From the NCBI GenBank assembly GCA_963745075.1, contig CAVUWV010000018.1:160001-224000 (forward strand): DNA of 64,000 bases. The letters run 5' to 3'. The DNA is from Candidatus Hydrogenedentota bacterium (GTDB lineage Bacteria > Hydrogenedentota > Hydrogenedentia > Hydrogenedentales > SLHB01). The translations under genes were made by a program, and so were the position numbers. The number at the start of each line of letters is the position of its first letter. Position 1 is the first letter of the stretch. This document shows positions 1-64,000 of this stretch, in pieces. The notes beneath the pieces are model-generated. The model was not told where the DNA came from. It was given only the letters and a program-made list of their open reading frames with translations, and ran no database searches.

Positions 1-2253
1 GACCATCACGTCGTATTCCTCGTCGCCCTCGCGGTAGTCGCCGGCCTTCCGGCCTTCCACGGCCGTCTGCACGGTCATTCCGATAAACGATGTATTCAAC
101 CCGGTTTTCCACGCCTCTTGCCGATCGACAATGACGCGCACTTCCGGCTTGCCTTTGTTGTAGTCGTCGCGCAAATCGACCAGACCGGGGACGTCCCTAA
201 TATGTTCGCGAATGTCTTTCGCTAATTGCGAAAGGGTATCAAAGTCTTCTCCACTAATCTCGATGTTGATCGGCGGACCGGTGGGCGGGCCCATCTCCAT
301 CTTTTCGATGCGCACTTCGGCGCCGGTTGCATTGGCGAGATCGCGGCGGACGTCCTCGACGATCGTACTGGGCATGACGGTGCAGTCTTCCAACTTTGGG
401 AAGTCCAGTGTCACCCGGCTCAGGTGCGTCGTGTTCGCCCTCCGCTCTCCGTAGAGGCTCACCCCCTGCGACCCGACGTTGGCGATGATGTGTTCGATAT
501 TGTCGCGATAGGGCTCGAGCACCTCTTCCACCAAACGCACGTAGGAATCGGACGTGGCCAGGTTGGTGCCTTCGGGGCACTTGATGTCGATGTTGGCCTG
601 GGGCGGTTCGATGGTAGGGGTAAACTCGAATTCGGCGTGCGTGAGGAATTCAATGGTAATTACGACCAGAACCGTGACAGCCAGGGTAATTGTGATGGCA
701 CGCCACCGAATGGCCGAGCGGAGGAGCGCGCCGTAGGCATGGAGGATCGGATGGCGTTCCACGCGACCGTCTTCGACCGCCTTCACGCGGGCTCGCATGA
801 AGCGCCCGGCGAGCGCGGGGTTCACAATAAGACCTACAAACAAGGAGGACGACAAGGCCAAGGTGACGGTCAGGGGCAGGTATACCATGAACTTGCCCCA
901 GATACCGGGCCAGAAGAACATGGGCGCGAAGGCCGCGACGGTGGTCAAGGTCGAGCCGATGATCGGCCACGCGACCTCGTCGACGCCTTGCTTGGCTGCC
1001 GCAACGCGATCGAGCCCCATCTGCATGTGCCGGTAGATGTTCTCGACCACGACGATCCCGTTGTCGACGAGCATCCCCAAGGCGAGGGTCAAGCTGAACA
1101 GGACCACCATGTTCAGCGTGACGCCGAACATATACAACACGAAGAAGGTGATCAGCATAGACACGGGGATGGCCAGGGCAACAAACAAGGCGTTTGTGAA
1201 ACCCAGAAACACGAAGATGACCGCCAATACGAGGATCAAACCGCTAAGGATACTGTTTTCGAGCTCGGTCACCATGTCGCGCACGAACGTGGATTCGTCC
1301 CACGTCATGGCAATCGTCATGCCGCTGGGCAGATCTCGCTTGAGCTGGCCAAACAGGGTGTTCACTTGGTCGGCGATGCGAATGATGTTCTCGCCGGACC
1401 GCTTGGAGATCGCCAGGGTAATCGCAGGTTGACCGTCCACGCGCGACAAACTGTCCAAGTCTTTGAATCCGTCCTTTACGGTGGCGATGTCGCGCAGGTA
1501 GACGGTGCCTTCCGGTCCGGTTTTCACCACCAGACTTTTCAACTCGTCGGGCGTACGAATTTCCCCGGGTGTCCGCATCAGGAATTTTGCTTCACCGAGA
1601 TCCATGGATCCGCCGGGGGTGTTGACGTTTTCGAGCCGGGTGACTTCGACGAGTTCGGCGAGGGAAATGCCGTATTCAGCGACCCGCGCGGGGTCCACTT
1701 CGATCTGAATCTCGCGCTCGACACCGCCGATAATTTGCACATCGAGGACACCCGGAATGGCTTCGATGCGGTCCTCCAAGTCATCGGCAATCTCATTTAG
1801 CACGGGAAGCCCGGCGTTCCCCGTCAGAGACATGAGCATGATGGGAAGTTCGCCGAGATTAATTTCACTGATGATGGGATCGTCGGCATCCTCGGGTAGA
1901 TCCTGCTTCGCCAGATCGACTTTGTCACGAACCCGCTGCAGGGCGTCTTCAATGATCGTGTCGGGCTGGAACTCGATATTGATTGTGGAAACGCCTTCGA
2001 CGCTCGTGGAAGTGACCTCTTTAACGTCGGACAACCCGGTCAGCTTCCGTTCGATCGGGACCGTAACGAGGGATTCGATGTCCTCCGGCGTGACGCCTTC
2101 GTAGGTGACGGTGACGTTGACGAAGGGAACGACGACTTCGGGGTTCGATTCCCGGGGCAGGACCATATAGGCGTAAATGCCGGCAACAGAAATGATGAAG
2201 AGCAACACGATAACGGTGGTGCTTCGGTCTACGGCGAAGTTGGTGATCTTCAC
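1..2253 (-). CDS. RND efflux transporter permease (AcrB/AcrD/AcrF family), runs off the window start
   Basis: Not in the ORF track. GTG at 2253-2251 overlaps the MFP stop codon (GTGA). Reads MKITNFAVDRSTTVIVLLFIISVAGIYAYMVLPRESNPEVVVPFVNVTVTYEGVTPEDIESLVTVPIERKL and later GMLVDNGIVVVENI, the RND TM4 motif. Confidence 0.93.
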   Translation of the reverse strand, partial: MKITNFAVDRSTTVIVLLFIISVAGIYAYMVLPRESNPEVVVPFVNVTVTYEGVTPEDIESLVTVPIERKLTGLSDVKEVTSTSVEGVSTINIEFQPDTIIEDALQRVRDKVDLAKQDLPEDADDPIISEINLGELPIMLMSLTGNAGLPVLNEIADDLEDRIEAIPGVLDVQIIGGVEREIQIEVDPARVAEYGISLAELVEVTRLENVNTPGGSMDLGEAKFLMRTPGEIRTPDELKSLVVKTGPEGTVYLRDIATVKDGFKDLDSLSRVDGQPAITLAISKRSGENIIRIADQVNTLFGQLKRDLPSGMTIAMTWDESTFVRDMVTELENSILSGLILVLAVIFVFLGFTNALFVALAIPVSMLITFFVLYMFGVTLNMVVLFSLTLALGMLVDNGIVVVENIYRHMQMGLDRVAAAKQGVDEVAWPIIGSTLTTVAAFAPMFFWPGIWGKFMVYLPLTVTLALSSSLFVGLIVNPALAGRFMRARVKAVEDGRVERHPILHAYGALLRSAIRWRAITITLAVTVLVVITIEFLTHAEFEFTPTIEPPQANIDIKCPEGTNLATSDSYVRLVEEVLEPYRDNIEHIIANVGSQGVSLYGERRANTTHLSRVTLDFPKLEDCTVMPSTIVEDVRRDLANATGAEVRIEKMEMGPPTGPPINIEISGEDFDTLSQLAKDIREHIRDVPGLVDLRDDYNKGKPEVRVIVDRQEAWKTGLNTSFIGMTVQTAVEGRKAGDYREGDEEYDVMV

Positions 2254-3323
2254 TGGACGGTTTCTTGGACCTTGACCGGCTCGCCGGGCCGCACGTCACG
2301 CTGGCCCACGACGATGAGGCGGTCGCCGGGAGCGAGGCCCTCCGTAATCTGCACGGTGTCCCCCTGCACGACCCCGATCTCGATGGGACGCAGTTGGGCA
2401 ACGCCGTCTTCTTCCAAAAACACGTACCGCCGGTCGTCGAGCAACATGGCGGAAAAGATCGGGATGACAATCGCTTCCGGATACACCTTTCGCGTCAGTT
2501 CGGTGCGTGCGATCATGCCCGGTTTCAAACAGCCGTCGGGGTTGTCCAGCGCGATTTCGGTGGTGAAGGTGTGGGTCGTCAAATCGGCTGTGGGGGTAAT
2601 CGTCTCGATGGTTCCGTCGAAGGCACGGCCGGGGTACGCGTCGAGCTTCACCGGCACCTTGTCCCCCACCGTGAAATACGGAATGTCCCGCTCGGGGATA
2701 CCGACTTTGACCTTGACCTTCTGCAATTGCACCAGACGAACCAAGGGCTTCCCGGGATCCACGAACTCGTCCTTCTCCTGAAACACCCGGTCGACTACGC
2801 CGTCAAACGGAGAGGTGATGGTGCTCTTGTCGACCTGAATACGCGTGGCGCGCAAGCTGGCGGACGCAACGTCCCGGCTGGCGACGGCGTTGTCTTCATC
2901 CTGCTGCGTGGAGGCGCCGCGTTGGCGCAGCCGCTGGATGCGCTCGAATTCCTGCGTGGATAGGCGTGCCCGGGCCTCGGCTTCTTCCAGGGCGGCCTGA
3001 AGCGCTTCGCTGTCGATGCGGAACAACTCCTGGCCCTTGGTAACGGAGTCACCGCTATCGACCCCCTTCCAGTCGATGGGACCTGCGGTCTCGGCGGCGA
3101 TGGTCACGTCTTCCCACGGGTAGACGGTACCGGTCAACGTGAGGCGGTCCCGAAGCTCCTGGGCTTCCAACACCTTTACTTTGACGTTGGGAACACGCTC
3201 CGCCTGGTCTGTGGTGTCACTTGCGGAAGCTTCCTGGCGTCCCAAGCGTGGCATAAGAACGATGACCGTTCCGGCAGCCACAATGGCTACGCATACGCCT
3301 AAACTAATCAACGCCTTCTTCAT
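2250..3323 (-). CDS. RND efflux periplasmic adaptor (membrane fusion protein)
   Basis: N-terminal TM anchor, lipoyl-like ITSPFDGVV, LKPGM, and C-terminal GLAPGDRLIVVGQ. Adjacent to the RND permease. Confidence 0.93.
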   Translation of the reverse strand: MKKALISLGVCVAIVAAGTVIVLMPRLGRQEASASDTTDQAERVPNVKVKVLEAQELRDRLTLTGTVYPWEDVTIAAETAGPIDWKGVDSGDSVTKGQELFRIDSEALQAALEEAEARARLSTQEFERIQRLRQRGASTQQDEDNAVASRDVASASLRATRIQVDKSTITSPFDGVVDRVFQEKDEFVDPGKPLVRLVQLQKVKVKVGIPERDIPYFTVGDKVPVKLDAYPGRAFDGTIETITPTADLTTHTFTTEIALDNPDGCLKPGMIARTELTRKVYPEAIVIPIFSAMLLDDRRYVFLEEDGVAQLRPIEIGVVQGDTVQITEGLAPGDRLIVVGQRDVRPGEPVKVQETVQ

Positions 3324-3395
3324 AGTGTCACTCCGCTGCGCAGATAATCCGTGCGCCCGGCGCTATGCTGGGATTATCAACCCCACGCGAAAACG

Positions 3396-4037
3396 CTACT
3401 GCATTCCCCCATCGGCTGGAACGCGTACACGGGCCCCGTCCAAGAAGATATCGACCAGTTTTTCCCCTAACGCGGTCGACAATTCCATGTGCGGACGGTT
3501 GGTCTTCGTCATAATGTGCATATCCATCATGCCGCAAAATGCCATGGCAAGCGTGTCGGCCTCGTAGCCGGCGAAATCGCCGCTTTCGATCCCTTCCTGC
3601 ATAATGCTGCGAATCCGGGTGAATCGCGATTCCCACAGTTCGTCTTTGTCGAGCTTCGGGGCCTGATGCCGCGGGGCGAAGAACGTGTGAAAAATCAGGC
3701 GCACGACCGTGGGCGATCCTTCGGCATGTTCGAAGATGTTGCAGATCAGAACCTTGAGCCGTTGCCGATACCCGGCGACACCCGCCAACACCCGGTCCAT
3801 ATCCTCGACGAGTTCGGCGAACCAGGACTCGACCAATCGTCGGAAGAGGTGCTCTTTATTCTCGAAGTAGTAGTAGAGCACCGGGCGTGTAACTTCTGCC
3901 CGCTCAATGATTTCCCGAATACTGGTGCCCTCGTAGCCTTTCTCCGAAAAGAGGCCGAGTGCGCTTGCCAACAAGCGCTTTTCGGCCTCGTTGGCTGTAC
4001 TCACTTCGTCCGGAATTCTGTCGATTCGTGTGGACAT
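3396..4037 (-). CDS. TetR/AcrR family transcriptional regulator
   Basis: HTH LFSEKGYEGTSIREIIERAEVTRPVLYYYFENKEHL. Start placed at ATG 4037 (MSTRIDR). Confidence 0.92.
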   Translation of the reverse strand: MSTRIDRIPDEVSTANEAEKRLLASALGLFSEKGYEGTSIREIIERAEVTRPVLYYYFENKEHLFRRLVESWFAELVEDMDRVLAGVAGYRQRLKVLICNIFEHAEGSPTVVRLIFHTFFAPRHQAPKLDKDELWESRFTRIRSIMQEGIESGDFAGYEADTLAMAFCGMMDMHIMTKTNRPHMELSTALGEKLVDIFLDGARVRVPADGGMQ

Positions 4038-4258
4038 TGTAACTCCGTTCACCCCCAAACTCTCATCAGCACAATATCTTAGTGGTCCACCGGCTCTCCT
4101 GTCAACGGCGGCAGTTTTGGTATCCGCAAACGTTTTCGCCCCCCTTGATTCGGACCTACCAGGAAGTATACACGAATCTCGACGGCAAATGCTTTCCACG
4201 TGATTCGTGTTTTGGGAGTGATACGCGTTTCCCAAAACGATGGATGGCATCTGTTACG

Positions 4259-4287
4259 TTGACACGAGGAGAACTTCGGAATAAAGT
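4259..4287 (+). promoter_or_regulatory. Putative sigma70 promoter for the cytochrome c peroxidase
   Basis: TTGACA (4259-4264), 17 nt spacer, TAAAGT (4282-4287). Confidence 0.5.
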
Positions 4288-4440
4288 GTTGGGAGTAATA
4301 AGTGGGACCTGAGAACGGTTCCGGATACCTCGCGGTGTCGTTGCAGAACAACGATCCGGTTCTTCGGGGGAAGAGCGGATTGATTCTGGGACGGGGAGGA
4401 AATGGCCGGATACCGGACGAGCGTGGTTCCAAAGGGGGAT

Positions 4441-5832
4441 ATGACCATGTCGCGAACGAAGAAGCGCCTATTCATCGCCGTCGTTGTTGTGCTCTTACTG
4501 CTCCTAGCCATGCCGGTTTCGAACCTCATTGTGGGGCTTCCGCAGAACAATGCGATCGCGTCGATTGTCACCAACAACGACACGTTTGCGGAAGCGCGGG
4601 ATGTGATGGCCCAGAAGTGCGTCAATTGCCATGCGGAAGACTACGTGCTGCCCAAGTATGCGTTTCTGCCGATTGTCAAGGGGATCATCGAGCGCGATAT
4701 CCACGTTGGCACGGAGTACATGGATCTCGCCAAGTCGCTTCGGACCGAGCCGGGCACTCCGGTATCCGAGGTGGTCGTTGCGAAGATCGAGCAAACGCTG
4801 AATGACGGTTCGATGCCGCCCAAGCCGTACTTGGCGTTGCACTGGAACGGCGCGCTCACCGAGCCGGAGCGGGATGGCATCATGAATTGGATCCGTTCCG
4901 TGCGCACGGCCAATTACGCCACGGGCACGGCGGCGCCGGCATTCGCGAGCGACATGCTGCAACCGGTGCCCGATTCGGTCGACGAAGACCCGGCCAAAGT
5001 CGCCCTTGGCGACAAGCTGTTCCACGACACGCGCCTGTCCGGCGACAACTCCGTTTCGTGCGCAAGCTGTCACTCGCTGGACAAGGGGGGTACGGATCAA
5101 CGCCAATACGCGCTTGGCGTAGGCGACACCGAGGGCGGCATCAACTCGCCGACCGTGTACAATTCGGGACTGCATTTTGCCCAATTCTGGGACGGCCGCG
5201 CGGCGAATCTGGAAGAACAGGCGGATGGGCCCGTGAACAATCCCGCCGAGATGGCGAGCAACTGGCAGGAAGTTTGCACGAAGCTCAATCAGGACCCGGA
5301 GTTCATCGAGCAATTCAATGCGGTGTACCCGGAAGGCCCGTCGAAGGAGTCTATGATCGATGCGATTGCGACCTTCGAACGCACCTTGGTTACGCCGAAC
5401 AGCAAATTCGACCGGTACCTGAAAGGTGAAACGGATACCCTGAACGCGGAGGAGCTGAAGGGCCATCAGCTCTTCATGGAATTCGGCTGCGCGACCTGCC
5501 ATGTTGGCAAGGCGATGGGCGGCCAGTCCTATGAGAAAATGGGACGCACGAAGGATTTCTTTACGGGCCGCAAGCTCACCGATGCGGACAACGGCCGGTA
5601 CAACGTCACGAAGGACGAAGCCGACCGGCACAAGTTCAAGACGCCGACCTTGCGCAACATCGCGGTGACCGAGCCGTACTTCCACGACGGTTCGACGAGC
5701 GACCTCGAGGAGGTGGTTCGCGTCATGGCCGAATACCAGATCGGCAAAACGATGACAGACGACCAAGTGACCGCCGTGACGGCGTTCCTGAACACACTGA
5801 CCGGCGAGTATAAGGGGAAGATTCTCCAGTAA
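4441..5832 (+). CDS. Tri-heme cytochrome c peroxidase (YhjA/Ccp-like) with N-terminal heme-binding domain
   Basis: Three CxxCH motifs (CVNCH, CASCH, CATCH), QFWDGRA, FKTPTLRNIAVTEPYFHDGS, and an N-terminal TM helix. Confidence 0.93.
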   Translation: MTMSRTKKRLFIAVVVVLLLLLAMPVSNLIVGLPQNNAIASIVTNNDTFAEARDVMAQKCVNCHAEDYVLPKYAFLPIVKGIIERDIHVGTEYMDLAKSLRTEPGTPVSEVVVAKIEQTLNDGSMPPKPYLALHWNGALTEPERDGIMNWIRSVRTANYATGTAAPAFASDMLQPVPDSVDEDPAKVALGDKLFHDTRLSGDNSVSCASCHSLDKGGTDQRQYALGVGDTEGGINSPTVYNSGLHFAQFWDGRAANLEEQADGPVNNPAEMASNWQEVCTKLNQDPEFIEQFNAVYPEGPSKESMIDAIATFERTLVTPNSKFDRYLKGETDTLNAEELKGHQLFMEFGCATCHVGKAMGGQSYEKMGRTKDFFTGRKLTDADNGRYNVTKDEADRHKFKTPTLRNIAVTEPYFHDGSTSDLEEVVRVMAEYQIGKTMTDDQVTAVTAFLNTLTGEYKGKILQ

Positions 5833-5842
5833 GACGTTACCG

Positions 5843-5877
5843 GTAGGCGAGCTTTCCATCGCGGGGGGCTCGCCTAC
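5843..5877. terminator. Hairpin between convergent genes (terminator or GTAG-type REP)
   Basis: GTAGGCGAGC (5843-5852) / GCTCGCCTAC (5868-5877) inverted repeat, extendable by G:U pairs. Confidence 0.55.
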
Positions 5878-7811
5878 GTATTTTCCGCGAGCTGAAACTG
5901 CACATCGTACAATTTCTTGTAGAGCCCCCCTTGCGCGAGTAATTCGGCGTGCGTTCCCTGCTCGGCAATTCGCCCTTGGTCGAGGACGAGAATCCGGTCG
6001 GCCCGTTGCACCGTGGAGAGACGGTGCGCGATGACTAGGGTCGTGCGCCCGACGACGTTCTCTTCAATCGCCTGCTGGATCGCCCGCTCGCTTTCGGAAT
6101 CGAGGCTCGAGGTCGCCTCATCCAGGATCAGGATTGCGGGATCCTTAATTACGGCGCGCGCGATGGCAAGCCGTTGGCGTTGTCCGCCGGATAACGAACC
6201 GCCGGACTCGGCGAGCACGGTGTCGTACCCGTCCCGTAACTGCTCGATGAAGCCGCTGGCATGGGCCGCACGCGCGGCGGTGGCGATCTGTTGTTCGGTG
6301 AAGGACCTGGAACCAAACGCGATGTTTTGGGCAACTGATTCGTTAAATAGGATGGATTCCTGCGTGACGATTCCGATCTGCCTGCGAAGGCTCGCGAAGG
6401 TCGCCTCGCGGATGTCGGCGCCGTCGATCCGGATTACGCCGCCGGTGACGTCGTAGAAGCGCGGGATCAACTTGGCCACGGTAGTCTTTCCCGCGCCGCT
6501 GAATCCGACGAGAGCCACCATCTCCCCTTTCCGAATCTCGAAACTCACGCCGGCCAACACATCGCATTCTCCGTCGTAGGAAAAGCGGACGTTGTCGAAA
6601 CGGACAGATTCGCGCAAGCGCGGCAAGTCGGCCGCGGAGGGTTTCTCTTCGACGTCGGATTTCAAATCCACGAACTCGAGGACACGCTCGGCACTCGCGG
6701 CGCTGGCCTGGATCATGTTGTTGATCAGCGACAGCCGCATGATGGGGTCGAGCAGCGCAGCGAGGGCGCCCACCAGGATGACCAGTGCGCCACTGTCGAG
6801 TTGGCCGGACGCGACGGCGTTATTGCCCACGAACAGGAACACGACCAGCCCCAGTACAATCAAGAGCTGCGTGATCGGCGCAATACTGGCGTCCGCCCGG
6901 ACCATCTTCTTGAGTTGCAGACGGAGGTTTGCCAGATGCCCCTCCACACGATCGATCTGGTGCTCCTCCATGGAAAACCCTTTCACGACCGGCATGCCTC
7001 GGACCGCCTCGGTAACGGTGCCGGCCAAGCTCGCGACATTCTCCAGGGAACGGCGTGCGCGCTTTTTCACCTCGCGTCCGATTCGGAAGATGGCGTATAC
7101 GATCGGGGGTAACACGATCCCGGCGAGGAGCGTCATACGCCAATCCACGGCGAGCGCGATGATGACACATACCAGGGCTCGAATGGGCTCGCTGAACACG
7201 CGCACGAACACGTTGGTCAGGCCGCGGTTCACCATGAAGGCGTCGTTGGTGAAGCGCGATACCACCTCGCCGGTGGTGTGTTTTTCGAAAAACAGGAGCG
7301 ACAGGTTCATGACGTTGCGAAACATGTCGCGCACGAGCCGGATCGTAATTGAGACTCCCAGTAACCCGGCGGTATAGCCTTGAATGAACCGGGCTACGCC
7401 GCTCGCGGCAGCAAGCGAAACAAGGGCTGTGGCGAGTACCGCCAATGCAGTGGTTCGCTCCGCCCGCATCTGAGCGACGATTTTTCGGAGGGCGTCATCG
7501 ATGGCGTTCGGAGCCCATCCCAAATGGTTTTCCAGGGAGGTGCTCACGGTATGGATTTGCGCGATGGTGTGCGCGACTTGGTTGTCCACGGCCGCCTGTT
7601 CGCCGAAGACGATGCGCACGACAACGCCGATGGCCACGATCATGCCGCCGAAACACGCGCCCGCGATGATGGCGAAGAACAGCGAGGTAAACAGGAGTGT
7701 CCGGTGGTTCCACGCGTATGCGATCAGACGGGGATAGACCTTCCAGGCGTTGCGCCGTGGGCGGCGCTCACCATCTTTCTCGAAACTCGATACGGCGCGA
7801 ACGTTAAGCAT
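5874..7811 (-). CDS. ABC exporter, fused permease/ATPase (MsbA-like)
   Basis: ABC TM domain, Walker A GFSGAGKT, signature LSGGQRQR, DEATSSLD, IAHRLST. Confidence 0.93.
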   Translation of the reverse strand: MLNVRAVSSFEKDGERRPRRNAWKVYPRLIAYAWNHRTLLFTSLFFAIIAGACFGGMIVAIGVVVRIVFGEQAAVDNQVAHTIAQIHTVSTSLENHLGWAPNAIDDALRKIVAQMRAERTTALAVLATALVSLAAASGVARFIQGYTAGLLGVSITIRLVRDMFRNVMNLSLLFFEKHTTGEVVSRFTNDAFMVNRGLTNVFVRVFSEPIRALVCVIIALAVDWRMTLLAGIVLPPIVYAIFRIGREVKKRARRSLENVASLAGTVTEAVRGMPVVKGFSMEEHQIDRVEGHLANLRLQLKKMVRADASIAPITQLLIVLGLVVFLFVGNNAVASGQLDSGALVILVGALAALLDPIMRLSLINNMIQASAASAERVLEFVDLKSDVEEKPSAADLPRLRESVRFDNVRFSYDGECDVLAGVSFEIRKGEMVALVGFSGAGKTTVAKLIPRFYDVTGGVIRIDGADIREATFASLRRQIGIVTQESILFNESVAQNIAFGSRSFTEQQIATAARAAHASGFIEQLRDGYDTVLAESGGSLSGGQRQRLAIARAVIKDPAILILDEATSSLDSESERAIQQAIEENVVGRTTLVIAHRLSTVQRADRILVLDQGRIAEQGTHAELLAQGGLYKKLYDVQFQLAENT

Positions 7812-7882
7812 AATTATCCTGCGCTACGGTTCCGCGCCCGACCGCCGGTCCCGTAGCGCGAATCGTAATCGCGTTCATGGTT

Positions 7883-8671
7883 TTATTCCGCATCCGGTTC
7901 GCGGGAGAAATCGCGGCGAAGGGCTTCCAATCCGCCGATGAATTCCTCAGTCATGGGAAAGGGCCCCGGATACGGAAGATACTTTACGCTCTTACGGTTC
8001 AATGAAATCACCCATCCCCCCGGAACATCGTGTTGTCCCGGGAATTCAATGAACAATGGCACGCCCGCGTCAAACGTCTCGTCGGTCTTGATGCCGCGAT
8101 CGGCCAAGTCATCCGACAGGTCCGTTCTCAGTTGATATAGCGTATCGGACCCGGCCGTACCGGTTCCGTCTGCCACGGTGATATCTCCATCGAGCGATTC
8201 GCCGCGTGCCAGGCGTTCGCGGTATGCGGCAAGCAGGGCCCGACCTTCTTCGTCATTGGATACGGCGTGGCCCAAGTAGACGAATCCGGGCGTGTCGTAG
8301 ACATCATGCATCGTGAACGCGCGATAGCCGTCGAGATAGCTGAGCAAAAGCGCCGCATCCTCGTCGACAGTCAGACCGGTCACGCGTCCGTCTACGAGAT
8401 ATCCGCGATGGCCCACGCCCGGTTCGGGCATCAGCACCGCACCTTCCGAGCTGACCGGGGGCAGTACACCTTCCCGGTGTTGCGCGCTCATGGTGACGGC
8501 CAGCCCGAGACTCGACGTGGAATACGCCCCGTCGATCCGGTCGTCCACACCCGCGCGCGCATTCTTCCCCACACCGAGCAGGATAAGGGTCGGTACGATA
8601 AGTCCCAGCAACAGGACCGATTGACGTGTTGTCCATGGGTGATAGGAGAATTCTCTATTCGTTCGCTGCAT
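7883..8671 (-). CDS. Hypothetical exported protein, possibly a degenerate DUF1559/H-X9-DG-type protein
   Basis: N-terminal hydrophobic segment. LGLAVTMSAQHREGVLPPVS and C-terminal VPLFIEFPGQHDVPGGWVISL...YPGPFPMT resemble recalled DUF1559-family motifs. Confidence 0.55.
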   Translation of the reverse strand: MQRTNREFSYHPWTTRQSVLLLGLIVPTLILLGVGKNARAGVDDRIDGAYSTSSLGLAVTMSAQHREGVLPPVSSEGAVLMPEPGVGHRGYLVDGRVTGLTVDEDAALLLSYLDGYRAFTMHDVYDTPGFVYLGHAVSNDEEGRALLAAYRERLARGESLDGDITVADGTGTAGSDTLYQLRTDLSDDLADRGIKTDETFDAGVPLFIEFPGQHDVPGGWVISLNRKSVKYLPYPGPFPMTEEFIGGLEALRRDFSREPDAE

Positions 8672-8673
8672 CT

Positions 8674-9747
8674 TTACACCTTAAGAAGGATCTGTTTGCG
8701 ATCCAGGAAGATAGCGATGCTGCCCAGAAACACGATGGGCAAGACTCCGACGAGCAAAAGGGTCCAATACGGCGACGCGTTCAAGAAATCGCGGTCCAGC
8801 GCGTTCAGGTACTGGTCGACGACAACGAACGCCAGGACGTAGACCAACAACAGGTTTTTCCCCAGCGAACTCAACAGGGGAAACCGGATACCGACTTGCT
8901 CGAAACCAAAGCACATAGTCAGCATCAATCCGGAGATACCGATGGCAAACAGGGCCAGCGACGCGGTTACGTCATGGTGTTCGGCGGGCTGGAGCCAATC
9001 GATGCAGTAACAGGCCACCAAAGAGTAAAAGGAAATGGGCGCCACACGAGAGCGAAAGGCGGTTGCGAAACCGTCGGGATGAGTCCACACCCATTGAGCA
9101 AAGCAGGTTGAAACGATGGCGACTCCAGCCAACCCTACTGCGCCGAAGGGGAACCGAAAGAGGTCGAGGGGTCCGTCAATAAATCCGTAATGGTGAAAGA
9201 ACGGCGAGGCGTACAACACGGCGTGGACCGCGAGCACGGCAAGTCCGAGCAGGAAGCGGTAGTTGGCATTGCGCACCAGCCAGATCGTGAGATAGGCCGC
9301 GAAGGCGCCAATCGCAAGTTTCGCGAGCGTGCTTCCGTAAAGCACCTCGTCCCAACGGATCTCATGGCGGTTGGGATATGCCACGATCGCCTCGATAACC
9401 GAAAGCATGAACAAGAGCAGCACCCGGCGAGCGCCGTACAAGGCGGCGGCGAGCCCCCCCTTCTTCTGGATGCGGCTCGTAAACGCGAGGTAGGCCACAA
9501 ACCCCATAACGAACATAAAGATTTGCTGCCCGATGTCGATGATAGTGATCAAGGGAACGGGGCCGCTGTAGTACTTGTAACCGTGGTTCAAAAAGGTCGG
9601 GCCCAACTGGGGTATGCCAAGAATCGGGTCGCCCGAAACTCCGTAGGTGATCATGGAAAAAATGTACACGATCGACACGAGACCGCGACTTTGATCGAGC
9701 CAGTCGTATCGTTGATGCAACGCACCGCCAGTCCTGGATTCTGACAT
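8674..9747 (-). CDS. Polytopic membrane protein, heparan-alpha-glucosaminide N-acetyltransferase-like
   Basis: RYDWLDQSRG N-terminal motif, FMFVMG, LGKNLLLVY, and many TM helices. Confidence 0.65.
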   Translation of the reverse strand: MSESRTGGALHQRYDWLDQSRGLVSIVYIFSMITYGVSGDPILGIPQLGPTFLNHGYKYYSGPVPLITIIDIGQQIFMFVMGFVAYLAFTSRIQKKGGLAAALYGARRVLLLFMLSVIEAIVAYPNRHEIRWDEVLYGSTLAKLAIGAFAAYLTIWLVRNANYRFLLGLAVLAVHAVLYASPFFHHYGFIDGPLDLFRFPFGAVGLAGVAIVSTCFAQWVWTHPDGFATAFRSRVAPISFYSLVACYCIDWLQPAEHHDVTASLALFAIGISGLMLTMCFGFEQVGIRFPLLSSLGKNLLLVYVLAFVVVDQYLNALDRDFLNASPYWTLLLVGVLPIVFLGSIAIFLDRKQILLKV

Positions 9748-10033
9748 GATTGTAATGCTGATACCCCGAAGATTCTTCCGGCCCGTCCCGCCCTGGAACT
9801 TTCGGACGAGTATAGTCGGCGAATAACCTGTGGCGCAAAAGCACGCGACGGTCGAGCCTCGCGATAAATCCCCTGCAGCGTCACGGCGCTCCGGAATGGC
9901 ATACTTTTTGAAAAAATCGGCGGCTTCTGCGACAATTAGCCTTCAATTCCCAGGGGTTGCTTCGCCGGCATCTGCGGTGTGCATCGAACCCTTATTTCCT
10001 GAGATACTGCATAAACACACATGGAGAAGTTCC

Positions 10034-12673
10034 GTGAGAAGTGATGATATCCGTGCCAGTTTTCTGGAGTTTTTCCGGGAACGCGGGCACACGGTGGAAC
10101 GCAGCGACAAGCTGGTGCCAGGCAACGACCCGACCCTGCTGTTCACGAGCGCGGGGATGGTGCAATTCAAGCCGTACTACACGGGCGAGGTGCCTGTGCC
10201 CTATCGCCGGGCAGCGACGTCGCAGAAGTGCCTGCGCGCCGGCGGCAAGGCGAACGATCTCGACGAAGTCGGCAAGACGGCTCGTCACTTGACGTTCTTC
10301 GAGATGCTGGGCAACTTCTCTTTTGGCGACTATTTCAAGCAGGAAGCCATCGCCTGGGGATGGGAATACTCGACGGAGTTGCTCAAAATTCCTGCCGACC
10401 GAATCTGGATTTCGGTGTTCGAAGATGACGACGAAGCCGCCGAGATCTGGGAGAAAGAGGCCGGGGTTCCGGCGTCGCGAATCGTCCGGCTCGGCGCGAA
10501 AGAGAACTTCTGGGGACCGGCCGGCGATACAGGCGCCTGCGGACCTTGTTCGGAATTGCACTACGACCGTGGCGAGGCCTGGGGTTGTGGCCGCGCAGAC
10601 TGCGCGCCGGGCTGCGATCACTGTGAACGCTACCTGGAATACTGGAATCTGGTGTTCCCCCAATTCGACCAGCAGCCGGACGGGTCGCGTCCGCCGCTGA
10701 AGAATCGCGGAATCGACACGGGAATGGGCCTCGAACGCCTCGCCGCGCTGTTGCAGGACGAGGAAACCGTTTTCGACACAGACGGCATTTTCCCCATCAT
10801 CGAATCGACGCAGGCCTTGACGAAGGCCAAGTACAAGGACAATCCGGCTCCGTTTCGCGTAATCGCCGACCATGCGCGGGCGCTATCGTTTCTGATTGCG
10901 GACGGCGTGTTGCCCGGTAATGAAGGCCGCGGATACGTCGAGCGCCGTCTGTTGCGCCGTGCCGCGCGTTTCGGCCGCGAATTGGGACTGGAAAATCCGT
11001 TCCTGCATCAGGTCGCCCAGACGGTCATCGAGAAGATGGGCCACCACTATCCGGAACTCGTCGAGAGCCGCATTCAGATCGAGAAGATCATCCTCACTGA
11101 GGAGCAGCGCTTCCAAAGTACGCTGGCACGCGGTATGGATCTGCTTGAGGATGCCTTCGGCAAGCTCGACACGCGTGGTTCGAAGATCGTCCCGGGCGAG
11201 GAGCTGTTTCGCCTGCACGACACCTACGGGTTCCCGCTAGACCTGGCGACTGATATCGCGACGGATCGAGGTTACGAAGTGGACCGCGAAGGTTTCGAAA
11301 CGGCGATGGCACATCAACGGCAACAGGCGCGCAGCGCCTGGGCCGGCAGCGGCGAGCAGGCCCTTGCGCCGGTTTACCGGGTCATTCACGAGAAAGCGGG
11401 TGACACGGAGTTCGTCGGATACGAGGCATTTCAGTCGAGATCCAGGATCCTCGCTATTGTCCAGGATGGAAAAGAAGTCGATGCGTTGTCTGTGGACAAA
11501 GAAGGCGAAATTATCCTGGACAGGACGCCTTTCTACGCCGAATCGGGCGGCCAGATCGGCGACGTGGGGACGCTGGACAGCGCGGAGGGCAGCGCCCACA
11601 TCTCCACCGCGAAAGCATTGGTCGGCAAGATGACGGTGCACTACGCCCGCGCCACGATGGGCGGTCTCAAAGTCGGCGACACGGTCGAGGCGCAAGTCGA
11701 TCTGGATGCGCGTACCGCCACGCAAGCGCACCACACGGCAACGCACCTCTTGCAGGCAGCACTGCAAAACATTCTGGGGGACCACGTGCAGCAGGCCGGA
11801 TCTTTGGTTACCCCCGAGCGGCTACGGTTCGACTTCACCCATTTTGAAGGCATCGACAGCGAACGGCTGCTGGATATCGAGCGCATGGTGAACCAATTCA
11901 TTCGGACGGATACGCCGCTTTCGATTACGCACATGCCGTTGGCGGAGGCCCGGGCGGCCGGCGCCATGGCCTTGTTCGGCGAGAAGTACGCGGACGTGGT
12001 TCGCGTTGTAAAGGTTGGCGACATCAGCATGGAATTGTGCGGCGGCACGCATGTCCCGAGCACGGGCGTCATCGGGTGTTTCACGGTGGTCAGCGAATCC
12101 TCCATTTCGGCGGGCGTGCGGCGCATCGAGGCCGTGTGCGCGGAACCCTGCATCGAGGTCTGGCAGGCACGCGAGCGCGCCTTGGCCCACACCGCGCAAC
12201 TACTGAATGCCGGCGCGGATCAATTGGAAGCGCGCGTCAAAGCGCTCATGGAAGAAAACCGAAAGCTCCAGCGCGAGGTGGCGAAATGGAAACAGGCCGC
12301 CGCAACGGGCGGCTCGGTGGACTATACGTCCCAGATCCAGGACGTCGACGGGCTCAAAGTGCTTGCCACGGAAGTCGATGGGCAGGACGCGGAAGGTCTT
12401 CGGCTGGTCATGGACAAGCTGCGGGAGCGGGTGCCCTCGGGCGTGGTCGTTCTCGGAAGCGCCGCCGAGGGCAAGGCTTCCTTGTGTGTGGCGGTGTCGA
12501 AAGATTTGACGGGTAAGATTAAGGCCGGCGACATCGTCAAACGCCTCGCGCCGATGGTGGGTGGCGGCGGTGGCGGCCGGCCCGACATGGCCCAGGCCGG
12601 CGGGAAGCAGCCGGATAACGTGCCGGAAGCCATTCGCATGACTCCCAGCGTCATCAAAGAACTGATCGGGTAA
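10034..12673 (+). CDS. alaS: Alanine--tRNA ligase
   Basis: DPTLLFTSAGM, HLTFFEMLGNFSFGDYFK, DTGMGLER, HHTATHLL, ELCGGTH, GGGGGRPDMAQAGG. GTG start at 10034. Confidence 0.98.
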   Translation: MRSDDIRASFLEFFRERGHTVERSDKLVPGNDPTLLFTSAGMVQFKPYYTGEVPVPYRRAATSQKCLRAGGKANDLDEVGKTARHLTFFEMLGNFSFGDYFKQEAIAWGWEYSTELLKIPADRIWISVFEDDDEAAEIWEKEAGVPASRIVRLGAKENFWGPAGDTGACGPCSELHYDRGEAWGCGRADCAPGCDHCERYLEYWNLVFPQFDQQPDGSRPPLKNRGIDTGMGLERLAALLQDEETVFDTDGIFPIIESTQALTKAKYKDNPAPFRVIADHARALSFLIADGVLPGNEGRGYVERRLLRRAARFGRELGLENPFLHQVAQTVIEKMGHHYPELVESRIQIEKIILTEEQRFQSTLARGMDLLEDAFGKLDTRGSKIVPGEELFRLHDTYGFPLDLATDIATDRGYEVDREGFETAMAHQRQQARSAWAGSGEQALAPVYRVIHEKAGDTEFVGYEAFQSRSRILAIVQDGKEVDALSVDKEGEIILDRTPFYAESGGQIGDVGTLDSAEGSAHISTAKALVGKMTVHYARATMGGLKVGDTVEAQVDLDARTATQAHHTATHLLQAALQNILGDHVQQAGSLVTPERLRFDFTHFEGIDSERLLDIERMVNQFIRTDTPLSITHMPLAEARAAGAMALFGEKYADVVRVVKVGDISMELCGGTHVPSTGVIGCFTVVSESSISAGVRRIEAVCAEPCIEVWQARERALAHTAQLLNAGADQLEARVKALMEENRKLQREVAKWKQAAATGGSVDYTSQIQDVDGLKVLATEVDGQDAEGLRLVMDKLRERVPSGVVVLGSAAEGKASLCVAVSKDLTGKIKAGDIVKRLAPMVGGGGGGRPDMAQAGGKQPDNVPEAIRMTPSVIKELIG

Positions 12674-12677
12674 TCTC

Positions 12678-13121
12678 GTGGACGATGGACGCATCATGGG
12701 TCTGGACGTGGGAGACGTGCGAACGGGTGTGGCCTTGAGCGACCCGATGGGTATCATCGCGCAGGCCCATTCCGTGATCGACGCGAACCCTCCCGAAGGG
12801 GCGGTGGACGCCATATCCAAGATCGTGGACGAGCAGACCGTCATCGAAGTGGTCGTGGGGCTGCCCTTGAATCAGCGGGGGGAGCGCGGACCGCAGGCTG
12901 AAAAAGTCATGACGTTTGTCGAGCTTCTGCGCGGAAAGCTTTCGGTCGAGGTTCGCACGATTGACGAGCGATTCACCACGGCCGGTGCGGAACGTTTCCT
13001 GATCGCGGCTGGCGTCAAACGCAAGGGCCGCAAGAAGGTCATCGACAAAGTTGCGGCGCAGCAGATCCTGCAAACCTACCTGGACCGGCGGAGCCGGTTG
13101 CAGGCACCCTCGGACGGATGA
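12678..13121 (+). CDS. ruvX: Holliday junction resolvase-like protein RuvX/YqgF
   Basis: GLDVGDVRTGVALSD, VVGLP, DERFTT, IDKVAAQQILQ. Follows alaS. Confidence 0.95.
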   Translation: MDDGRIMGLDVGDVRTGVALSDPMGIIAQAHSVIDANPPEGAVDAISKIVDEQTVIEVVVGLPLNQRGERGPQAEKVMTFVELLRGKLSVEVRTIDERFTTAGAERFLIAAGVKRKGRKKVIDKVAAQQILQTYLDRRSRLQAPSDG

Positions 13122-14260
13122 GCGAAGCAACACTGCAAGAATCCCCCAAACGCGGGCGCCGTTCGTGCCTCGGGTTGTTCGTGCGAACGGTAATCTACAG
13201 CGCCGCTTTGGTGGTGCTGCTGGCCGCAGTCGGCGCCTTGGGCGCCTATATGGTATACGACCACGTCACTCGCCCGGGGGTCGGCGGAGCTGCGGTGAAG
13301 CTGGAAGTGCCGGAGGGCGAAACCGGCGCGCAGGTTGGCGAGCTGTTGGCCCGGGAAGGATTGGTGTATCACCCCTGGTTCTTTCGTCTGGCGATCCGGT
13401 TGGACAAATCGGGCAAATCGATCAAGCACGGAACCTACGAACTTCAGCACGGCCTCTCCCCCACCCAATTACTGCACCGGCTCCAGGAAGGGCCGGACAT
13501 CAACGTGTCGGAGTACAGGCTCACCATCCCCGAAGGGCTGACCCTTCAGCAGATGGCGGAATTATTTGACGACCCCCAGGCGTTTCTTGCGGCGGCGCGG
13601 GACCCGGCCCGCATCGCAACCTTGGGAATCTCGGCCCCGACCCTCGAGGGGTTTCTCATGCCGAATACGTATTTCTTCGCCGAGAAACCCGCCGAAGCTG
13701 ACGTGGTCGACCGCATGTTGCACCACTTCCAAGAGGAATACGCCCGTTTGGTCGCAGAGATTCCCGGCGCCACGACGCGGGATTTGATGGAAGTGGTCAC
13801 GGTGGCGTCGCTGGTGGAGGAGGAGTCGCGCGTCGAAGAAGAACGGCCGCTGGTGGCCGCGGTCGTGTTCAATCGCATCAAAGCGGGCATGCCGCTCGAC
13901 ATGGACTCCACGCTCCAGTACGCGCTCACCAAATACGGCCAGCGGCTGCTGGATCGTGACAAAGAGGTCGATTCTCCTTACAATACCTACCGCAACGCCG
14001 GATTGCCGCCGGGTCCGATTTCCAATCCGGGAGTCGCATCGTTGCGCGCGGCGCTGCAACCGGCGGATGTGAACTACTTGTATTTTGTGTCCAATGCAGA
14101 CGGCAAGACGCATACCTTCAGCGCGACGCTGACCGAACACAACCGGGCGGTCGCGCGATTTCGCCGCGAGATTGCGGCACAGCGCCTCGAACAGAAGAAA
14201 CAGGAAAACAATGCCGAGCAAACCGACAAGACGGAAGAAACACCCACTGTTGCCCCGTAA
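13118..14260 (+). CDS. mltG: Endolytic transglycosylase MltG
   Basis: TIPEG, LEGFLMPNTY, ASLVEEE, SPYNTY..GLPPGPISNPG, YLYFV. Confidence 0.95.
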   Translation: MSEATLQESPKRGRRSCLGLFVRTVIYSAALVVLLAAVGALGAYMVYDHVTRPGVGGAAVKLEVPEGETGAQVGELLAREGLVYHPWFFRLAIRLDKSGKSIKHGTYELQHGLSPTQLLHRLQEGPDINVSEYRLTIPEGLTLQQMAELFDDPQAFLAAARDPARIATLGISAPTLEGFLMPNTYFFAEKPAEADVVDRMLHHFQEEYARLVAEIPGATTRDLMEVVTVASLVEEESRVEEERPLVAAVVFNRIKAGMPLDMDSTLQYALTKYGQRLLDRDKEVDSPYNTYRNAGLPPGPISNPGVASLRAALQPADVNYLYFVSNADGKTHTFSATLTEHNRAVARFRREIAAQRLEQKKQENNAEQTDKTEETPTVAP

Positions 14261-15023
14261 CCGGGTGATGGTCGCAGTGACCAATCACGTCGACTACGAG
14301 CTGAAATGCGCGCGGGACTACGGTCTGGGCTGCGAAGTCCAGATGTTCGGGCTTCCCGAGTATCTGTCCGTCGATTCGACGCCGGTTCTGAAGCGCATGA
14401 TCAAGCGCGTCGCGGCGATTAAAGGGCCCATTGGGTGTCACGGCCCGTTTATCGACATGATTCACTACAGTTCCGACCCGGAGATTATGGAGGTGTGCCG
14501 GCTGCGGTATTTGCAGGCCTTCGACGTTGCGGAGGCGTTGGGCGCCCGGTACCTGTTGTTTCACAGTCAATACAACCCCATCATTCGGGTGCCGGTGTAT
14601 CCGGAGGTCTACCATGAGTATAGTCTCCGGTTCTGGCCCGAGATTGTCGAAGAGGCCGAAGAGCGCAAGATTCCCGTCTACGTTGAAAACATGTTCGATG
14701 ACACGCCGGACCCGATCTGCCGGGTTGCGGAGAGTCTGAATTCGCCCTGGTTCAAGCTGTGCCTCGATGTGGCGCACGCAGACATTCATTCGGATTTGGA
14801 TATCGGCGCGTGGATCGACGCGTACGGCGATTTCCTGTGCCACGTGCATCTCAACGATTGTCATGGCGTGCTGGACGATCATCTGGGTCTGGGACAGGGC
14901 GTCCTCGATATTCCGCGCGTGATTGCCAAGCTCAAGGCGACGGGGTTGCCGCTGACCTATGCTCTGGAGACCGGCAAACACACGGTGGCAAGTCTACGGT
15001 ACCTGCAGATTGCCAAGCGATAA
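14211..15023 (+). CDS. Sugar phosphate isomerase/epimerase family (xylose isomerase-like TIM barrel)
   Basis: HGPF, VENM, CLDVAHA, HVHLND, DDHLGLGQG. Confidence 0.85.
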   Translation: MPSKPTRRKKHPLLPRNRVMVAVTNHVDYELKCARDYGLGCEVQMFGLPEYLSVDSTPVLKRMIKRVAAIKGPIGCHGPFIDMIHYSSDPEIMEVCRLRYLQAFDVAEALGARYLLFHSQYNPIIRVPVYPEVYHEYSLRFWPEIVEEAEERKIPVYVENMFDDTPDPICRVAESLNSPWFKLCLDVAHADIHSDLDIGAWIDAYGDFLCHVHLNDCHGVLDDHLGLGQGVLDIPRVIAKLKATGLPLTYALETGKHTVASLRYLQIAKR

Positions 15024-15035
15024 CTGACATCGTTC

Positions 15036-15491
15036 GTGACGCAAGGACCCACCGCCATGGAATCGGCCGAAGACCTTCGTCAATTGCTCATCGGGCTGAT
15101 GGTCGGCTTGACGACTATCGGTATCGTCAATTCCCTATGGTTTGGATGGCACTTGCGCGAATATGTGTATTCGACGCCTCGAATCGAAACCTATCGCGAC
15201 CTGGATCGATTCAAAGGAATCGTGTCGACTCAAATGTACGTAACGCTGGCCCAGCTCGCGTTTCTGATCCTGCCGTACGCGGTATTGGCGCTTGGGTTCT
15301 TCTGGTTCAAGGTTCTCGATAAGTCCGACGTCGTCTACCTGCTGGTCCCGTCCGTGATATTCGTCGCAGTGGGACTTTACTTCAAGCGTATTGAAGACAA
15401 GGCAACCGAACTACCGGTGGCGGGCGAATTCCGGGATGAATTTCGGCAAGTGGTCAAATCGTGGACGGAGGATCGATTGCCAAACTGGTAG
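15036..15491 (+). CDS. Hypothetical membrane protein (about 3 TM helices)
   Basis: Hydrophobic helices; co-oriented with the alaS cluster. Confidence 0.7.
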   Translation: MTQGPTAMESAEDLRQLLIGLMVGLTTIGIVNSLWFGWHLREYVYSTPRIETYRDLDRFKGIVSTQMYVTLAQLAFLILPYAVLALGFFWFKVLDKSDVVYLLVPSVIFVAVGLYFKRIEDKATELPVAGEFRDEFRQVVKSWTEDRLPNW

Positions 15492-17846
15492 CTACCCCTG
15501 GGGATCGGTCTCATCGGGTTCGTCTCGTGCATCGGCCGCAGTCGCATTCAGGGTACGGCGGACCTGCGTGCAGAGTGTCAGCGGTGTAAACGGTTTCTGG
15601 ACGAACACGGCTTTCCTGCCGACCGGTCCCTGGAACAGCGCGGCGGTTCCCGTGTAACCCGACATGAATATCACGCGAATATCGGGCCGCTGGCGTCGAA
15701 TCGCGTCGGCGATCTCGGGGCCGGAGAGTCCGGGTACCACGACGTTTGTTAGCAGCAGGTGAACCGGGTCGGGATAACACTCGGAAACGCGCAGCGCACC
15801 GTCTCCCGTCCGCGATTCGAGAACGGTATACCCCTGTTCCTTCAGGATGCGTTTTGTCAATAGCCGCACGCCATCGTCATCTTCCACTACCAGAATCGTT
15901 TCATCGCCGGAGATTGGGACCTTTTGCGGCGCGGTCTCCGTGCTGCGTTCGGCCGCGTCATCAATGCGGGGAAGATAGATCTTGAAGGTCGTTCCCTTTT
16001 CCGGTTCACTGTAGACGGTCACATTTCCGCCGCTCTGTTTGATGATGCCGTACACTGTCGAAAGGCCCAGACCGGTGCCCTTGCCCTCGGGTTTCGTGGT
16101 GAAAAACGGCTCAAAGATCCGCGCGCTGATTTTTTCGTCCATACCACACCCGTTGTCGCTCATCGCGACGGACACGTAAGGCCCGGGGCGCACGTTCAGA
16201 TTTTCCCGGGCATAGGCGGCGCCCAGATCGACATTGGCCGTTTCGATGGTGAGTTTCCCGCCACCGGGCATCGCATCGCGCGCGTTGACGGCGAGATTCA
16301 CGATCACCTGTTCGATTTGACCGGGGTCTGCTTTTACCTTGCCTACGTCGGGCGCGAGTTTGGTGACCAGATCGATGTCTTCACCGATCAATCGTCGCAT
16401 CAACTTCTCGAGTTCTAGAACCGTATGATTGACGTCGAGCACGACGGGTTGCAGGATTTGGCGGCGGCTGAAGGCCAGTAGTTGACGCGTTAAGGCCGCG
16501 GCGCGCTCGCCCGCTTTGTGGATCATCTGCAGATCGTCGGCAACGGGATGTTCCTCGCCCAGGGTCGACGCGGCGAAGTCGGAGTACCCGAGGATGGCGG
16601 AAAGGAGATTGTTAAAATCATGGGCGATGCCGCCGGCCAACTGCCCAATCGCTTCCATTTTCTGAGCCTGAAGGAACTGGCCTTCGAGTTCACGCAGGGC
16701 GGTTTCGTCGATCAGGTACCCCCGAATCTCCGTCAACCGCTGGTTCTCATCGTAGGTGCCGATCACATTGCCCACGACGCTCAATTCACGCCCCTGCAAG
16801 GTCCGCATGCTGAGCCGGTGATGTTCGAGCCGTTTCTTCTTTCCAAGGGCTTCGAGCAAATCGTTCCAGTCGTCGGGAAGCATCAAGTACTCGGACAGAC
16901 CTCGACCCCTGGCCCGTTCGACCGTTTCCGTTTCAAACATGTTCACGAACGAAGAATTGCAGTCGATCACTTTTCCTTCGGGGCAACACAGGAAATCTGC
17001 GGCGAAGTCTTCCTCAAAGAATCGGCGATAGCGCTCCTCGGCGGCGCGAATCTGTGTAATCTCATGATGGGACACGATGGCCCCACCATCGGGCGAATCC
17101 AGGGCCGAAACCGTCATGACGAACCATTGCCGCTCGCCACTGGCATTCCGGGACTCATATTCGATTTCGAAGGTGGTCTGGCGCTTTTCGAGCACGGCCC
17201 GGAGTTTCGACCCCGCGTCCGAAGGATAGGCAGCCCGGCCGATCGATACTGCTTTTTCCAATGCGGCAACGTAGTCCTCTCCGATGCCGGTTTCGGTGAG
17301 GCCGGCATTCCGTTGCGCGGCGGCGAACTCGCGCCACGCGTCGTTTACGGTTAGAATCCGGCCGTCCCAGGCGAGCACCGCGATGCGGTCGGGAAGCGAT
17401 CGCAAGACGCTTTGAAGGAGCGCATCCCTTTCGCGGACGGCCGCTTCACTTTCCCGCTGCGCGACCACGCGATCGCGCAACTCGAGTGCGCTGCGGAGCG
17501 AGGGCCCGAGCCGGACAAGCTGTTCTTTCAATACATAGTCGGCCACGCCCAGCTTCATGCAGCGAACGGCTGTTTCTTCGTCAATGGACGCGGTGACGAT
17601 GATAAATGGAACGCCCGGCGACGTTTCCCGAGCCAGTTCAAACGCTTCCAGCCCCGAGATATCCGGCAGGTTGTAGTCGGACAAGATTACGTCTGGAGCC
17701 TCGCGAGACAGAGCATCCTCATAGGCCTTCCGAGCGGCGACGTGTGTGATGGACACGTCCAGTCCGTCACGACGAAGCGAACGTTCAATGAGTTCTGCGT
17801 CCGTAGCGACGTCTTCCAACAACACCAATCGAATCGGCTTGTTCAT
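15492..17846 (-). CDS. Hybrid sensor histidine kinase (REC-PAS-PAS-HisKA-HATPase-REC)
   Basis: N-terminal REC (ILSDYNLP), H-box [38 protein letters not shown]-terminal REC. Confidence 0.93.
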
Positions 17847-17921
17847 CAATCGATACATGCCTCGCAAGCGATGCCCGGTTCCCACGCGCCATCGGCCACG
17901 TCACCCTCGATCCGAGAAGTC

Positions 17922-19322
17922 TCAGGAGGCCGACAGCGTCCCTCGACGCTCGCTCGGGGCGGCAAGCGTGAAGTAGAACGTGGCGCCCTGGCCCGGGACA
18001 CTCTCGGCCCACACGTGTCCGCCGTGGCGCTGGACCACATTCTGAACGAGTGCCAATCCCACACCGGATCCCTCAAACTCTTCTTTGCGATGAAGACGTT
18101 GAAATACCTTGAACAACTTGTCGGCGAATTGCATGTCGAAACCGCACCCGTTGTCCCGCACGTAATATGCCACGGCGCCGTTTTGGCGCTGACTTCCCAC
18201 TTGAACGCGCGGTTCGCAAGACTTCGAGCTGAACTTGATCGCGTTGGCGAGGAGATTGGACAAGACTTGGCGCACCGTGGATCGATCGCCATTCGCTTCC
18301 GGGAGGGGATGAATTTCGATGCTGGGCGTCGCCGTATCGAGCCCGATCGTAAGTTCCTCCCAAACTTCTTGGGTCAGCTTCGCCATGTCAACGGGCGCAA
18401 TATCGAGTGCTTGCCGGCCCGCACGGGAGAACGTGAGCAGGTCGTCGATCAGTTGCCCCATCTCTTTCGTGCTGGACCGGACCACGTCCAACAACCGATG
18501 CCCTTCGGGGTTCAAGCTATGGGCATGGTCCTCGATGAGCATCCGCGAATAGCCTTCGATAGCGCGCAGCGGAACCCGGAGATCGTGTGAAACGGAGTAG
18601 GAAAAGGCGTCCAATTGCTCGTTCGACGCGGTGAGGCGCTTGTTGGCGAATTCCAGTTCATCGTTGCTTTCCTGCAACGCCTCCTCGATTCTCCGGCGTA
18701 GTCGCAGATCGCGATGGATCGAGATCCCCGAAAGTACGGCGCACAAGATTGCGAACAACCAACCGGCGGTCACGACGCCCAGCGTACGGATGCCGCCCCG
18801 GGTAGCGGACGCGTTCAGGCCTGCGAGAAGTACGCGCTCGTGCTCTTCGAAGTCGCGGACGATTTGCACGCTGTCATGCATAACCTGTAAGCCGCGTCCT
18901 TGTGATGCCATGGCTTCCACATCATCCGTGCGGCCATCGCGCCGCGCCGCAATCAGTGCGTCGAGAAATGCGAGCTTTTGTTCCACCAATGGTTTGAGTT
19001 GGTGTAACCGCCCGGATTGTTCCGCATCGCCGGCGCTCAGGGTCTGGAGTTCGTTCAAGCGGGCTAGGACGGTGGAACGCCGGTCGTCATATTGGGTCAG
19101 AATGGATTCCGGTCCGCCGAGGGCATACCCACGAGTCTGGCTCTCGAGCCGGAGGAGTTGAATGTGCAGATCTTCGATGGCCCGCAGGACTTCGTACGAG
19201 TGGTTCAACCGCTGGGCGCTATCGAGCAGACTCCACCCGCTCAGGCACGCGGCGCCGCCCAAGGTAATCATGAACCCAAGACCGATGGCGAATCCCAAGT
19301 TAACCTTGCGCTCGGTGGTCAC
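17922..19322 (-). CDS. CHASE3-domain sensor histidine kinase
   Basis: TM-CHASE3 (ESQTRGYAL)-TM, H-box SVSHDLRVPL, NLLANAIKF, FQRLH..EFEGSGVGL. GTG start at 19322. Confidence 0.9.
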   Translation of the reverse strand: MTTERKVNLGFAIGLGFMITLGGAACLSGWSLLDSAQRLNHSYEVLRAIEDLHIQLLRLESQTRGYALGGPESILTQYDDRRSTVLARLNELQTLSAGDAEQSGRLHQLKPLVEQKLAFLDALIAARRDGRTDDVEAMASQGRGLQVMHDSVQIVRDFEEHERVLLAGLNASATRGGIRTLGVVTAGWLFAILCAVLSGISIHRDLRLRRRIEEALQESNDELEFANKRLTASNEQLDAFSYSVSHDLRVPLRAIEGYSRMLIEDHAHSLNPEGHRLLDVVRSSTKEMGQLIDDLLTFSRAGRQALDIAPVDMAKLTQEVWEELTIGLDTATPSIEIHPLPEANGDRSTVRQVLSNLLANAIKFSSKSCEPRVQVGSQRQNGAVAYYVRDNGCGFDMQFADKLFKVFQRLHRKEEFEGSGVGLALVQNVVQRHGGHVWAESVPGQGATFYFTLAAPSERRGTLSAS

Positions 19323-19810
19323 GATTTCACACTCCGGTCCCGTGGCGATACGTGAACCAGCCCACATCGACGATGGGACAGGGCGCGTCACCGAACACGC
19401 CATCCCACGCACGATGCAGCAACGCCCTTCTACCAGAAATATGGTACACTAGGTCCGAAAATGCGTCAAATATTTTCTCATGTATCGTCAGTGTGGCCTC
19501 CGTGCCAGGTATTCGCGCCAGTCGCCCGCCGTCGAGGGCAGTACGCCCGAATCCGAATTGCCATAGACCGATTTGCACAACCGATTTCACGTGCGGCCCG
19601 CCCCCGGCATGACTCTCGAGGAGTACCAGGAGACGCCATTTCAGCCGACACGATACCCTGTCGGTGGGACCTTAAAGCCGCATCAATCTTAATATTATCA
19701 CTACAACAAGTCAACCAATTCTGGTTTAACCGTAGTATAAGACACATAAATTCAATAAAAACACTTTTGTGATTGCACCTTCCCTGAAGCAGATACTCGG
19801 GGGATGGGGA

Positions 19811-21173
19811 TCAAGATTGGCCGGGGGAGTCGTGGGTAATCTGATCGTAGGGGCGGCCGAAGATGTGGGTCGTCCATTCGCGGCCGGATTCCCAATCGAC
19901 TTGGGCGCACTCCCAACCGGAATACAGCGAGATGGCCAAAAGCACACCGAGGAAGATCCATTGCCAAGCGACCCGCAGCCGATTCAGGAAGGGTGCGCCC
20001 ATCAGCAGCAGCATCGGCATGGCGCCGATCAACCAACGGAATCCGTAGGACTCGCCGCCGTAGTTGTTCGTGCGGGTTACGTAGTAGAAGACGATGGTTG
20101 CGGTAACGGCGCCGCCGGCCAGGGTCGACGCGCGCCAGGGCGCCGAGCGGTTGCGTGAGGCCCACAGGATAGCCGCCGGCCCGGCAAGCAGAATGGGGTA
20201 CAAGGAAAAGATGCCGGCTCGTCCTAACAGCATGTGGAAGAGGTAGGTGCCTTTCGGCTCGTTCAACGCGTCGATTCCCATGGGATGACGCCAGTAGGAG
20301 TCTTCGTAAAGGTACGTCTCCTTGCGCATTTGAACGGGCAAGGGGCTTCCGGTCGCGAGAACCATGATGATGAAATGAACGGCCAATGGCAGGAGCGCTC
20401 CCGTCCCCGTCCATAGGACCGTCTTCTTGGGGTATCGCACCAGCAACGCGATCCCGGCAGCGGCAACAAAGGCGGCCATGGGCAGGTCGATCGTTACGGC
20501 AAGGGCACCGGACAATCCGAATGCAGCAAAGCGCCAGGGGGCAGCAGCGAGACGGCCGCTCCCAATTCCGAGGGCGAAATACATGGCCACGACGAGGAGG
20601 CCCGCCGCCGGCACGTGGTTGCTCAGCTTGCCGCTGTATCCCCACAACTGGGTGCCGAATGCAAGCGCAAGCAGGAGAAACGCATGAACGCCGGGTCGAA
20701 TTTGCATCATCGAGAGCGTCTTCGAGAAGAAGATCAGCGCGAGGATATAGCTTCCGCCAACCAACGTTAGGGTCATGACGAACACGATTTGGGGCAGGTC
20801 GGAATCCCGATTCAGGTCCCAGCCCAGCAGCGCATGCATGACCTCGTATTCCCCAGTCATGATCAGGGGGAGTATGGGAGGTTTGCTCGAGATCGAGACG
20901 TCCGTCGCGCACGACGCCATCTGAAAAGATGCCCCGCACCATCACCTTGTCGATTGTCTGGGGTCCGAACGGATTCGGTGTGTCGCCGTCGGGATTGTCG
21001 ATGAACCAGGAGCCGTACTCAGTCAGACTGTAGACGGTAGCCAAGCGGCTGATTGCGTGGTCGCCTTTGACGCCTTCACGCGCTTCTTGAAGCGCGAGTA
21101 GCACGGCGACACCGATGACGGCGTATTCGAAGAGGGTCCAGCCCCAGGCCGTCCGTTCCGGTGCGGGTGTCAT
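19811..21173 (-). CDS. Polytopic membrane protein (possibly GT-C-like), split by a frameshift near 20895
   Basis: The 5' frame SRLATVYSLTEYG...TIDKVMV joins the ISSKPPILP frame if one base is removed from CGTCTCGATC. Many TM helices. Confidence 0.65.
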
Positions 21174-21287
21174 GGGGACTCACGACTCTGTCGTCGCGGC
21201 GGGATACGCGAGGCAGGCATCCACCTGCGTGGCCGCAGTATTACCCGTGGGACGGAAAGTCCCCGCGTCCCCATGTCGGATTGCACG

Positions 21288-21905
21288 TCAGCGCCCCGTA
21301 ATGGTTGACCATGCCCGATTAAACCAGTTCCCTTCCTTCTCTTCTGCGGAGACGGTGCGTTCCACTTCTTCTTTGGCAGGGACCCACTCGCCGTTGACCA
21401 TTTCCTCGGTCTTCTCCGCGACGAAGAGACTTCCGACGCGATGCCAGCGTTGACTGCGGAGTTCGAACGTGAGGGTTTCTTCGCCGGTATCCCGGAGGAA
21501 ATTGGAGTCCGCCACCGCCTCGTCGCGTTTGCGATGGAGTTTGGTGGCGAATCGCTGTTTGGGGAGTTTGACTTGGGCGATGTAGGGAACCGTCCGGGAC
21601 TCCTGTTCCTGGATATCGATCTGCATGTTATCCGCGCCGTCGGGGTAGACCGAATACTCTTTGTAGTAATAGGGTTTGCGCTTGATGACCTGTCCGCGCC
21701 CGTCCTCACTGCCTTCTTCGCGAACGTAATCGCGCACCAAATCCCGCAGTTCCGCTTCGTAGCTATCCTTGGAAACGGTCTCCGAGACCATCGCTTCGGA
21801 CGAGGCGTTGTCGGACTTGTGCCCAAACCGCGCGCAGGCCGGAACCAGCAGAAGGATGAGTGCGAGGGACACCAAATGCATTGGGATGGACTTTGGAATC
21901 GGCAT
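21288..21905 (-). CDS. Putative lipoprotein
   Basis: Signal peptide with lipobox LLLVPAC followed by a hydrophilic body. Confidence 0.7.
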   Translation of the reverse strand: MPIPKSIPMHLVSLALILLLVPACARFGHKSDNASSEAMVSETVSKDSYEAELRDLVRDYVREEGSEDGRGQVIKRKPYYYKEYSVYPDGADNMQIDIQEQESRTVPYIAQVKLPKQRFATKLHRKRDEAVADSNFLRDTGEETLTFELRSQRWHRVGSLFVAEKTEEMVNGEWVPAKEEVERTVSAEEKEGNWFNRAWSTITGR

Positions 21906-22139
21906 GATGTTTCGAAGGGCTCCTCTTTGCGTCGTGATCGACACCATTCCGTAACGTGGCAGTCTGCAACCAGTCAGGCCCGAACGGCACAACACGAACG
22001 ACCGGACTGAAGGAACGGCCGCATCTTATCACAGGGGTAAGGAAGGATTCACGAAAACGATACTTGAGTGGAAAGCGAGCGAACCGCCAAGGGATAGTGG
22101 CCCGCGGCAGTCGGATCTTCCCACTGCGAGCGTGCCACC

Positions 22140-23207
22140 TCAGGGCGAAGTGATTGGCGCGTTGCCCCCCGCGGTATAGGTAAGCAACCGGTTCTCCCGC
22201 GAGGTGTCTTTCAATTGAACCTGATTCCCGCGGATATCGACCACCTCGAAGCGATCCTGAATTGTGTCGCCTCGGTGTACCTGTACGCTGGACCCCGTTC
22301 TTCCCTGGCCGTTGCGCGCGCTCAACTGGAAGGTTGCCGTGTTGCCCTGTACGTTCTTCAAGACCATCCGGTAGGCAAACGAATCCTGGTCGATTTCCTC
22401 CTTCAACGGGGCGAGCGACGGGTCGATTTTGAAGGCCTGGTTGACCAAGGTAGAGGCACGAGAAAGGTCGTGCTCGGTCCACTGTTGAGGATACTGGGCA
22501 TTGTGGATCATTTCGACGACCCGGGCGCGCGCTTTCTCAACGATGGAACGGTTTTCGGGATGATCCTCTTTGCGCAAGGCTACGAGGGCTTCCTTCAAGG
22601 TTGCCATCGGATCCGCATTGTTCGCGAGCATATCTTCCGCCGGGTTATGGAACTGCCGATCCAGCAAGGGCGCCGGCCGGTTGATGTAGGCGATGACCTG
22701 CCCGCCGCCGAGATAGAGGATGACGATCGCCGCGACGAGCCCGGCGAACACACCGACTTTCCGGATCCAGGAAGGCTGTTGTTGCACAGCCGGGCGCGCA
22801 TAGGAAGGAGGGCTCGATGGCATTGCGAGGGAAGCGAGCGCCTGGCTGCGCTCGTCCAATTCCGGCAACCCCGATTCGTGCTGGGGCGCGTTCGAGTCAA
22901 ACTGTGATTTCTTCTTGCCCCGGATGCCGAACACGGAGCGTTTCGCGGTCGTGTCCTCGGGCGGATTGCTTTTGAATTCCGTCTCGGAACGAAAGGCCTC
23001 CATGGCCTCCATGACACTGCTGGAAGGGGCGTAGTGCTTGATGGTTTCGCCGCCAAGGTCGTCAATGGTGAGGCTTCGTGTTTCATCGCGTGGCCGGCCG
23101 ACATTCTCGCCGCAGAACCGGCACTTTACCGCAAGCACGCTGATCTCCATGCGACAGCTTGGGCATAACCGCATTTTCTCATTATTTCGGGCAGTGCCGG
23201 AATCCAA
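22140..23207 (-). CDS. Zinc-ribbon-containing single-pass membrane protein
   Basis: CPSC...CRFC at the N-terminus, one TM helix, and AGGAGG RBS ahead of a TTG start. Confidence 0.75.
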   Translation of the reverse strand: MDSGTARNNEKMRLCPSCRMEISVLAVKCRFCGENVGRPRDETRSLTIDDLGGETIKHYAPSSSVMEAMEAFRSETEFKSNPPEDTTAKRSVFGIRGKKKSQFDSNAPQHESGLPELDERSQALASLAMPSSPPSYARPAVQQQPSWIRKVGVFAGLVAAIVILYLGGGQVIAYINRPAPLLDRQFHNPAEDMLANNADPMATLKEALVALRKEDHPENRSIVEKARARVVEMIHNAQYPQQWTEHDLSRASTLVNQAFKIDPSLAPLKEEIDQDSFAYRMVLKNVQGNTATFQLSARNGQGRTGSSVQVHRGDTIQDRFEVVDIRGNQVQLKDTSRENRLLTYTAGGNAPITSP

Positions 23208-23531
23208 TGTTGAGCCTCCTGCCTAGCCGAAATGAACCCGAACGTTCGGCTGTTACGGCTGCTTCGCCCGGCAAAATGGCGCGGCAGCCTTCTCTGCCAT
23301 GTTGCACCCGCGACGGGTGTTGCCAGCACTACCCCCAATCCGGCAGTGGGTCCAAAACCAAGTGCTTCGATGACAATGGCTTACATCAAAACCGCATCAA
23401 GCAGGCTCGCCTGTAACACGGATATAGTAACGGAGAACCTGAAAAATTACAAGTTCTTCCCCGCCAAAGTGCGAACACTCCGTAAACGTTTAATACCATC
23501 TAATGTACAAGAGTTGCATCGGAGAGCCCGG

Positions 23532-24293
23532 TCATCCTTTTCCCAGTATGCGAAGCGTGTCGGAAATCGCCCGATCCAGCGAATCGTTCGTTTCAGGCGA
23601 TACGGGAACCGTCTCGGTGCATCCGCATTCAGAGCACTTAAACGCCCGGCCCGAAACGCCATAGGCTTCACGGACCTTGTACAGCTTCTCCACTTCTTCG
23701 GATTCGAGACGCCGCACACGGCCTAGGAGATGGGCGGTCAGCATGGTTTCCGCGGCATGCTCGATCTTCTCCATCTTGTGGAGGGCGTCGAAGACATCAA
23801 CACCGATGGTCAAGGCGCCGTGCCGGTCCATCAGCAACGCATCGCACTGTCGAATGAGATCCCGAATGGCTTTCCCGCCTTCCGGAGTCGCGGGGGTCGC
23901 ATATTCCGCGGTCGGAACGCCGCCGATGGTGTATACCACTTCCGGTAACACACAATCGGACAAGGAAACTCCGGCCAGCGTAAACCCTATGGCCTTCGGG
24001 GGATGGGCATGGACGACCGCGCTCATCTCGGGGCGCTCTTCGTAGGCCGCGAGATGGGTGAAGAATTCGGAAGTCACCCGCCCGTCGCCGGAAATCTTGT
24101 TGCCCTTGCCGTCCGCGATTACCAAGTCGCGTGGATGCATATAGCCCTTCGAGACGCCGCTGGGCGTGCAGACATAGCGGTCGGGACCAATGCGAGCGCT
24201 GACATTGCCGTCGGTGGCGGCCACCAGGTTCTTCTCATAGAGCCGGCGGCCGGCGTCGCAGATGGCCTTGCGAATGTCCAGTTCCGTCTTCAA
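23532..24293 (-). CDS. Class II aldolase (FucA-like), BMC-associated
   Basis: DGNVSAR, TPSG, TSEFFTH, VVHAHPP, MDRHG, and an amphipathic C-terminal helix. Confidence 0.92.
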   Translation of the reverse strand: MKTELDIRKAICDAGRRLYEKNLVAATDGNVSARIGPDRYVCTPSGVSKGYMHPRDLVIADGKGNKISGDGRVTSEFFTHLAAYEERPEMSAVVHAHPPKAIGFTLAGVSLSDCVLPEVVYTIGGVPTAEYATPATPEGGKAIRDLIRQCDALLMDRHGALTIGVDVFDALHKMEKIEHAAETMLTAHLLGRVRRLESEEVEKLYKVREAYGVSGRAFKCSECGCTETVPVSPETNDSLDRAISDTLRILGKG

Positions 24294-24562
24294 TGCTCGA
24301 TCTCCACGTGGTCAACAATACCTACGATAGTACTCCGGACGGGCGCCTCGGGTTCGTTGAACATGAAGCGTGCCGAACTGCCTTCCTGCATCAAGAGTAC
24401 CAAATCCCCCACCCCGGCTTGAACCCGGTCCACCGCAACGAAGGGGGAGCCTTCCTCGGCGCCGTCCAGATCGACGTGTTTGACCATGAAGGTCTTCTGT
24501 CCCCGATAGAAGGAGTGCTTTTGCGTGGATATCACCTGTGCGACTACGCGGGCCAATTTCAC
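24290..24562 (-). CDS. BMC-P pentamer (EutN/CcmL family)
   Basis: MKLARVV, VAVDRVQAGVGD, GSSAR, IVGIVD. Confidence 0.92.
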   Translation of the reverse strand: MKLARVVAQVISTQKHSFYRGQKTFMVKHVDLDGAEEGSPFVAVDRVQAGVGDLVLLMQEGSSARFMFNEPEAPVRSTIVGIVDHVEIEH

Positions 24563-24981
24563 GTGGCTGACCTTTCTCGATTCAATCCCTGACGCTTTAC
24601 CCGCGTCAACCAGCCGCTAGTGGCCCCATAGAGAGCGCCCAAGACAAACCATTGAATCCCGCCGGCGAATAGAACGTAAAGTGCCCAAAGCAGCGGCGTG
24701 ACCTTCACGTAGTGATCCAACCGGAGTATCGCGTTGATAAGAAGAATAGGAAAATCGACCAATAGTAACATCTGGTCCTGCCATCGTACCGTGTGTGAGA
24801 AAATTTCACCATCCCACATGAGGATCGGGACAAACAACGTATGCACGACTGCAAAACCGACCCCACATCGTAGCGGTCTCCGGGGAACCCATTCCCTTAA
24901 TATGCGTGACCAGTACTCGGACGTGAGGTAAAGGGACGCGAAAACTACGAACAACGCGCAGATGGTTACCCCGTCGGCCAT
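24559..24981 (-). CDS. Hypothetical membrane protein inside the BMC locus
   Basis: Three to four hydrophobic helices. Stop codon overlaps the BMC-P start (GTGA). Confidence 0.6.
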   Translation of the reverse strand: MADGVTICALFVVFASLYLTSEYWSRILREWVPRRPLRCGVGFAVVHTLFVPILMWDGEIFSHTVRWQDQMLLLVDFPILLINAILRLDHYVKVTPLLWALYVLFAGGIQWFVLGALYGATSGWLTRVKRQGLNRERSAT

Positions 24982-25088
24982 TAGCTTGCTCGTTCCTCTT
25001 CAACCAACACGGACGTTTGGAATCACCAACCCTCAATTATTAGACGCTTTAGACCCCGGAAAGGTGACATTTGTTCGGAGCCGGCTGC

Positions 25089-25352
25089 TTATTGCGTCAC
25101 TTCATCTACAATGGCGACAATCGTCAAATCCGCCGGATTGAACTTGTCCGGCAGGGGAAACGTCGCTTCACGTCCCTGCGCCATGAAGACCCGCTCCCCT
25201 TGGTTAACGCCGATGGCATCGCAGGCGATGACGGGCTTTCCCACGGCTTCACTATGCTCGTCAATAGGCTGGACGATCAGGAACTTCACGCCCTGAAACG
25301 CGTCGAGCCGCTGACTCGCGACCAGCCGTCCAATGACCTTACCGGGTATCAT
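25089..25352 (-). CDS. BMC-P pentamer (EutN/CcmL family)
   Basis: GKVIG, IACDAIG, GREA, IVAIVD. Confidence 0.92.
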   Translation of the reverse strand: MIPGKVIGRLVASQRLDAFQGVKFLIVQPIDEHSEAVGKPVIACDAIGVNQGERVFMAQGREATFPLPDKFNPADLTIVAIVDEVTQ

Positions 25353-25358
25353 TCTGCC

Positions 25359-25917
25359 TTACCACGCATGCTTCTTTGTCAGATATTCGTAAATTTCCGG
25401 ATAGGGGTTAGGAATCACGACGCGCTCGACCAAGTCTGCGCCCGCGATGGCGGCTCCCGCGTCGACCGAAGCCTCCACGTCCGCCACGTCGCCCACGAAG
25501 GTCGTGTACCCTTTGCCGCCAATGTGATTGGCGAGGTGAAGCACAATGAGCGTGATGGGCGCGGCCTTGCATGCGGCGTCGGCAGCCTCGACAATCATGG
25601 CGGCGGACCGGGTCTCGAGGACGCCGACGGCGTCGAGCTTCGGAACCGGAGCTTCACCTCGGAGCGCGGGAAGCACCTGCTCGTGGAGGTTGGCCAGCAC
25701 GAACGACTCCACGACGGCGTCAGGGCCGGCCTTTTCGACGCCTGCGCGCACGGCCGCCTCGACGGCCGCGACTTCGCCGGTTAACGAGGGACATGTACTT
25801 GCCGGGCGTAATCGGCCGGGATTCGATGAGATCGACCGGCGCGGCCTTCACCATGGCATCGCTCGCGCGGATACCCGCCGCGATGGTGGTGTATTCGACC
25901 ATGCCTAGAACGGACAT
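25359..25917 (-). CDS. BMC-T trimer (PduT-like tandem BMC domain), frameshift near 25783
   Basis: [23 protein letters not shown] joins TGEVAAVEAAV...GVLET..ADAACKAA..IGGKG..GDVADV after removing one A. Confidence 0.85.
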
Positions 25918-25954
25918 AGGGATGCCTTTGCCACGGGACGTGGCGAGAAGCCCT

Positions 25955-25990
25955 TGGACTGAATGGACGATATGGACACTATGGACGAAG
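25955..25990. repeat. Imperfect 9-bp tandem repeat, 4 copies
   Basis: tggactgaa tggacgata tggacacta tggacgaag, intergenic. Confidence 0.7.
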
Positions 25991-26075
25991 AATACATCAG
26001 GCGCATGCCCCCGCCATTTGAGTGCGTTTCCACTTTAGCATCTTCATCTCCTCCAGCCTCCGGACTCCAGCCTTC

Positions 26076-27419
26076 TCAGACTATCCTAAACGAATCCACC
26101 AGCGTGCACCGGCGTTCGCGGGTGAAGCTGATGGGCGAGGTCATGCCTTCGCCGGTGGGGCTGGCGATGGTGAAGGATGTGTAGCCTTCCCCGCCCATGC
26201 CGAGACCCGCGAAGGTTGGTCCGTTCTTCACGAAGATGGAGCAGTTAATCAGGCGCGCCATCGTACTCAGTTTATCAATGTTGCGGGAGTGCATCGTCGC
26301 CGTGTGGCGGCGACCGCCCTCGTAGGCGACGGCGAGTTCGATGGCCTCGTCCACATTGGACACGCGCACAACAGGCATGACGGGCATGAGTTGCTCGGTC
26401 CAGGGCAACGGGTGGTCACGGTCGACTTCACAGATGGCCAGCCGCGTCTCCGGCGGCGCGTCAATGCCGATTTCGTGGAGGATGAGGTTGGCGTTCTTGC
26501 CGATCCAGCGTTTGTTGATGACACCACAGCGTCCGTCGCGCGACTCGAAGATGACGTCGCAAAGCCGTTCGATGTCTTTCCCCGCGACCTCGACGCAGCC
26601 ATGGGCGACCATGTGCCGCTTCAATTCGTCCGCGACAGCGGCGACGACCACAACTTCTTTTTCCGAGGTGCAGATGATGTTGTTGTCCAGCGATGCGCCG
26701 TCCACGATGTCCTTCGCCGCCTTGGGAACATCAGCGGTCTCGTCGACGACTGAAGGCGGATTTCCTGGACCAGCCGCGATGACCTTCTTGCCCGAGAGCA
26801 TGGCTTCGCGCACCACGCCGGGTCCTCCGGTCACACAGAGCAGCGCAACGCCGGGATGATGCATGAGCGCCTGCGCGGTGGCGATGGAGGGATCGGCGAT
26901 GGCCGTGACAAGCCCGTCGGGTCCACCCGCATCGACCACGGCAGCGTTGAGGACTTCCACGCACCGAATCGAGCACCGCTTGGCACCGGGATGGGCGTTG
27001 AACGCGACCGCGTTTCCGCCGCTGAGCATGGCAATGGAATTGTTGATGACGGTTTCCGTCGGGTTCGTCGTCGGGATGATCGAACCAATGACACCGTGGG
27101 GCGCCCGCTCCATCAGCATCAGACCGTGGTCGCCACTTTTCGCCCGGGGTTCCAAAATTTCCGGGCCGGGCGTCTTGATCGTGACGAGGAGGTTCTTCTT
27201 GACCTTGTCTTCGGGCCGGCCCAATCCGGTTTCCTGAACGGCCAGAAGCGACAGCTCTTTCACATGGGCCATGGCCGCCGCGCGCATGGACTCGACAATC
27301 CGGTAGCGCAGATCGAGCGAGCATCGTTCCATCTGCTCGAAAGCACGCCGTGCCCGCGCGACGGCGTCATCGACGCCGGGTTCGCGTGGATCCGTTACAG
27401 CACTTCCTGTTTCACTCAA
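26076..27419 (-). CDS. CoA-acylating aldehyde dehydrogenase (EutE/PduP family)
   Basis: PTTNP, TGGPGVV, AGPGNPP, catalytic DNNIICTSEK, EQLMP, TIASPTGEG. Confidence 0.95.
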   Translation of the reverse strand: MSETGSAVTDPREPGVDDAVARARRAFEQMERCSLDLRYRIVESMRAAAMAHVKELSLLAVQETGLGRPEDKVKKNLLVTIKTPGPEILEPRAKSGDHGLMLMERAPHGVIGSIIPTTNPTETVINNSIAMLSGGNAVAFNAHPGAKRCSIRCVEVLNAAVVDAGGPDGLVTAIADPSIATAQALMHHPGVALLCVTGGPGVVREAMLSGKKVIAAGPGNPPSVVDETADVPKAAKDIVDGASLDNNIICTSEKEVVVVAAVADELKRHMVAHGCVEVAGKDIERLCDVIFESRDGRCGVINKRWIGKNANLILHEIGIDAPPETRLAICEVDRDHPLPWTEQLMPVMPVVRVSNVDEAIELAVAYEGGRRHTATMHSRNIDKLSTMARLINCSIFVKNGPTFAGLGMGGEGYTSFTIASPTGEGMTSPISFTRERRCTLVDSFRIV

Positions 27420-27446
27420 GGTCCGAAGGCTTCCTCTGTTTATCCC

Positions 27447-28239
27447 TTACTCGAAGGCGGACGAAACGATGCCGACCACCGCGAGCGTCCCATTATACGT
27501 AAAATGAGCGATCACGCTCGGAAGAATCGAATCATACCGTTGGCGCAGGTAGGTGAACACGGCGCCCATGACGGTAACAACGGCAATCCCGACCCAATCA
27601 CCGTAAAGTTGCGGCGTATGAATCAGTCCAAACCAAAGCACGATGATGCCAAACGCCACCGGAACCCCGGTCAGACGCCGCAGGGACGGGTACACGAATC
27701 CCCCGGTAGTAAATCTCCTCGAACGGCGGTACCAGAATCATCATCACCAAGAACAGGGGCGACAGGGACGGCTCGCCCCCTTCCTCTTCCGGGTTTTGGA
27801 GCGCGAGGTCGATGATGTACCCCTTTCCATTGGCAAAGAAGTACATAAGAAATCCGGCCATCACGGCGGCGACCGCGCCGAAAGCAACACAACGCAATGC
27901 CGTCTTCCACGGGATGGCGCGAACGGCAAAGGCCGTGCGGATCGAATGGCGGTACTTGCGGCACGCGAAATACCAGACCACACAAAGGGTGGCGAACCAC
28001 GACAGCACCAGCGTTGGAAGCAGGTATTCCATACGGGGCGTCATCGCGTTCGGTTGAAAGCCCGACGCAGCGAGCATGATGAAGGCGGTCAGAATGCCGA
28101 GAACGATTTCGACAGCCCAGATGATGCCGATGGCCTTCAGAAAGTCTTTCCAGCCGACGTCCCGAGGAGGTGAAGGCTCGACGACCGGTTGATCGCCTTG
28201 GGCATCGTCCGCAGGTGTGCGTGGCGACTCAACCGTCAT
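27447..28239 (-). CDS. CPBP (CAAX/Abi) intramembrane metalloprotease, frameshift near 27702
   Basis: EEIYYRG joins FVYP..FGLIH..SVIAHFTYN after removing one base of a 5-C run. Confidence 0.85.
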
Positions 28240-28525
28240 GCTTGCGCCATTTGGTTTCGCCGTCGAGGTCCCACGAATCGACAATCGCCATGATGACGGC
28301 GTCGCAGGGACGGTCCCGCGTCGCTTCGGTCATGCGCGCAGAACTGCCGGTCGCGACGAGCACGACCTCGCCGACGCCTGCGCCGACGGCGTCGACGGCC
28401 ACCACGTATGCGCCCGTTTCCTTCGCTTCGAGGTCGAGAATGCGCACGACGAGGAGCTTGCGCCCGTCGAGGGACGCTTCCTTCGCGGTGGAAACGACGG
28501 TTCCGGCTACACGGCCAATCTGCAT
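28229..28525 (-). CDS. BMC-P pentamer (EutN/CcmL family)
   Basis: MQIGRVAGTVVST.K, VAVDAVGAGVGE, GSSAR, IMAIVD. Confidence 0.94.
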   Translation of the reverse strand: MQIGRVAGTVVSTAKEASLDGRKLLVVRILDLEAKETGAYVVAVDAVGAGVGEVVLVATGSSARMTEATRDRPCDAVIMAIVDSWDLDGETKWRKHDG

Positions 28526-28553
28526 ACTCGCTCCTTCTACCGGCGAAGAATGA

Positions 28554-28717
28554 GGAACATCCCCCTGATCCCCCTTCCAAGGGGGAATGGTTCGTAACGC
28601 TAAGCGTTGCGTTAGGGGCAACGTAGACTTCGGATAACGCGCCAGCGACTACTTGAATACCAATGGCATTCGCTGTGCGCCATTCCCCCTTTGAAGGGGG
28701 ATCAAGGGGGATGTTCC
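28554..28717. repeat. REP/REPIN- or MITE-like element, copy 1
   Basis: About 37-bp terminal inverted repeats: ggaacatccccctgatcccccttccaagggggaatgg / ccattccccctttgaagggggatcaagggggatgttcc. Confidence 0.85.
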
Positions 28718-28733
28718 GCCCGTTGTGAATAAA

Positions 28734-29039
28734 CTACCGCTTCGATTCTTTGGCGGCCTCATCTTTGCGGCCCAGGGGCAACGCCGTGTCCACGTTCGTG
28801 TGCGGACGCGGAATGATGTGGACGCTGACCACTTCGCCAACGGCGCGGGCGCCCCGTTCCCCGGCTTCGCACGCGGCTTTGACCGCTGCCACGTCGCCGC
28901 GCACGATGGCGGTCACATAGCCGCCGCCAATCTTCTCGTAGCCGACCAGTTCCACCTTGGCCGCCTTGACCATGGCGTCGGACGCCTCGACCATCGCGGC
29001 GAATCCCCGCGTTTCCACCATTCCCAGTGCATCAGCCAT
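28734..29039 (-). CDS. BMC-H hexamer shell protein
   Basis: [40 protein letters not shown]. Confidence 0.97.
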
Positions 29040-29158
29040 CGCGTTTCTCCCGTTAACCCCTGCAAACTTGTAATGCCATGTTTGGGCAGACTCTTAAACC
29101 CTGCCCCGCTATCTTAATCGGAGACAGCAGAGACTACAGCGACACCAGAGACGTGAAC

Positions 29159-29785
29159 TCAACGTCGCTCCACATCGCGGCCGGAGAGACCTTCGAGCGA
29201 ATGGATCGCGGCTTCGCTGCCGACAACCACGTCCGCCTCTTCACCGCCGAGGTAAAGACGCCCGAAGTTGCCGAAAGGCCGAATGTCGACCAGGGTAACC
29301 CGGCTCGCCTTCTCCGCCTCGTTGGCTGCCAGTATAGCGTAAAGGGCGGGCTGCGTCTCCAGAATGAATAAGGTCTGCCCGGCGAGGAGCATGGACCCAC
29401 TCCGATTCTTGTTGATGAGTGAGGCGTGGTACGGGTCGACCTTGCGGATGACTGTGCTGGACGCGATGCGCGGTTTCTGGCGGTCGGACTCTTTCAGTCC
29501 AAGCGCATCGAGGACAGCCTGGCCGGCTTGGCGGACGTTGGCCTGAGATTCGGAGTGAACCTCGAGAGTCCCGAAACTCCGTTCGACGACCTGGATGGCG
29601 GGCCGCACGTCGGTCGCTTTCACGGCGATGTCGAGCAGCCGAACGATTTCCATTCCCGGCGCGACTTCGACAAAAAGATTGGCCATCCCCGCGACGGGCA
29701 TGTAGCCCTGCACGGTGGAGGCCATGAAGGAAGCCAATTGCTCCTGCAAACTGTCGAGAATGATGTAGCTGCGTAACTCCGCCAT
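29159..29785 (-). CDS. BMC-T, circularly permuted stacking type (CcmP/CsoS1D-like)
   Basis: ELRSYIILDSLQ.QLA, VEVAPG, VVERSFG.LE.H, ILETQPA.YA..AANEAEKA, FGRLYL.G. Confidence 0.9.
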   Translation of the reverse strand: MAELRSYIILDSLQEQLASFMASTVQGYMPVAGMANLFVEVAPGMEIVRLLDIAVKATDVRPAIQVVERSFGTLEVHSESQANVRQAGQAVLDALGLKESDRQKPRIASSTVIRKVDPYHASLINKNRSGSMLLAGQTLFILETQPALYAILAANEAEKASRVTLVDIRPFGNFGRLYLGGEEADVVVGSEAAIHSLEGLSGRDVERR

Positions 29786-29852
29786 GAACCTCCGTATGAA
29801 CTTCTCGCCTTACAGTCTTCGCGCATCTGCGAGTTGCAGGGCTTTCGAATTC

Positions 29853-30014
29853 ACATCCCCCTTGATCCCCCTTCAAAGGGGGAGATGTGACCAATTCCGT
29901 CGATAGATATATTCTGTTGCGCTTCGCCCAGAACGTCGGCACTTCGTTGGCCGCAATGCGCAACGCAAAGCGTTGCGAACATTTCCCCCTTTGAAGGGGG
30001 ATCAAGGGGGATGT
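29853..30014. repeat. REP/REPIN- or MITE-like element, copy 2
   Basis: acatcccccttgatcccccttcaaagggggagatgt ... acatttccccctttgaagggggatcaagggggatgt, the same terminal repeats as copy 1. Confidence 0.85.
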
Positions 30015-30052
30015 TCTTCAAATCTCGTTAGTACAACTCCGCTACCTAGCGA

Positions 30053-30985
30053 TCAATATACCGGCGTGCACCAGTGGGCATACTTCGCGACTTTGCCCTG
30101 AACGATCTGGAAATACAGTTCCTGCAACTTCTTCGAGATCGGACCCGGCTCGCCGTTGCCGATCTTCCGGCGATCCACGGATCGGACGGGAGCAACCTGC
30201 GCGCCGGTGCCGGTGAAGAAGACTTCATCGGATACATATAACTCGGTGCGTGAGATGGAGCGTTCGATAACCGGCAACCCCAACTCCTCCGCCGCGATCT
30301 GCAGGACGGTATTGCGCGTGATACCCACGAGGATATCGGCCGTGGGCGGTGTGGTGATGAGGGTGCCGTCCTGCACGATGAACAGGTTCATGGCGCTGCC
30401 TTCGGCGACGCTACCGTCCTCGCGGAGGAAAATGGCCTCGTCAAACCCGGCCTGTTTGGCTTCGCTCGACGCCAGGGAGGAATTGATGTAGCTGCCGACG
30501 GTCTTGGCGCGGCTGGGAATGGCGTTGTCGGACAAGCGCCGCCAGGACGACACGACGACGTCGAGTCCGGAATCAATGTCGACGTAGTCGCCCAGCTTCA
30601 TGATCCAGCAACAGAAACTGCTGTCCACGTCGTGGAGCTTGGGTCCCAGGGAGTGTTCGCACTTGTACCCGATGGGCCGGATATAGACCCCCTCGCGGAA
30701 TTCCGACCGCTTGACGAGTTCGACGCAGATCTTTTCGATCTCTTCCCGGGTCTCGTTGACGTTCATGCACAGAATGGAGAAGTTGCGCACGAACCGGTCC
30801 ACGTGTTCCTTGAGCCGAAAGATGAGGATGTTGTTGTTGTCCGGGCAATGATAGCCGCGAATCCCCTCGAACAGCGCCGTTCCATAATTAAAGGAATGGG
30901 TCAGAATGCTCACGTTGGCCTTCTCGATGGGGACGTACTCCCCCTCGAAATACGCAATCGGACCCGGTTCCATCTTTTTCGCCAT
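30053..30985 (-). CDS. ilvE: Branched-chain amino acid aminotransferase (class IV)
   Basis: YGTALFEGIRGY, AKTVGSYINS, EGSAMNLF, ILVGITR, EVFFTGT. Confidence 0.9.
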   Translation of the reverse strand: MAKKMEPGPIAYFEGEYVPIEKANVSILTHSFNYGTALFEGIRGYHCPDNNNILIFRLKEHVDRFVRNFSILCMNVNETREEIEKICVELVKRSEFREGVYIRPIGYKCEHSLGPKLHDVDSSFCCWIMKLGDYVDIDSGLDVVVSSWRRLSDNAIPSRAKTVGSYINSSLASSEAKQAGFDEAIFLREDGSVAEGSAMNLFIVQDGTLITTPPTADILVGITRNTVLQIAAEELGLPVIERSISRTELYVSDEVFFTGTGAQVAPVRSVDRRKIGNGEPGPISKKLQELYFQIVQGKVAKYAHWCTPVY

Positions 30986-31225
30986 GAATACGACTCCCCA
31001 ACTAAGGGCGCACGGCCCTTGGACTTTCGAAAACCCCGGCCTGGAGCAAGTAAGGACACCTATTCGACCCAACCCGGCTCCATGCACACGCGGACCGGGC
31101 ACTTGCGCTCAGTCGCTGCACGCGGGATCGTACCACTCTAGTCGCGGCGATGCACGGAGTCAATTCTGGGCAGGGTGGCGGTACGGGGATAGACGGTATG
31201 GACGGGAGCGATGACCGGCGGAGGC

Positions 31226-31261
31226 ACCGGTCCCACAACCGGTCCGACAACCGGTCCCACG
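31226..31261. repeat. 12-bp tandem repeat, 3 copies, upstream of the M4 peptidase
   Basis: accggtcccaca accggtccgaca accggtcccacg. Confidence 0.75.
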
Positions 31262-31334
31262 CATGGCACGATGCACGTCACCCACGGCGGCGACTTAAAT
31301 CATGCACTTCCGGCACATGTTTACCATTTTCCTG

Positions 31335-31364
31335 TTGACATACTCATTACTATCGTGCTAGAGT
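31335..31364 (+). promoter_or_regulatory. Putative sigma70 promoter for the M4 peptidase
   Basis: TTGACA, 18 nt spacer, TAGAGT with an extended -10 TG. Confidence 0.45.
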
Positions 31365-31429
31365 TCTTCTGTTGGGCGGCGTGTCTATGGGGTTTGAGCA
31401 GTGATTTGGGTGCAGGCGGTAACGTAGAA

Positions 31430-33193
31430 ATGGGGGAGCGTGTAATTAAAAAAATACTATGGATCCGGGGATCTAACAAGAGTTTCCCAGCGATGGGCAT
31501 TCTGGCGCTGGCACTTACCGCGGCTCTGGCCATCCTTCCCGCCGCAGCCACTGAACTCAATGAGAGCGATGCGGCCATCGCATCGTCGCTTATCGGAAGT
31601 ATTGAGAACCTCGCGCCGGACGAGACTCCGAGGGTTCGAGTGGACAATCGCGGGGTTGTAACCCACTTCGCCGCGCCGCGAGGACGTTCCATGACCGTAG
31701 AAGGGGCGCTGCCGGACGACGGCAAAGACCAGCGGGCGCTGAAATTCGTCGAAACCCACGCGCAAGCGCTGGGGCTCGCCAGCGACCGTGTCTCCCTGAA
31801 CGTCCACGCCATCACGACGACCCCGGAACGTTCGTATGTGCGCATCCGGCAACAGTACGACGGGATCCCCGTCCACGGCGCGGAAATCGTCATGCAGATC
31901 CAGCCGGATGGCACGGTGAAGTCTTTTCTGGCGGATATCATGACGGAAACCGTCGGCTTGGACGCAGACCCCGCGTCCACCGAACCGGCGCTGGGTGCGT
32001 CCGATGCATCCGGTTACGTCTTGGCCGTCGCCAACAAGCTCCTGCAAAAAGCGCAGGAGGATTACCGGGCGGATATCGCATTCGCGGTTCAATCGGGCGA
32101 AATCGACGCGGAGACGGCACAGGAACACCTCGATAGAGCAAGTGCTTCCGCTGTGGAGTTTTGGGACGATGGCGAACTCCAGATTTACGCCCCGCACTTA
32201 ATCGATGACACCGGCGAAAATGCGCTGGCATGGGCCTTCAAAGTGAAAGACACGGTGGGGATTATGACTCCCGTGCAGGTATTCGTCGACGCAGATAGCG
32301 AGGCGTTGCTTCACCTGCATCCCCTCGCTGCGGACGCCATCAACCGCCGATTGTACGACAACAAGCTGGACGGGGACGCCGGAATCCCTTACGCAGTACT
32401 CCGTCGCACCGAGAACAGCGGACCGGTAACTATCTTCCAGACGATCCATTTCGCCGACTTCAACGCCCATTGGGATATTCTGGGTTACGTGTACGACTAC
32501 TTTGAAGATAATCACGGATGGGATGCCATGGATGGAGTCGGCGGGCCGATATTCTCATACATGAGGTACGACACCATATTCGATGCTTTCTACAATTCGG
32601 AAGATGGTTACATGTGGTTTGGGACGAATGGGTTCGCGGTGTCAGACAACGTCGTGGGTCATGAGTATACACATGGAGTTCTCCACGAATCGGCCGGCCT
32701 CATTTATGATTGGGAATCGGGAGCGATCAACGAATCTTTGGCTGATATGTGGGGCGAGTTTATCGACTGGTCTTGCCCTGTGCTCGGGAACGACGGAGCA
32801 AATAAGAGATGGAAGCTTGCAGAAACGACGGGCTCGGGAGTAATCCGAAACATGAAGAACCCACCCGCAAAAGGTCAGCCAGACACGTACCAAGGGACGA
32901 ACTGGTATTTCCCATTTGATGACAACGACACATTCGTTCACACGAATAGCGGCGTTGGCAATAAGCTTGCCTACCTGCTCACCGATGGTGATACGTTCAA
33001 CGGGTACACAATCAGCGGTATGGGAGAAGGCGTTGTACGAGACCTCTATTGGGAGACTGTGCAACTAATGCCACAAAGCCTTGGGTATAACGATCTCTAT
33101 CAACTGTTGTTGGACGCAGCCGACAATCTCGGGTTCACTACAGCCCAGGTGGACAACGTTCAAAATGCTTGCGAGGCTGTCGAGATCGACTGA
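31430..33193 (+). CDS. Secreted M4 (thermolysin-family) zinc metallopeptidase with propeptide
   Basis: Signal peptide, FTP propeptide (QQYDGIPVHGA), VVGHEYTHGV, ESGAINESLAD, VHTNSGVGNK. Start uncertain (31430 or 31493). Confidence 0.93.
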   Translation: MGERVIKKILWIRGSNKSFPAMGILALALTAALAILPAAATELNESDAAIASSLIGSIENLAPDETPRVRVDNRGVVTHFAAPRGRSMTVEGALPDDGKDQRALKFVETHAQALGLASDRVSLNVHAITTTPERSYVRIRQQYDGIPVHGAEIVMQIQPDGTVKSFLADIMTETVGLDADPASTEPALGASDASGYVLAVANKLLQKAQEDYRADIAFAVQSGEIDAETAQEHLDRASASAVEFWDDGELQIYAPHLIDDTGENALAWAFKVKDTVGIMTPVQVFVDADSEALLHLHPLAADAINRRLYDNKLDGDAGIPYAVLRRTENSGPVTIFQTIHFADFNAHWDILGYVYDYFEDNHGWDAMDGVGGPIFSYMRYDTIFDAFYNSEDGYMWFGTNGFAVSDNVVGHEYTHGVLHESAGLIYDWESGAINESLADMWGEFIDWSCPVLGNDGANKRWKLAETTGSGVIRNMKNPPAKGQPDTYQGTNWYFPFDDNDTFVHTNSGVGNKLAYLLTDGDTFNGYTISGMGEGVVRDLYWETVQLMPQSLGYNDLYQLLLDAADNLGFTTAQVDNVQNACEAVEID

Positions 33194-33279
33194 TCTACGG
33201 GAATCATCCGCCTAAAATGCGTTTACAAGAAAGTGCACCTAGGTAATTCGTCCCCAACCAACCTAGCGGAGTAGTAGCT

Positions 33280-33459
33280 ATGCGAAGAAACAAGACTATG
33301 AACCACATCTTCTTAGTAACGTTTCCCAGACCTGCTGTGTCATTCTGGCAAGGAAACGCGCTCACGCATTTCAAGGAGTGCCATTCGCATCAGAACACGG
33401 TCAGCGGCAAGAAGGAGTGTTACCAAACGTACCAGGCGGAGAAATCCGAAAAGCAGTAA
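33280..33459 (+). CDS. Small two-Cys peptide P1 (59 aa), not in the ORF track
   Basis: GGAG RBS. MRRNKTMNHIFLVTFPRPAVSFWQGNALTHFKECHSHQNTVSGKKECYQTYQAEKSEKQ. Paralogous to P2 and P3. Confidence 0.7.
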   Translation: MRRNKTMNHIFLVTFPRPAVSFWQGNALTHFKECHSHQNTVSGKKECYQTYQAEKSEKQ

Positions 33460-33491
33460 CAGGGATTCGTGTAATAGGTGAGGTAGGAGTT

Positions 33492-33668
33492 ATGCGCAGA
33501 ATCAAGTCTATCAGCCGCACCCCGTTTGCGAGTTCAATTCCTGCGGCAGCATTTCGGCAGCCGCAACCATGGGAATACTTGTTAGGCTGTCTAGCCAATC
33601 CAATAGTGTGGGTAATTGGAATAAAGCGATGTTACCGTTACCAGCGTGATTTACCATTGCAATACTGA
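33492..33668 (+). CDS. Small two-Cys peptide P2 (58 aa)
   Basis: GAGGTAGGAG RBS. MRRIKSISRTPFASSIPAAAFRQPQPWEYLLGCLANPIVWVIGIKRCYRYQRDLPLQY (internal start of track ORF 33378..33668). Confidence 0.75.
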   Translation: MRRIKSISRTPFASSIPAAAFRQPQPWEYLLGCLANPIVWVIGIKRCYRYQRDLPLQY

Positions 33669-33754
33669 TAAGCGCAGGGATCCAAACTGTCGGCCGATCA
33701 ATCGTACGCCGTGCGACGGATGGGGGTGCGGACAAAACGGATGAGGTATCACTG

Positions 33755-33913
33755 ATGCGTCGAATCAAACGATTAAGCCGGGTTCCCTTCGTCGATCCAT
33801 CGCTCCCGGCACCAGCGATTCAAGCGGAAACCCCGAAGGAGCGGTACAAGACCTGTGAAGACGAACAAACGTCGTTGACTGGCAAGGCCGCCTGCTACCG
33901 CACGTTCGTATAG
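33755..33913 (+). CDS. Small two-Cys peptide P3 (52 aa), not in the ORF track
   Basis: GAGGT RBS. MRRIKRLSRVPFVDPSLPAPAIQAETPKERYKTCEDEQTSLTGKAACYRTFV. Confidence 0.75.
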   Translation: MRRIKRLSRVPFVDPSLPAPAIQAETPKERYKTCEDEQTSLTGKAACYRTFV

Positions 33914-33966
33914 GAGAAAAGCTGGCGGAAAAGTAGCGCGACCTCGCATTGAGAATTCTGGGGTCC

Positions 33967-36591
33967 TCACGCGGTCAGTTCGCGGGTCTTGCGGACGATG
34001 TAGCTGGACAGGGCGCGGCGGAGCCAGGCGATGCGTCCTTCGGCCAGGGCGGTGCGCATTCGTGGTTCCAGCCGATCCGATCCGGGAACCAGTCTGTTTT
34101 CGTAACGCAGTATTTGGAAATTGGCGAATGCCTGCTTCGTTATCTCCGTGATGGACTGGACAACATCGGCGGGCGGCGTTGCAGTAAACGAGTCGATGGT
34201 CACTTCCGGCGGCATGGTAAAGGACCGGAGTTCGTACGGACCGAGCGTGATTCGCCAAGTCTGCGGCGCGTCGGTATTGGCGTTCGCGGCGAAATCGTGG
34301 ACGTTTCCCGGGGGATTTCCGAAGCGAATCTCGATGTCGACCGAATAGTATTCGCGATTGATTGCGTACAGGTAGCGTTGGTTCTCGTGCATCAAGGTGC
34401 GCACGGCCACGGGGTCGGACGTTGGGCCGACGGTATCGAACTTCTTCGCGGGCAAGGCACGGTACGCGAGGGCAAACCGCTGCAAGTCCGCCGTGTGGGC
34501 CTTATCGAGGAACAGACCGCCCCGGGTGATGCGGCAGGCGTCGAGTTCGGCGACCGCGTGGGCATAGGGCTCCATGAAATGCACGCCTACCGGGAACGGC
34601 GGCGTGATGCGGGACTGGGAATCCCACCAGAATCCGTCCGCCGGATACTCGGAATTGACGCGGAGAATGCCTTCGGCGGGTTTCCCGTCCATGACCGCCA
34701 GGGCCTCGGCGTTGGAATCGCCGGGTTCGGGACGGGACCACACATGTTTCCCCCACGCTTCCACCCAGCAATTGAAGATGAACGCGCCGGGACGCGGCAA
34801 CGCGCCGGCGGCATCGAGCGTGTCCTGGTCGAGGAAGTCGAAATCGCGGAACATGCAGCCCTCTTCGACAGGCCGGTTGGCGCCACCGGTGGGATGAGGC
34901 CCATGGCCGCCGCGGTCGCGGGAATTGCCCATCCCGAGATCGATTTCCAATCCTGGCTCGTCGTTGTACAGCGCCAAGTCGATGCCGGCTTCCCGGTACA
35001 AGTCTCGGTTGCTTTCGCGGGCGGAAATCTGGTGGCCGGCCGAGGTCTGGCCGAGCACGCCGGGGATGAAGGTCTCATCCCACAACGTGACCGTCACGCG
35101 GAGATCGGAACGTGACTCGGCCAAGGTCTGACGAATCAGGCCGAAGAATTCCCGGATCTTCTTGCAGCGCCACGCGATCCACGCCGGGCCGCACACGGTC
35201 GTGAGATAGTCGTAGCGGCGGGCGAACCGGTCGGGCGCCTTCGGGTCAACGGGCACGGCGATGCTGCTTTCCTTTTCGAACAGGCCGACCGTGTAGTCGT
35301 CGTATCCCACGCGAATCGAGCCGAACCACGGCATGGCCGATGCGAACATGTTGAACGAGATGCCTTTGAATGCGGAGAACTTTCCGTAGCGCCGGCCAAT
35401 CTCGCGCATGAATCGCAGGATGACGTCCTGCACGGTGGGATGAAGCGGATTGAACATGGGCTTCATGCCGCTGGACTGACCGGGGTTTTCACCGTAGGCA
35501 AAGTTCGGCAAAGCGCCGCCATAGGGTTCGATAAAGGGTTTGTCATTCAGAATTTCGGCGAGGGTGTTGAAATTGCGCACGTTGTACAGCGGCGTCCAGT
35601 CTCCAGTACTCCCCTGGACCTGGTTGTTCCAGAGCATGTTGTTGTACGTATCCGCGCCGGCCTTGATGGCCTCGATATCAGTATTCATGTTCTGCAACAG
35701 CGTGCCCAGGCGCATCAGGGTCAAGGCGCCCTGGAACTCCAGACCTTCCTTCGTGAAACGTTCGAGCAGGTCCGCATACCAGTCCGCGGGCTGGGTCGTC
35801 CAGCGCAGGTACACCTTGCGGTCGCGTGCGATCACCAGGTCCAACCCGCCGGAGGGTTCACGCTCGGACGGGAATTGCGGACCGTGATACCACGCCATGG
35901 GATAGACGAGCAGGCCTTGTCCGCTGTGCCGGGCGTAGGTGACGATGCGGTCGATCCACTCGGCGTGGCTCATTGCGCCTTCCGCCGCTCCGGTGCCGCA
36001 GGGGTCCTCGTACTGAATGCCCAACTCGCGCCGCCCCACGGATGGGCCGGTCACGGCGACGGGTGGCAAATCGTCTAACTCGTAGATCTCGATATTGGAC
36101 ACGGCGGCGGGTTCCCCCTCGCCCCAGGTCATGAAGACGATGCTGCAATCGTTCCAGCGCGGCCAGAAGACTTGCTGGATGTCGAGCATCTCACCGGAAA
36201 GCGGCTGCGCCCAATTGGTGAAGGCGCCGGTGGTGAGGTCGTAGCTCGTGCCATCCATCATGCACATGAACCGGCGCTTGTCATCGGGAAACCGGACGAG
36301 CGCGAGGTGCGGTTTGCCCGGGTTGTCGATGGGAAACCGGTACCCAAACCGGGCCATGGGATTCGGTTCGGTTTCGCGGTAGCGTCCCGCTGCGGTTTCA
36401 ACGACGTGGGTTTCACCGAAGGCGAAGAACGTGTCGGGCGAGTAGTCCTGGGTGCAGTCGATGGTGTGCAGCAGGCGTCTTCCCGTGGCATCCGGGGCAG
36501 CCGTCTCGCCACGCGCCGCAAACAACGAGATTCCAAGGCCCGCACCGGCGGCACCCACCAGAAACGCGCGCCGTGACAAGTCGCCAGCCAT
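33967..36591 (-). CDS. Large Tat-exported protein, possibly glycoside hydrolase-like (GHL10-like TIM barrel)
   Basis: Twin-arginine signal SRRAFLVG, FNPLHPTVQ, GYDDYTV.LF, WIAWRC.KI. Confidence 0.7.
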   Translation of the reverse strand: MAGDLSRRAFLVGAAGAGLGISLFAARGETAAPDATGRRLLHTIDCTQDYSPDTFFAFGETHVVETAAGRYRETEPNPMARFGYRFPIDNPGKPHLALVRFPDDKRRFMCMMDGTSYDLTTGAFTNWAQPLSGEMLDIQQVFWPRWNDCSIVFMTWGEGEPAAVSNIEIYELDDLPPVAVTGPSVGRRELGIQYEDPCGTGAAEGAMSHAEWIDRIVTYARHSGQGLLVYPMAWYHGPQFPSEREPSGGLDLVIARDRKVYLRWTTQPADWYADLLERFTKEGLEFQGALTLMRLGTLLQNMNTDIEAIKAGADTYNNMLWNNQVQGSTGDWTPLYNVRNFNTLAEILNDKPFIEPYGGALPNFAYGENPGQSSGMKPMFNPLHPTVQDVILRFMREIGRRYGKFSAFKGISFNMFASAMPWFGSIRVGYDDYTVGLFEKESSIAVPVDPKAPDRFARRYDYLTTVCGPAWIAWRCKKIREFFGLIRQTLAESRSDLRVTVTLWDETFIPGVLGQTSAGHQISARESNRDLYREAGIDLALYNDEPGLEIDLGMGNSRDRGGHGPHPTGGANRPVEEGCMFRDFDFLDQDTLDAAGALPRPGAFIFNCWVEAWGKHVWSRPEPGDSNAEALAVMDGKPAEGILRVNSEYPADGFWWDSQSRITPPFPVGVHFMEPYAHAVAELDACRITRGGLFLDKAHTADLQRFALAYRALPAKKFDTVGPTSDPVAVRTLMHENQRYLYAINREYYSVDIEIRFGNPPGNVHDFAANANTDAPQTWRITLGPYELRSFTMPPEVTIDSFTATPPADVVQSITEITKQAFANFQILRYENRLVPGSDRLEPRMRTALAEGRIAWLRRALSSYIVRKTRELTA

Positions 36592-36774
36592 ATCAGTCTC
36601 CCCCATCTGCGAATACGTCCCGTGATTTGCGGCTTTACTCAATCGAAGTAAGGTGCAGCATACGACTTCATTCACCGCGCGCACAACACGACATCGAACA
36701 TCGCCGGACCCGCGTTGACCGGCGTCCGTTTCGGCAAGTACACTATACGAGGGTCACTTCAAAGGAGATGCATC

Positions 36775-37986
36775 ATGTCCACCGTATCGACGTCGCCACT
36801 TGCGCTAAAAGGGGGTCAACCCGTCCGTCCTGCCGAGAAAGCCTGGCCGTCCTGGCCGGTTTTTGACGATTTGGAGCGGAAAGCCGTAATGGAGGTGCTG
36901 GAGAGCGGGAAATGGTTCCTGAGCGAGCGTATCGCCCGGTTCGAAAAAGAGTATGCGGCGTTTCAGGATGCGAAGTTCTGCGTGGCCGTGAACAGCGGCA
37001 CGTCGGCGCTCGAGATCATGTTGCAGGCGCTGGGCGTGGGTCCCGGCGATGAAGTGATTGTGCCGCCGTATACCTTTATCGCGACGGCGAGCGCGGTCCT
37101 GCGCGTCGGCGCGGAAGTGACGTTTGTGGATGTGGACGAATCCTGGAACCTGAACCCGGATCTCATCGAAGCCGCCATTACCAAACGTACCAAAGCAATT
37201 CTCCCCGTGCACTTCGCCAGCGCGGTGGCGGACATGGATCGCATCAATGCCATCGCGGCAAAGCGCGGCATCGCCGTAATTGAAGACGCGTGCCATTCCT
37301 GGGGCTCGAAGTGGAAGGACAAGGGCACGGGCGCCCTGGGCAAAGGCGGTGCGTTCAGTTTCCAGATGTCGAAGAACATCACGGCCGGTGAAGGCGGCGT
37401 GATTACAACGGACGATGAAGACTTCGCCGATCTGTGCCGTTCGATCTCGAACTGCGGACGCCACAAGGGCGCGGCGTGGTACGAGCACACGGAAGTGGGT
37501 ACGAATGCCCGCATGGGCGAATTTGCCGCGGCCATTCTGAGCGCACAGCTCACGCGCCTGGAAGCGCAGACCTTGCTTCGCGAGAAGAACGGTGCGTTTC
37601 TAAACGAACGCCTTGGCGCGATCGACGGCATTACGCCGCAACCGGACGACGATCGCATGACGCGACGGGCGTACCACCTCTACGGCATGAAGATCGACCC
37701 CGAGAAGTTCGGGTGTTCGCGCGACCAGATCGTCGAGGCCGCGAAGGCCGAAGGGCTGCCCTGCGGCGGCGGCTATGTTCGTCCGCTGCACAAACAACCG
37801 GTCTTCCTGAACCGCAAGAGCGGGCCGGACTACAGCAAGGTGTCGTGTCCGGTCGCGGAAGACATGTGCGATCGCAGCGTGCTCTGGTTTACCCACCCGC
37901 TTCTGCTCGGCACGGAGCAGGATATGCAGGATATCGTCGACATCTTCACGAAGATCAAGGAACATGCGACGGAGTTGGCGGAGTAA
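36775..37986 (+). CDS. DegT/DnrJ/EryC1/StrS family PLP aminotransferase
   Basis: VNSGTSAL, GDEVIVPPYTFIATA, IEDACH, FSFQMSKNITAGEGG. Confidence 0.93.
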   Translation: MSTVSTSPLALKGGQPVRPAEKAWPSWPVFDDLERKAVMEVLESGKWFLSERIARFEKEYAAFQDAKFCVAVNSGTSALEIMLQALGVGPGDEVIVPPYTFIATASAVLRVGAEVTFVDVDESWNLNPDLIEAAITKRTKAILPVHFASAVADMDRINAIAAKRGIAVIEDACHSWGSKWKDKGTGALGKGGAFSFQMSKNITAGEGGVITTDDEDFADLCRSISNCGRHKGAAWYEHTEVGTNARMGEFAAAILSAQLTRLEAQTLLREKNGAFLNERLGAIDGITPQPDDDRMTRRAYHLYGMKIDPEKFGCSRDQIVEAAKAEGLPCGGGYVRPLHKQPVFLNRKSGPDYSKVSCPVAEDMCDRSVLWFTHPLLLGTEQDMQDIVDIFTKIKEHATELAE

Positions 37987-37997
37987 AATCCCAAATT

Positions 37998-38135
37998 CGA
38001 AGCACGAAATTCGAAATCCGAAACAAATTCGAATGACCAAATGTACAAAACAATAGCCTGCAGCGAATAGGTGAGTTTCGGTCATTCTGATTTCGGTCAT
38101 TCAGATTTGTTTCGGATCTCGATATTCGGATTTCG
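37998..38135. repeat. AT-rich imperfect inverted repeat built from CGAAAT(T/C)-like heptamers
   Basis: Left arm cgaagcacgaaattcgaaatccgaaacaaattcgaatgaccaaat pairs with right arm atttcggtcattcagatttgtttcggatctcgatattcggatttcg. Confidence 0.8.
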
Positions 38136-38170
38136 GGTGAGGTGGAATCTCAACCTCATGAGGGGGCTTC

Positions 38171-40999
38171 ATGTCGTACATCGCAACTGTTGCGGTGGTC
38201 TCTCTGGCGATCGGCGCACAACTGCCGGAAGGTAATACCTTCACAAACTCCATCGGGATGGAGTTCGTGCGGATCGAGGCCGGGTCGTTCGACATGGGGT
38301 TCGACGGGACCTTGCCCGAAGACGTGGCGGGGCGGTCCTGGCGAACATCGGGAGACGCGGATGAGCGGCCGGTCCATCGGGTGACCGTCTCTCGACCGTT
38401 CTTCATGGGCGCTGTCGAGGTCACGAACGCACAGTACGAGGAATTTGCACCGGATCACAAGGCATTGCGCGGCAAGCTGGGATTTTCCGCGGACGACGAT
38501 GAAGCAGTCGTCTTCGTGTCTTGGCAGGAAGCGGCCGCGTTTTGCGAATGGCTTTCGAAGAAGGAGGGGCTCCCCTACCGGCTTCCGACGGAAGCGGAAT
38601 GGGAGTATGCCTGCCGGGCCGGGACGACGACGTTTTACAACACCGGCGATACGCTTCCCGCCGAGTATCTGCAAAACGCCGGCATGTCCTGGTATCCCGA
38701 TCCCGTGCGGTCAGTCGACGAGCCCAAGATCACCCTGCACGTCGGGAAAACGCCGCCTAATGCGTGGGGTCTCCACGACATGCACGGCAATGTCGAGGAG
38801 TGGTGTTTCGACTGGTACGGGCCCTACGCGGAGGGCCCGCAGACCGATCCCGTGGGCCGGGCAGAGGGTGATTTCCGCGTTGCCCGCGGGGGCAGTCATT
38901 CGACCGAACCCTACTACCTGCGGTCGGCAAACCGTAGCGGAACCTTGCCCGGGGATCGGAACTGGGTGATCGGGTTTCGCGTCGCGCTCGGAGAACTGCC
39001 CGCGACAACGCCGCTCCCGTCCGTGCCGCCCAAGCGTTGGCAAGAAGACGTAACGGCCCAGCGGTCAGCAGTCTCGACCGACCCGGACACGCCGTACTTC
39101 AGCGGCCCGCAGCAATACGTCCACATTTCGGCCGATGCGAGCGGCCCCATTTTCGCGCATCACAACCATTGTCCAGCTTTGGTGGAATGTCCGAACGGCG
39201 ACCTGCTTGCCATCTGGTACTCGTGCATAGAAGAACCGGGGCGGGAGTTGTGTATCGTGGCGAGCCGATTGCGAGCCGGGCAGGAGGAGTGGGATGAGGC
39301 GGACTTGTTTTGGGATGCACCGGATCGCAACGATCACGCGTCGGCCTTGTGGTTCGACGGGGACCAGACGCTCTATCACTTCAACGGCCTGAGCGTGGCG
39401 GCCACATGGGGCAACCTGGCAACCGTCATGCGCACTTCGACGGACAACGGCGTCACGTGGTCAAAAGCAAAACTCATCAATCCCGAACACGGATTGCGGC
39501 ACATGCCCATCGAATCGGTATTTCGCACCCAGGAAGGGGCGATTCTTCTGCCGTGCGATGCCGTAACCGGCGGCAATGGCGGGACCGCGATTCATCTCAG
39601 CTACGACAACGGCGCAACCTGGACCGATCCGGGTGGCACCATTGCGGGCATTCACGCGGGCGTGGTCCAGTTGCGTGACGGACGGCTGATGGCCCTGGGA
39701 CGTGGTGATACCATCGACGGACGCATGCCGAAAAGTATCTCGGAGGATATAGGAAAAACGTGGAAGGTCACGCCTTCGGATTTTCCACCCATCGGCGGCG
39801 GGCAACGGCTGGTCTTAACGCGCTTGCAAGAAGGTCCGCTCTTCTTTGCGTCGTTCGCGCAGGAAGTACCGTTCACCGACGCGACGGGCGCCGAGCGGAC
39901 CGGTACCGGCCTGTTCGGCGCGCTGTCTTTCGACGACGGTGAGACGTGGCCCATTCGACGCCTCATCACGAACGACGGCGCGGGCCGGCAGGTGGAAACG
40001 ACGGATGGCGCGTTGTTTCTCATGGATGGCGACCACGCAGAGCCGAGGGGCTATTTCTCGGTGTGCCAAGGCGACGACGGACGGATTCATCTCATTGGCA
40101 GCAGGCAGCATTACGTGTTTAACCTCGCCTGGCTCAAGACGCCCCCTCCCCCACCCTTTCTCGACAACGGCGTGACCGCCCATCGCGGCGATTCGCTGGC
40201 GTATCCGGAAAACACATGCCTGCCTTTGAAAGCGCTATCGCGTTGGGCGCGGACTGGATCGAATGCGATGTGTATCGGACGACCGACGGCAAGCTGGTGG
40301 TGATCCACGACGAAACGACGGGGCGCGTGGGGAACGCGGATGTCGTCGTCGCGGAGTCGACGTACGATGAGCTTCGAAAGATCGACGTGGCTGACGCGTT
40401 CCGGCACGAGCGCGGACTTTCGGAGAATGACTGTCCGCCGGTGACGATACCACTCTTATCGGACGTCATTGCTCTTGTGCGGAGACAGCACCGCACCCGA
40501 CTGTCCATCCAGCCGAAGGCGAATGTGGTGGACGAGGTGATTGCGTTGGTGAAGACCATGCATGCGGAGCCGTGGGTCGGGTTCAACGACGGCGACCTCG
40601 CAAAGATGTCGCGCGTGAAGGAACTTGCCCCCGCTATCCCCGTCTTCTGGGATCGGCCGGAGGATTTCGATGTGGCCCGGGATATCGATATCGCTAAGGA
40701 ACGCGGATTCGAGACGCTCGTCGTGCAATTCAAGGGAATCACGCCAGAAGTCGTGTCGGCCATTCGTGAAGCCGGCCTCGAAGCCGGCGCGTGGACCGTA
40801 AACGATGAGGCTGACACTCGCACACCTGAATGAACTCGGCGTGAGACGAATTTACACGGACGTTCCGGCGACGCTGTTGAAAATTGCGCGACAGCGAATA
40901 ATGAGCCGTATATCGATCATCGGGGTACCTGCCCCGACCGATCTACGATTACGATTACGATTACGATTACGATGGGAAACCGCCAAGCTACCTCGCTGA
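38171..40999 (+). CDS. Secreted multidomain protein: FGE/SUMF1 domain + BNR/sialidase propeller + glycerophosphodiester phosphodiesterase; frameshifts near 40215 and 40815, true stop uncertain
   Basis: RLPTEAEWEYACRAG, NAWGLHDMHGNVEEW; Asp-boxes STDNGVTW, SYDNGATW, SEDIGKTW, SFDDGETW; AHRG..PENT/MPAF..IECDV..DGKLVVIHD; WTVND..LGV..IYTD.P. Confidence 0.8.
40944..40973. repeat. Hexamer microsatellite (TACGAT)x5
   Basis: Five perfect units where two convergent genes meet. Confidence 0.9.
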
Positions 41000-42105
41000 T
41001 TTCGCTCCGGTCAGTTTCCGGATCAATTCGACCTCCTTCGGGTCAAACGGTGTGCCGTCCGGCCGGAAGATGTCGTGGAACCATACCGGCGGTTCGGCCG
41101 TGTACGGTCTTCTCCCACGAATCCCAGGGATAGATCGTCTGGGTCTTGCCGGAGACCAATCCCCAGTTGCACGCGCCGATTCTGCGCTCCTTCAGGTACG
41201 GCAGGATCGCGGCAAAGGTGCTGCCGACCGGGCGGCTCATGTATTCCGTGCAGATGATGGGCCGGTCATAGGGCAGTAACGACTCCACCCGCTTTTCCAT
41301 GTCCGGCAACGGACCGTAGCAGTGAAAGCTGATGAAGTCGGAATGGTCCAGCATGAACTGGTTCAACGGCGAGAGCCTCTCCGGGTCCGGCCAGCCTCCC
41401 GTCCACACGCCGACCGTGAGCGGCTGCTCCGGGTTGGCGGTGCGAGCCCAAGGGTAGACTTCCCGGAGAAAGAGCAGCGACATCTCTTCTTTGTTCGACA
41501 GATCGAGCTTGCCGTAGCTGTTGGCGTTGGTGTTGCCGGGTTCGTTGTACAGATCCCAGCCCAATACGCGCGTGTCGGTGCCGAAGCGTTTCAACACGGC
41601 CATCACGTAGGGCTCCATCTCCTCGTAGCGGGACGGGTTCTTGAGGATTTCCACCGAAGGACTCTGGACCCACCCCGAGTTGTGCACGTGGGGTTTGGGT
41701 TCGCGTTGCTTTCCCGCCTTTGGAAGCGGGATCCCAGCATGCGTCAAAGAGGACGAAGAGCGGCGCTATCCCATGACGATCCGCAATGGAAAGGAATTGG
41801 TCGATCCGCTGCAGGAACCCTTCAGGATCTTCCTGATACGGGATGTCGTGCAGGTACACGCGAACCATGTTGAATCCGAGCCCTTCGGCGTACCCGAGTT
41901 CGCGATCGATCGTGTCGGGGTCGAAGGTGTCGGCCTGCCACATCTCCAGCTCGTTGATGGCCGTGCTGGGGATGAAATCGCATCCGACCGGCCAGGGACG
42001 ATTCACATACCACGCATTGATCCGCTCGACACTCCACCGGTCGTCCACATCGGCGGGCGGGGCAGCGGATACGACTGCCATTGCGATTACACCCATCGTG
42101 AGCAC
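40988..42105 (-). CDS. Clan GH-A glycoside hydrolase (GH5-like), frameshifts near 41729 and 41108
   Basis: PSTAINELEMWQ, WDLYNEP (acid/base), ICTEYM (nucleophile), NWGLVSGKTQT; restored C-terminus WFHDIFRPDGTPF. AAGGAG RBS and GTG start. Confidence 0.82.
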
Positions 42106-42124
42106 GTTTCGGGTCTCCTTCGCA

Positions 42125-43705
42125 CTACTGCTTTTGCTGTTTCGCTTTGAGTTCGTCGTAGAGTTGGTGATATCCGGCCATGTCTTCGAGGCGCAGGAGA
42201 ATGAGGTACTCGAAGGAGAGCCGAGAAGCACCGAAGCTGATGGAACGTTTCTTGGGCGAGCGTTGGTCAGTCTTGACGAATTTCAGGGTGTGATTTCCCA
42301 CCGTGAGATCGTGGAGATCGAGGTCGTGCACGACATACTGGGATTCGGTGACCACCATGTCGATGGGAAGTCCGATAGCTTCGTCATCTAGGTAGGGCTG
42401 CCAGATCGCACCGGTCTGCGTGTCTTCGAATAACCCGCTGATACGGTATCGCCCAGCCTTTTCCACGCTGAAATCGAAGGTAATCGACCCGTCGTCGGCG
42501 TCGGTGTAGTAGGTTGTCCCAACGATGGCGGGGACCACCTTTTCGGGCGGGTCGGCGCGATGCGCGAGCGTGGACACGGGAATGATTTGATAGGGGGCGA
42601 TGCGCTTGTCCGCCGGTGGCAAGGGCGTATCGATCGTGGCCGGGGGATACTGGTACCAGAAGGCAACGGAACTGATCCAGTCCGGGCGTTCCTGGGAGCT
42701 GCCGATGCTATCGGCGTCCGGTCCCGCCGTCTCGTCGACAACGCTGCCGCGGTGCTCGATGGTGACGCGAATGGATTTGTCGAAGAGAATGGGGTCCGTG
42801 ATGTGCCAGCGGTAGGCGGTCCCGCGGTCGCTGGCAAAAACGCCTTCGTACAACGAAACGCCGTGATAGGGGGCGTTGAACTCGCGGAAGCCCCAGGCGT
42901 CATTGAAATAGTCCTCCGTGCCGGTGCCCTTGAGCCGGGGCGTCTCCTCCCCGTCGATGTAGATGAAGTCGTCCCCTTCGCCGAACCAGCCGATCTCCAC
43001 CTGCTGCACCGAGTACACCGTGCCCACGTACTGGCCGCGGCCTTTCGTATCGAGAATGGTGTAGTGTCCCGGCGGGGCCGGCATGGCCTGGTGGTATTGA
43101 GCATGAAAATACAAGGTATCCTCGGGAAGGCTCTCGCGCTTTTGCCAGTCGAGGTAGTAGTAGAAGGAAGGCACGGGATAAATGGGGGATTCGTTACTCA
43201 CCGTGACTTTGATGTGCTTTCGGAACGGCAGGTGCCAGTAACAGGTTCGCGACAACCCGGCGGATGACGCCACAACCGGGAGCGACGTAACGTTCTTCGA
43301 TACCCCGTGACCCACCGCGAAGAAATCGCCGATGGGCGATTGGACGCTGGGTTTGTCGTTGCCGTCGTAATACACGCGCAACACGACGGAGCGCCCATAA
43401 AATGGGTCGAAGGCGGCCATGGTATTCCAGAAATGCGTAATCACACCGGGTCCGTCCACGTCGAGGAGCGTAAGCGTATCGCCGGGCATGATGGAGCGCA
43501 TATCTCCGTTGCTGTTGATGTCCTCGGCGGAACTGCTGGCTCGCTCGGCGGTCCCGGGCTGAAGCCGGGTCAACGCATCGAACGTGCCCGTGGAGGCGGT
43601 CTGTGCACCTGACGCCAGCACAACCGTAAACGCGAAAAGAAATCCCGAAAGCATAGCGCATCGTGTGAATCCCCCTTTTGGTCTTGGTGAACCGTTATGG
43701 TGCAC
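42125..43705 (-). CDS. DUF2961 / GH172-like glycoside hydrolase
   Basis: GPGVITHFW, P.GDFF, WFGEGDD, GTGTEDYFN.AWG, YRWH..DPI.F. Confidence 0.88.
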   Translation of the reverse strand: MHHNGSPRPKGGFTRCAMLSGFLFAFTVVLASGAQTASTGTFDALTRLQPGTAERASSSAEDINSNGDMRSIMPGDTLTLLDVDGPGVITHFWNTMAAFDPFYGRSVVLRVYYDGNDKPSVQSPIGDFFAVGHGVSKNVTSLPVVASSAGLSRTCYWHLPFRKHIKVTVSNESPIYPVPSFYYYLDWQKRESLPEDTLYFHAQYHQAMPAPPGHYTILDTKGRGQYVGTVYSVQQVEIGWFGEGDDFIYIDGEETPRLKGTGTEDYFNDAWGFREFNAPYHGVSLYEGVFASDRGTAYRWHITDPILFDKSIRVTIEHRGSVVDETAGPDADSIGSSQERPDWISSVAFWYQYPPATIDTPLPPADKRIAPYQIIPVSTLAHRADPPEKVVPAIVGTTYYTDADDGSITFDFSVEKAGRYRISGLFEDTQTGAIWQPYLDDEAIGLPIDMVVTESQYVVHDLDLHDLTVGNHTLKFVKTDQRSPKKRSISFGASRLSFEYLILLRLEDMAGYHQLYDELKAKQQKQ

Positions 43706-43790
43706 GGGTCATCCCTCGGCGTGCAAGCCTGACGAATTCTCTGTATGCTAGTGGGACTGGTGAAGCATTCGCTGCAAGGGAGCGCCGAAG

Positions 43791-44408
43791 ATGGGATTCT
43801 ACAGTACGCGGATTTGCCCCTGTATTCTCGACGTCGTCATGACGGGCAAACATTTTGCCGAGACGCGGCCGGACGTGCTCAAACATGCCCGGGGCAATGT
43901 CTTTGAAATCGGCTTCGGCTCCGGGCTCAACCTGTCGTATTACCCGGAACACGTCACAAAACTGACGACCATCGATCCGAATCCCGGATTGCATAAGATC
44001 GCGCGCAAACGGATCGCCGACTCCTCCATCGAAGTCGAATTGCACCAGCTCCGGGGCGAGGAACTGCCGATGGCGGACGCGACCTTCGACACGGTGGTCA
44101 GCACGTGGACGCTGTGCAGCATCGCGGGCGTCGAGCAGGCCTTGCGGGAACTGCGGCGGGTGCTGAAACCCGACGGGCAATTCCTCTTCGTCGAACATGG
44201 TCTTGCGGACACGCCGCGGACCCAATGGTGGCAGCACAAACTCACGCCGATTCAAAAGGTGATCGGCGACGGGTGCCATTTCGACCGGGATATCAAGGGG
44301 CTCATCGAAGGAGGCGGCTTTCAGTTCGCCGAATACGAAAATTTCTGTTTCCACGGCATCCCGAAATGGGCGGGGTATCAGTACAAGGGCATTGCGGTAA
44401 AAGGTTAA
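43791..44408 (+). CDS. Class I SAM-dependent methyltransferase
   Basis: EIGFGSGLN, FDTVVSTWTLCSI, LKPDG..LFVEHG. Confidence 0.92.
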   Translation: MGFYSTRICPCILDVVMTGKHFAETRPDVLKHARGNVFEIGFGSGLNLSYYPEHVTKLTTIDPNPGLHKIARKRIADSSIEVELHQLRGEELPMADATFDTVVSTWTLCSIAGVEQALRELRRVLKPDGQFLFVEHGLADTPRTQWWQHKLTPIQKVIGDGCHFDRDIKGLIEGGGFQFAEYENFCFHGIPKWAGYQYKGIAVKG

Positions 44409-44492
44409 CGAGGCGTAATCTTCTCGTCCATGAACTTCTATAAGATACCGGTAATTCGATTGTAGAACAATCACAGTGAAGGCAGGTTCGGA

Positions 44493-44567
44493 ATGTAGCG
44501 CAGGCGTCTCGCCTGCAAAGTCGCTGGCTAACCCGACAAGGATGCAGGCGAGACGCCTGCGCTACAT
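44493..44567. repeat. GTAG-type REP doublet (REPIN-like)
   Basis: Perfect 25-bp inverted repeat atgtagcgcaggcgtctcgcctgca / tgcaggcgagacgcctgcgctacat. Each arm is itself a hairpin. Confidence 0.88.
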
Positions 44568-44615
44568 CCGGGGTTCCCGTGAGAGATTTTACGCCATTAT
44601 TCGGGGGGGTAAAGT

Positions 44616-46106
44616 ATGATCATTAAGATCGCCATGATCGGTGCAGGAAGCATCGGATTCACACGCCGGTTGATGCAGGACATCTTGACGGTGCCGGAAC
44701 TCCGGGATACGGAGTTCGCTTTCACTGATATCGACCGGCAAAACCTGGACATGGTCGCGCAACTGGCGCGGCGGGATATCAAGGCGAACGGTCTTCCCGC
44801 CAAGATAACGGCCACGACGAATCGCCGGCGCGCGCTCGAAGGCGCCGACTACGTCTTCTGTCTGGTTCGCGTGGGCGGACTGGAGGCCTTCCAGACCGAC
44901 ATCGACATTCCGTTGAAATACGGCGTGGACCAGTGCGTAGGCGACACCATCTGCGCGGGCGGAATCATGTACGGGCAGCGCGGGATTCCGGTGTTGCTTG
45001 ATTTCTGCAAGGACATTCGCGAGGTGGCCGCGCCGGGCTGCGTGTTCATGAATTACTCGAATCCCATGGCCATGCTCACCTGGGCCTGCAATCGGTACGG
45101 CGGCGTGAAGACCATCGGCCTGTGCCACGGCGTGCACGGCTCGTGGGAACAAATCGCGAACGTACTCGGCCTGCCGATGAATGAAGTCGACGTGGTTGCC
45201 GCGGGGATCAATCATCAGACCTGGTTCATTAGGGTGACGCACAAGGGCCGGGACATGACCGGAAAACTGCTGGCGGCCTTTGAAAAGCATCCCGTGTACA
45301 GCAAGAGCGAGAAGGTGCGCATCGACATGCTGCGGCGATTCGGGTATTACACGACGGAGAGCAACGGTCATGTATCCGAGTATGTACCCTGGTATCGAAA
45401 GCGGACGAACGAAATCCGGAAATGGATCGACCTCGGCGACTGGATTAACGGAGAAACCGGCGGCTACCTCCGCGTCTGCGCGGAGGGACGAAACTGGTTC
45501 AAGACGGATTTCCCAAACTGGTTGAAGGAGCCCGCGCCGAAGTTCACGCCGGAGAATCGTTCGTCCGAGCACGGAAGCTATATCGTCGAAGCGATGGAGA
45601 CGGGCCGCATCTACCGCGGGCATTTTAATACTGTCAACAAAGGGTGCATCACGAATTTGCCGAAGGATTGTGTCATCGAAGCGCCGGGGTACGTGGACCG
45701 CACGGGCCTTAATATGACCATCGTCGGCGATCTCCCGTTGGCCTGCGCGGCCACATGCAGCGCAAGCGTCCAGGTACAGCGAATGGCCGTCGAAGCGGCG
45801 GTCCATGGCGACGTCACGTTGCTGAAACAAGCGATGCTGCACGATCCCCTTGTGGCGGCCGTGTGCAACCCGCCGGAAGTGTGGCAGATGGTGGACGAGA
45901 TGCTCGTCGCCCAGACGAAGTGGTTGCCCCAATACCGCAAAGAAATCCCGAAAGCGCGCAAACGATTGGCTCACGAACCGAAGCTGGGCATACGAAAGTC
46001 CCGCGGCGCGGCCCGGGTCAAAACCAAGTCCGTCGCCGCAATGAAACGGGACGCGAAAGCCGCGCGAAGGAATGCGGCCGCTGTTGATAAAGCCCGGCGG
46101 ACTTGA
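44616..46106 (+). CDS. Family 4 glycoside hydrolase (alpha-galactosidase, MelA-like)
   Basis: IGAGSIGF, IPLKYGVDQCVGDT, NYSNPM, GLCHG, AGINH, TESNGH.SEY. Confidence 0.92.
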   Translation: MIIKIAMIGAGSIGFTRRLMQDILTVPELRDTEFAFTDIDRQNLDMVAQLARRDIKANGLPAKITATTNRRRALEGADYVFCLVRVGGLEAFQTDIDIPLKYGVDQCVGDTICAGGIMYGQRGIPVLLDFCKDIREVAAPGCVFMNYSNPMAMLTWACNRYGGVKTIGLCHGVHGSWEQIANVLGLPMNEVDVVAAGINHQTWFIRVTHKGRDMTGKLLAAFEKHPVYSKSEKVRIDMLRRFGYYTTESNGHVSEYVPWYRKRTNEIRKWIDLGDWINGETGGYLRVCAEGRNWFKTDFPNWLKEPAPKFTPENRSSEHGSYIVEAMETGRIYRGHFNTVNKGCITNLPKDCVIEAPGYVDRTGLNMTIVGDLPLACAATCSASVQVQRMAVEAAVHGDVTLLKQAMLHDPLVAAVCNPPEVWQMVDEMLVAQTKWLPQYRKEIPKARKRLAHEPKLGIRKSRGAARVKTKSVAAMKRDAKAARRNAAAVDKARRT

Positions 46107-46201
46107 TTCGCTCCGAAACGACATCTATTCTCCGTTAGGGTCATCTGCTTTGGGGGGATGCCTCGTCGTTCCGCAAACGTACCTGGAGGTCGTCAGCAAT
46201 T

Positions 46202-47809
46202 ATGCGAATCATGCCATTCGTCGCGCTCTTTCTGTGTTTTTCATTCCCAACATTTGGCGCGCGGCCGCAAACCGCAACGGGCGTTGTATTCAACGACAGC
46301 AACGGCAACGGCGTCCATGATCATGGCGAAACCGGGATTAAGTCCGTCGCCGTATCGAATGGTATCGACGTGGTGCAGACCGATCGCCATGGCAGATACG
46401 CGATTCCAGTCAGCGACGACACGATCGTTTTCGTGATTAAACCCGCAAATTGGCAGACGACGATCGACCCGGTCACGCAGATACCGCGGTTCTACTACGT
46501 GCACAAGCCGGGCGGCTCGCCGCAATCAAAGTATCCGGGGGTGGCGCCGACGGGTCCCTTGCCAAATTCCATCGATTTCCCATTGCACAAACATCGCGAG
46601 CCGCATAGATTTCGCGTGGTTTGCCTGGGCGATACGCAAACCCCCACGCAGGAAACCGTAGATTTTCTCAGCCACGATCTGATTGAAGAACTCTCGCATG
46701 TGGACACGGCGTTCGGGATCACGTTGGGCGATTTGGTGGACAACAATCTTGATATGTACGAGCCGTTGGTCCAAACGGTCGGATTGCTTCAACGGCCGTG
46801 GCGTCACGTCATCGGCAACCATGACCTGAACCAGGATTCGCCCAACAACCAATACGCCGATGAATCCTATGAGCGTGTGTTCGGACCATCGCACTACGCG
46901 TTTAACTACGGCAAAGTCCATTTCGTTGCGTTCGACGACGTGCTTTGGCAAGGCAAAGGCTATGTGGGCCGCTTCGGCGAGGAACAACTCCAGTTCCTGC
47001 GGAACGATCTCGCCCTGGTACCCGAAGACTATTTGATCGTTCCGTTGATGCACATTCCACTGAATGAGGTGGAGGACCGGGACGCGTTCTTCGCGATTCT
47101 GGACGACTTTCCCCACACGTTCTCGTTGTCGGCGCACTGGCATCGACAAGAGCACTTCTTCATGGACGCGTCCATGGGCTGGCACGGCAAGGAGCCCCAC
47201 CACCATCTCGTAAACAATACCGCCTGCGGAAGCTGGTGGAAAGGCGATTTCGACGAGGTCGGGCTGCCGCACACCACGATGGCCGATGGCGGGCCGAATG
47301 GATACAGCATCATCTCCTTCGACGGCAACGCATACTCTGTGGAGTTCAAAGCGGCGCGGAAGCCGGCGGACTATCAGATGAATATCTTCGCGCCGGAATC
47401 CGTGTTGGTTGTCGATGCGGCCGCCACGGATCTGATCGTAAACGTGTTCGCGGGCTCGGAGCGATCCACGGTGGAGTTCCGCGTTGGTGACGGCGATTGG
47501 CAGCCGATGCAGCGTCAGTCCAACGTCGATCCCTTCTATGAAGCGGCGTACAACCGGGAGTTCGCCATCCTGGACAGAGCCGCCGACTTGGCTGGATTGA
47601 TAGCCGACCCAAAGTCGGCCCGCAAGAAGATGCAGTCGGACTTCTGGCCGCTCCTCCGCACGTCCACTGCGCCGCGGGAAACGGGCCACTGCTGGCATGG
47701 GAACCTTCCGGCCAACCTCGCGCCGGGGTCCCAGTTCATCGAAGTGCGCACGACGGACATGTTCGGGCATACGTATACGGGGCGGCGCGTGTTGCGGGTG
47801 GTTGAGTAG
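46202..47809 (+). CDS. Secreted calcineurin-like metallophosphoesterase
   Basis: VFNDSNGNG N-domain, GDTQ, LGDLV, IGNHD, HIP, SAHWH, CGSWW..DGGPNGY. Confidence 0.9.
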   Translation: MRIMPFVALFLCFSFPTFGARPQTATGVVFNDSNGNGVHDHGETGIKSVAVSNGIDVVQTDRHGRYAIPVSDDTIVFVIKPANWQTTIDPVTQIPRFYYVHKPGGSPQSKYPGVAPTGPLPNSIDFPLHKHREPHRFRVVCLGDTQTPTQETVDFLSHDLIEELSHVDTAFGITLGDLVDNNLDMYEPLVQTVGLLQRPWRHVIGNHDLNQDSPNNQYADESYERVFGPSHYAFNYGKVHFVAFDDVLWQGKGYVGRFGEEQLQFLRNDLALVPEDYLIVPLMHIPLNEVEDRDAFFAILDDFPHTFSLSAHWHRQEHFFMDASMGWHGKEPHHHLVNNTACGSWWKGDFDEVGLPHTTMADGGPNGYSIISFDGNAYSVEFKAARKPADYQMNIFAPESVLVVDAAATDLIVNVFAGSERSTVEFRVGDGDWQPMQRQSNVDPFYEAAYNREFAILDRAADLAGLIADPKSARKKMQSDFWPLLRTSTAPRETGHCWHGNLPANLAPGSQFIEVRTTDMFGHTYTGRRVLRVVE

Positions 47810-47924
47810 AGTCAGCGAGTACATGTCCCCGCCGCGGATTAGCTGCACCGCATTGCCGATCATCCCACATACAAGGTAAAATACAGGGAGAACTTAGGCG
47901 GACACCGACAACCAGGAAACATCC

Positions 47925-48158
47925 ATGGCTAGTCAAGCGCAGGACGTATTAAAGCAGGCGCTAGAGCTTACCCCAATCGAACGAGCCGAGCTGGTAGAAC
48001 ACATCTTGTCCAGTTTCGAGTTCGCCGATCGGGAGGAAATCAGCCGGCGGTGGGCCGCGGAGGCTGAGGCGCGAGTCAAAGCGTACGATGAGGGACGGAT
48101 GGGCTCAACCCCAGCGGACCTGGTCTTTGAGGAGATCGAACGAGACAAATACCGGTGA
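47925..48158 (+). CDS. Addiction module antitoxin (TIGR02574-like)
   Basis: ALELTPIERAELVEHILSS...W..EAE.R. Overlaps the toxin start. Confidence 0.85.
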   Translation: MASQAQDVLKQALELTPIERAELVEHILSSFEFADREEISRRWAAEAEARVKAYDEGRMGSTPADLVFEEIERDKYR

Positions 48159-48460
48159 AGACCCGGTTCCTCGACGCTGCAAAGGCAGAATTTGCGGGTG
48201 CGGTGGAGTATTACAACCTTGAACGAGAAGGGTTGGGTTTCGAATTCGCCGCCGAAGTGAGACGTACAATTGAGCGGATCCTGCAATACCCGGAAGCGTG
48301 GCCCGCCCAATCGGAACAGACGCGGCGATGTCGCTGCAATCGATTTCCCTATGCGGTTCTCTATACGGTGCGCGATGACGACCTTGTCGTGGTCGCCGTG
48401 ATGCACATGCGTCGCGACCCAGAGGTCTGGCAGGCTCGCCTCGAAGGCAGCTGTGAATAG
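48155..48460 (+). CDS. Type II toxin, RelE/ParE family
   Basis: A..YY....GLG.EF, RFPYAVLY, VAVMH.RRDP..W. Confidence 0.88.
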   Translation: MKTRFLDAAKAEFAGAVEYYNLEREGLGFEFAAEVRRTIERILQYPEAWPAQSEQTRRCRCNRFPYAVLYTVRDDDLVVVAVMHMRRDPEVWQARLEGSCE

Positions 48461-48584
48461 ATGGCAACAGTCCCGCCGCCTCAGTTTTGTTTTTGCCTAT
48501 ACTCTTTTGATGAACTCGTCGCTGCAAACATCAGAATGCGAAGCATAGAGAATCGTATATACTCATAGAAATGGGGTTGCTTCC

Positions 48585-48989
48585 GTGAACGCAGTAACCA
48601 ACAAGTCAATCGTCACCCGTTACGCGGAGGCGTTCAACCGAGGCGACGTAGATGGCGTCTGTGCACTCTTTGCGCCGGACGCGCAGATCTTCGGCGTGCT
48701 GGGATGGGGCGGGCTGGATGTGGCCCGGCCGATCTGGGAACAACTCGTCCGCTGTTTTGGGATGCAGCTCAACATCGAGGCCATCATTGCGGAAGGCGAC
48801 GCGGTTGCAGTGCGCTACACCGAATCCGGAACCTTCGTGAATGCATTCCGAGACACGGCCCCGACCGGCAAGTCCTACACAATCACCGCGATGGAGTGGT
48901 TTGTCATCCGCGACGGGCTCATCGTCCAACGCTGGGGGGCACGCGATTCCGCCACCATGTTCCGGCAAATGGAGATTCCACTGGAATAG
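48585..48989 (+). CDS. SnoaL-like ester cyclase (NTF2 fold)
   Basis: FNRGD, IAEGDAVAVR, GTF..F...PTGK, RDGLI...WG.RD. Confidence 0.85.
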   Translation: MNAVTNKSIVTRYAEAFNRGDVDGVCALFAPDAQIFGVLGWGGLDVARPIWEQLVRCFGMQLNIEAIIAEGDAVAVRYTESGTFVNAFRDTAPTGKSYTITAMEWFVIRDGLIVQRWGARDSATMFRQMEIPLE

Positions 48990-49127
48990 CGCCCAAAACG
49001 ACACTCCAGGACCGGTGCGTGAAGGAATTCAGGGTCCCAATGGATGTTGTTGTTGGGGCCTGGACTTCTTGCGATCGGGCTTTGTCCTTGCGAACTAGGA
49101 TAAGCTGGCATATAATAGCGTCATTAC

Positions 49128-50465
49128 ATGGCACTATCGAAAAGCGGACGTTTCGAGATGGCCCAACTTGAGATCCAAGAGCGGACTGCGACGGCCCAGC
49201 AGATCCGACGGAAGCCGCGCATTCTCTTCATGGCGGAGGATGTATCGCTCTCCCACGTGGTGCGACCGCTGCTACTGGCGGGGGCGCTCGATCCCGATCG
49301 GTACGACATTCACTTTGCGACGGGGCGGAAGCACGAATCCTTCGTACGATCAACAGGTCTCGCGTACGCGGAAATTGAGACGGTTCCATCCGATGTCTTC
49401 ATGGACCGTGCGAAAAAAGACAAGCCCATATTCAAAGGCGATGAGCTTTGCCGATCCGTTGAGGATGATCTACGGCTTTTCAAAAACATTCGCCCGGACC
49501 TTGTGGTCTGTGATTTTCGGGCATCGGCAACCATAAGCGCCGATGTTGCCAACACACCTCTCGCATTCCTGCTGAATGCCCACTACGGCTCTTACTCGAC
49601 GCAACCGCTTCCGGTTCTGGAAACACCCCTGAGGCCAATTCTTGGGAAGACCCTCGACTCGGCGTTCTTCAAATGCGTGTTGCCTTTCGTGAAGCGAGTC
49701 CATGCGCGGCCGTTGAACGAGGCGAGACAGGCGTACGGACTCGAGCCGCTTGACAATATTCGCCAGTGGATCGACTGGCCGAAGAAGTGCAGAAGCTGGT
49801 ACTTGTACCTCGATGTGCCCGAACTCTCACCGACTGTTGATCTACCTTTTAACCATCGTTACGTCGGTCCTGATATGTGGTCACCGGACGTAGCGCTACC
49901 TCCCTGGTGGGACAACGTACCATCGGATAGGCCGATCGTGTATCTCACGCTGGGGTACTCGGGGGAATCGTCGGTTTTGCCGGCGTTGTTTGAAGTGCTC
50001 GGGGAGATGCCCGTCACCGTCATCTTTTCATCAGCAGGGAATCCGAACTGCCCGCCGCTTCCTGCGAATGCGTTTGCGACCGACTTCCTGCCCGGACATG
50101 AAGCCTGCCGGCGAGCGGACTTGACCATCTGTAACGGAGGAAAAGGAACGGTCTATCAGTCGTTGAATGCCGGAACTCCCGTACTGGGTATTCCCTCCAA
50201 CATTGACCAGTACTTCACGATGTGGCCCGTAGTGGAGCAAGGGTGCGGCCTCACGCTTCGCGCGCGGCGAATGAACCGGAAGGAGTTAGCCCGGTCAATC
50301 GGCCAATTGCTTCATCGCGACGACTTCCGGATGTCCGCGAAACGCTTGCAGCGTGTCATTTCGCAATTCGACGCCAGAAAGAATTTCCGGTCGTTTCTGG
50401 AATCCATAAGCCTTGTCAAGCCAATATGGCGCATCGCCAGCCCGCCCAATACCGTCAGGCGTTGA
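49128..50465 (+). CDS. GT1 glycosyltransferase, similar to mycobacterial PGL/p-HBAD glycosyltransferases
   Basis: RILFMAEDVSLSHVVRP..LDPDRYDIHFA, PDLVVCD, DRPIVYLTLG, CNGG, NIDQ. Confidence 0.85.
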   Translation: MALSKSGRFEMAQLEIQERTATAQQIRRKPRILFMAEDVSLSHVVRPLLLAGALDPDRYDIHFATGRKHESFVRSTGLAYAEIETVPSDVFMDRAKKDKPIFKGDELCRSVEDDLRLFKNIRPDLVVCDFRASATISADVANTPLAFLLNAHYGSYSTQPLPVLETPLRPILGKTLDSAFFKCVLPFVKRVHARPLNEARQAYGLEPLDNIRQWIDWPKKCRSWYLYLDVPELSPTVDLPFNHRYVGPDMWSPDVALPPWWDNVPSDRPIVYLTLGYSGESSVLPALFEVLGEMPVTVIFSSAGNPNCPPLPANAFATDFLPGHEACRRADLTICNGGKGTVYQSLNAGTPVLGIPSNIDQYFTMWPVVEQGCGLTLRARRMNRKELARSIGQLLHRDDFRMSAKRLQRVISQFDARKNFRSFLESISLVKPIWRIASPPNTVRR

Positions 50466-50519
50466 GAACTATCGGTCTACCTCGTATTGAAGCCGGCCGA
50501 AACAACGTTTGCCCCCAAT

Positions 50520-52226
50520 TCAGTCGATCCGCCGGACCTCGACGTAAGAGGCGCCACGGTTCTTGCCCGGGGCGGTGACCCAGCCGCGAACGGTCGCAGG
50601 ACCATCGGGAATGTAAGCAGCCGGGAAAGTGACCGCTTGCTCGCCCTCCTGGAGCGGGTGGGTTAACCGAACACCGCCGAGGGTGAAGTGGGCTTGGCCG
50701 GGGAAGGCTTTGTCGTCGAAGCGGAGGGTAACTTCGTACTGCCCTGGCCGGTCAACCTCCACCAACCAATAGCCGCCGTACCCGTAGCCTTCGTCGTTAC
50801 CTTCGCGTTGATCCTGTATGGTGAGAATCACGGGATTCTCCTCATGGCTTCCGATAACGATCCGCGGCGGCACAGCGGCCCGTATCCCGACGACGTCCTC
50901 AAACCACTCCTCATACTGGTGCCGCATTCGCGCGACGATATCAGGGTGGTCGGCAGCGATGTTCCGCTTCTCGTACGGGTCCGCCGCAATATCGTAGAGT
51001 TCGACGCCGTTTACGAGCTTGTATTGCTGCGTGCGTACGGCGCAACCGTTGTACGGTTCCGGGGTATCGCCCCGGTGCCATTGGAAGAACAGGGGCCGAT
51101 CCGTCCACGTAACCGATTTCTCTTCGAGCAGGGGCAGAAGACTACGCCCGTCCACGCGCATGTAATCCGGCACACCGAGTCCGCAGGCGTCCAGGATCGT
51201 CGGCATGACATCGATGTGCGCGCCAATCCGATCGACGACTCGGCCGGCTTTCAAATGTTTCGGCCAACGCACGAAGAATGGCACACGAATGCCGCCTTCG
51301 TAGACGGAGCCTTTCGCGCCGCGCAAATCGGCATTCCAACGCACGCCGTCCTTTGTCCCTTGCGGCCCGTTATCGGTCAGAAAGATGACCATGGTGTTCT
51401 CTGCCAGGCCGGTGTCGTCGAGCTTTTGCAGCAGCCGCCCGACGTTTTCATCGATGTTGGTGATCATGGCATAGGCTTTTGCCGTTTCGTCGTCGAGGCC
51501 CATCGCGCGGTACGGCTCAACGAGATCGTCGTTAATCGTCAGCGGAGAGTGCGGTGCGTTGGTGGGCAGATAGACGAAGAAGGGATCGTTGCGATGCCGG
51601 TCGATGAAGTCGATGGCGGCGTTGGTGAAGATGTCCGTGCAGTACCCCTCGTACTGCTTCAATTCACCGTCGTGCAGGAGGTAGGGATTGTAGTAATCGT
51701 TTCCCGGCGGGTTGGACGGCTGTCCGATGCCACCGCCTTGATGCACCAGCGACTCCTGAAAACCCTGGTCCATGGGACGCAGTGGGTAATTATCGCCGAG
51801 ATGCCACTTGCCGAAGATGCCCGTCGCGTAACCGGCTTGCGACAGCACCTCGGCAACCGTCGTTTCGTCCGGATACATCAAGGCCCGGCCGCGGTAGGTG
51901 TCGATGGCCCCGGTACGGTAGTTGTAGCGCCCCGTCATCAGGCTGGCCCGCGTTGGCGCGCATACCGGACAGACGTAGAACTGATCGACGCGTGCGCTTT
52001 CGTCGTGAAGGCGGTCGAGATTCGGGGTGCGGATGTGAGGATTGCCGTGGCACCCCAGATCGCCGTAGCCCTGATCGTCGGTCATGATCAGAATGACGTT
52101 GGGGCGATCGGCACTCGATGCGGCGTGGGCTTTCCGGCCGGAACGAGAAACGGCGGCGGCCAGTCCGGCACTCGCCATGACTTTGCCCGCCGCCGTTAGA
52201 AACTGCCTGCGATTCGGTTTGTCCAT
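50520..52226 (-). CDS. Tat-exported arylsulfatase (Cys-type)
   Basis: NRRQFL signal, PNVILIMTDDQG, CAPTRASLMTG, GKWHLG, DNG, YEGGIRVP. Confidence 0.95.
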   Translation of the reverse strand: MDKPNRRQFLTAAGKVMASAGLAAAVSRSGRKAHAASSADRPNVILIMTDDQGYGDLGCHGNPHIRTPNLDRLHDESARVDQFYVCPVCAPTRASLMTGRYNYRTGAIDTYRGRALMYPDETTVAEVLSQAGYATGIFGKWHLGDNYPLRPMDQGFQESLVHQGGGIGQPSNPPGNDYYNPYLLHDGELKQYEGYCTDIFTNAAIDFIDRHRNDPFFVYLPTNAPHSPLTINDDLVEPYRAMGLDDETAKAYAMITNIDENVGRLLQKLDDTGLAENTMVIFLTDNGPQGTKDGVRWNADLRGAKGSVYEGGIRVPFFVRWPKHLKAGRVVDRIGAHIDVMPTILDACGLGVPDYMRVDGRSLLPLLEEKSVTWTDRPLFFQWHRGDTPEPYNGCAVRTQQYKLVNGVELYDIAADPYEKRNIAADHPDIVARMRHQYEEWFEDVVGIRAAVPPRIVIGSHEENPVILTIQDQREGNDEGYGYGGYWLVEVDRPGQYEVTLRFDDKAFPGQAHFTLGGVRLTHPLQEGEQAVTFPAAYIPDGPATVRGWVTAPGKNRGASYVEVRRID

Positions 52227-52262
52227 GGGGCCCTCCGTTGTTACCGGCCGCCATGGACCGGC

Positions 52263-53363
52263 TCATCGTCTCAAGATACCACCGCGGCCCTGGCTCAAGA
52301 AAATCCCTTGCAGGTTCATCTTGAGTTCGTCCGGATTATCGCTGTTCCACTCGGCTTCTTCTTGAGATACCAGACCCTTCTTCACCAGCTCCACCAGACT
52401 CATATTGAAAGTCTGCATCCCATCTTCTTTGCCGCCGGCGATCGCATTCGGAATCTGTTTAAGATTGTTCTCTTTAATCAACGACGCAATCGCCGGACTA
52501 TTGAACAGAATCTCGACCGTGGGAACGCGCCCTTCCCCGTCTTTCGACATCAACAAACGCTGGGCCACGCAGGCGCGGAGCTGCAGCGAAAGCTGGGAGC
52601 GGACCTGGGCGTGATGGTTCGACGGGAACAGGTCGAGGATACGGTCTACCGTCAGCATCGCGTTGGTCGTGTGCAGCGTGCTGAACACCAAGTGGCCGGT
52701 TTCCGCGGCGGAGATAGCCGCCTGGAACGTTTCGGCATCGCGCATTTCGCCGATGAGAATCACGTCCGGGTCTTCGCGCATGACGGCGCGCAACGCCGTG
52801 TTGAAGTTCTGCGTATCAATCGTGACTTCGCGCTGACTGATAATGCTTTTCTTGTTGTGGTGGAGATATTCGATGGGGTCTTCCAGCGTCACGATGTGGC
52901 AGCGCCGATTCTCGTTAATCAGATCGATAATCGACGCGAGCGTCGTCGATTTGCCGCTACCGGTCGTACCCGTCACGAGCACCAGCCCGCGCGGCATTCG
53001 CGTAATCGCTTCGAGTGAGGGTGGGAGATTGAGATCGCCGAAACTCAGGATTTTGCCTTTTACGTGGCGCATGACAATACCCACGGAGCCGCGCTGCATC
53101 ATGCAATTCACACGGAAACGGCCCAACCCCGGCACGCCGAGGGCTTGGTCCGCGTCGCCCGACTCAAGAAACTTTTCCTTCTGCGCCTCGCTCATGATGT
53201 CATCCAGAAAGCGAACGGTATCCTCCGGATTCAGGGGCTCGGCTTCGCGAATAAAACGAATCACCCCGTCGATTCGCACAGCGGGGGGACTTCCGACCGT
53301 CAGATGTACGTCGGATGCACCGTTTTTGACGGCATACGTGAGTATTTTTTGGAGCGTTAGCAT
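52263..53363 (-). CDS. Type IV pilus retraction ATPase PilT/PilU family
   Basis: ASDVHL, GTTGSGKSTT, EDPIE, DPDVILIGEMRD, TGHLVFSTLHT, GMQTF. Confidence 0.95.
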   Translation of the reverse strand: MLTLQKILTYAVKNGASDVHLTVGSPPAVRIDGVIRFIREAEPLNPEDTVRFLDDIMSEAQKEKFLESGDADQALGVPGLGRFRVNCMMQRGSVGIVMRHVKGKILSFGDLNLPPSLEAITRMPRGLVLVTGTTGSGKSTTLASIIDLINENRRCHIVTLEDPIEYLHHNKKSIISQREVTIDTQNFNTALRAVMREDPDVILIGEMRDAETFQAAISAAETGHLVFSTLHTTNAMLTVDRILDLFPSNHHAQVRSQLSLQLRACVAQRLLMSKDGEGRVPTVEILFNSPAIASLIKENNLKQIPNAIAGGKEDGMQTFNMSLVELVKKGLVSQEEAEWNSDNPDELKMNLQGIFLSQGRGGILRR

Positions 53364-53756
53364 GTCCTATTCCCTTATGACCCCGATACTGCAAATAACG
53401 ATGGACTATAGCAAACGTATCGTCCTGTACTCAAAAATGCGAAGCGCGCTGTCCAAGGTCCGAGCTGAATCCTGCGCTCGGATAAACGTTCGATGCCTGC
53501 CACAATTGGGGATTATCGACACCATAAGCCGCTAGGTCATTCCCTGCCTTCACGAGGTAATGGAATAAAAACTTACATCCGAAACTGGGGACGCCGTTGC
53601 ACGCGCCCGTGCCGTTCGCCGGGCTGAGCGGCTTGGGATCCTTTTGGGTCACACCGCCCGTCACACGCTCTTGACACACCGGCATCGCATTCTTTGTAAC
53701 GAATTATATACGAATATCTTATAGCCAATGTCAGGCAAATTTCGGGTATACAATCG

Positions 53757-53768
53757 ACAACATGTTGT
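53757..53768. promoter_or_regulatory. Perfect 12-bp palindrome, candidate operator
   Basis: ACAACATGTTGT, 15 nt upstream of the -35 box. Confidence 0.4.
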
Positions 53769-53783
53769 GGAACCTTACAAATC

Positions 53784-53812
53784 TTGCATAGATATAGTAC
53801 TTCTGCTATAAT
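53784..53812 (+). promoter_or_regulatory. Near-consensus sigma70 promoter for the rSAM-like/KS/kinase operon
   Basis: TTGCAT, 17 nt spacer, TATAAT with extended -10 (TGcTATAAT). Confidence 0.75.
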
Positions 53813-53930
53813 GCCCACGATATATTGGGGATAATGCGAGGCCATGGAAGGCAATTATCCTCCTTATTGTGGTCTATGGGGGTGTAGTGATAGACCAAGG
53901 GTTTCCGTTCTGCGACGGCAAGGAGTGGCC

Positions 53931-55628
53931 ATGAAAACTCGCAGTGTGCTTGTCTACTGCCCAGGTTATCCTATTGATATTAATTCGCTTATACCAAATC
54001 GATTCCTTGCCGAAGCGGCAGGATGCCTCCTCGATGCGGGCCACACCACTCGGATTTGGGACTACGGAACGGTAGCGACTGCCGAGCGGCTCCTAGAAGG
54101 GAAGCTCAGCGACTTGGCCCGCGCGGTTGGAGAGTCGATACTTGCTGACACGGGGCTCAACCCGTTACGAACGCTACATACGCTTTGGCAGATCCGCGCC
54201 TCCGACAAACTGTTTTCACAGAGGCTTACGCGTCTGTGTCAGGAGGTCGCGGATGAATTGGCACATATGCGAGGCCTCCACTTCGTCGGCCTCTTGCTCC
54301 GCTCTGTTGAGGACATGCGCTACGCTGCGCAGATCGCGCAGATGGTCCGTACGAACCGGCGCAAGCTCCGCATTGTAGCGTTCGGTCCGTTAGTGGATCT
54401 CTATGGCACGTCGGTTCTTCGGGGCTACCCGGCGTTCGACTGCATCTGCCTTCGCGGCATCGAGTTAAGTCTTGTAGGGCTTGCCGAAAAGATCGACACG
54501 CCGCGGTTATGGTCAACAATACCGAACATTTTGTTTCGTGACAGCTCTCGGATCCGGGAAACGGAACGCCGGGATAGTCTCAGTCTTGGAAGCCACCCGT
54601 CGCCCGCCTACGAGCCCGATACGTACCCGGCGCTGCGCGCCGAACAGAAACTCAAGCTGTTTGAACTCGAAGACAACCGGGGCAAGCGCGGTGAGGGATA
54701 CGGACATCCCGACTTGGAGCCGGAAGTTGCGGTTCGCATGAAGCCGGTCACGGCGGTGGTCAACGAAATGTGGAAGGTTGCGACGTTGTACGGCGCCCGG
54801 GCATTCAGTCTGTGCGGTTCGGCGGCGTCGGCGTCTCACATGACGGCAGTAGCCCACGAATTGCTGCGACGGAGAATGGACGTAATCTATTCGCGAAGCA
54901 GTGCTGTCCAGGGCGATGTCCCGGCGATGTTCGGCATCTTGAAGGCTTCGGGGTGCGCGTCAATGTCGTTTATTGTAGACACCGGTAGCCAACGACTCCT
55001 GGAAGATTACTATGGTCGTGCGGTGACGGTCTCCGAGGTGGAATCGATTCTCAGAGCGTGTAAAGCGTCGGGGATCTATACGATTGCGCGCTTTACCTAT
55101 CCTTGCCCTGCGGATGACTACCATACACGGGCGGAAACGGTCCGGCTCGTGGAGCGGACGCGTCCCCATGCGGCGTCGGTGGAGTTTCCCCAAGTCGTTC
55201 CGCAATCGCGGTGGTTCCGGGACGGCGCGGCATTTGGGTATCGCTTTCGGCCGGAACGTGTCCTGTCGGACGCGACAGACTGCGTACGGCGATTTCCTCT
55301 ACCGCCCAATACCTGGAGCCGCCTCCCGGTAGGCATGGACGGCCTGAGCCCGAGCCAGGCGGTCGCGGCACACGACGAATTGGTGGCGGAGTTCGAGAGC
55401 CGGGGTATCCTTGCCTCCGCACCGGCCAATCTGGTCCAGTTGGCGCGGCTGGCGGGTTACGCGAAGCGTGAGCGCGAATTTGTGTCCCGCGTTTACGAGG
55501 AGTTTCTGACCGGAGATGCAGCGGGGATCGCCACCTTGGTCGATCAGTTCAACGAGATAGCTTGTGTACCGGCTAAGGGTGTAGCATTACATCCATTCGA
55601 CTCGTCGCGCGTCGCGGTAGGGAATTAG
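53931..55628 (+). CDS. B12-binding/radical-SAM-fold protein lacking the CxxxCxxC motif
   Basis: B12-like N-domain, LKASGC..M.F.VDTGSQRLL, F.YPCP.D; NRGKRGEGYGHP where the Cys triad is expected. AAGGAG RBS. Confidence 0.75.
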   Translation: MKTRSVLVYCPGYPIDINSLIPNRFLAEAAGCLLDAGHTTRIWDYGTVATAERLLEGKLSDLARAVGESILADTGLNPLRTLHTLWQIRASDKLFSQRLTRLCQEVADELAHMRGLHFVGLLLRSVEDMRYAAQIAQMVRTNRRKLRIVAFGPLVDLYGTSVLRGYPAFDCICLRGIELSLVGLAEKIDTPRLWSTIPNILFRDSSRIRETERRDSLSLGSHPSPAYEPDTYPALRAEQKLKLFELEDNRGKRGEGYGHPDLEPEVAVRMKPVTAVVNEMWKVATLYGARAFSLCGSAASASHMTAVAHELLRRRMDVIYSRSSAVQGDVPAMFGILKASGCASMSFIVDTGSQRLLEDYYGRAVTVSEVESILRACKASGIYTIARFTYPCPADDYHTRAETVRLVERTRPHAASVEFPQVVPQSRWFRDGAAFGYRFRPERVLSDATDCVRRFPLPPNTWSRLPVGMDGLSPSQAVAAHDELVAEFESRGILASAPANLVQLARLAGYAKREREFVSRVYEEFLTGDAAGIATLVDQFNEIACVPAKGVALHPFDSSRVAVGN

Positions 55629-56876
55629 ATGATGCATTCACGATCGGTTGTAGTCACCGGATTCGGGATACTTGCGTGCAACGGACTTGGGCGCGAAGCC
55701 TTCTGGAATGCCCTGAAAGAAGGGCGGTCGGGGATTCGCCGCATCGAACGTTTCGATCCGACGCCGTTTCCCTGCCAGATCGCCGGTGAACTCTGGGGTT
55801 TCGACGCCGCCGACTATCTTTCGAAAGCGGACGTCAAACGCTGGCATCGATACGTACATCAAGCCGTCGCCAGCGCCAAGCTCGCGGCTGAAGACGGGGG
55901 CCTTGCGGATGCCGGCTACGATCCGGAGCGCGTTGCCGTTGGTTTTGGAACGAGCGCGGGCGCACCGGACGAGTATTACATGAAGTACCGTACGTCCTTC
56001 GAAGAGGGCGGCTGGAGCAACATCGACAAGCTTGCGTCGTCGACGTCTTCGGGCCACGCGGCGACCGCCAATGTGTCGGCCACGCTACACGCGCGCGGTC
56101 CCGCGACGACGATCGCCAGTGGTTGCGCCACGGGGCTTGACGTCATCGCGTGGGGCGCCAATCAGATTCGCCGTGGGCTTGCCGACGCGGCCATCTGCGG
56201 CGCGTCGGAAGCGCCCCTCACGGAACTGACGTTGGGCGCGACCTGTTCCCTGGGGATTCTCTCCAAACGTAACGATGAACCGACCAAGGCGATGCGCCCC
56301 TTCGACCGCGACAGCGACGGTATTGTGCTGAGCGAGGGGGCCGGCGCGGTAATCCTCGAGAGCGCGGAGAACGCGGTGGCGCGGGGTGCGCGCATTTATG
56401 CGGAACTTTGCGGGTACGGAACGGCGGCGGAAGGGCAAAACGCACTGATTCTGGATAAGGAGGGCAAGGCCCTGGCGCGGGCGATCACCATGGCATTGCG
56501 GGAAGGGGGACTCGCCCCGGAAGATGTTGACGGAGCGGCCTGTCACGGCGTATCGCTCCCGGCATACGATCGCAGCGAGACCAGCGCCTATAAAGAGGCA
56601 TTGGGACAACACGCGTACCGAATCCCCATCACGGCGTGCAAATCCATGACGGGGCAACCGTATTCGGCGGGGGGGATTCTGAACGTCGGCGCCGCACTAT
56701 TTGCGTTGTGCACCGGGATCGTGCCGCCGACGATCAATCTGGACGAACCCGATCCGGCCTGCGACCTCGATTTTGTACCTAAACAAGCGCGGTATAATGA
56801 CGTTAGAGTAATCCTCGTTACTGCGATGAGTTTTGGAGGCACCCACGGGGCGCTTGTAATGCGAAAGAGTAGCTGA
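55629..56876 (+). CDS. FabF-like beta-ketoacyl synthase with atypical active site
   Basis: VVVTGFG, SGCATG (Cys), RPFD.D.DG.V.SEG, CHGVS (His), KSMTGQ (His->Gln), PPTINL, SFGGTH. Confidence 0.9.
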   Translation: MMHSRSVVVTGFGILACNGLGREAFWNALKEGRSGIRRIERFDPTPFPCQIAGELWGFDAADYLSKADVKRWHRYVHQAVASAKLAAEDGGLADAGYDPERVAVGFGTSAGAPDEYYMKYRTSFEEGGWSNIDKLASSTSSGHAATANVSATLHARGPATTIASGCATGLDVIAWGANQIRRGLADAAICGASEAPLTELTLGATCSLGILSKRNDEPTKAMRPFDRDSDGIVLSEGAGAVILESAENAVARGARIYAELCGYGTAAEGQNALILDKEGKALARAITMALREGGLAPEDVDGAACHGVSLPAYDRSETSAYKEALGQHAYRIPITACKSMTGQPYSAGGILNVGAALFALCTGIVPPTINLDEPDPACDLDFVPKQARYNDVRVILVTAMSFGGTHGALVMRKSS

Positions 56877-59386
56877 TGCACGACGGCGTGACATCGTTCT
56901 TTCTCTTGCTTTCCGCGGCTTCGTGTATCGCACTGGCCGCTGTCGTCCTTCTGCGCAATCCTCGCCGCACCACGAATATCGCCTTCGGGATCCTGTGCGC
57001 CAACCTCGTGCTTTGGACGATCGGGGTGTTTACGATCATCCACGTCACCCATCCCGACACCGCGGTGTTCTGCATACGCTTGACCTTTGCGGTCTCGTGT
57101 TTCCTGCCGGCAACGTTCTATCTGTTCATCGGGTTCTTCCCCCGTGGGGTGTTCGACGGGGTCAAGGGCCTGTTTGTTTTTTATTGCGTATTCGGCGTCG
57201 TTATGAGCGTCCTGGCCATTCTGCCGGGACCCTGGTATCTGAATGACGTCGCCGTATCGGACTTGGGCCAGCCGTTGCCGGATTATGGCCCGGTGTTTCA
57301 GGCCTACTTCGTTGTCTGCGCGTTCACGTTCGTCGTACTGCACGTAAACCTGATTCGGAAACTGCGCGGTTCTTCCGGTATCGCGCGCCGCCAGATCCAG
57401 CACGTCCTCCTCGGAATCTTCGCATCCACGCTGCTCGGATTTTCGACCAACATCATGGGGCCCGCGCTCGGAATCAGGTCCGGCGAAGAATACGGACCCG
57501 TTTTCGTGATGCTGATGACGGCCGCGTTCGCGTACGCGATGATCCGCTATCACCTCATGGATATCTGGGTGATTTTCTCGACGACGACGGTCTATGCGGC
57601 CGCGACGGGGGCGGTCATCCTGGTCTTCTTGAGCACGATCTCGCTCGTGCACTGGGTCTTCCGAACGCGCGGCGGCGCGAGCGAGGTGCTTTCCACGATC
57701 CTGGCCGCAGTCGTCATTGTGCTGATTCTGGAACCGCTGAAAGAACGGATGCAGTTGCTTCTCAATCGAACCGTGCTCAAGCGGCGTTACGATGTCAATC
57801 GGCTGCTCGCGCGGGCCAGTAAGCACGCCTCCGAAAGTGTGGTGCTCGACGAACTCCTCGAGACCGTTTGTGAAGACATTCAAAGAACCGTGGGCGCGAG
57901 CGTCGTGCGGGTCCTTCTGATCGACGAGCGGGATCCCAACACTCTGGTCACGGAATACTCGAGCCGGGCCCGGGAGCGCGGCAGCCGGGCGAGCGATTAT
58001 TCCCTGCTTCTGGACTACCTGCGCGATCACCGGGAACCCGTGTTGCTGGAGGCCATCGTTCATGCACGCGTGACACCCGAGCGGGCACAGCTCGCCGAAA
58101 TGCTCGCGGAACTGGACGCGTATCTGTGCCTGCCGCTGAAGCGAACGACCGGTCTCGTGGGCATCCTCACGCTGGGGCAAAAGCTTTCGCGGGATATCTA
58201 TTCGTCGGAAGACGTGGTGGCGTTTACTGCGTTGGCAACGCCACTAACCACGGCCATCGAGAATGCCCGGCTGTACGCGGAGTTGGAGCAAGCGAACCAG
58301 CACCGCGAACGACTACTCAGCAATATGCGGGGCGGTGTCGTGTCGGTGGACACGGACGGCTGCGTCACCACGGTGAACGCGGGCGCGGTGGAGATTCTAG
58401 GCCCCATCGAGCTGGGTCAACACATGCAGACGATTACGCCTCAGGTGGCGCGAATCCTGCAACGCACCCTGGAGGACCGGCGCGCCATTAGCGATTTCGA
58501 GACAGTCATCGTGCGGCCCGATTCCGAACGCATCCCCGTCGTGATGTCGTCGTCTTGCCTGGAAACGGGCGAAGGCGAAGTGACCGGGTCCATGGTGGTC
58601 CTTTACGACCTCACCCAGGTCAAGCGGCTGGAACAGAACGTCCAACGTGCGCACCGGTTGTCGTCGATCGGCACCTTGGCGGCCGGTATGGCGCACGAAA
58701 TCAAGAATCCCCTGGTATCGATCAAGACCTTCAGCCAGCTTTTGCTGGAACGCTACGACGACCCCGATTTCCGGGACACCTTCACGGATATCGTCCCGAA
58801 TGAGGTCGAGCGAATCGACTCGATCGTGACCCGATTGCTGCATTTCGCCCGGCCCCGGCCGGCGAGTTTTGCGCCACAGAACCTTCGTGCTATTATTGGG
58901 GAGGTTCTTGTGCTCGTAGAGAACCAGTTTCGGAAGGGGAATATTACCGTTGAGACGGACTTTCCTGGCGCAGATGTGGGTGTTTATGGGGATGAACAGC
59001 TTCTCCATCAGGTGTTTCTCAACCTGGTCCTCAATGCCATTGACGCCATGAAGGACGTCAGAACCGGGGCCAAATTGGCGGTTCACGTCGAATACGGCCG
59101 CATGGTTCTCCGCCGCAACGGCCACGACCCCCTCCCCGATGCGGACTGTGTGCGGGTTTCGCTCTCTGACTCGGGAATTGGGATCAGTGCGGAGAGCTTG
59201 GAACGGATTTTCACGCCGTTCTATACGACGAAAGATGAAGGCACCGGCCTGGGACTGGCCGTCGTGCACGGAATCGTAACGGAACATGGGGGTTCCATTT
59301 ACGTCGAAAGCGAGCCAGGCGAAGGCACCACCTTCGTCATCACACTGCCCTCGGCAAAAGTCATGTCGGGCGTCAAGGGCGAGTAA
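56876..59386 (+). CDS. Membrane sensor histidine kinase (multi-TM/7TM-like, GAF, PAS, HisKA, HATPase)
   Basis: About 9 TM helices, AIENARLY, LAAGMAHEIKNPL, NLVLNAIDAM, FYTTK.EGTGLGL. Confidence 0.92.
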   Translation: MHDGVTSFFLLLSAASCIALAAVVLLRNPRRTTNIAFGILCANLVLWTIGVFTIIHVTHPDTAVFCIRLTFAVSCFLPATFYLFIGFFPRGVFDGVKGLFVFYCVFGVVMSVLAILPGPWYLNDVAVSDLGQPLPDYGPVFQAYFVVCAFTFVVLHVNLIRKLRGSSGIARRQIQHVLLGIFASTLLGFSTNIMGPALGIRSGEEYGPVFVMLMTAAFAYAMIRYHLMDIWVIFSTTTVYAAATGAVILVFLSTISLVHWVFRTRGGASEVLSTILAAVVIVLILEPLKERMQLLLNRTVLKRRYDVNRLLARASKHASESVVLDELLETVCEDIQRTVGASVVRVLLIDERDPNTLVTEYSSRARERGSRASDYSLLLDYLRDHREPVLLEAIVHARVTPERAQLAEMLAELDAYLCLPLKRTTGLVGILTLGQKLSRDIYSSEDVVAFTALATPLTTAIENARLYAELEQANQHRERLLSNMRGGVVSVDTDGCVTTVNAGAVEILGPIELGQHMQTITPQVARILQRTLEDRRAISDFETVIVRPDSERIPVVMSSSCLETGEGEVTGSMVVLYDLTQVKRLEQNVQRAHRLSSIGTLAAGMAHEIKNPLVSIKTFSQLLLERYDDPDFRDTFTDIVPNEVERIDSIVTRLLHFARPRPASFAPQNLRAIIGEVLVLVENQFRKGNITVETDFPGADVGVYGDEQLLHQVFLNLVLNAIDAMKDVRTGAKLAVHVEYGRMVLRRNGHDPLPDADCVRVSLSDSGIGISAESLERIFTPFYTTKDEGTGLGLAVVHGIVTEHGGSIYVESEPGEGTTFVITLPSAKVMSGVKGE

Positions 59387-59389
59387 CCT

Positions 59390-61350
59390 ATGCATGTCGT
59401 TCTAGTGATTGCGGAAGAGCGCGCGATCCGTGAAGCGATCGGCGCTTCCTTGCGCGACACCTCCCACATCGTGTTCGAGACCGACGTGGACGCGGCCCTG
59501 CGCCGGCTGATCTCGATTCATGCCGACGCGATCATTCTGGACGACACGCCTAAGTTGGGGCTTAGCGCGTTGACCCGGATCGTGAAAGCCACGATGCATC
59601 TTCCGATCATTATGCTGTCGTCCCGCGGGGATTCCGAGACCCGGGCCGGTTTCACTTTGGCCGGAGCGGCCGTTTGTCTGCCCAAACCCTTTTCGTACGA
59701 TGACCTGATTGGCGCGATTAACCATGTGATTGAACCGCCGGAATCACCGCCCGAGTCCGTGCCCGTACAGGTAAGCGAACCGTCCAATTCCACCATCGTC
59801 AGCCAGTATCAAACGGCCATGCGCTGGCTGAACCGGTTCATGTCCAGCATTGAAGACACGAACCGGCTCGAGTACGTGCTGTCGGACGCCCTCGTGGATG
59901 TGTTCGATCCGTCACGATGCGCGGTCCTACTGGATCGGGAAGGCGCGGTGCGGATTGCCGCGAGCCACGGAGTCTCCCCCAGCGTGGCGCAGACGCTCCG
60001 GCTGGAGTACGCCTCCGGTCTGATGCGTTGGTTCGAGGTCAACCCCTATTTGATCGACAAGGCGGCGACCCGGTCGCTTTCCGCGGCCAAGGAAATGCAC
60101 CTTCTGGGCGCACGGCTCGGGGTACCGCTTTTATGCCGCGGTCGCGTCACGGGGGCTCTCGTCATCGGAGACAAGTCCGCGGGCCGCGAATACGGCTCGG
60201 AAGAACGGGAACTCTTGACGACACTCGCACGCGCCGCGGGAACCGCGCTTGAAAACGCGGAACTGCACGGCGATCTGGTTGGACAGCAAGGGCATCTCAA
60301 CACGGTGCTCGAGCACCTTGCTTCGGGTGTCGTCGTGGTGGACGGCGACAAGACCATTCGTCTGCTAAACCACAGCGCGGAGCGCATCCTGCAGATCCGG
60401 GCGATCGACGTCGTGGGTCGCAGCGTACAGAAACTGGGCTCCGGCTTTGCCGATGTGGTGCTTCGCGTATTGATGCAGCGCAAGGCCTTACTCCGGCAAG
60501 AAATCCGCGACGCGGCAGTCAGCACGAAGATCGGGTTAAGCGCCGCGCCATTGGGCGACGACGGTGTCGTGGTTATCTTTTCAAAGTTGCCGAAACAGCC
60601 CCAGGCCAAGGAAGATATCGAATACAGTCCCTACTGGGAGTACTTGTCGGCGCGCGTGGCACAGGAGATCAAGAACCCGCTGGTGGCAATCAACACGTTT
60701 GCGCAACTGTTGCCGCGGAAATACGAATCCGAGGATTTTCGAAGTCAGTTCGGCTCGGTGATGCAGCGGGAAGTCGATCGGATCAATCGCGTTGTCGAGA
60801 CGTTGTTTGATTTTGCGCGCCATCCAAGGCTCGTATTGCAGCCGCTCAGTGTGAACGACGTGGTCGAGCGTGTGTTGAACACCTTTGAAGACGAAGCACG
60901 GAACCGGAGCATCATCATTCAGCGCAATCTTGACCCGGTCGTGCCCACGGCGAATCTCGATCCGCTGTTCTTCGCGCAAGCCGTGCACAATGTGGTGCAG
61001 AACGCCTTCGATGCCATGCCAAACGGCGGTGAACTCAAGGTCACGAGCCGTCCCCGCGATGAAGGCAGCGAAATACTGATTGCGGACACGGGTTCCGGGA
61101 TTCCCGAGCAGGTGGCGCCATTGGTATTTCTGCCGTTTTTCGGAACGCGTGAAAACGGCATGGGGCTTGGCCTTACGGTCGCGAGACGAATCGCGAAACA
61201 GCATCATGGGGAACTGAAACTGCTCGCAAGCGAATCGGGCAGCGCGTTTGCATTTCGAATTCCGAACGCAAATGCGGTACGGGATCCGGTGGAGTCTTTC
61301 GAGCGAACCAAACACGACCAGGACATTCCCCTGGCATCGGGCATTGTCTA

Positions 61351-61351
<1 letters not shown>
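59390..61351 (+). CDS. REC-like-GAF-PAS histidine-kinase-like protein with His->Gln in the H-box
   Basis: VAQEIKNPL in place of MAHEIKNPL, NVVQNAFDAM, ADTGSGI, FFGTRENGMGLGL. Confidence 0.85.
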
Positions 61352-62727
<1,376 letters not shown>

Positions 62728-62868
62728 GTTAAGGGTTTTTGACCGCGAACGGCAGCGCCCGGTATGCTTCCGGGAACCGAAAACAAATCCAGCCGGCTTT
62801 GGCATGTCTGTTCCAAATCCATCTATTGTTTCAATGAATTGCGTCATTTCAGGAAGGAGATTGTCTTT

Positions 62869-63764
62869 ATGCAGGTGACCGTGGTGGGCTCCATTGCCCT
62901 GGATACCGTCGAAACCCCCTCGGGCTTGAACGAGGAAGGCCTGGGCGGCGCGGCGACGTTTTTCTCATTGGCGGCCGCCAACTACGCCCCGGTGCATCTG
63001 GTTGGCGTCGTCGGCGAGGATTTTCCAGAGGAACACGTTCAGTTGCTTCGCTCCAAGAACATCAATCTGGACGGCTTGGAACGAGCCGGGGGAAAACGTT
63101 TCGGTGGTCCGGGAAATACCACGACGACGTCAACAACCGGGACACGCTGGAAACGCAACTGAATGTGTTCGAGCATTTTCACCCCAAACTGCCGGCGGCC
63201 GCCTGCGAGGCGCCCTATCTCTTTCTCGGCAACATTCACCCCAGTTTGCAGATGGAAGTGTTGGAGCAGGCGAAGCCGAAGTTCGTGGGCCTAGATACCA
63301 TGAACCTGTGGATCAACATTGCACAGGACGAGTTGCGCGAGGTGCTGAAGCGGGTCGATGTCATCATCATCAACGATTCTGAAGTTCGGGACTTAACCGG
63401 CGAATCGAATCTGGTCAAGGGCGCCAAGGCGGTCAAAGCGCTGGGTCCGCGGATTGTGGTCATCAAGAAGGGCGAGCACGGGTGTTTGCTCTACAGCAAT
63501 GAAGACGTTTTTTCGGCCCCGGCGTACCCTATCGAGGAAGTGGTCGATCCGACCGGCGCTGGCGATACGTTTGCCGGCGGGTTTCTTGGGCATCTCGCGG
63601 GTCTCGAGAAAACCGACCCGGCGAGTCTGCGTCAAGCCGTGATTCATGGCAGCGTGGTTGCCTCATTTACGTGTGAGAAGTTCGGTCCTGCGCGGCTTGC
63701 GGAGATTGGCCCCGACGACATCAAGGCGCGGTTCGAGGAGTTTCGGAAACTGGCGGCGTTCTGA
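62869..63764 (+). CDS. PfkB family carbohydrate kinase, frameshift near 63095
   Basis: VVGSIALD, LGGAATF, DPTGAGDTFAGGF. Frames join if one A is added to the A-run (GGKTFRWSGKY). Confidence 0.88.
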
Positions 63765-63788
63765 TAGGACGCGGACGTGAGGAACGGC

Positions 63789-64000
63789 TTACTTCTCCGG
63801 GTCCATGTAGAACTGCTCGATGCCGATGTAGCCGGGTGACATGAGCCGGTAGTTGTGGATGATCGAGTCGGGCACATTGTGGAAGTGGTTCGACACGATC
63901 GTCAATGCCTCCTGGCTGACGATTCCGATGGTGTAGCTTTCTTCGGCCCACTGGCGCAGGATCTTATGGGCGAGTTCGGTCTTGCGCTGCTCGTCCTGGC
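63789..64000 (-). CDS. C-terminus of a probable family 5 ABC substrate-binding protein (5' part outside the window)
   Basis: ...AEESYTIGIV..IVSNHFHNVPD...PGYIGIEQFYMDPEK, stop TAA at 63791-63789. Confidence 0.65.
   Translation of the reverse strand, partial: QDEQRKTELAHKILRQWAEESYTIGIVSQEALTIVSNHFHNVPDSIIHNYRLMSPGYIGIEQFYMDPEK

Follow-up and report, generated by a model that had tools for sequence, protein, structure and literature searches.

The question raised by this locus is whether three consecutive small ORFs behind a peptidase gene encode a genuine peptide family and, if they do, how the products would be matured. The ORFs lie near the middle of the window, the whole 64,000 nt stretch of Candidatus Hydrogenedentota DNA that was analysed. 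An initial annotation had reported three plus-strand ORFs of 59, 58 and 52 aa, each with its own RBS, and both the coordinates and the GGAG/GAGG sites were confirmed. Basic N-termini, P-x-x-A motifs (FPRPA, IPAAA and LPAPA) and a C-x12/13-C pair ending G-x3-C-Y are present in the window ORFs as it had claimed.

The window locus

Below, G000 denotes the source genome and G001–G005 the other five genomes of its genus; the phylum set comprises 135 genomes. The locus contains the following features.

31335..31364, + strand, candidate sigma-70-like promoter (TTGACA-18-TG-TAGAGT, 10/12 match), 5' of the M4 gene
31442..33193, + strand, short thermolysin-type M4 peptidase gene (Pfam Peptidase_M4, M4_C and FTP above cut-off)
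33268..33271, + strand, RBS of peptide 1 (GGAG), by sequence
33280..33459, + strand, peptide 1, 59 aa, C34-x12-C47, a subtype shared with G003, G005 and, more distantly, G002
33480..33489, + strand, RBS of peptide 2 (GAGG / AGGAG), by sequence
33492..33668, + strand, peptide 2, 58 aa, C-x13-C, a Trp-containing hydrophobic subtype also found on contig C9 of G000 and in G003
33743..33746, + strand, RBS of peptide 3 (GAGG), by sequence
33755..33913, + strand, peptide 3, 52 aa, C34-x12-C47, with a helical-hairpin model
33967..36684, - strand, convergent GHL10-like gene (under cut-off), the array boundary and outside the system

The GGAG/GAGG site stands 2–8 nt ahead of the ATG in all three ORFs, and the ORF starts form a 27-nt DNA repeat family. 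Peptide 3 shares 87% identity with the first copy of the array on C9, but a CAG-to-TAG change at codon 53 ends it 7 aa earlier. GC content is about 50% across the 3' half of the M4 gene and peptides 1 and 2, against 59% for the genome. The other neighbour of the locus is a class IV aminotransferase gene. Rfam searches of the window, of the arrays and of the cassette loci described below brought up nothing of note.

The statement in the initial annotation that no modifying enzyme is adjacent does not stand: the M4 gene, a conserved neighbour, ends 86 nt upstream of peptide 1, and a candidate processing cassette is present on another contig. The M4 product has a Sec-like signal, an FTP propeptide and an intact HEYTH motif (32660–32674), and stops where the M4_C domain stops. 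Its longest ORF runs from 31211; alignment to the C9 paralogue and the promoter match point to 31430 or 31442 as the likely start. The promoter-pattern scan gave four sites against 2.2 in shuffled sequence and is weak alone; a TTGACA box likewise lies 5' of the deleted M4 gene of G002.

Elsewhere in the window, a minus-strand cluster at 24290–29785 resembles a bacterial-microcompartment locus; from their translations we take its genes to encode shell-type proteins and an aldehyde dehydrogenase, with presumably a class II aldolase at 23532–24293. Long genes at 38171–40833, 41043–42231 and 19752–21173 are apparently split by frameshifts, which may be assembly errors.

Family size and range

A genome-wide motif scan of G000 gave 14 ORFs, eight of which belong to the family: the three window peptides and five on C9, where the array follows another M4, with 69% identity to the window M4. 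The initial annotation had proposed a profile search of related genomes, and a profile of these eight peptides found 32 further copies in four of the five other genus genomes (E 1e-9 to 1e-23). When a 48-row profile was run over the 135 phylum genomes, eight copies were found in G000, nine in G002, 12 in G003, ten in G005 and a single one, at a contig edge, in G004; there were none in G001 (81% complete), and the remaining 129 genomes yielded one weak match. A weak match in G038 was dropped, there being no small ORF at that position.

Protein searches returned 20 matches each, all unnamed or 'hypothetical', and those carrying a label were all from Candidatus Hydrogenedentota; match P0001, a 1181-aa repeat, was discarded as false. 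No Pfam family exceeded the cut-off in the 48 members, two families appearing at E 0.02–0.03 in one or two of them. NCBIfam gave no matches for the six peptides scanned, including the three from the window, and PHROGs gave none. Atlas returned P450 matches below 0.8 and nothing usable for peptide 2. Among 7999 candidates there were no longer or fused forms, which is weak evidence. Metagenome contigs, queried with two single peptides, and plasmids gave nothing. A search of the literature on small peptides of Hydrogenedentota, with most subscription journals and supplements outside its scope, found no description. Within the databases and literature searched, the window peptides are real genes of an undescribed two-Cys family. 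The earlier proposal of an undescribed paralogous family with a leader-core layout and no Sec core is borne out by the homologues, by the selection reported below and by the lack of any match to a described family in Pfam, NCBIfam or PHROGs.

In some arrays, M4 3' tails have been copied together with the next peptide gene (L001:9396-9701 on G000:C9; L035:5476-5772 and 6839-7012 in G002). Such joint duplication suggests array growth by unequal recombination. A GC-rich inverted repeat of the GCCGCCTCTC...GAGAGGCGGC type is found 5' of some peptide genes in G002, G003 and G005, at L033:14380-14430 and 16140-16200, L036:430-520 and 1410-1470, and L035:5130-5180 and 6280-6330; it is absent from the window and has no Rfam match. 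A gene which we take to be PIN-domain-like, with a short partner, lies 3' of the array in G003 and G004 (L033:16789-17407; L038:8115-8745).

Conservation, selection and predicted structure

The region between the two Cys residues had been described as a highly variable loop. Alignment of 48 sequences instead gives a clear consensus, C-L-x-E-Q-T-T-L-x-G-K-K-x-C, and structure prediction gives a helical hairpin that is conserved. Invariance in the family is limited to M1 and the two Cys; P18 is conserved in at least 90% of members, and the G and Y vary. Variation sits between subtypes, of which about ten, judged by eye from the alignment, recur across species.

The initial annotation had also suggested a test for selection, and codons and residues were counted by hand. 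Between peptide 1 and its G003 orthologue, codons 23–59 include 16 synonymous-only changes, five that change the residue and 16 that are identical; the corresponding figures for codons 1–22 are eight, ten and four. Residues therefore change at 5/37 core codons against 10/22 leader codons, which indicates purifying selection on the core, with the leader less well conserved. A layout of conserved leader and hypervariable core is not supported by this comparison.

Two AlphaFold2 models show coil at residues 1–26, a helix at 27–37 and a second helix from residue 41 (helix pLDDT about 85–90), with C34 and C47 placed one on each helix. The core is predicted to form a two-helix hairpin after an unstructured 26-residue N-terminus, and the Cys pair, on facing helices in the models, suits a disulfide. 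Foldseek gave no match at E <0.001 and the best VIA Z score was 4.2, with generic hairpins only.

Association with short M4 peptidases

Intact short M4 genes (569–586 aa) lie 5' of arrays in G000 (twice), G003 and G005. The M4 gene of G002 (L035:6839-7140, contig C243) has suffered a large internal deletion that left the upstream TTGACA box, the start and the tail in place; the array there holds eight intact peptides and one frameshifted copy. Over the arrays, the M4 is intact and short in four cases, deleted in one, while two arrays run off their contigs upstream, and the array follows a short M4 gene or its remnant wherever the upstream DNA is readable. Retention of eight peptides in G002 despite the deleted M4 implies that the M4 is dispensable for keeping the peptides.

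Most other M4s of the order have frames of 1000–1400 aa. The third M4 of G000, on C8, has 1118 aa, a long tail and a convergent neighbour. Leader peptides lie behind none of the five readable long-M4 loci, a count that left out G058:C164 (gene end missed), G059:C21 (runs off the contig), L126 and L127. Outside the genus, a leader peptide follows two of the four readable short-M4 loci (present in G032 and G042, absent from G030 and G018). G042 belongs to another family, and a leader-type two-Cys peptide is located 3' of its short M4. In G032 an insertion and a second piece of M4 separate the whole M4 from the two-Cys leader peptide. The insertion (L060:3466-4146) is an ORF with flanking repeats, presumably transposase-like, between the whole M4 and the second M4 fragment. 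Derivation of the peptides as a split-off tail of long M4s was considered and rejected, the tail of the C8 M4 having no likeness to them and no fused forms having been found.

In a hand count, F, I, L, V or M stands directly after P-x-x-A in 29 of the 38 genus peptides and, among leader peptides without a linked M4, in 4 of 18; the 38 are one clade, so that 29/38 is no independent evidence. N and Q occupy this position in the two peptides that follow an M4 outside the genus. Thermolysin prefers a hydrophobic residue after the cut. As a hydrophobic residue usually follows P-x-x-A, the M4 would be the enzyme most likely to make or finish the cut.

Leader-tagged peptides across the phylum

A leader-only profile gave weak matches in 16 genomes outside the genus. 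The weak match in G031 is an array of three genes whose products begin with the same basic stretch and carry P-A-x-A ahead of different cores; its leaders are similarly long, and there is no M4 on its 6.5-kb contig. Eight further weak leader loci were examined; five were false, and three held small-ORF genes, in two cases as a row of four with a GNAT at its end. Own-genome leader matches on C10 and C21 were dropped.

A profile of 13 leader peptides with rows from five genomes (A4) matches 92 of the 135 genomes at E 0.001, most of these matches not having been inspected singly. Within G000, its matches include peptide 2, at E 0.004, as well as scattered peptides on C8, C10 and C13; at E 0.001 it finds no array peptide of G000, G002 or G003. 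The 48-row array profile (A2) matches A4 over the leader (probability 92.9%, E 3.6e-7, 30 columns), a match that is partly circular because most A4 members were found via array-derived profiles. Like the leader-tagged family, the array peptides have a basic N-terminal strand followed by P-x-x-A, a comparison that is also partly circular and in which the array leader is the longer. Array leaders have approximately 21 residues and Arg3, against approximately 14 and His3 in most cassette leaders, and peptide 1 deviates further. Cassette-adjacent peptides in two other families start MQRIHPVTR and MRRIRPVTR. To judge from the sequences, the array leader resembles that of the cassette-linked peptides. 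Neither of the two leader profiles matched CteA when searched against the PDB.

A lone 52-aa leader peptide on G000:C13 (L110:1405-1563) has C-x10-C with G-K before the second Cys, and may be distantly related to the array cores. C-x11-C pairs occur in cassette-adjacent peptides and in the M4-linked peptide of G042 (L092:1279-1461; L094:1242-1442; L063:2104-2262), and it is possible that the array core originated from pairs of this kind.

A candidate processing and export cassette

Across the phylum, leader-tagged peptides often adjoin a cassette of GNATs, a CAAX/CPBP protease, an ABC exporter and a CteB-like RRE protein. The order in G058 is peptides, two GNATs, an Rce1/CPBP protease, an ABC ATPase, a permease and a 622-aa protein. 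The cassette of G000, on a different contig (C20) from the arrays, has the same order, with two peptides, three GNAT-type ORFs, an Rce1/CPBP-type ORF, an ABC ATPase, a permease and an RRE-SPASM-GNAT protein. The cassette families were scanned on the G058 orthologues. The 622-aa fusion of G058 matches CteB (5WGG) at E 1.8e-17, residues 4–102 (RRE) and the SPASM part being aligned, and carries a C-terminal GNAT; it scores 50.6 bits against TIGR03974, for which the cut-off is 425. The CxxxCxxC radical-SAM motif is absent from the G000 protein and from the 86-row consensus. The cassette RRE was found in 121 of the 135 genomes, including 6/6 of the genus. A predicted complex of RRE residues 1–100 (86 rows) with peptide 3 (46 rows) scored 0.01, with controls that did not fold, and carries no weight either way.

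Within the first 30 residues of the cassette RRE (L121:5684-7606) lies a near-invariant C-F-C-F-E-C, which might bind metal or form a disulfide; this stretch was not seen in the CteB alignment. A PqqD search of G000 led to two other loci, on C26 and C36; that on C36 is an unrelated radical-SAM gene. This PqqD-fused gene (L116:9923-11294) is apparently frameshifted near its 3' end, giving two ORFs.

Proposed mechanism and alternative explanations

The preferred reading, to which we give about an even chance, is that the arrays are a genus-specific expansion of the leader-tagged family; on this view the remote cassette would act on the peptides in trans, the M4 would probably trim them, and they would be released as disulfide hairpins. 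The peptides would be co-transcribed with the M4 from the promoter at 31335–31364. Their basic strand, M-x-R-I-x-x-V-S-R, would be read in trans by the CteB-like RRE, and the peptide would leave the cell through the ABC exporter. The leader would be cut at or near P-x-x-A, probably by the Sec-exported M4 and otherwise by the CPBP protease, and the Cys pair would close a disulfide outside the cell. The product could be a cocktail of about ten subtypes of 30–40-residue hairpins, acting as extracellular signalling or antagonistic ligands. On sequence grounds, the peptides are probably exported and trimmed. A wider proposal is possible but doubtful: the phylum may share one radical-free peptide line (a CteB-derived reader, acyltransferases, CPBP and an ABC exporter), to which the genus may have added a fast-turnover hairpin library with an extracellular thermolysin-type M4 as leader peptidase, and this would constitute a new peptide class.

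The leading alternative, which we consider unlikely, is that the peptides act, like emfourin, as dedicated inhibitors or modulators of the M4 next to them: the hairpin, or else the junction with the leader, would occupy the active site, and the paralogues would tune different M4s. It would account for the order of protease and then small gene in every readable array, the duplication of M4 3' tails along with the peptides and the recurrence of the M4–peptide link outside the genus. It is also in keeping with the co-encoding of emfourin with protealysin, which it binds 1:1 (PMC9505478), and with the presence of plant hairpin peptides among the nearest, although not significant, shapes. However, the window M4 carries both a signal peptide and an FTP propeptide of its own, unlike the intracellular protealysin, and a single inhibitor would suffice, yet 3–12 divergent subtypes are kept. 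The linked M4 in G002 is deleted while eight intact copies persist, the searches made gave no sequence or fold match to any inhibitor family, and the phylum-wide leader would be left unexplained.

Ranking next, and rather improbable, is a role as cassette-processed secreted peptides (bacteriocin-like or signals) for which the M4 is a co-regulated neighbour supplying the promoter, all cutting being done by CPBP. The loss of most of the M4 in G002, where the promoter region, gene start and peptides were kept, would fit this reading; the cassette has a protease of its own, and the G031 array manages three long-leader peptides on a 6.5-kb contig without an M4. Against this, the catalytic motifs are kept at four loci, including two chromosomal contexts in G000, and the adjacency recurs in another family, with none at the five long M4s.

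It is more improbable again that these are unprocessed cytoplasmic small proteins, such as metal- or nucleic-acid-binding hairpins, whose leader likeness is convergent. The lack of a Sec core, the ease with which short basic motifs match by chance (5/8 false) and the faster drift of leaders than of cores are compatible with such proteins; the at least 90% conservation of P18 directly before the folded part, the two invariant Cys suited to a disulfide on facing helices and the profile match to cassette-linked leaders speak against them. Finally, although turnover is seen in the M4 tail fragments, the frameshifted G002 copy and the early stop in peptide 3, the notion that the ORFs are non-coding repeat debris of local duplications is extremely improbable and is refuted by the codon pattern of the peptide 1 core against its G003 orthologue (16 synonymous-only and 5 residue-changing codons), an RBS preceding each window ORF and at least 37 copies with open frames existing in five genomes.

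Significance

Hydrogenedentota are uncultured. If the preferred link between arrays and cassette is true, a conserved export line, found in about 90% of the searched genomes, would handle peptide libraries specific to particular lineages. An M4 peptidase would at the same time gain a role, that of leader peptidase, which for lanthipeptides is so far a prediction only (PMC11876861). All the parts are small and can be synthesized or expressed, so that substrate and inhibitor could be separated by one enzyme assay. The natural set of at least 40 predicted single-disulfide helical hairpins could serve as mini-protein scaffolds.

Comparison with known systems

The proposed route resembles leader-directed peptide maturation in how it would operate, but the array peptides are not double-glycine class II bacteriocins: there is no GG motif in the 48-row alignment, and no C39-ABC transporter is adjacent. 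Plant alpha-hairpinins and vicilin-buried peptides (Jug r 2 leader, Luffin P1) share a helix-turn-helix of approximately 37 residues, a likeness of shape only. The Foldseek E values for the alpha-hairpinins were 2.8 or worse and the Z scores, 3.6–3.9, were tied with unrelated helices and are not significant. Plant alpha-hairpinins use two CxxxC pairs.

In the staphylococcal AgrD system, the CPBP protease MroQ cuts the AgrD leader, and there, as here, a leader-core precursor without a Sec core is found with the CAAX/CPBP gene apart from the precursor (PMC12312760). Unlike that system, the present one has no AgrB, no sensor kinase pair nearby, no amphipathic leader and no double-glycine site, and the array core is a predicted disulfide helical hairpin.

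The likeness to SCIFF/ranthipeptide systems lies in the remote cassette protein, whose RRE and SPASM parts are homologous to those of CteB. The CteA leader binds the CteB RRE as a beta-strand (PMC6231123), and by analogy the short, basic, strand-like array leader would suit such binding. The array peptides are nevertheless not SCIFF members, on Cys count and on the lack of an active maturase. They have two Cys rather than six, match no SCIFF model and are encoded on another contig behind an M4; the cassette protein is far below the TIGR03974 cut-off, has no CxxxCxxC in the G000 copy and has a GNAT at its end.

The gene order resembles that of protealysin and emfourin, in which an M4 gene is likewise followed directly, on the same strand, by a small gene. 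No Pfam match exceeded the cut-off in the 48 members and emfourin is absent from the fold-search lists, which does not exclude homology. In contrast to the intracellular protealysin, the M4 here is of a secreted FTP type, and it is followed by 3–12 paralogues of approximately 60 aa, each with a leader and two Cys.
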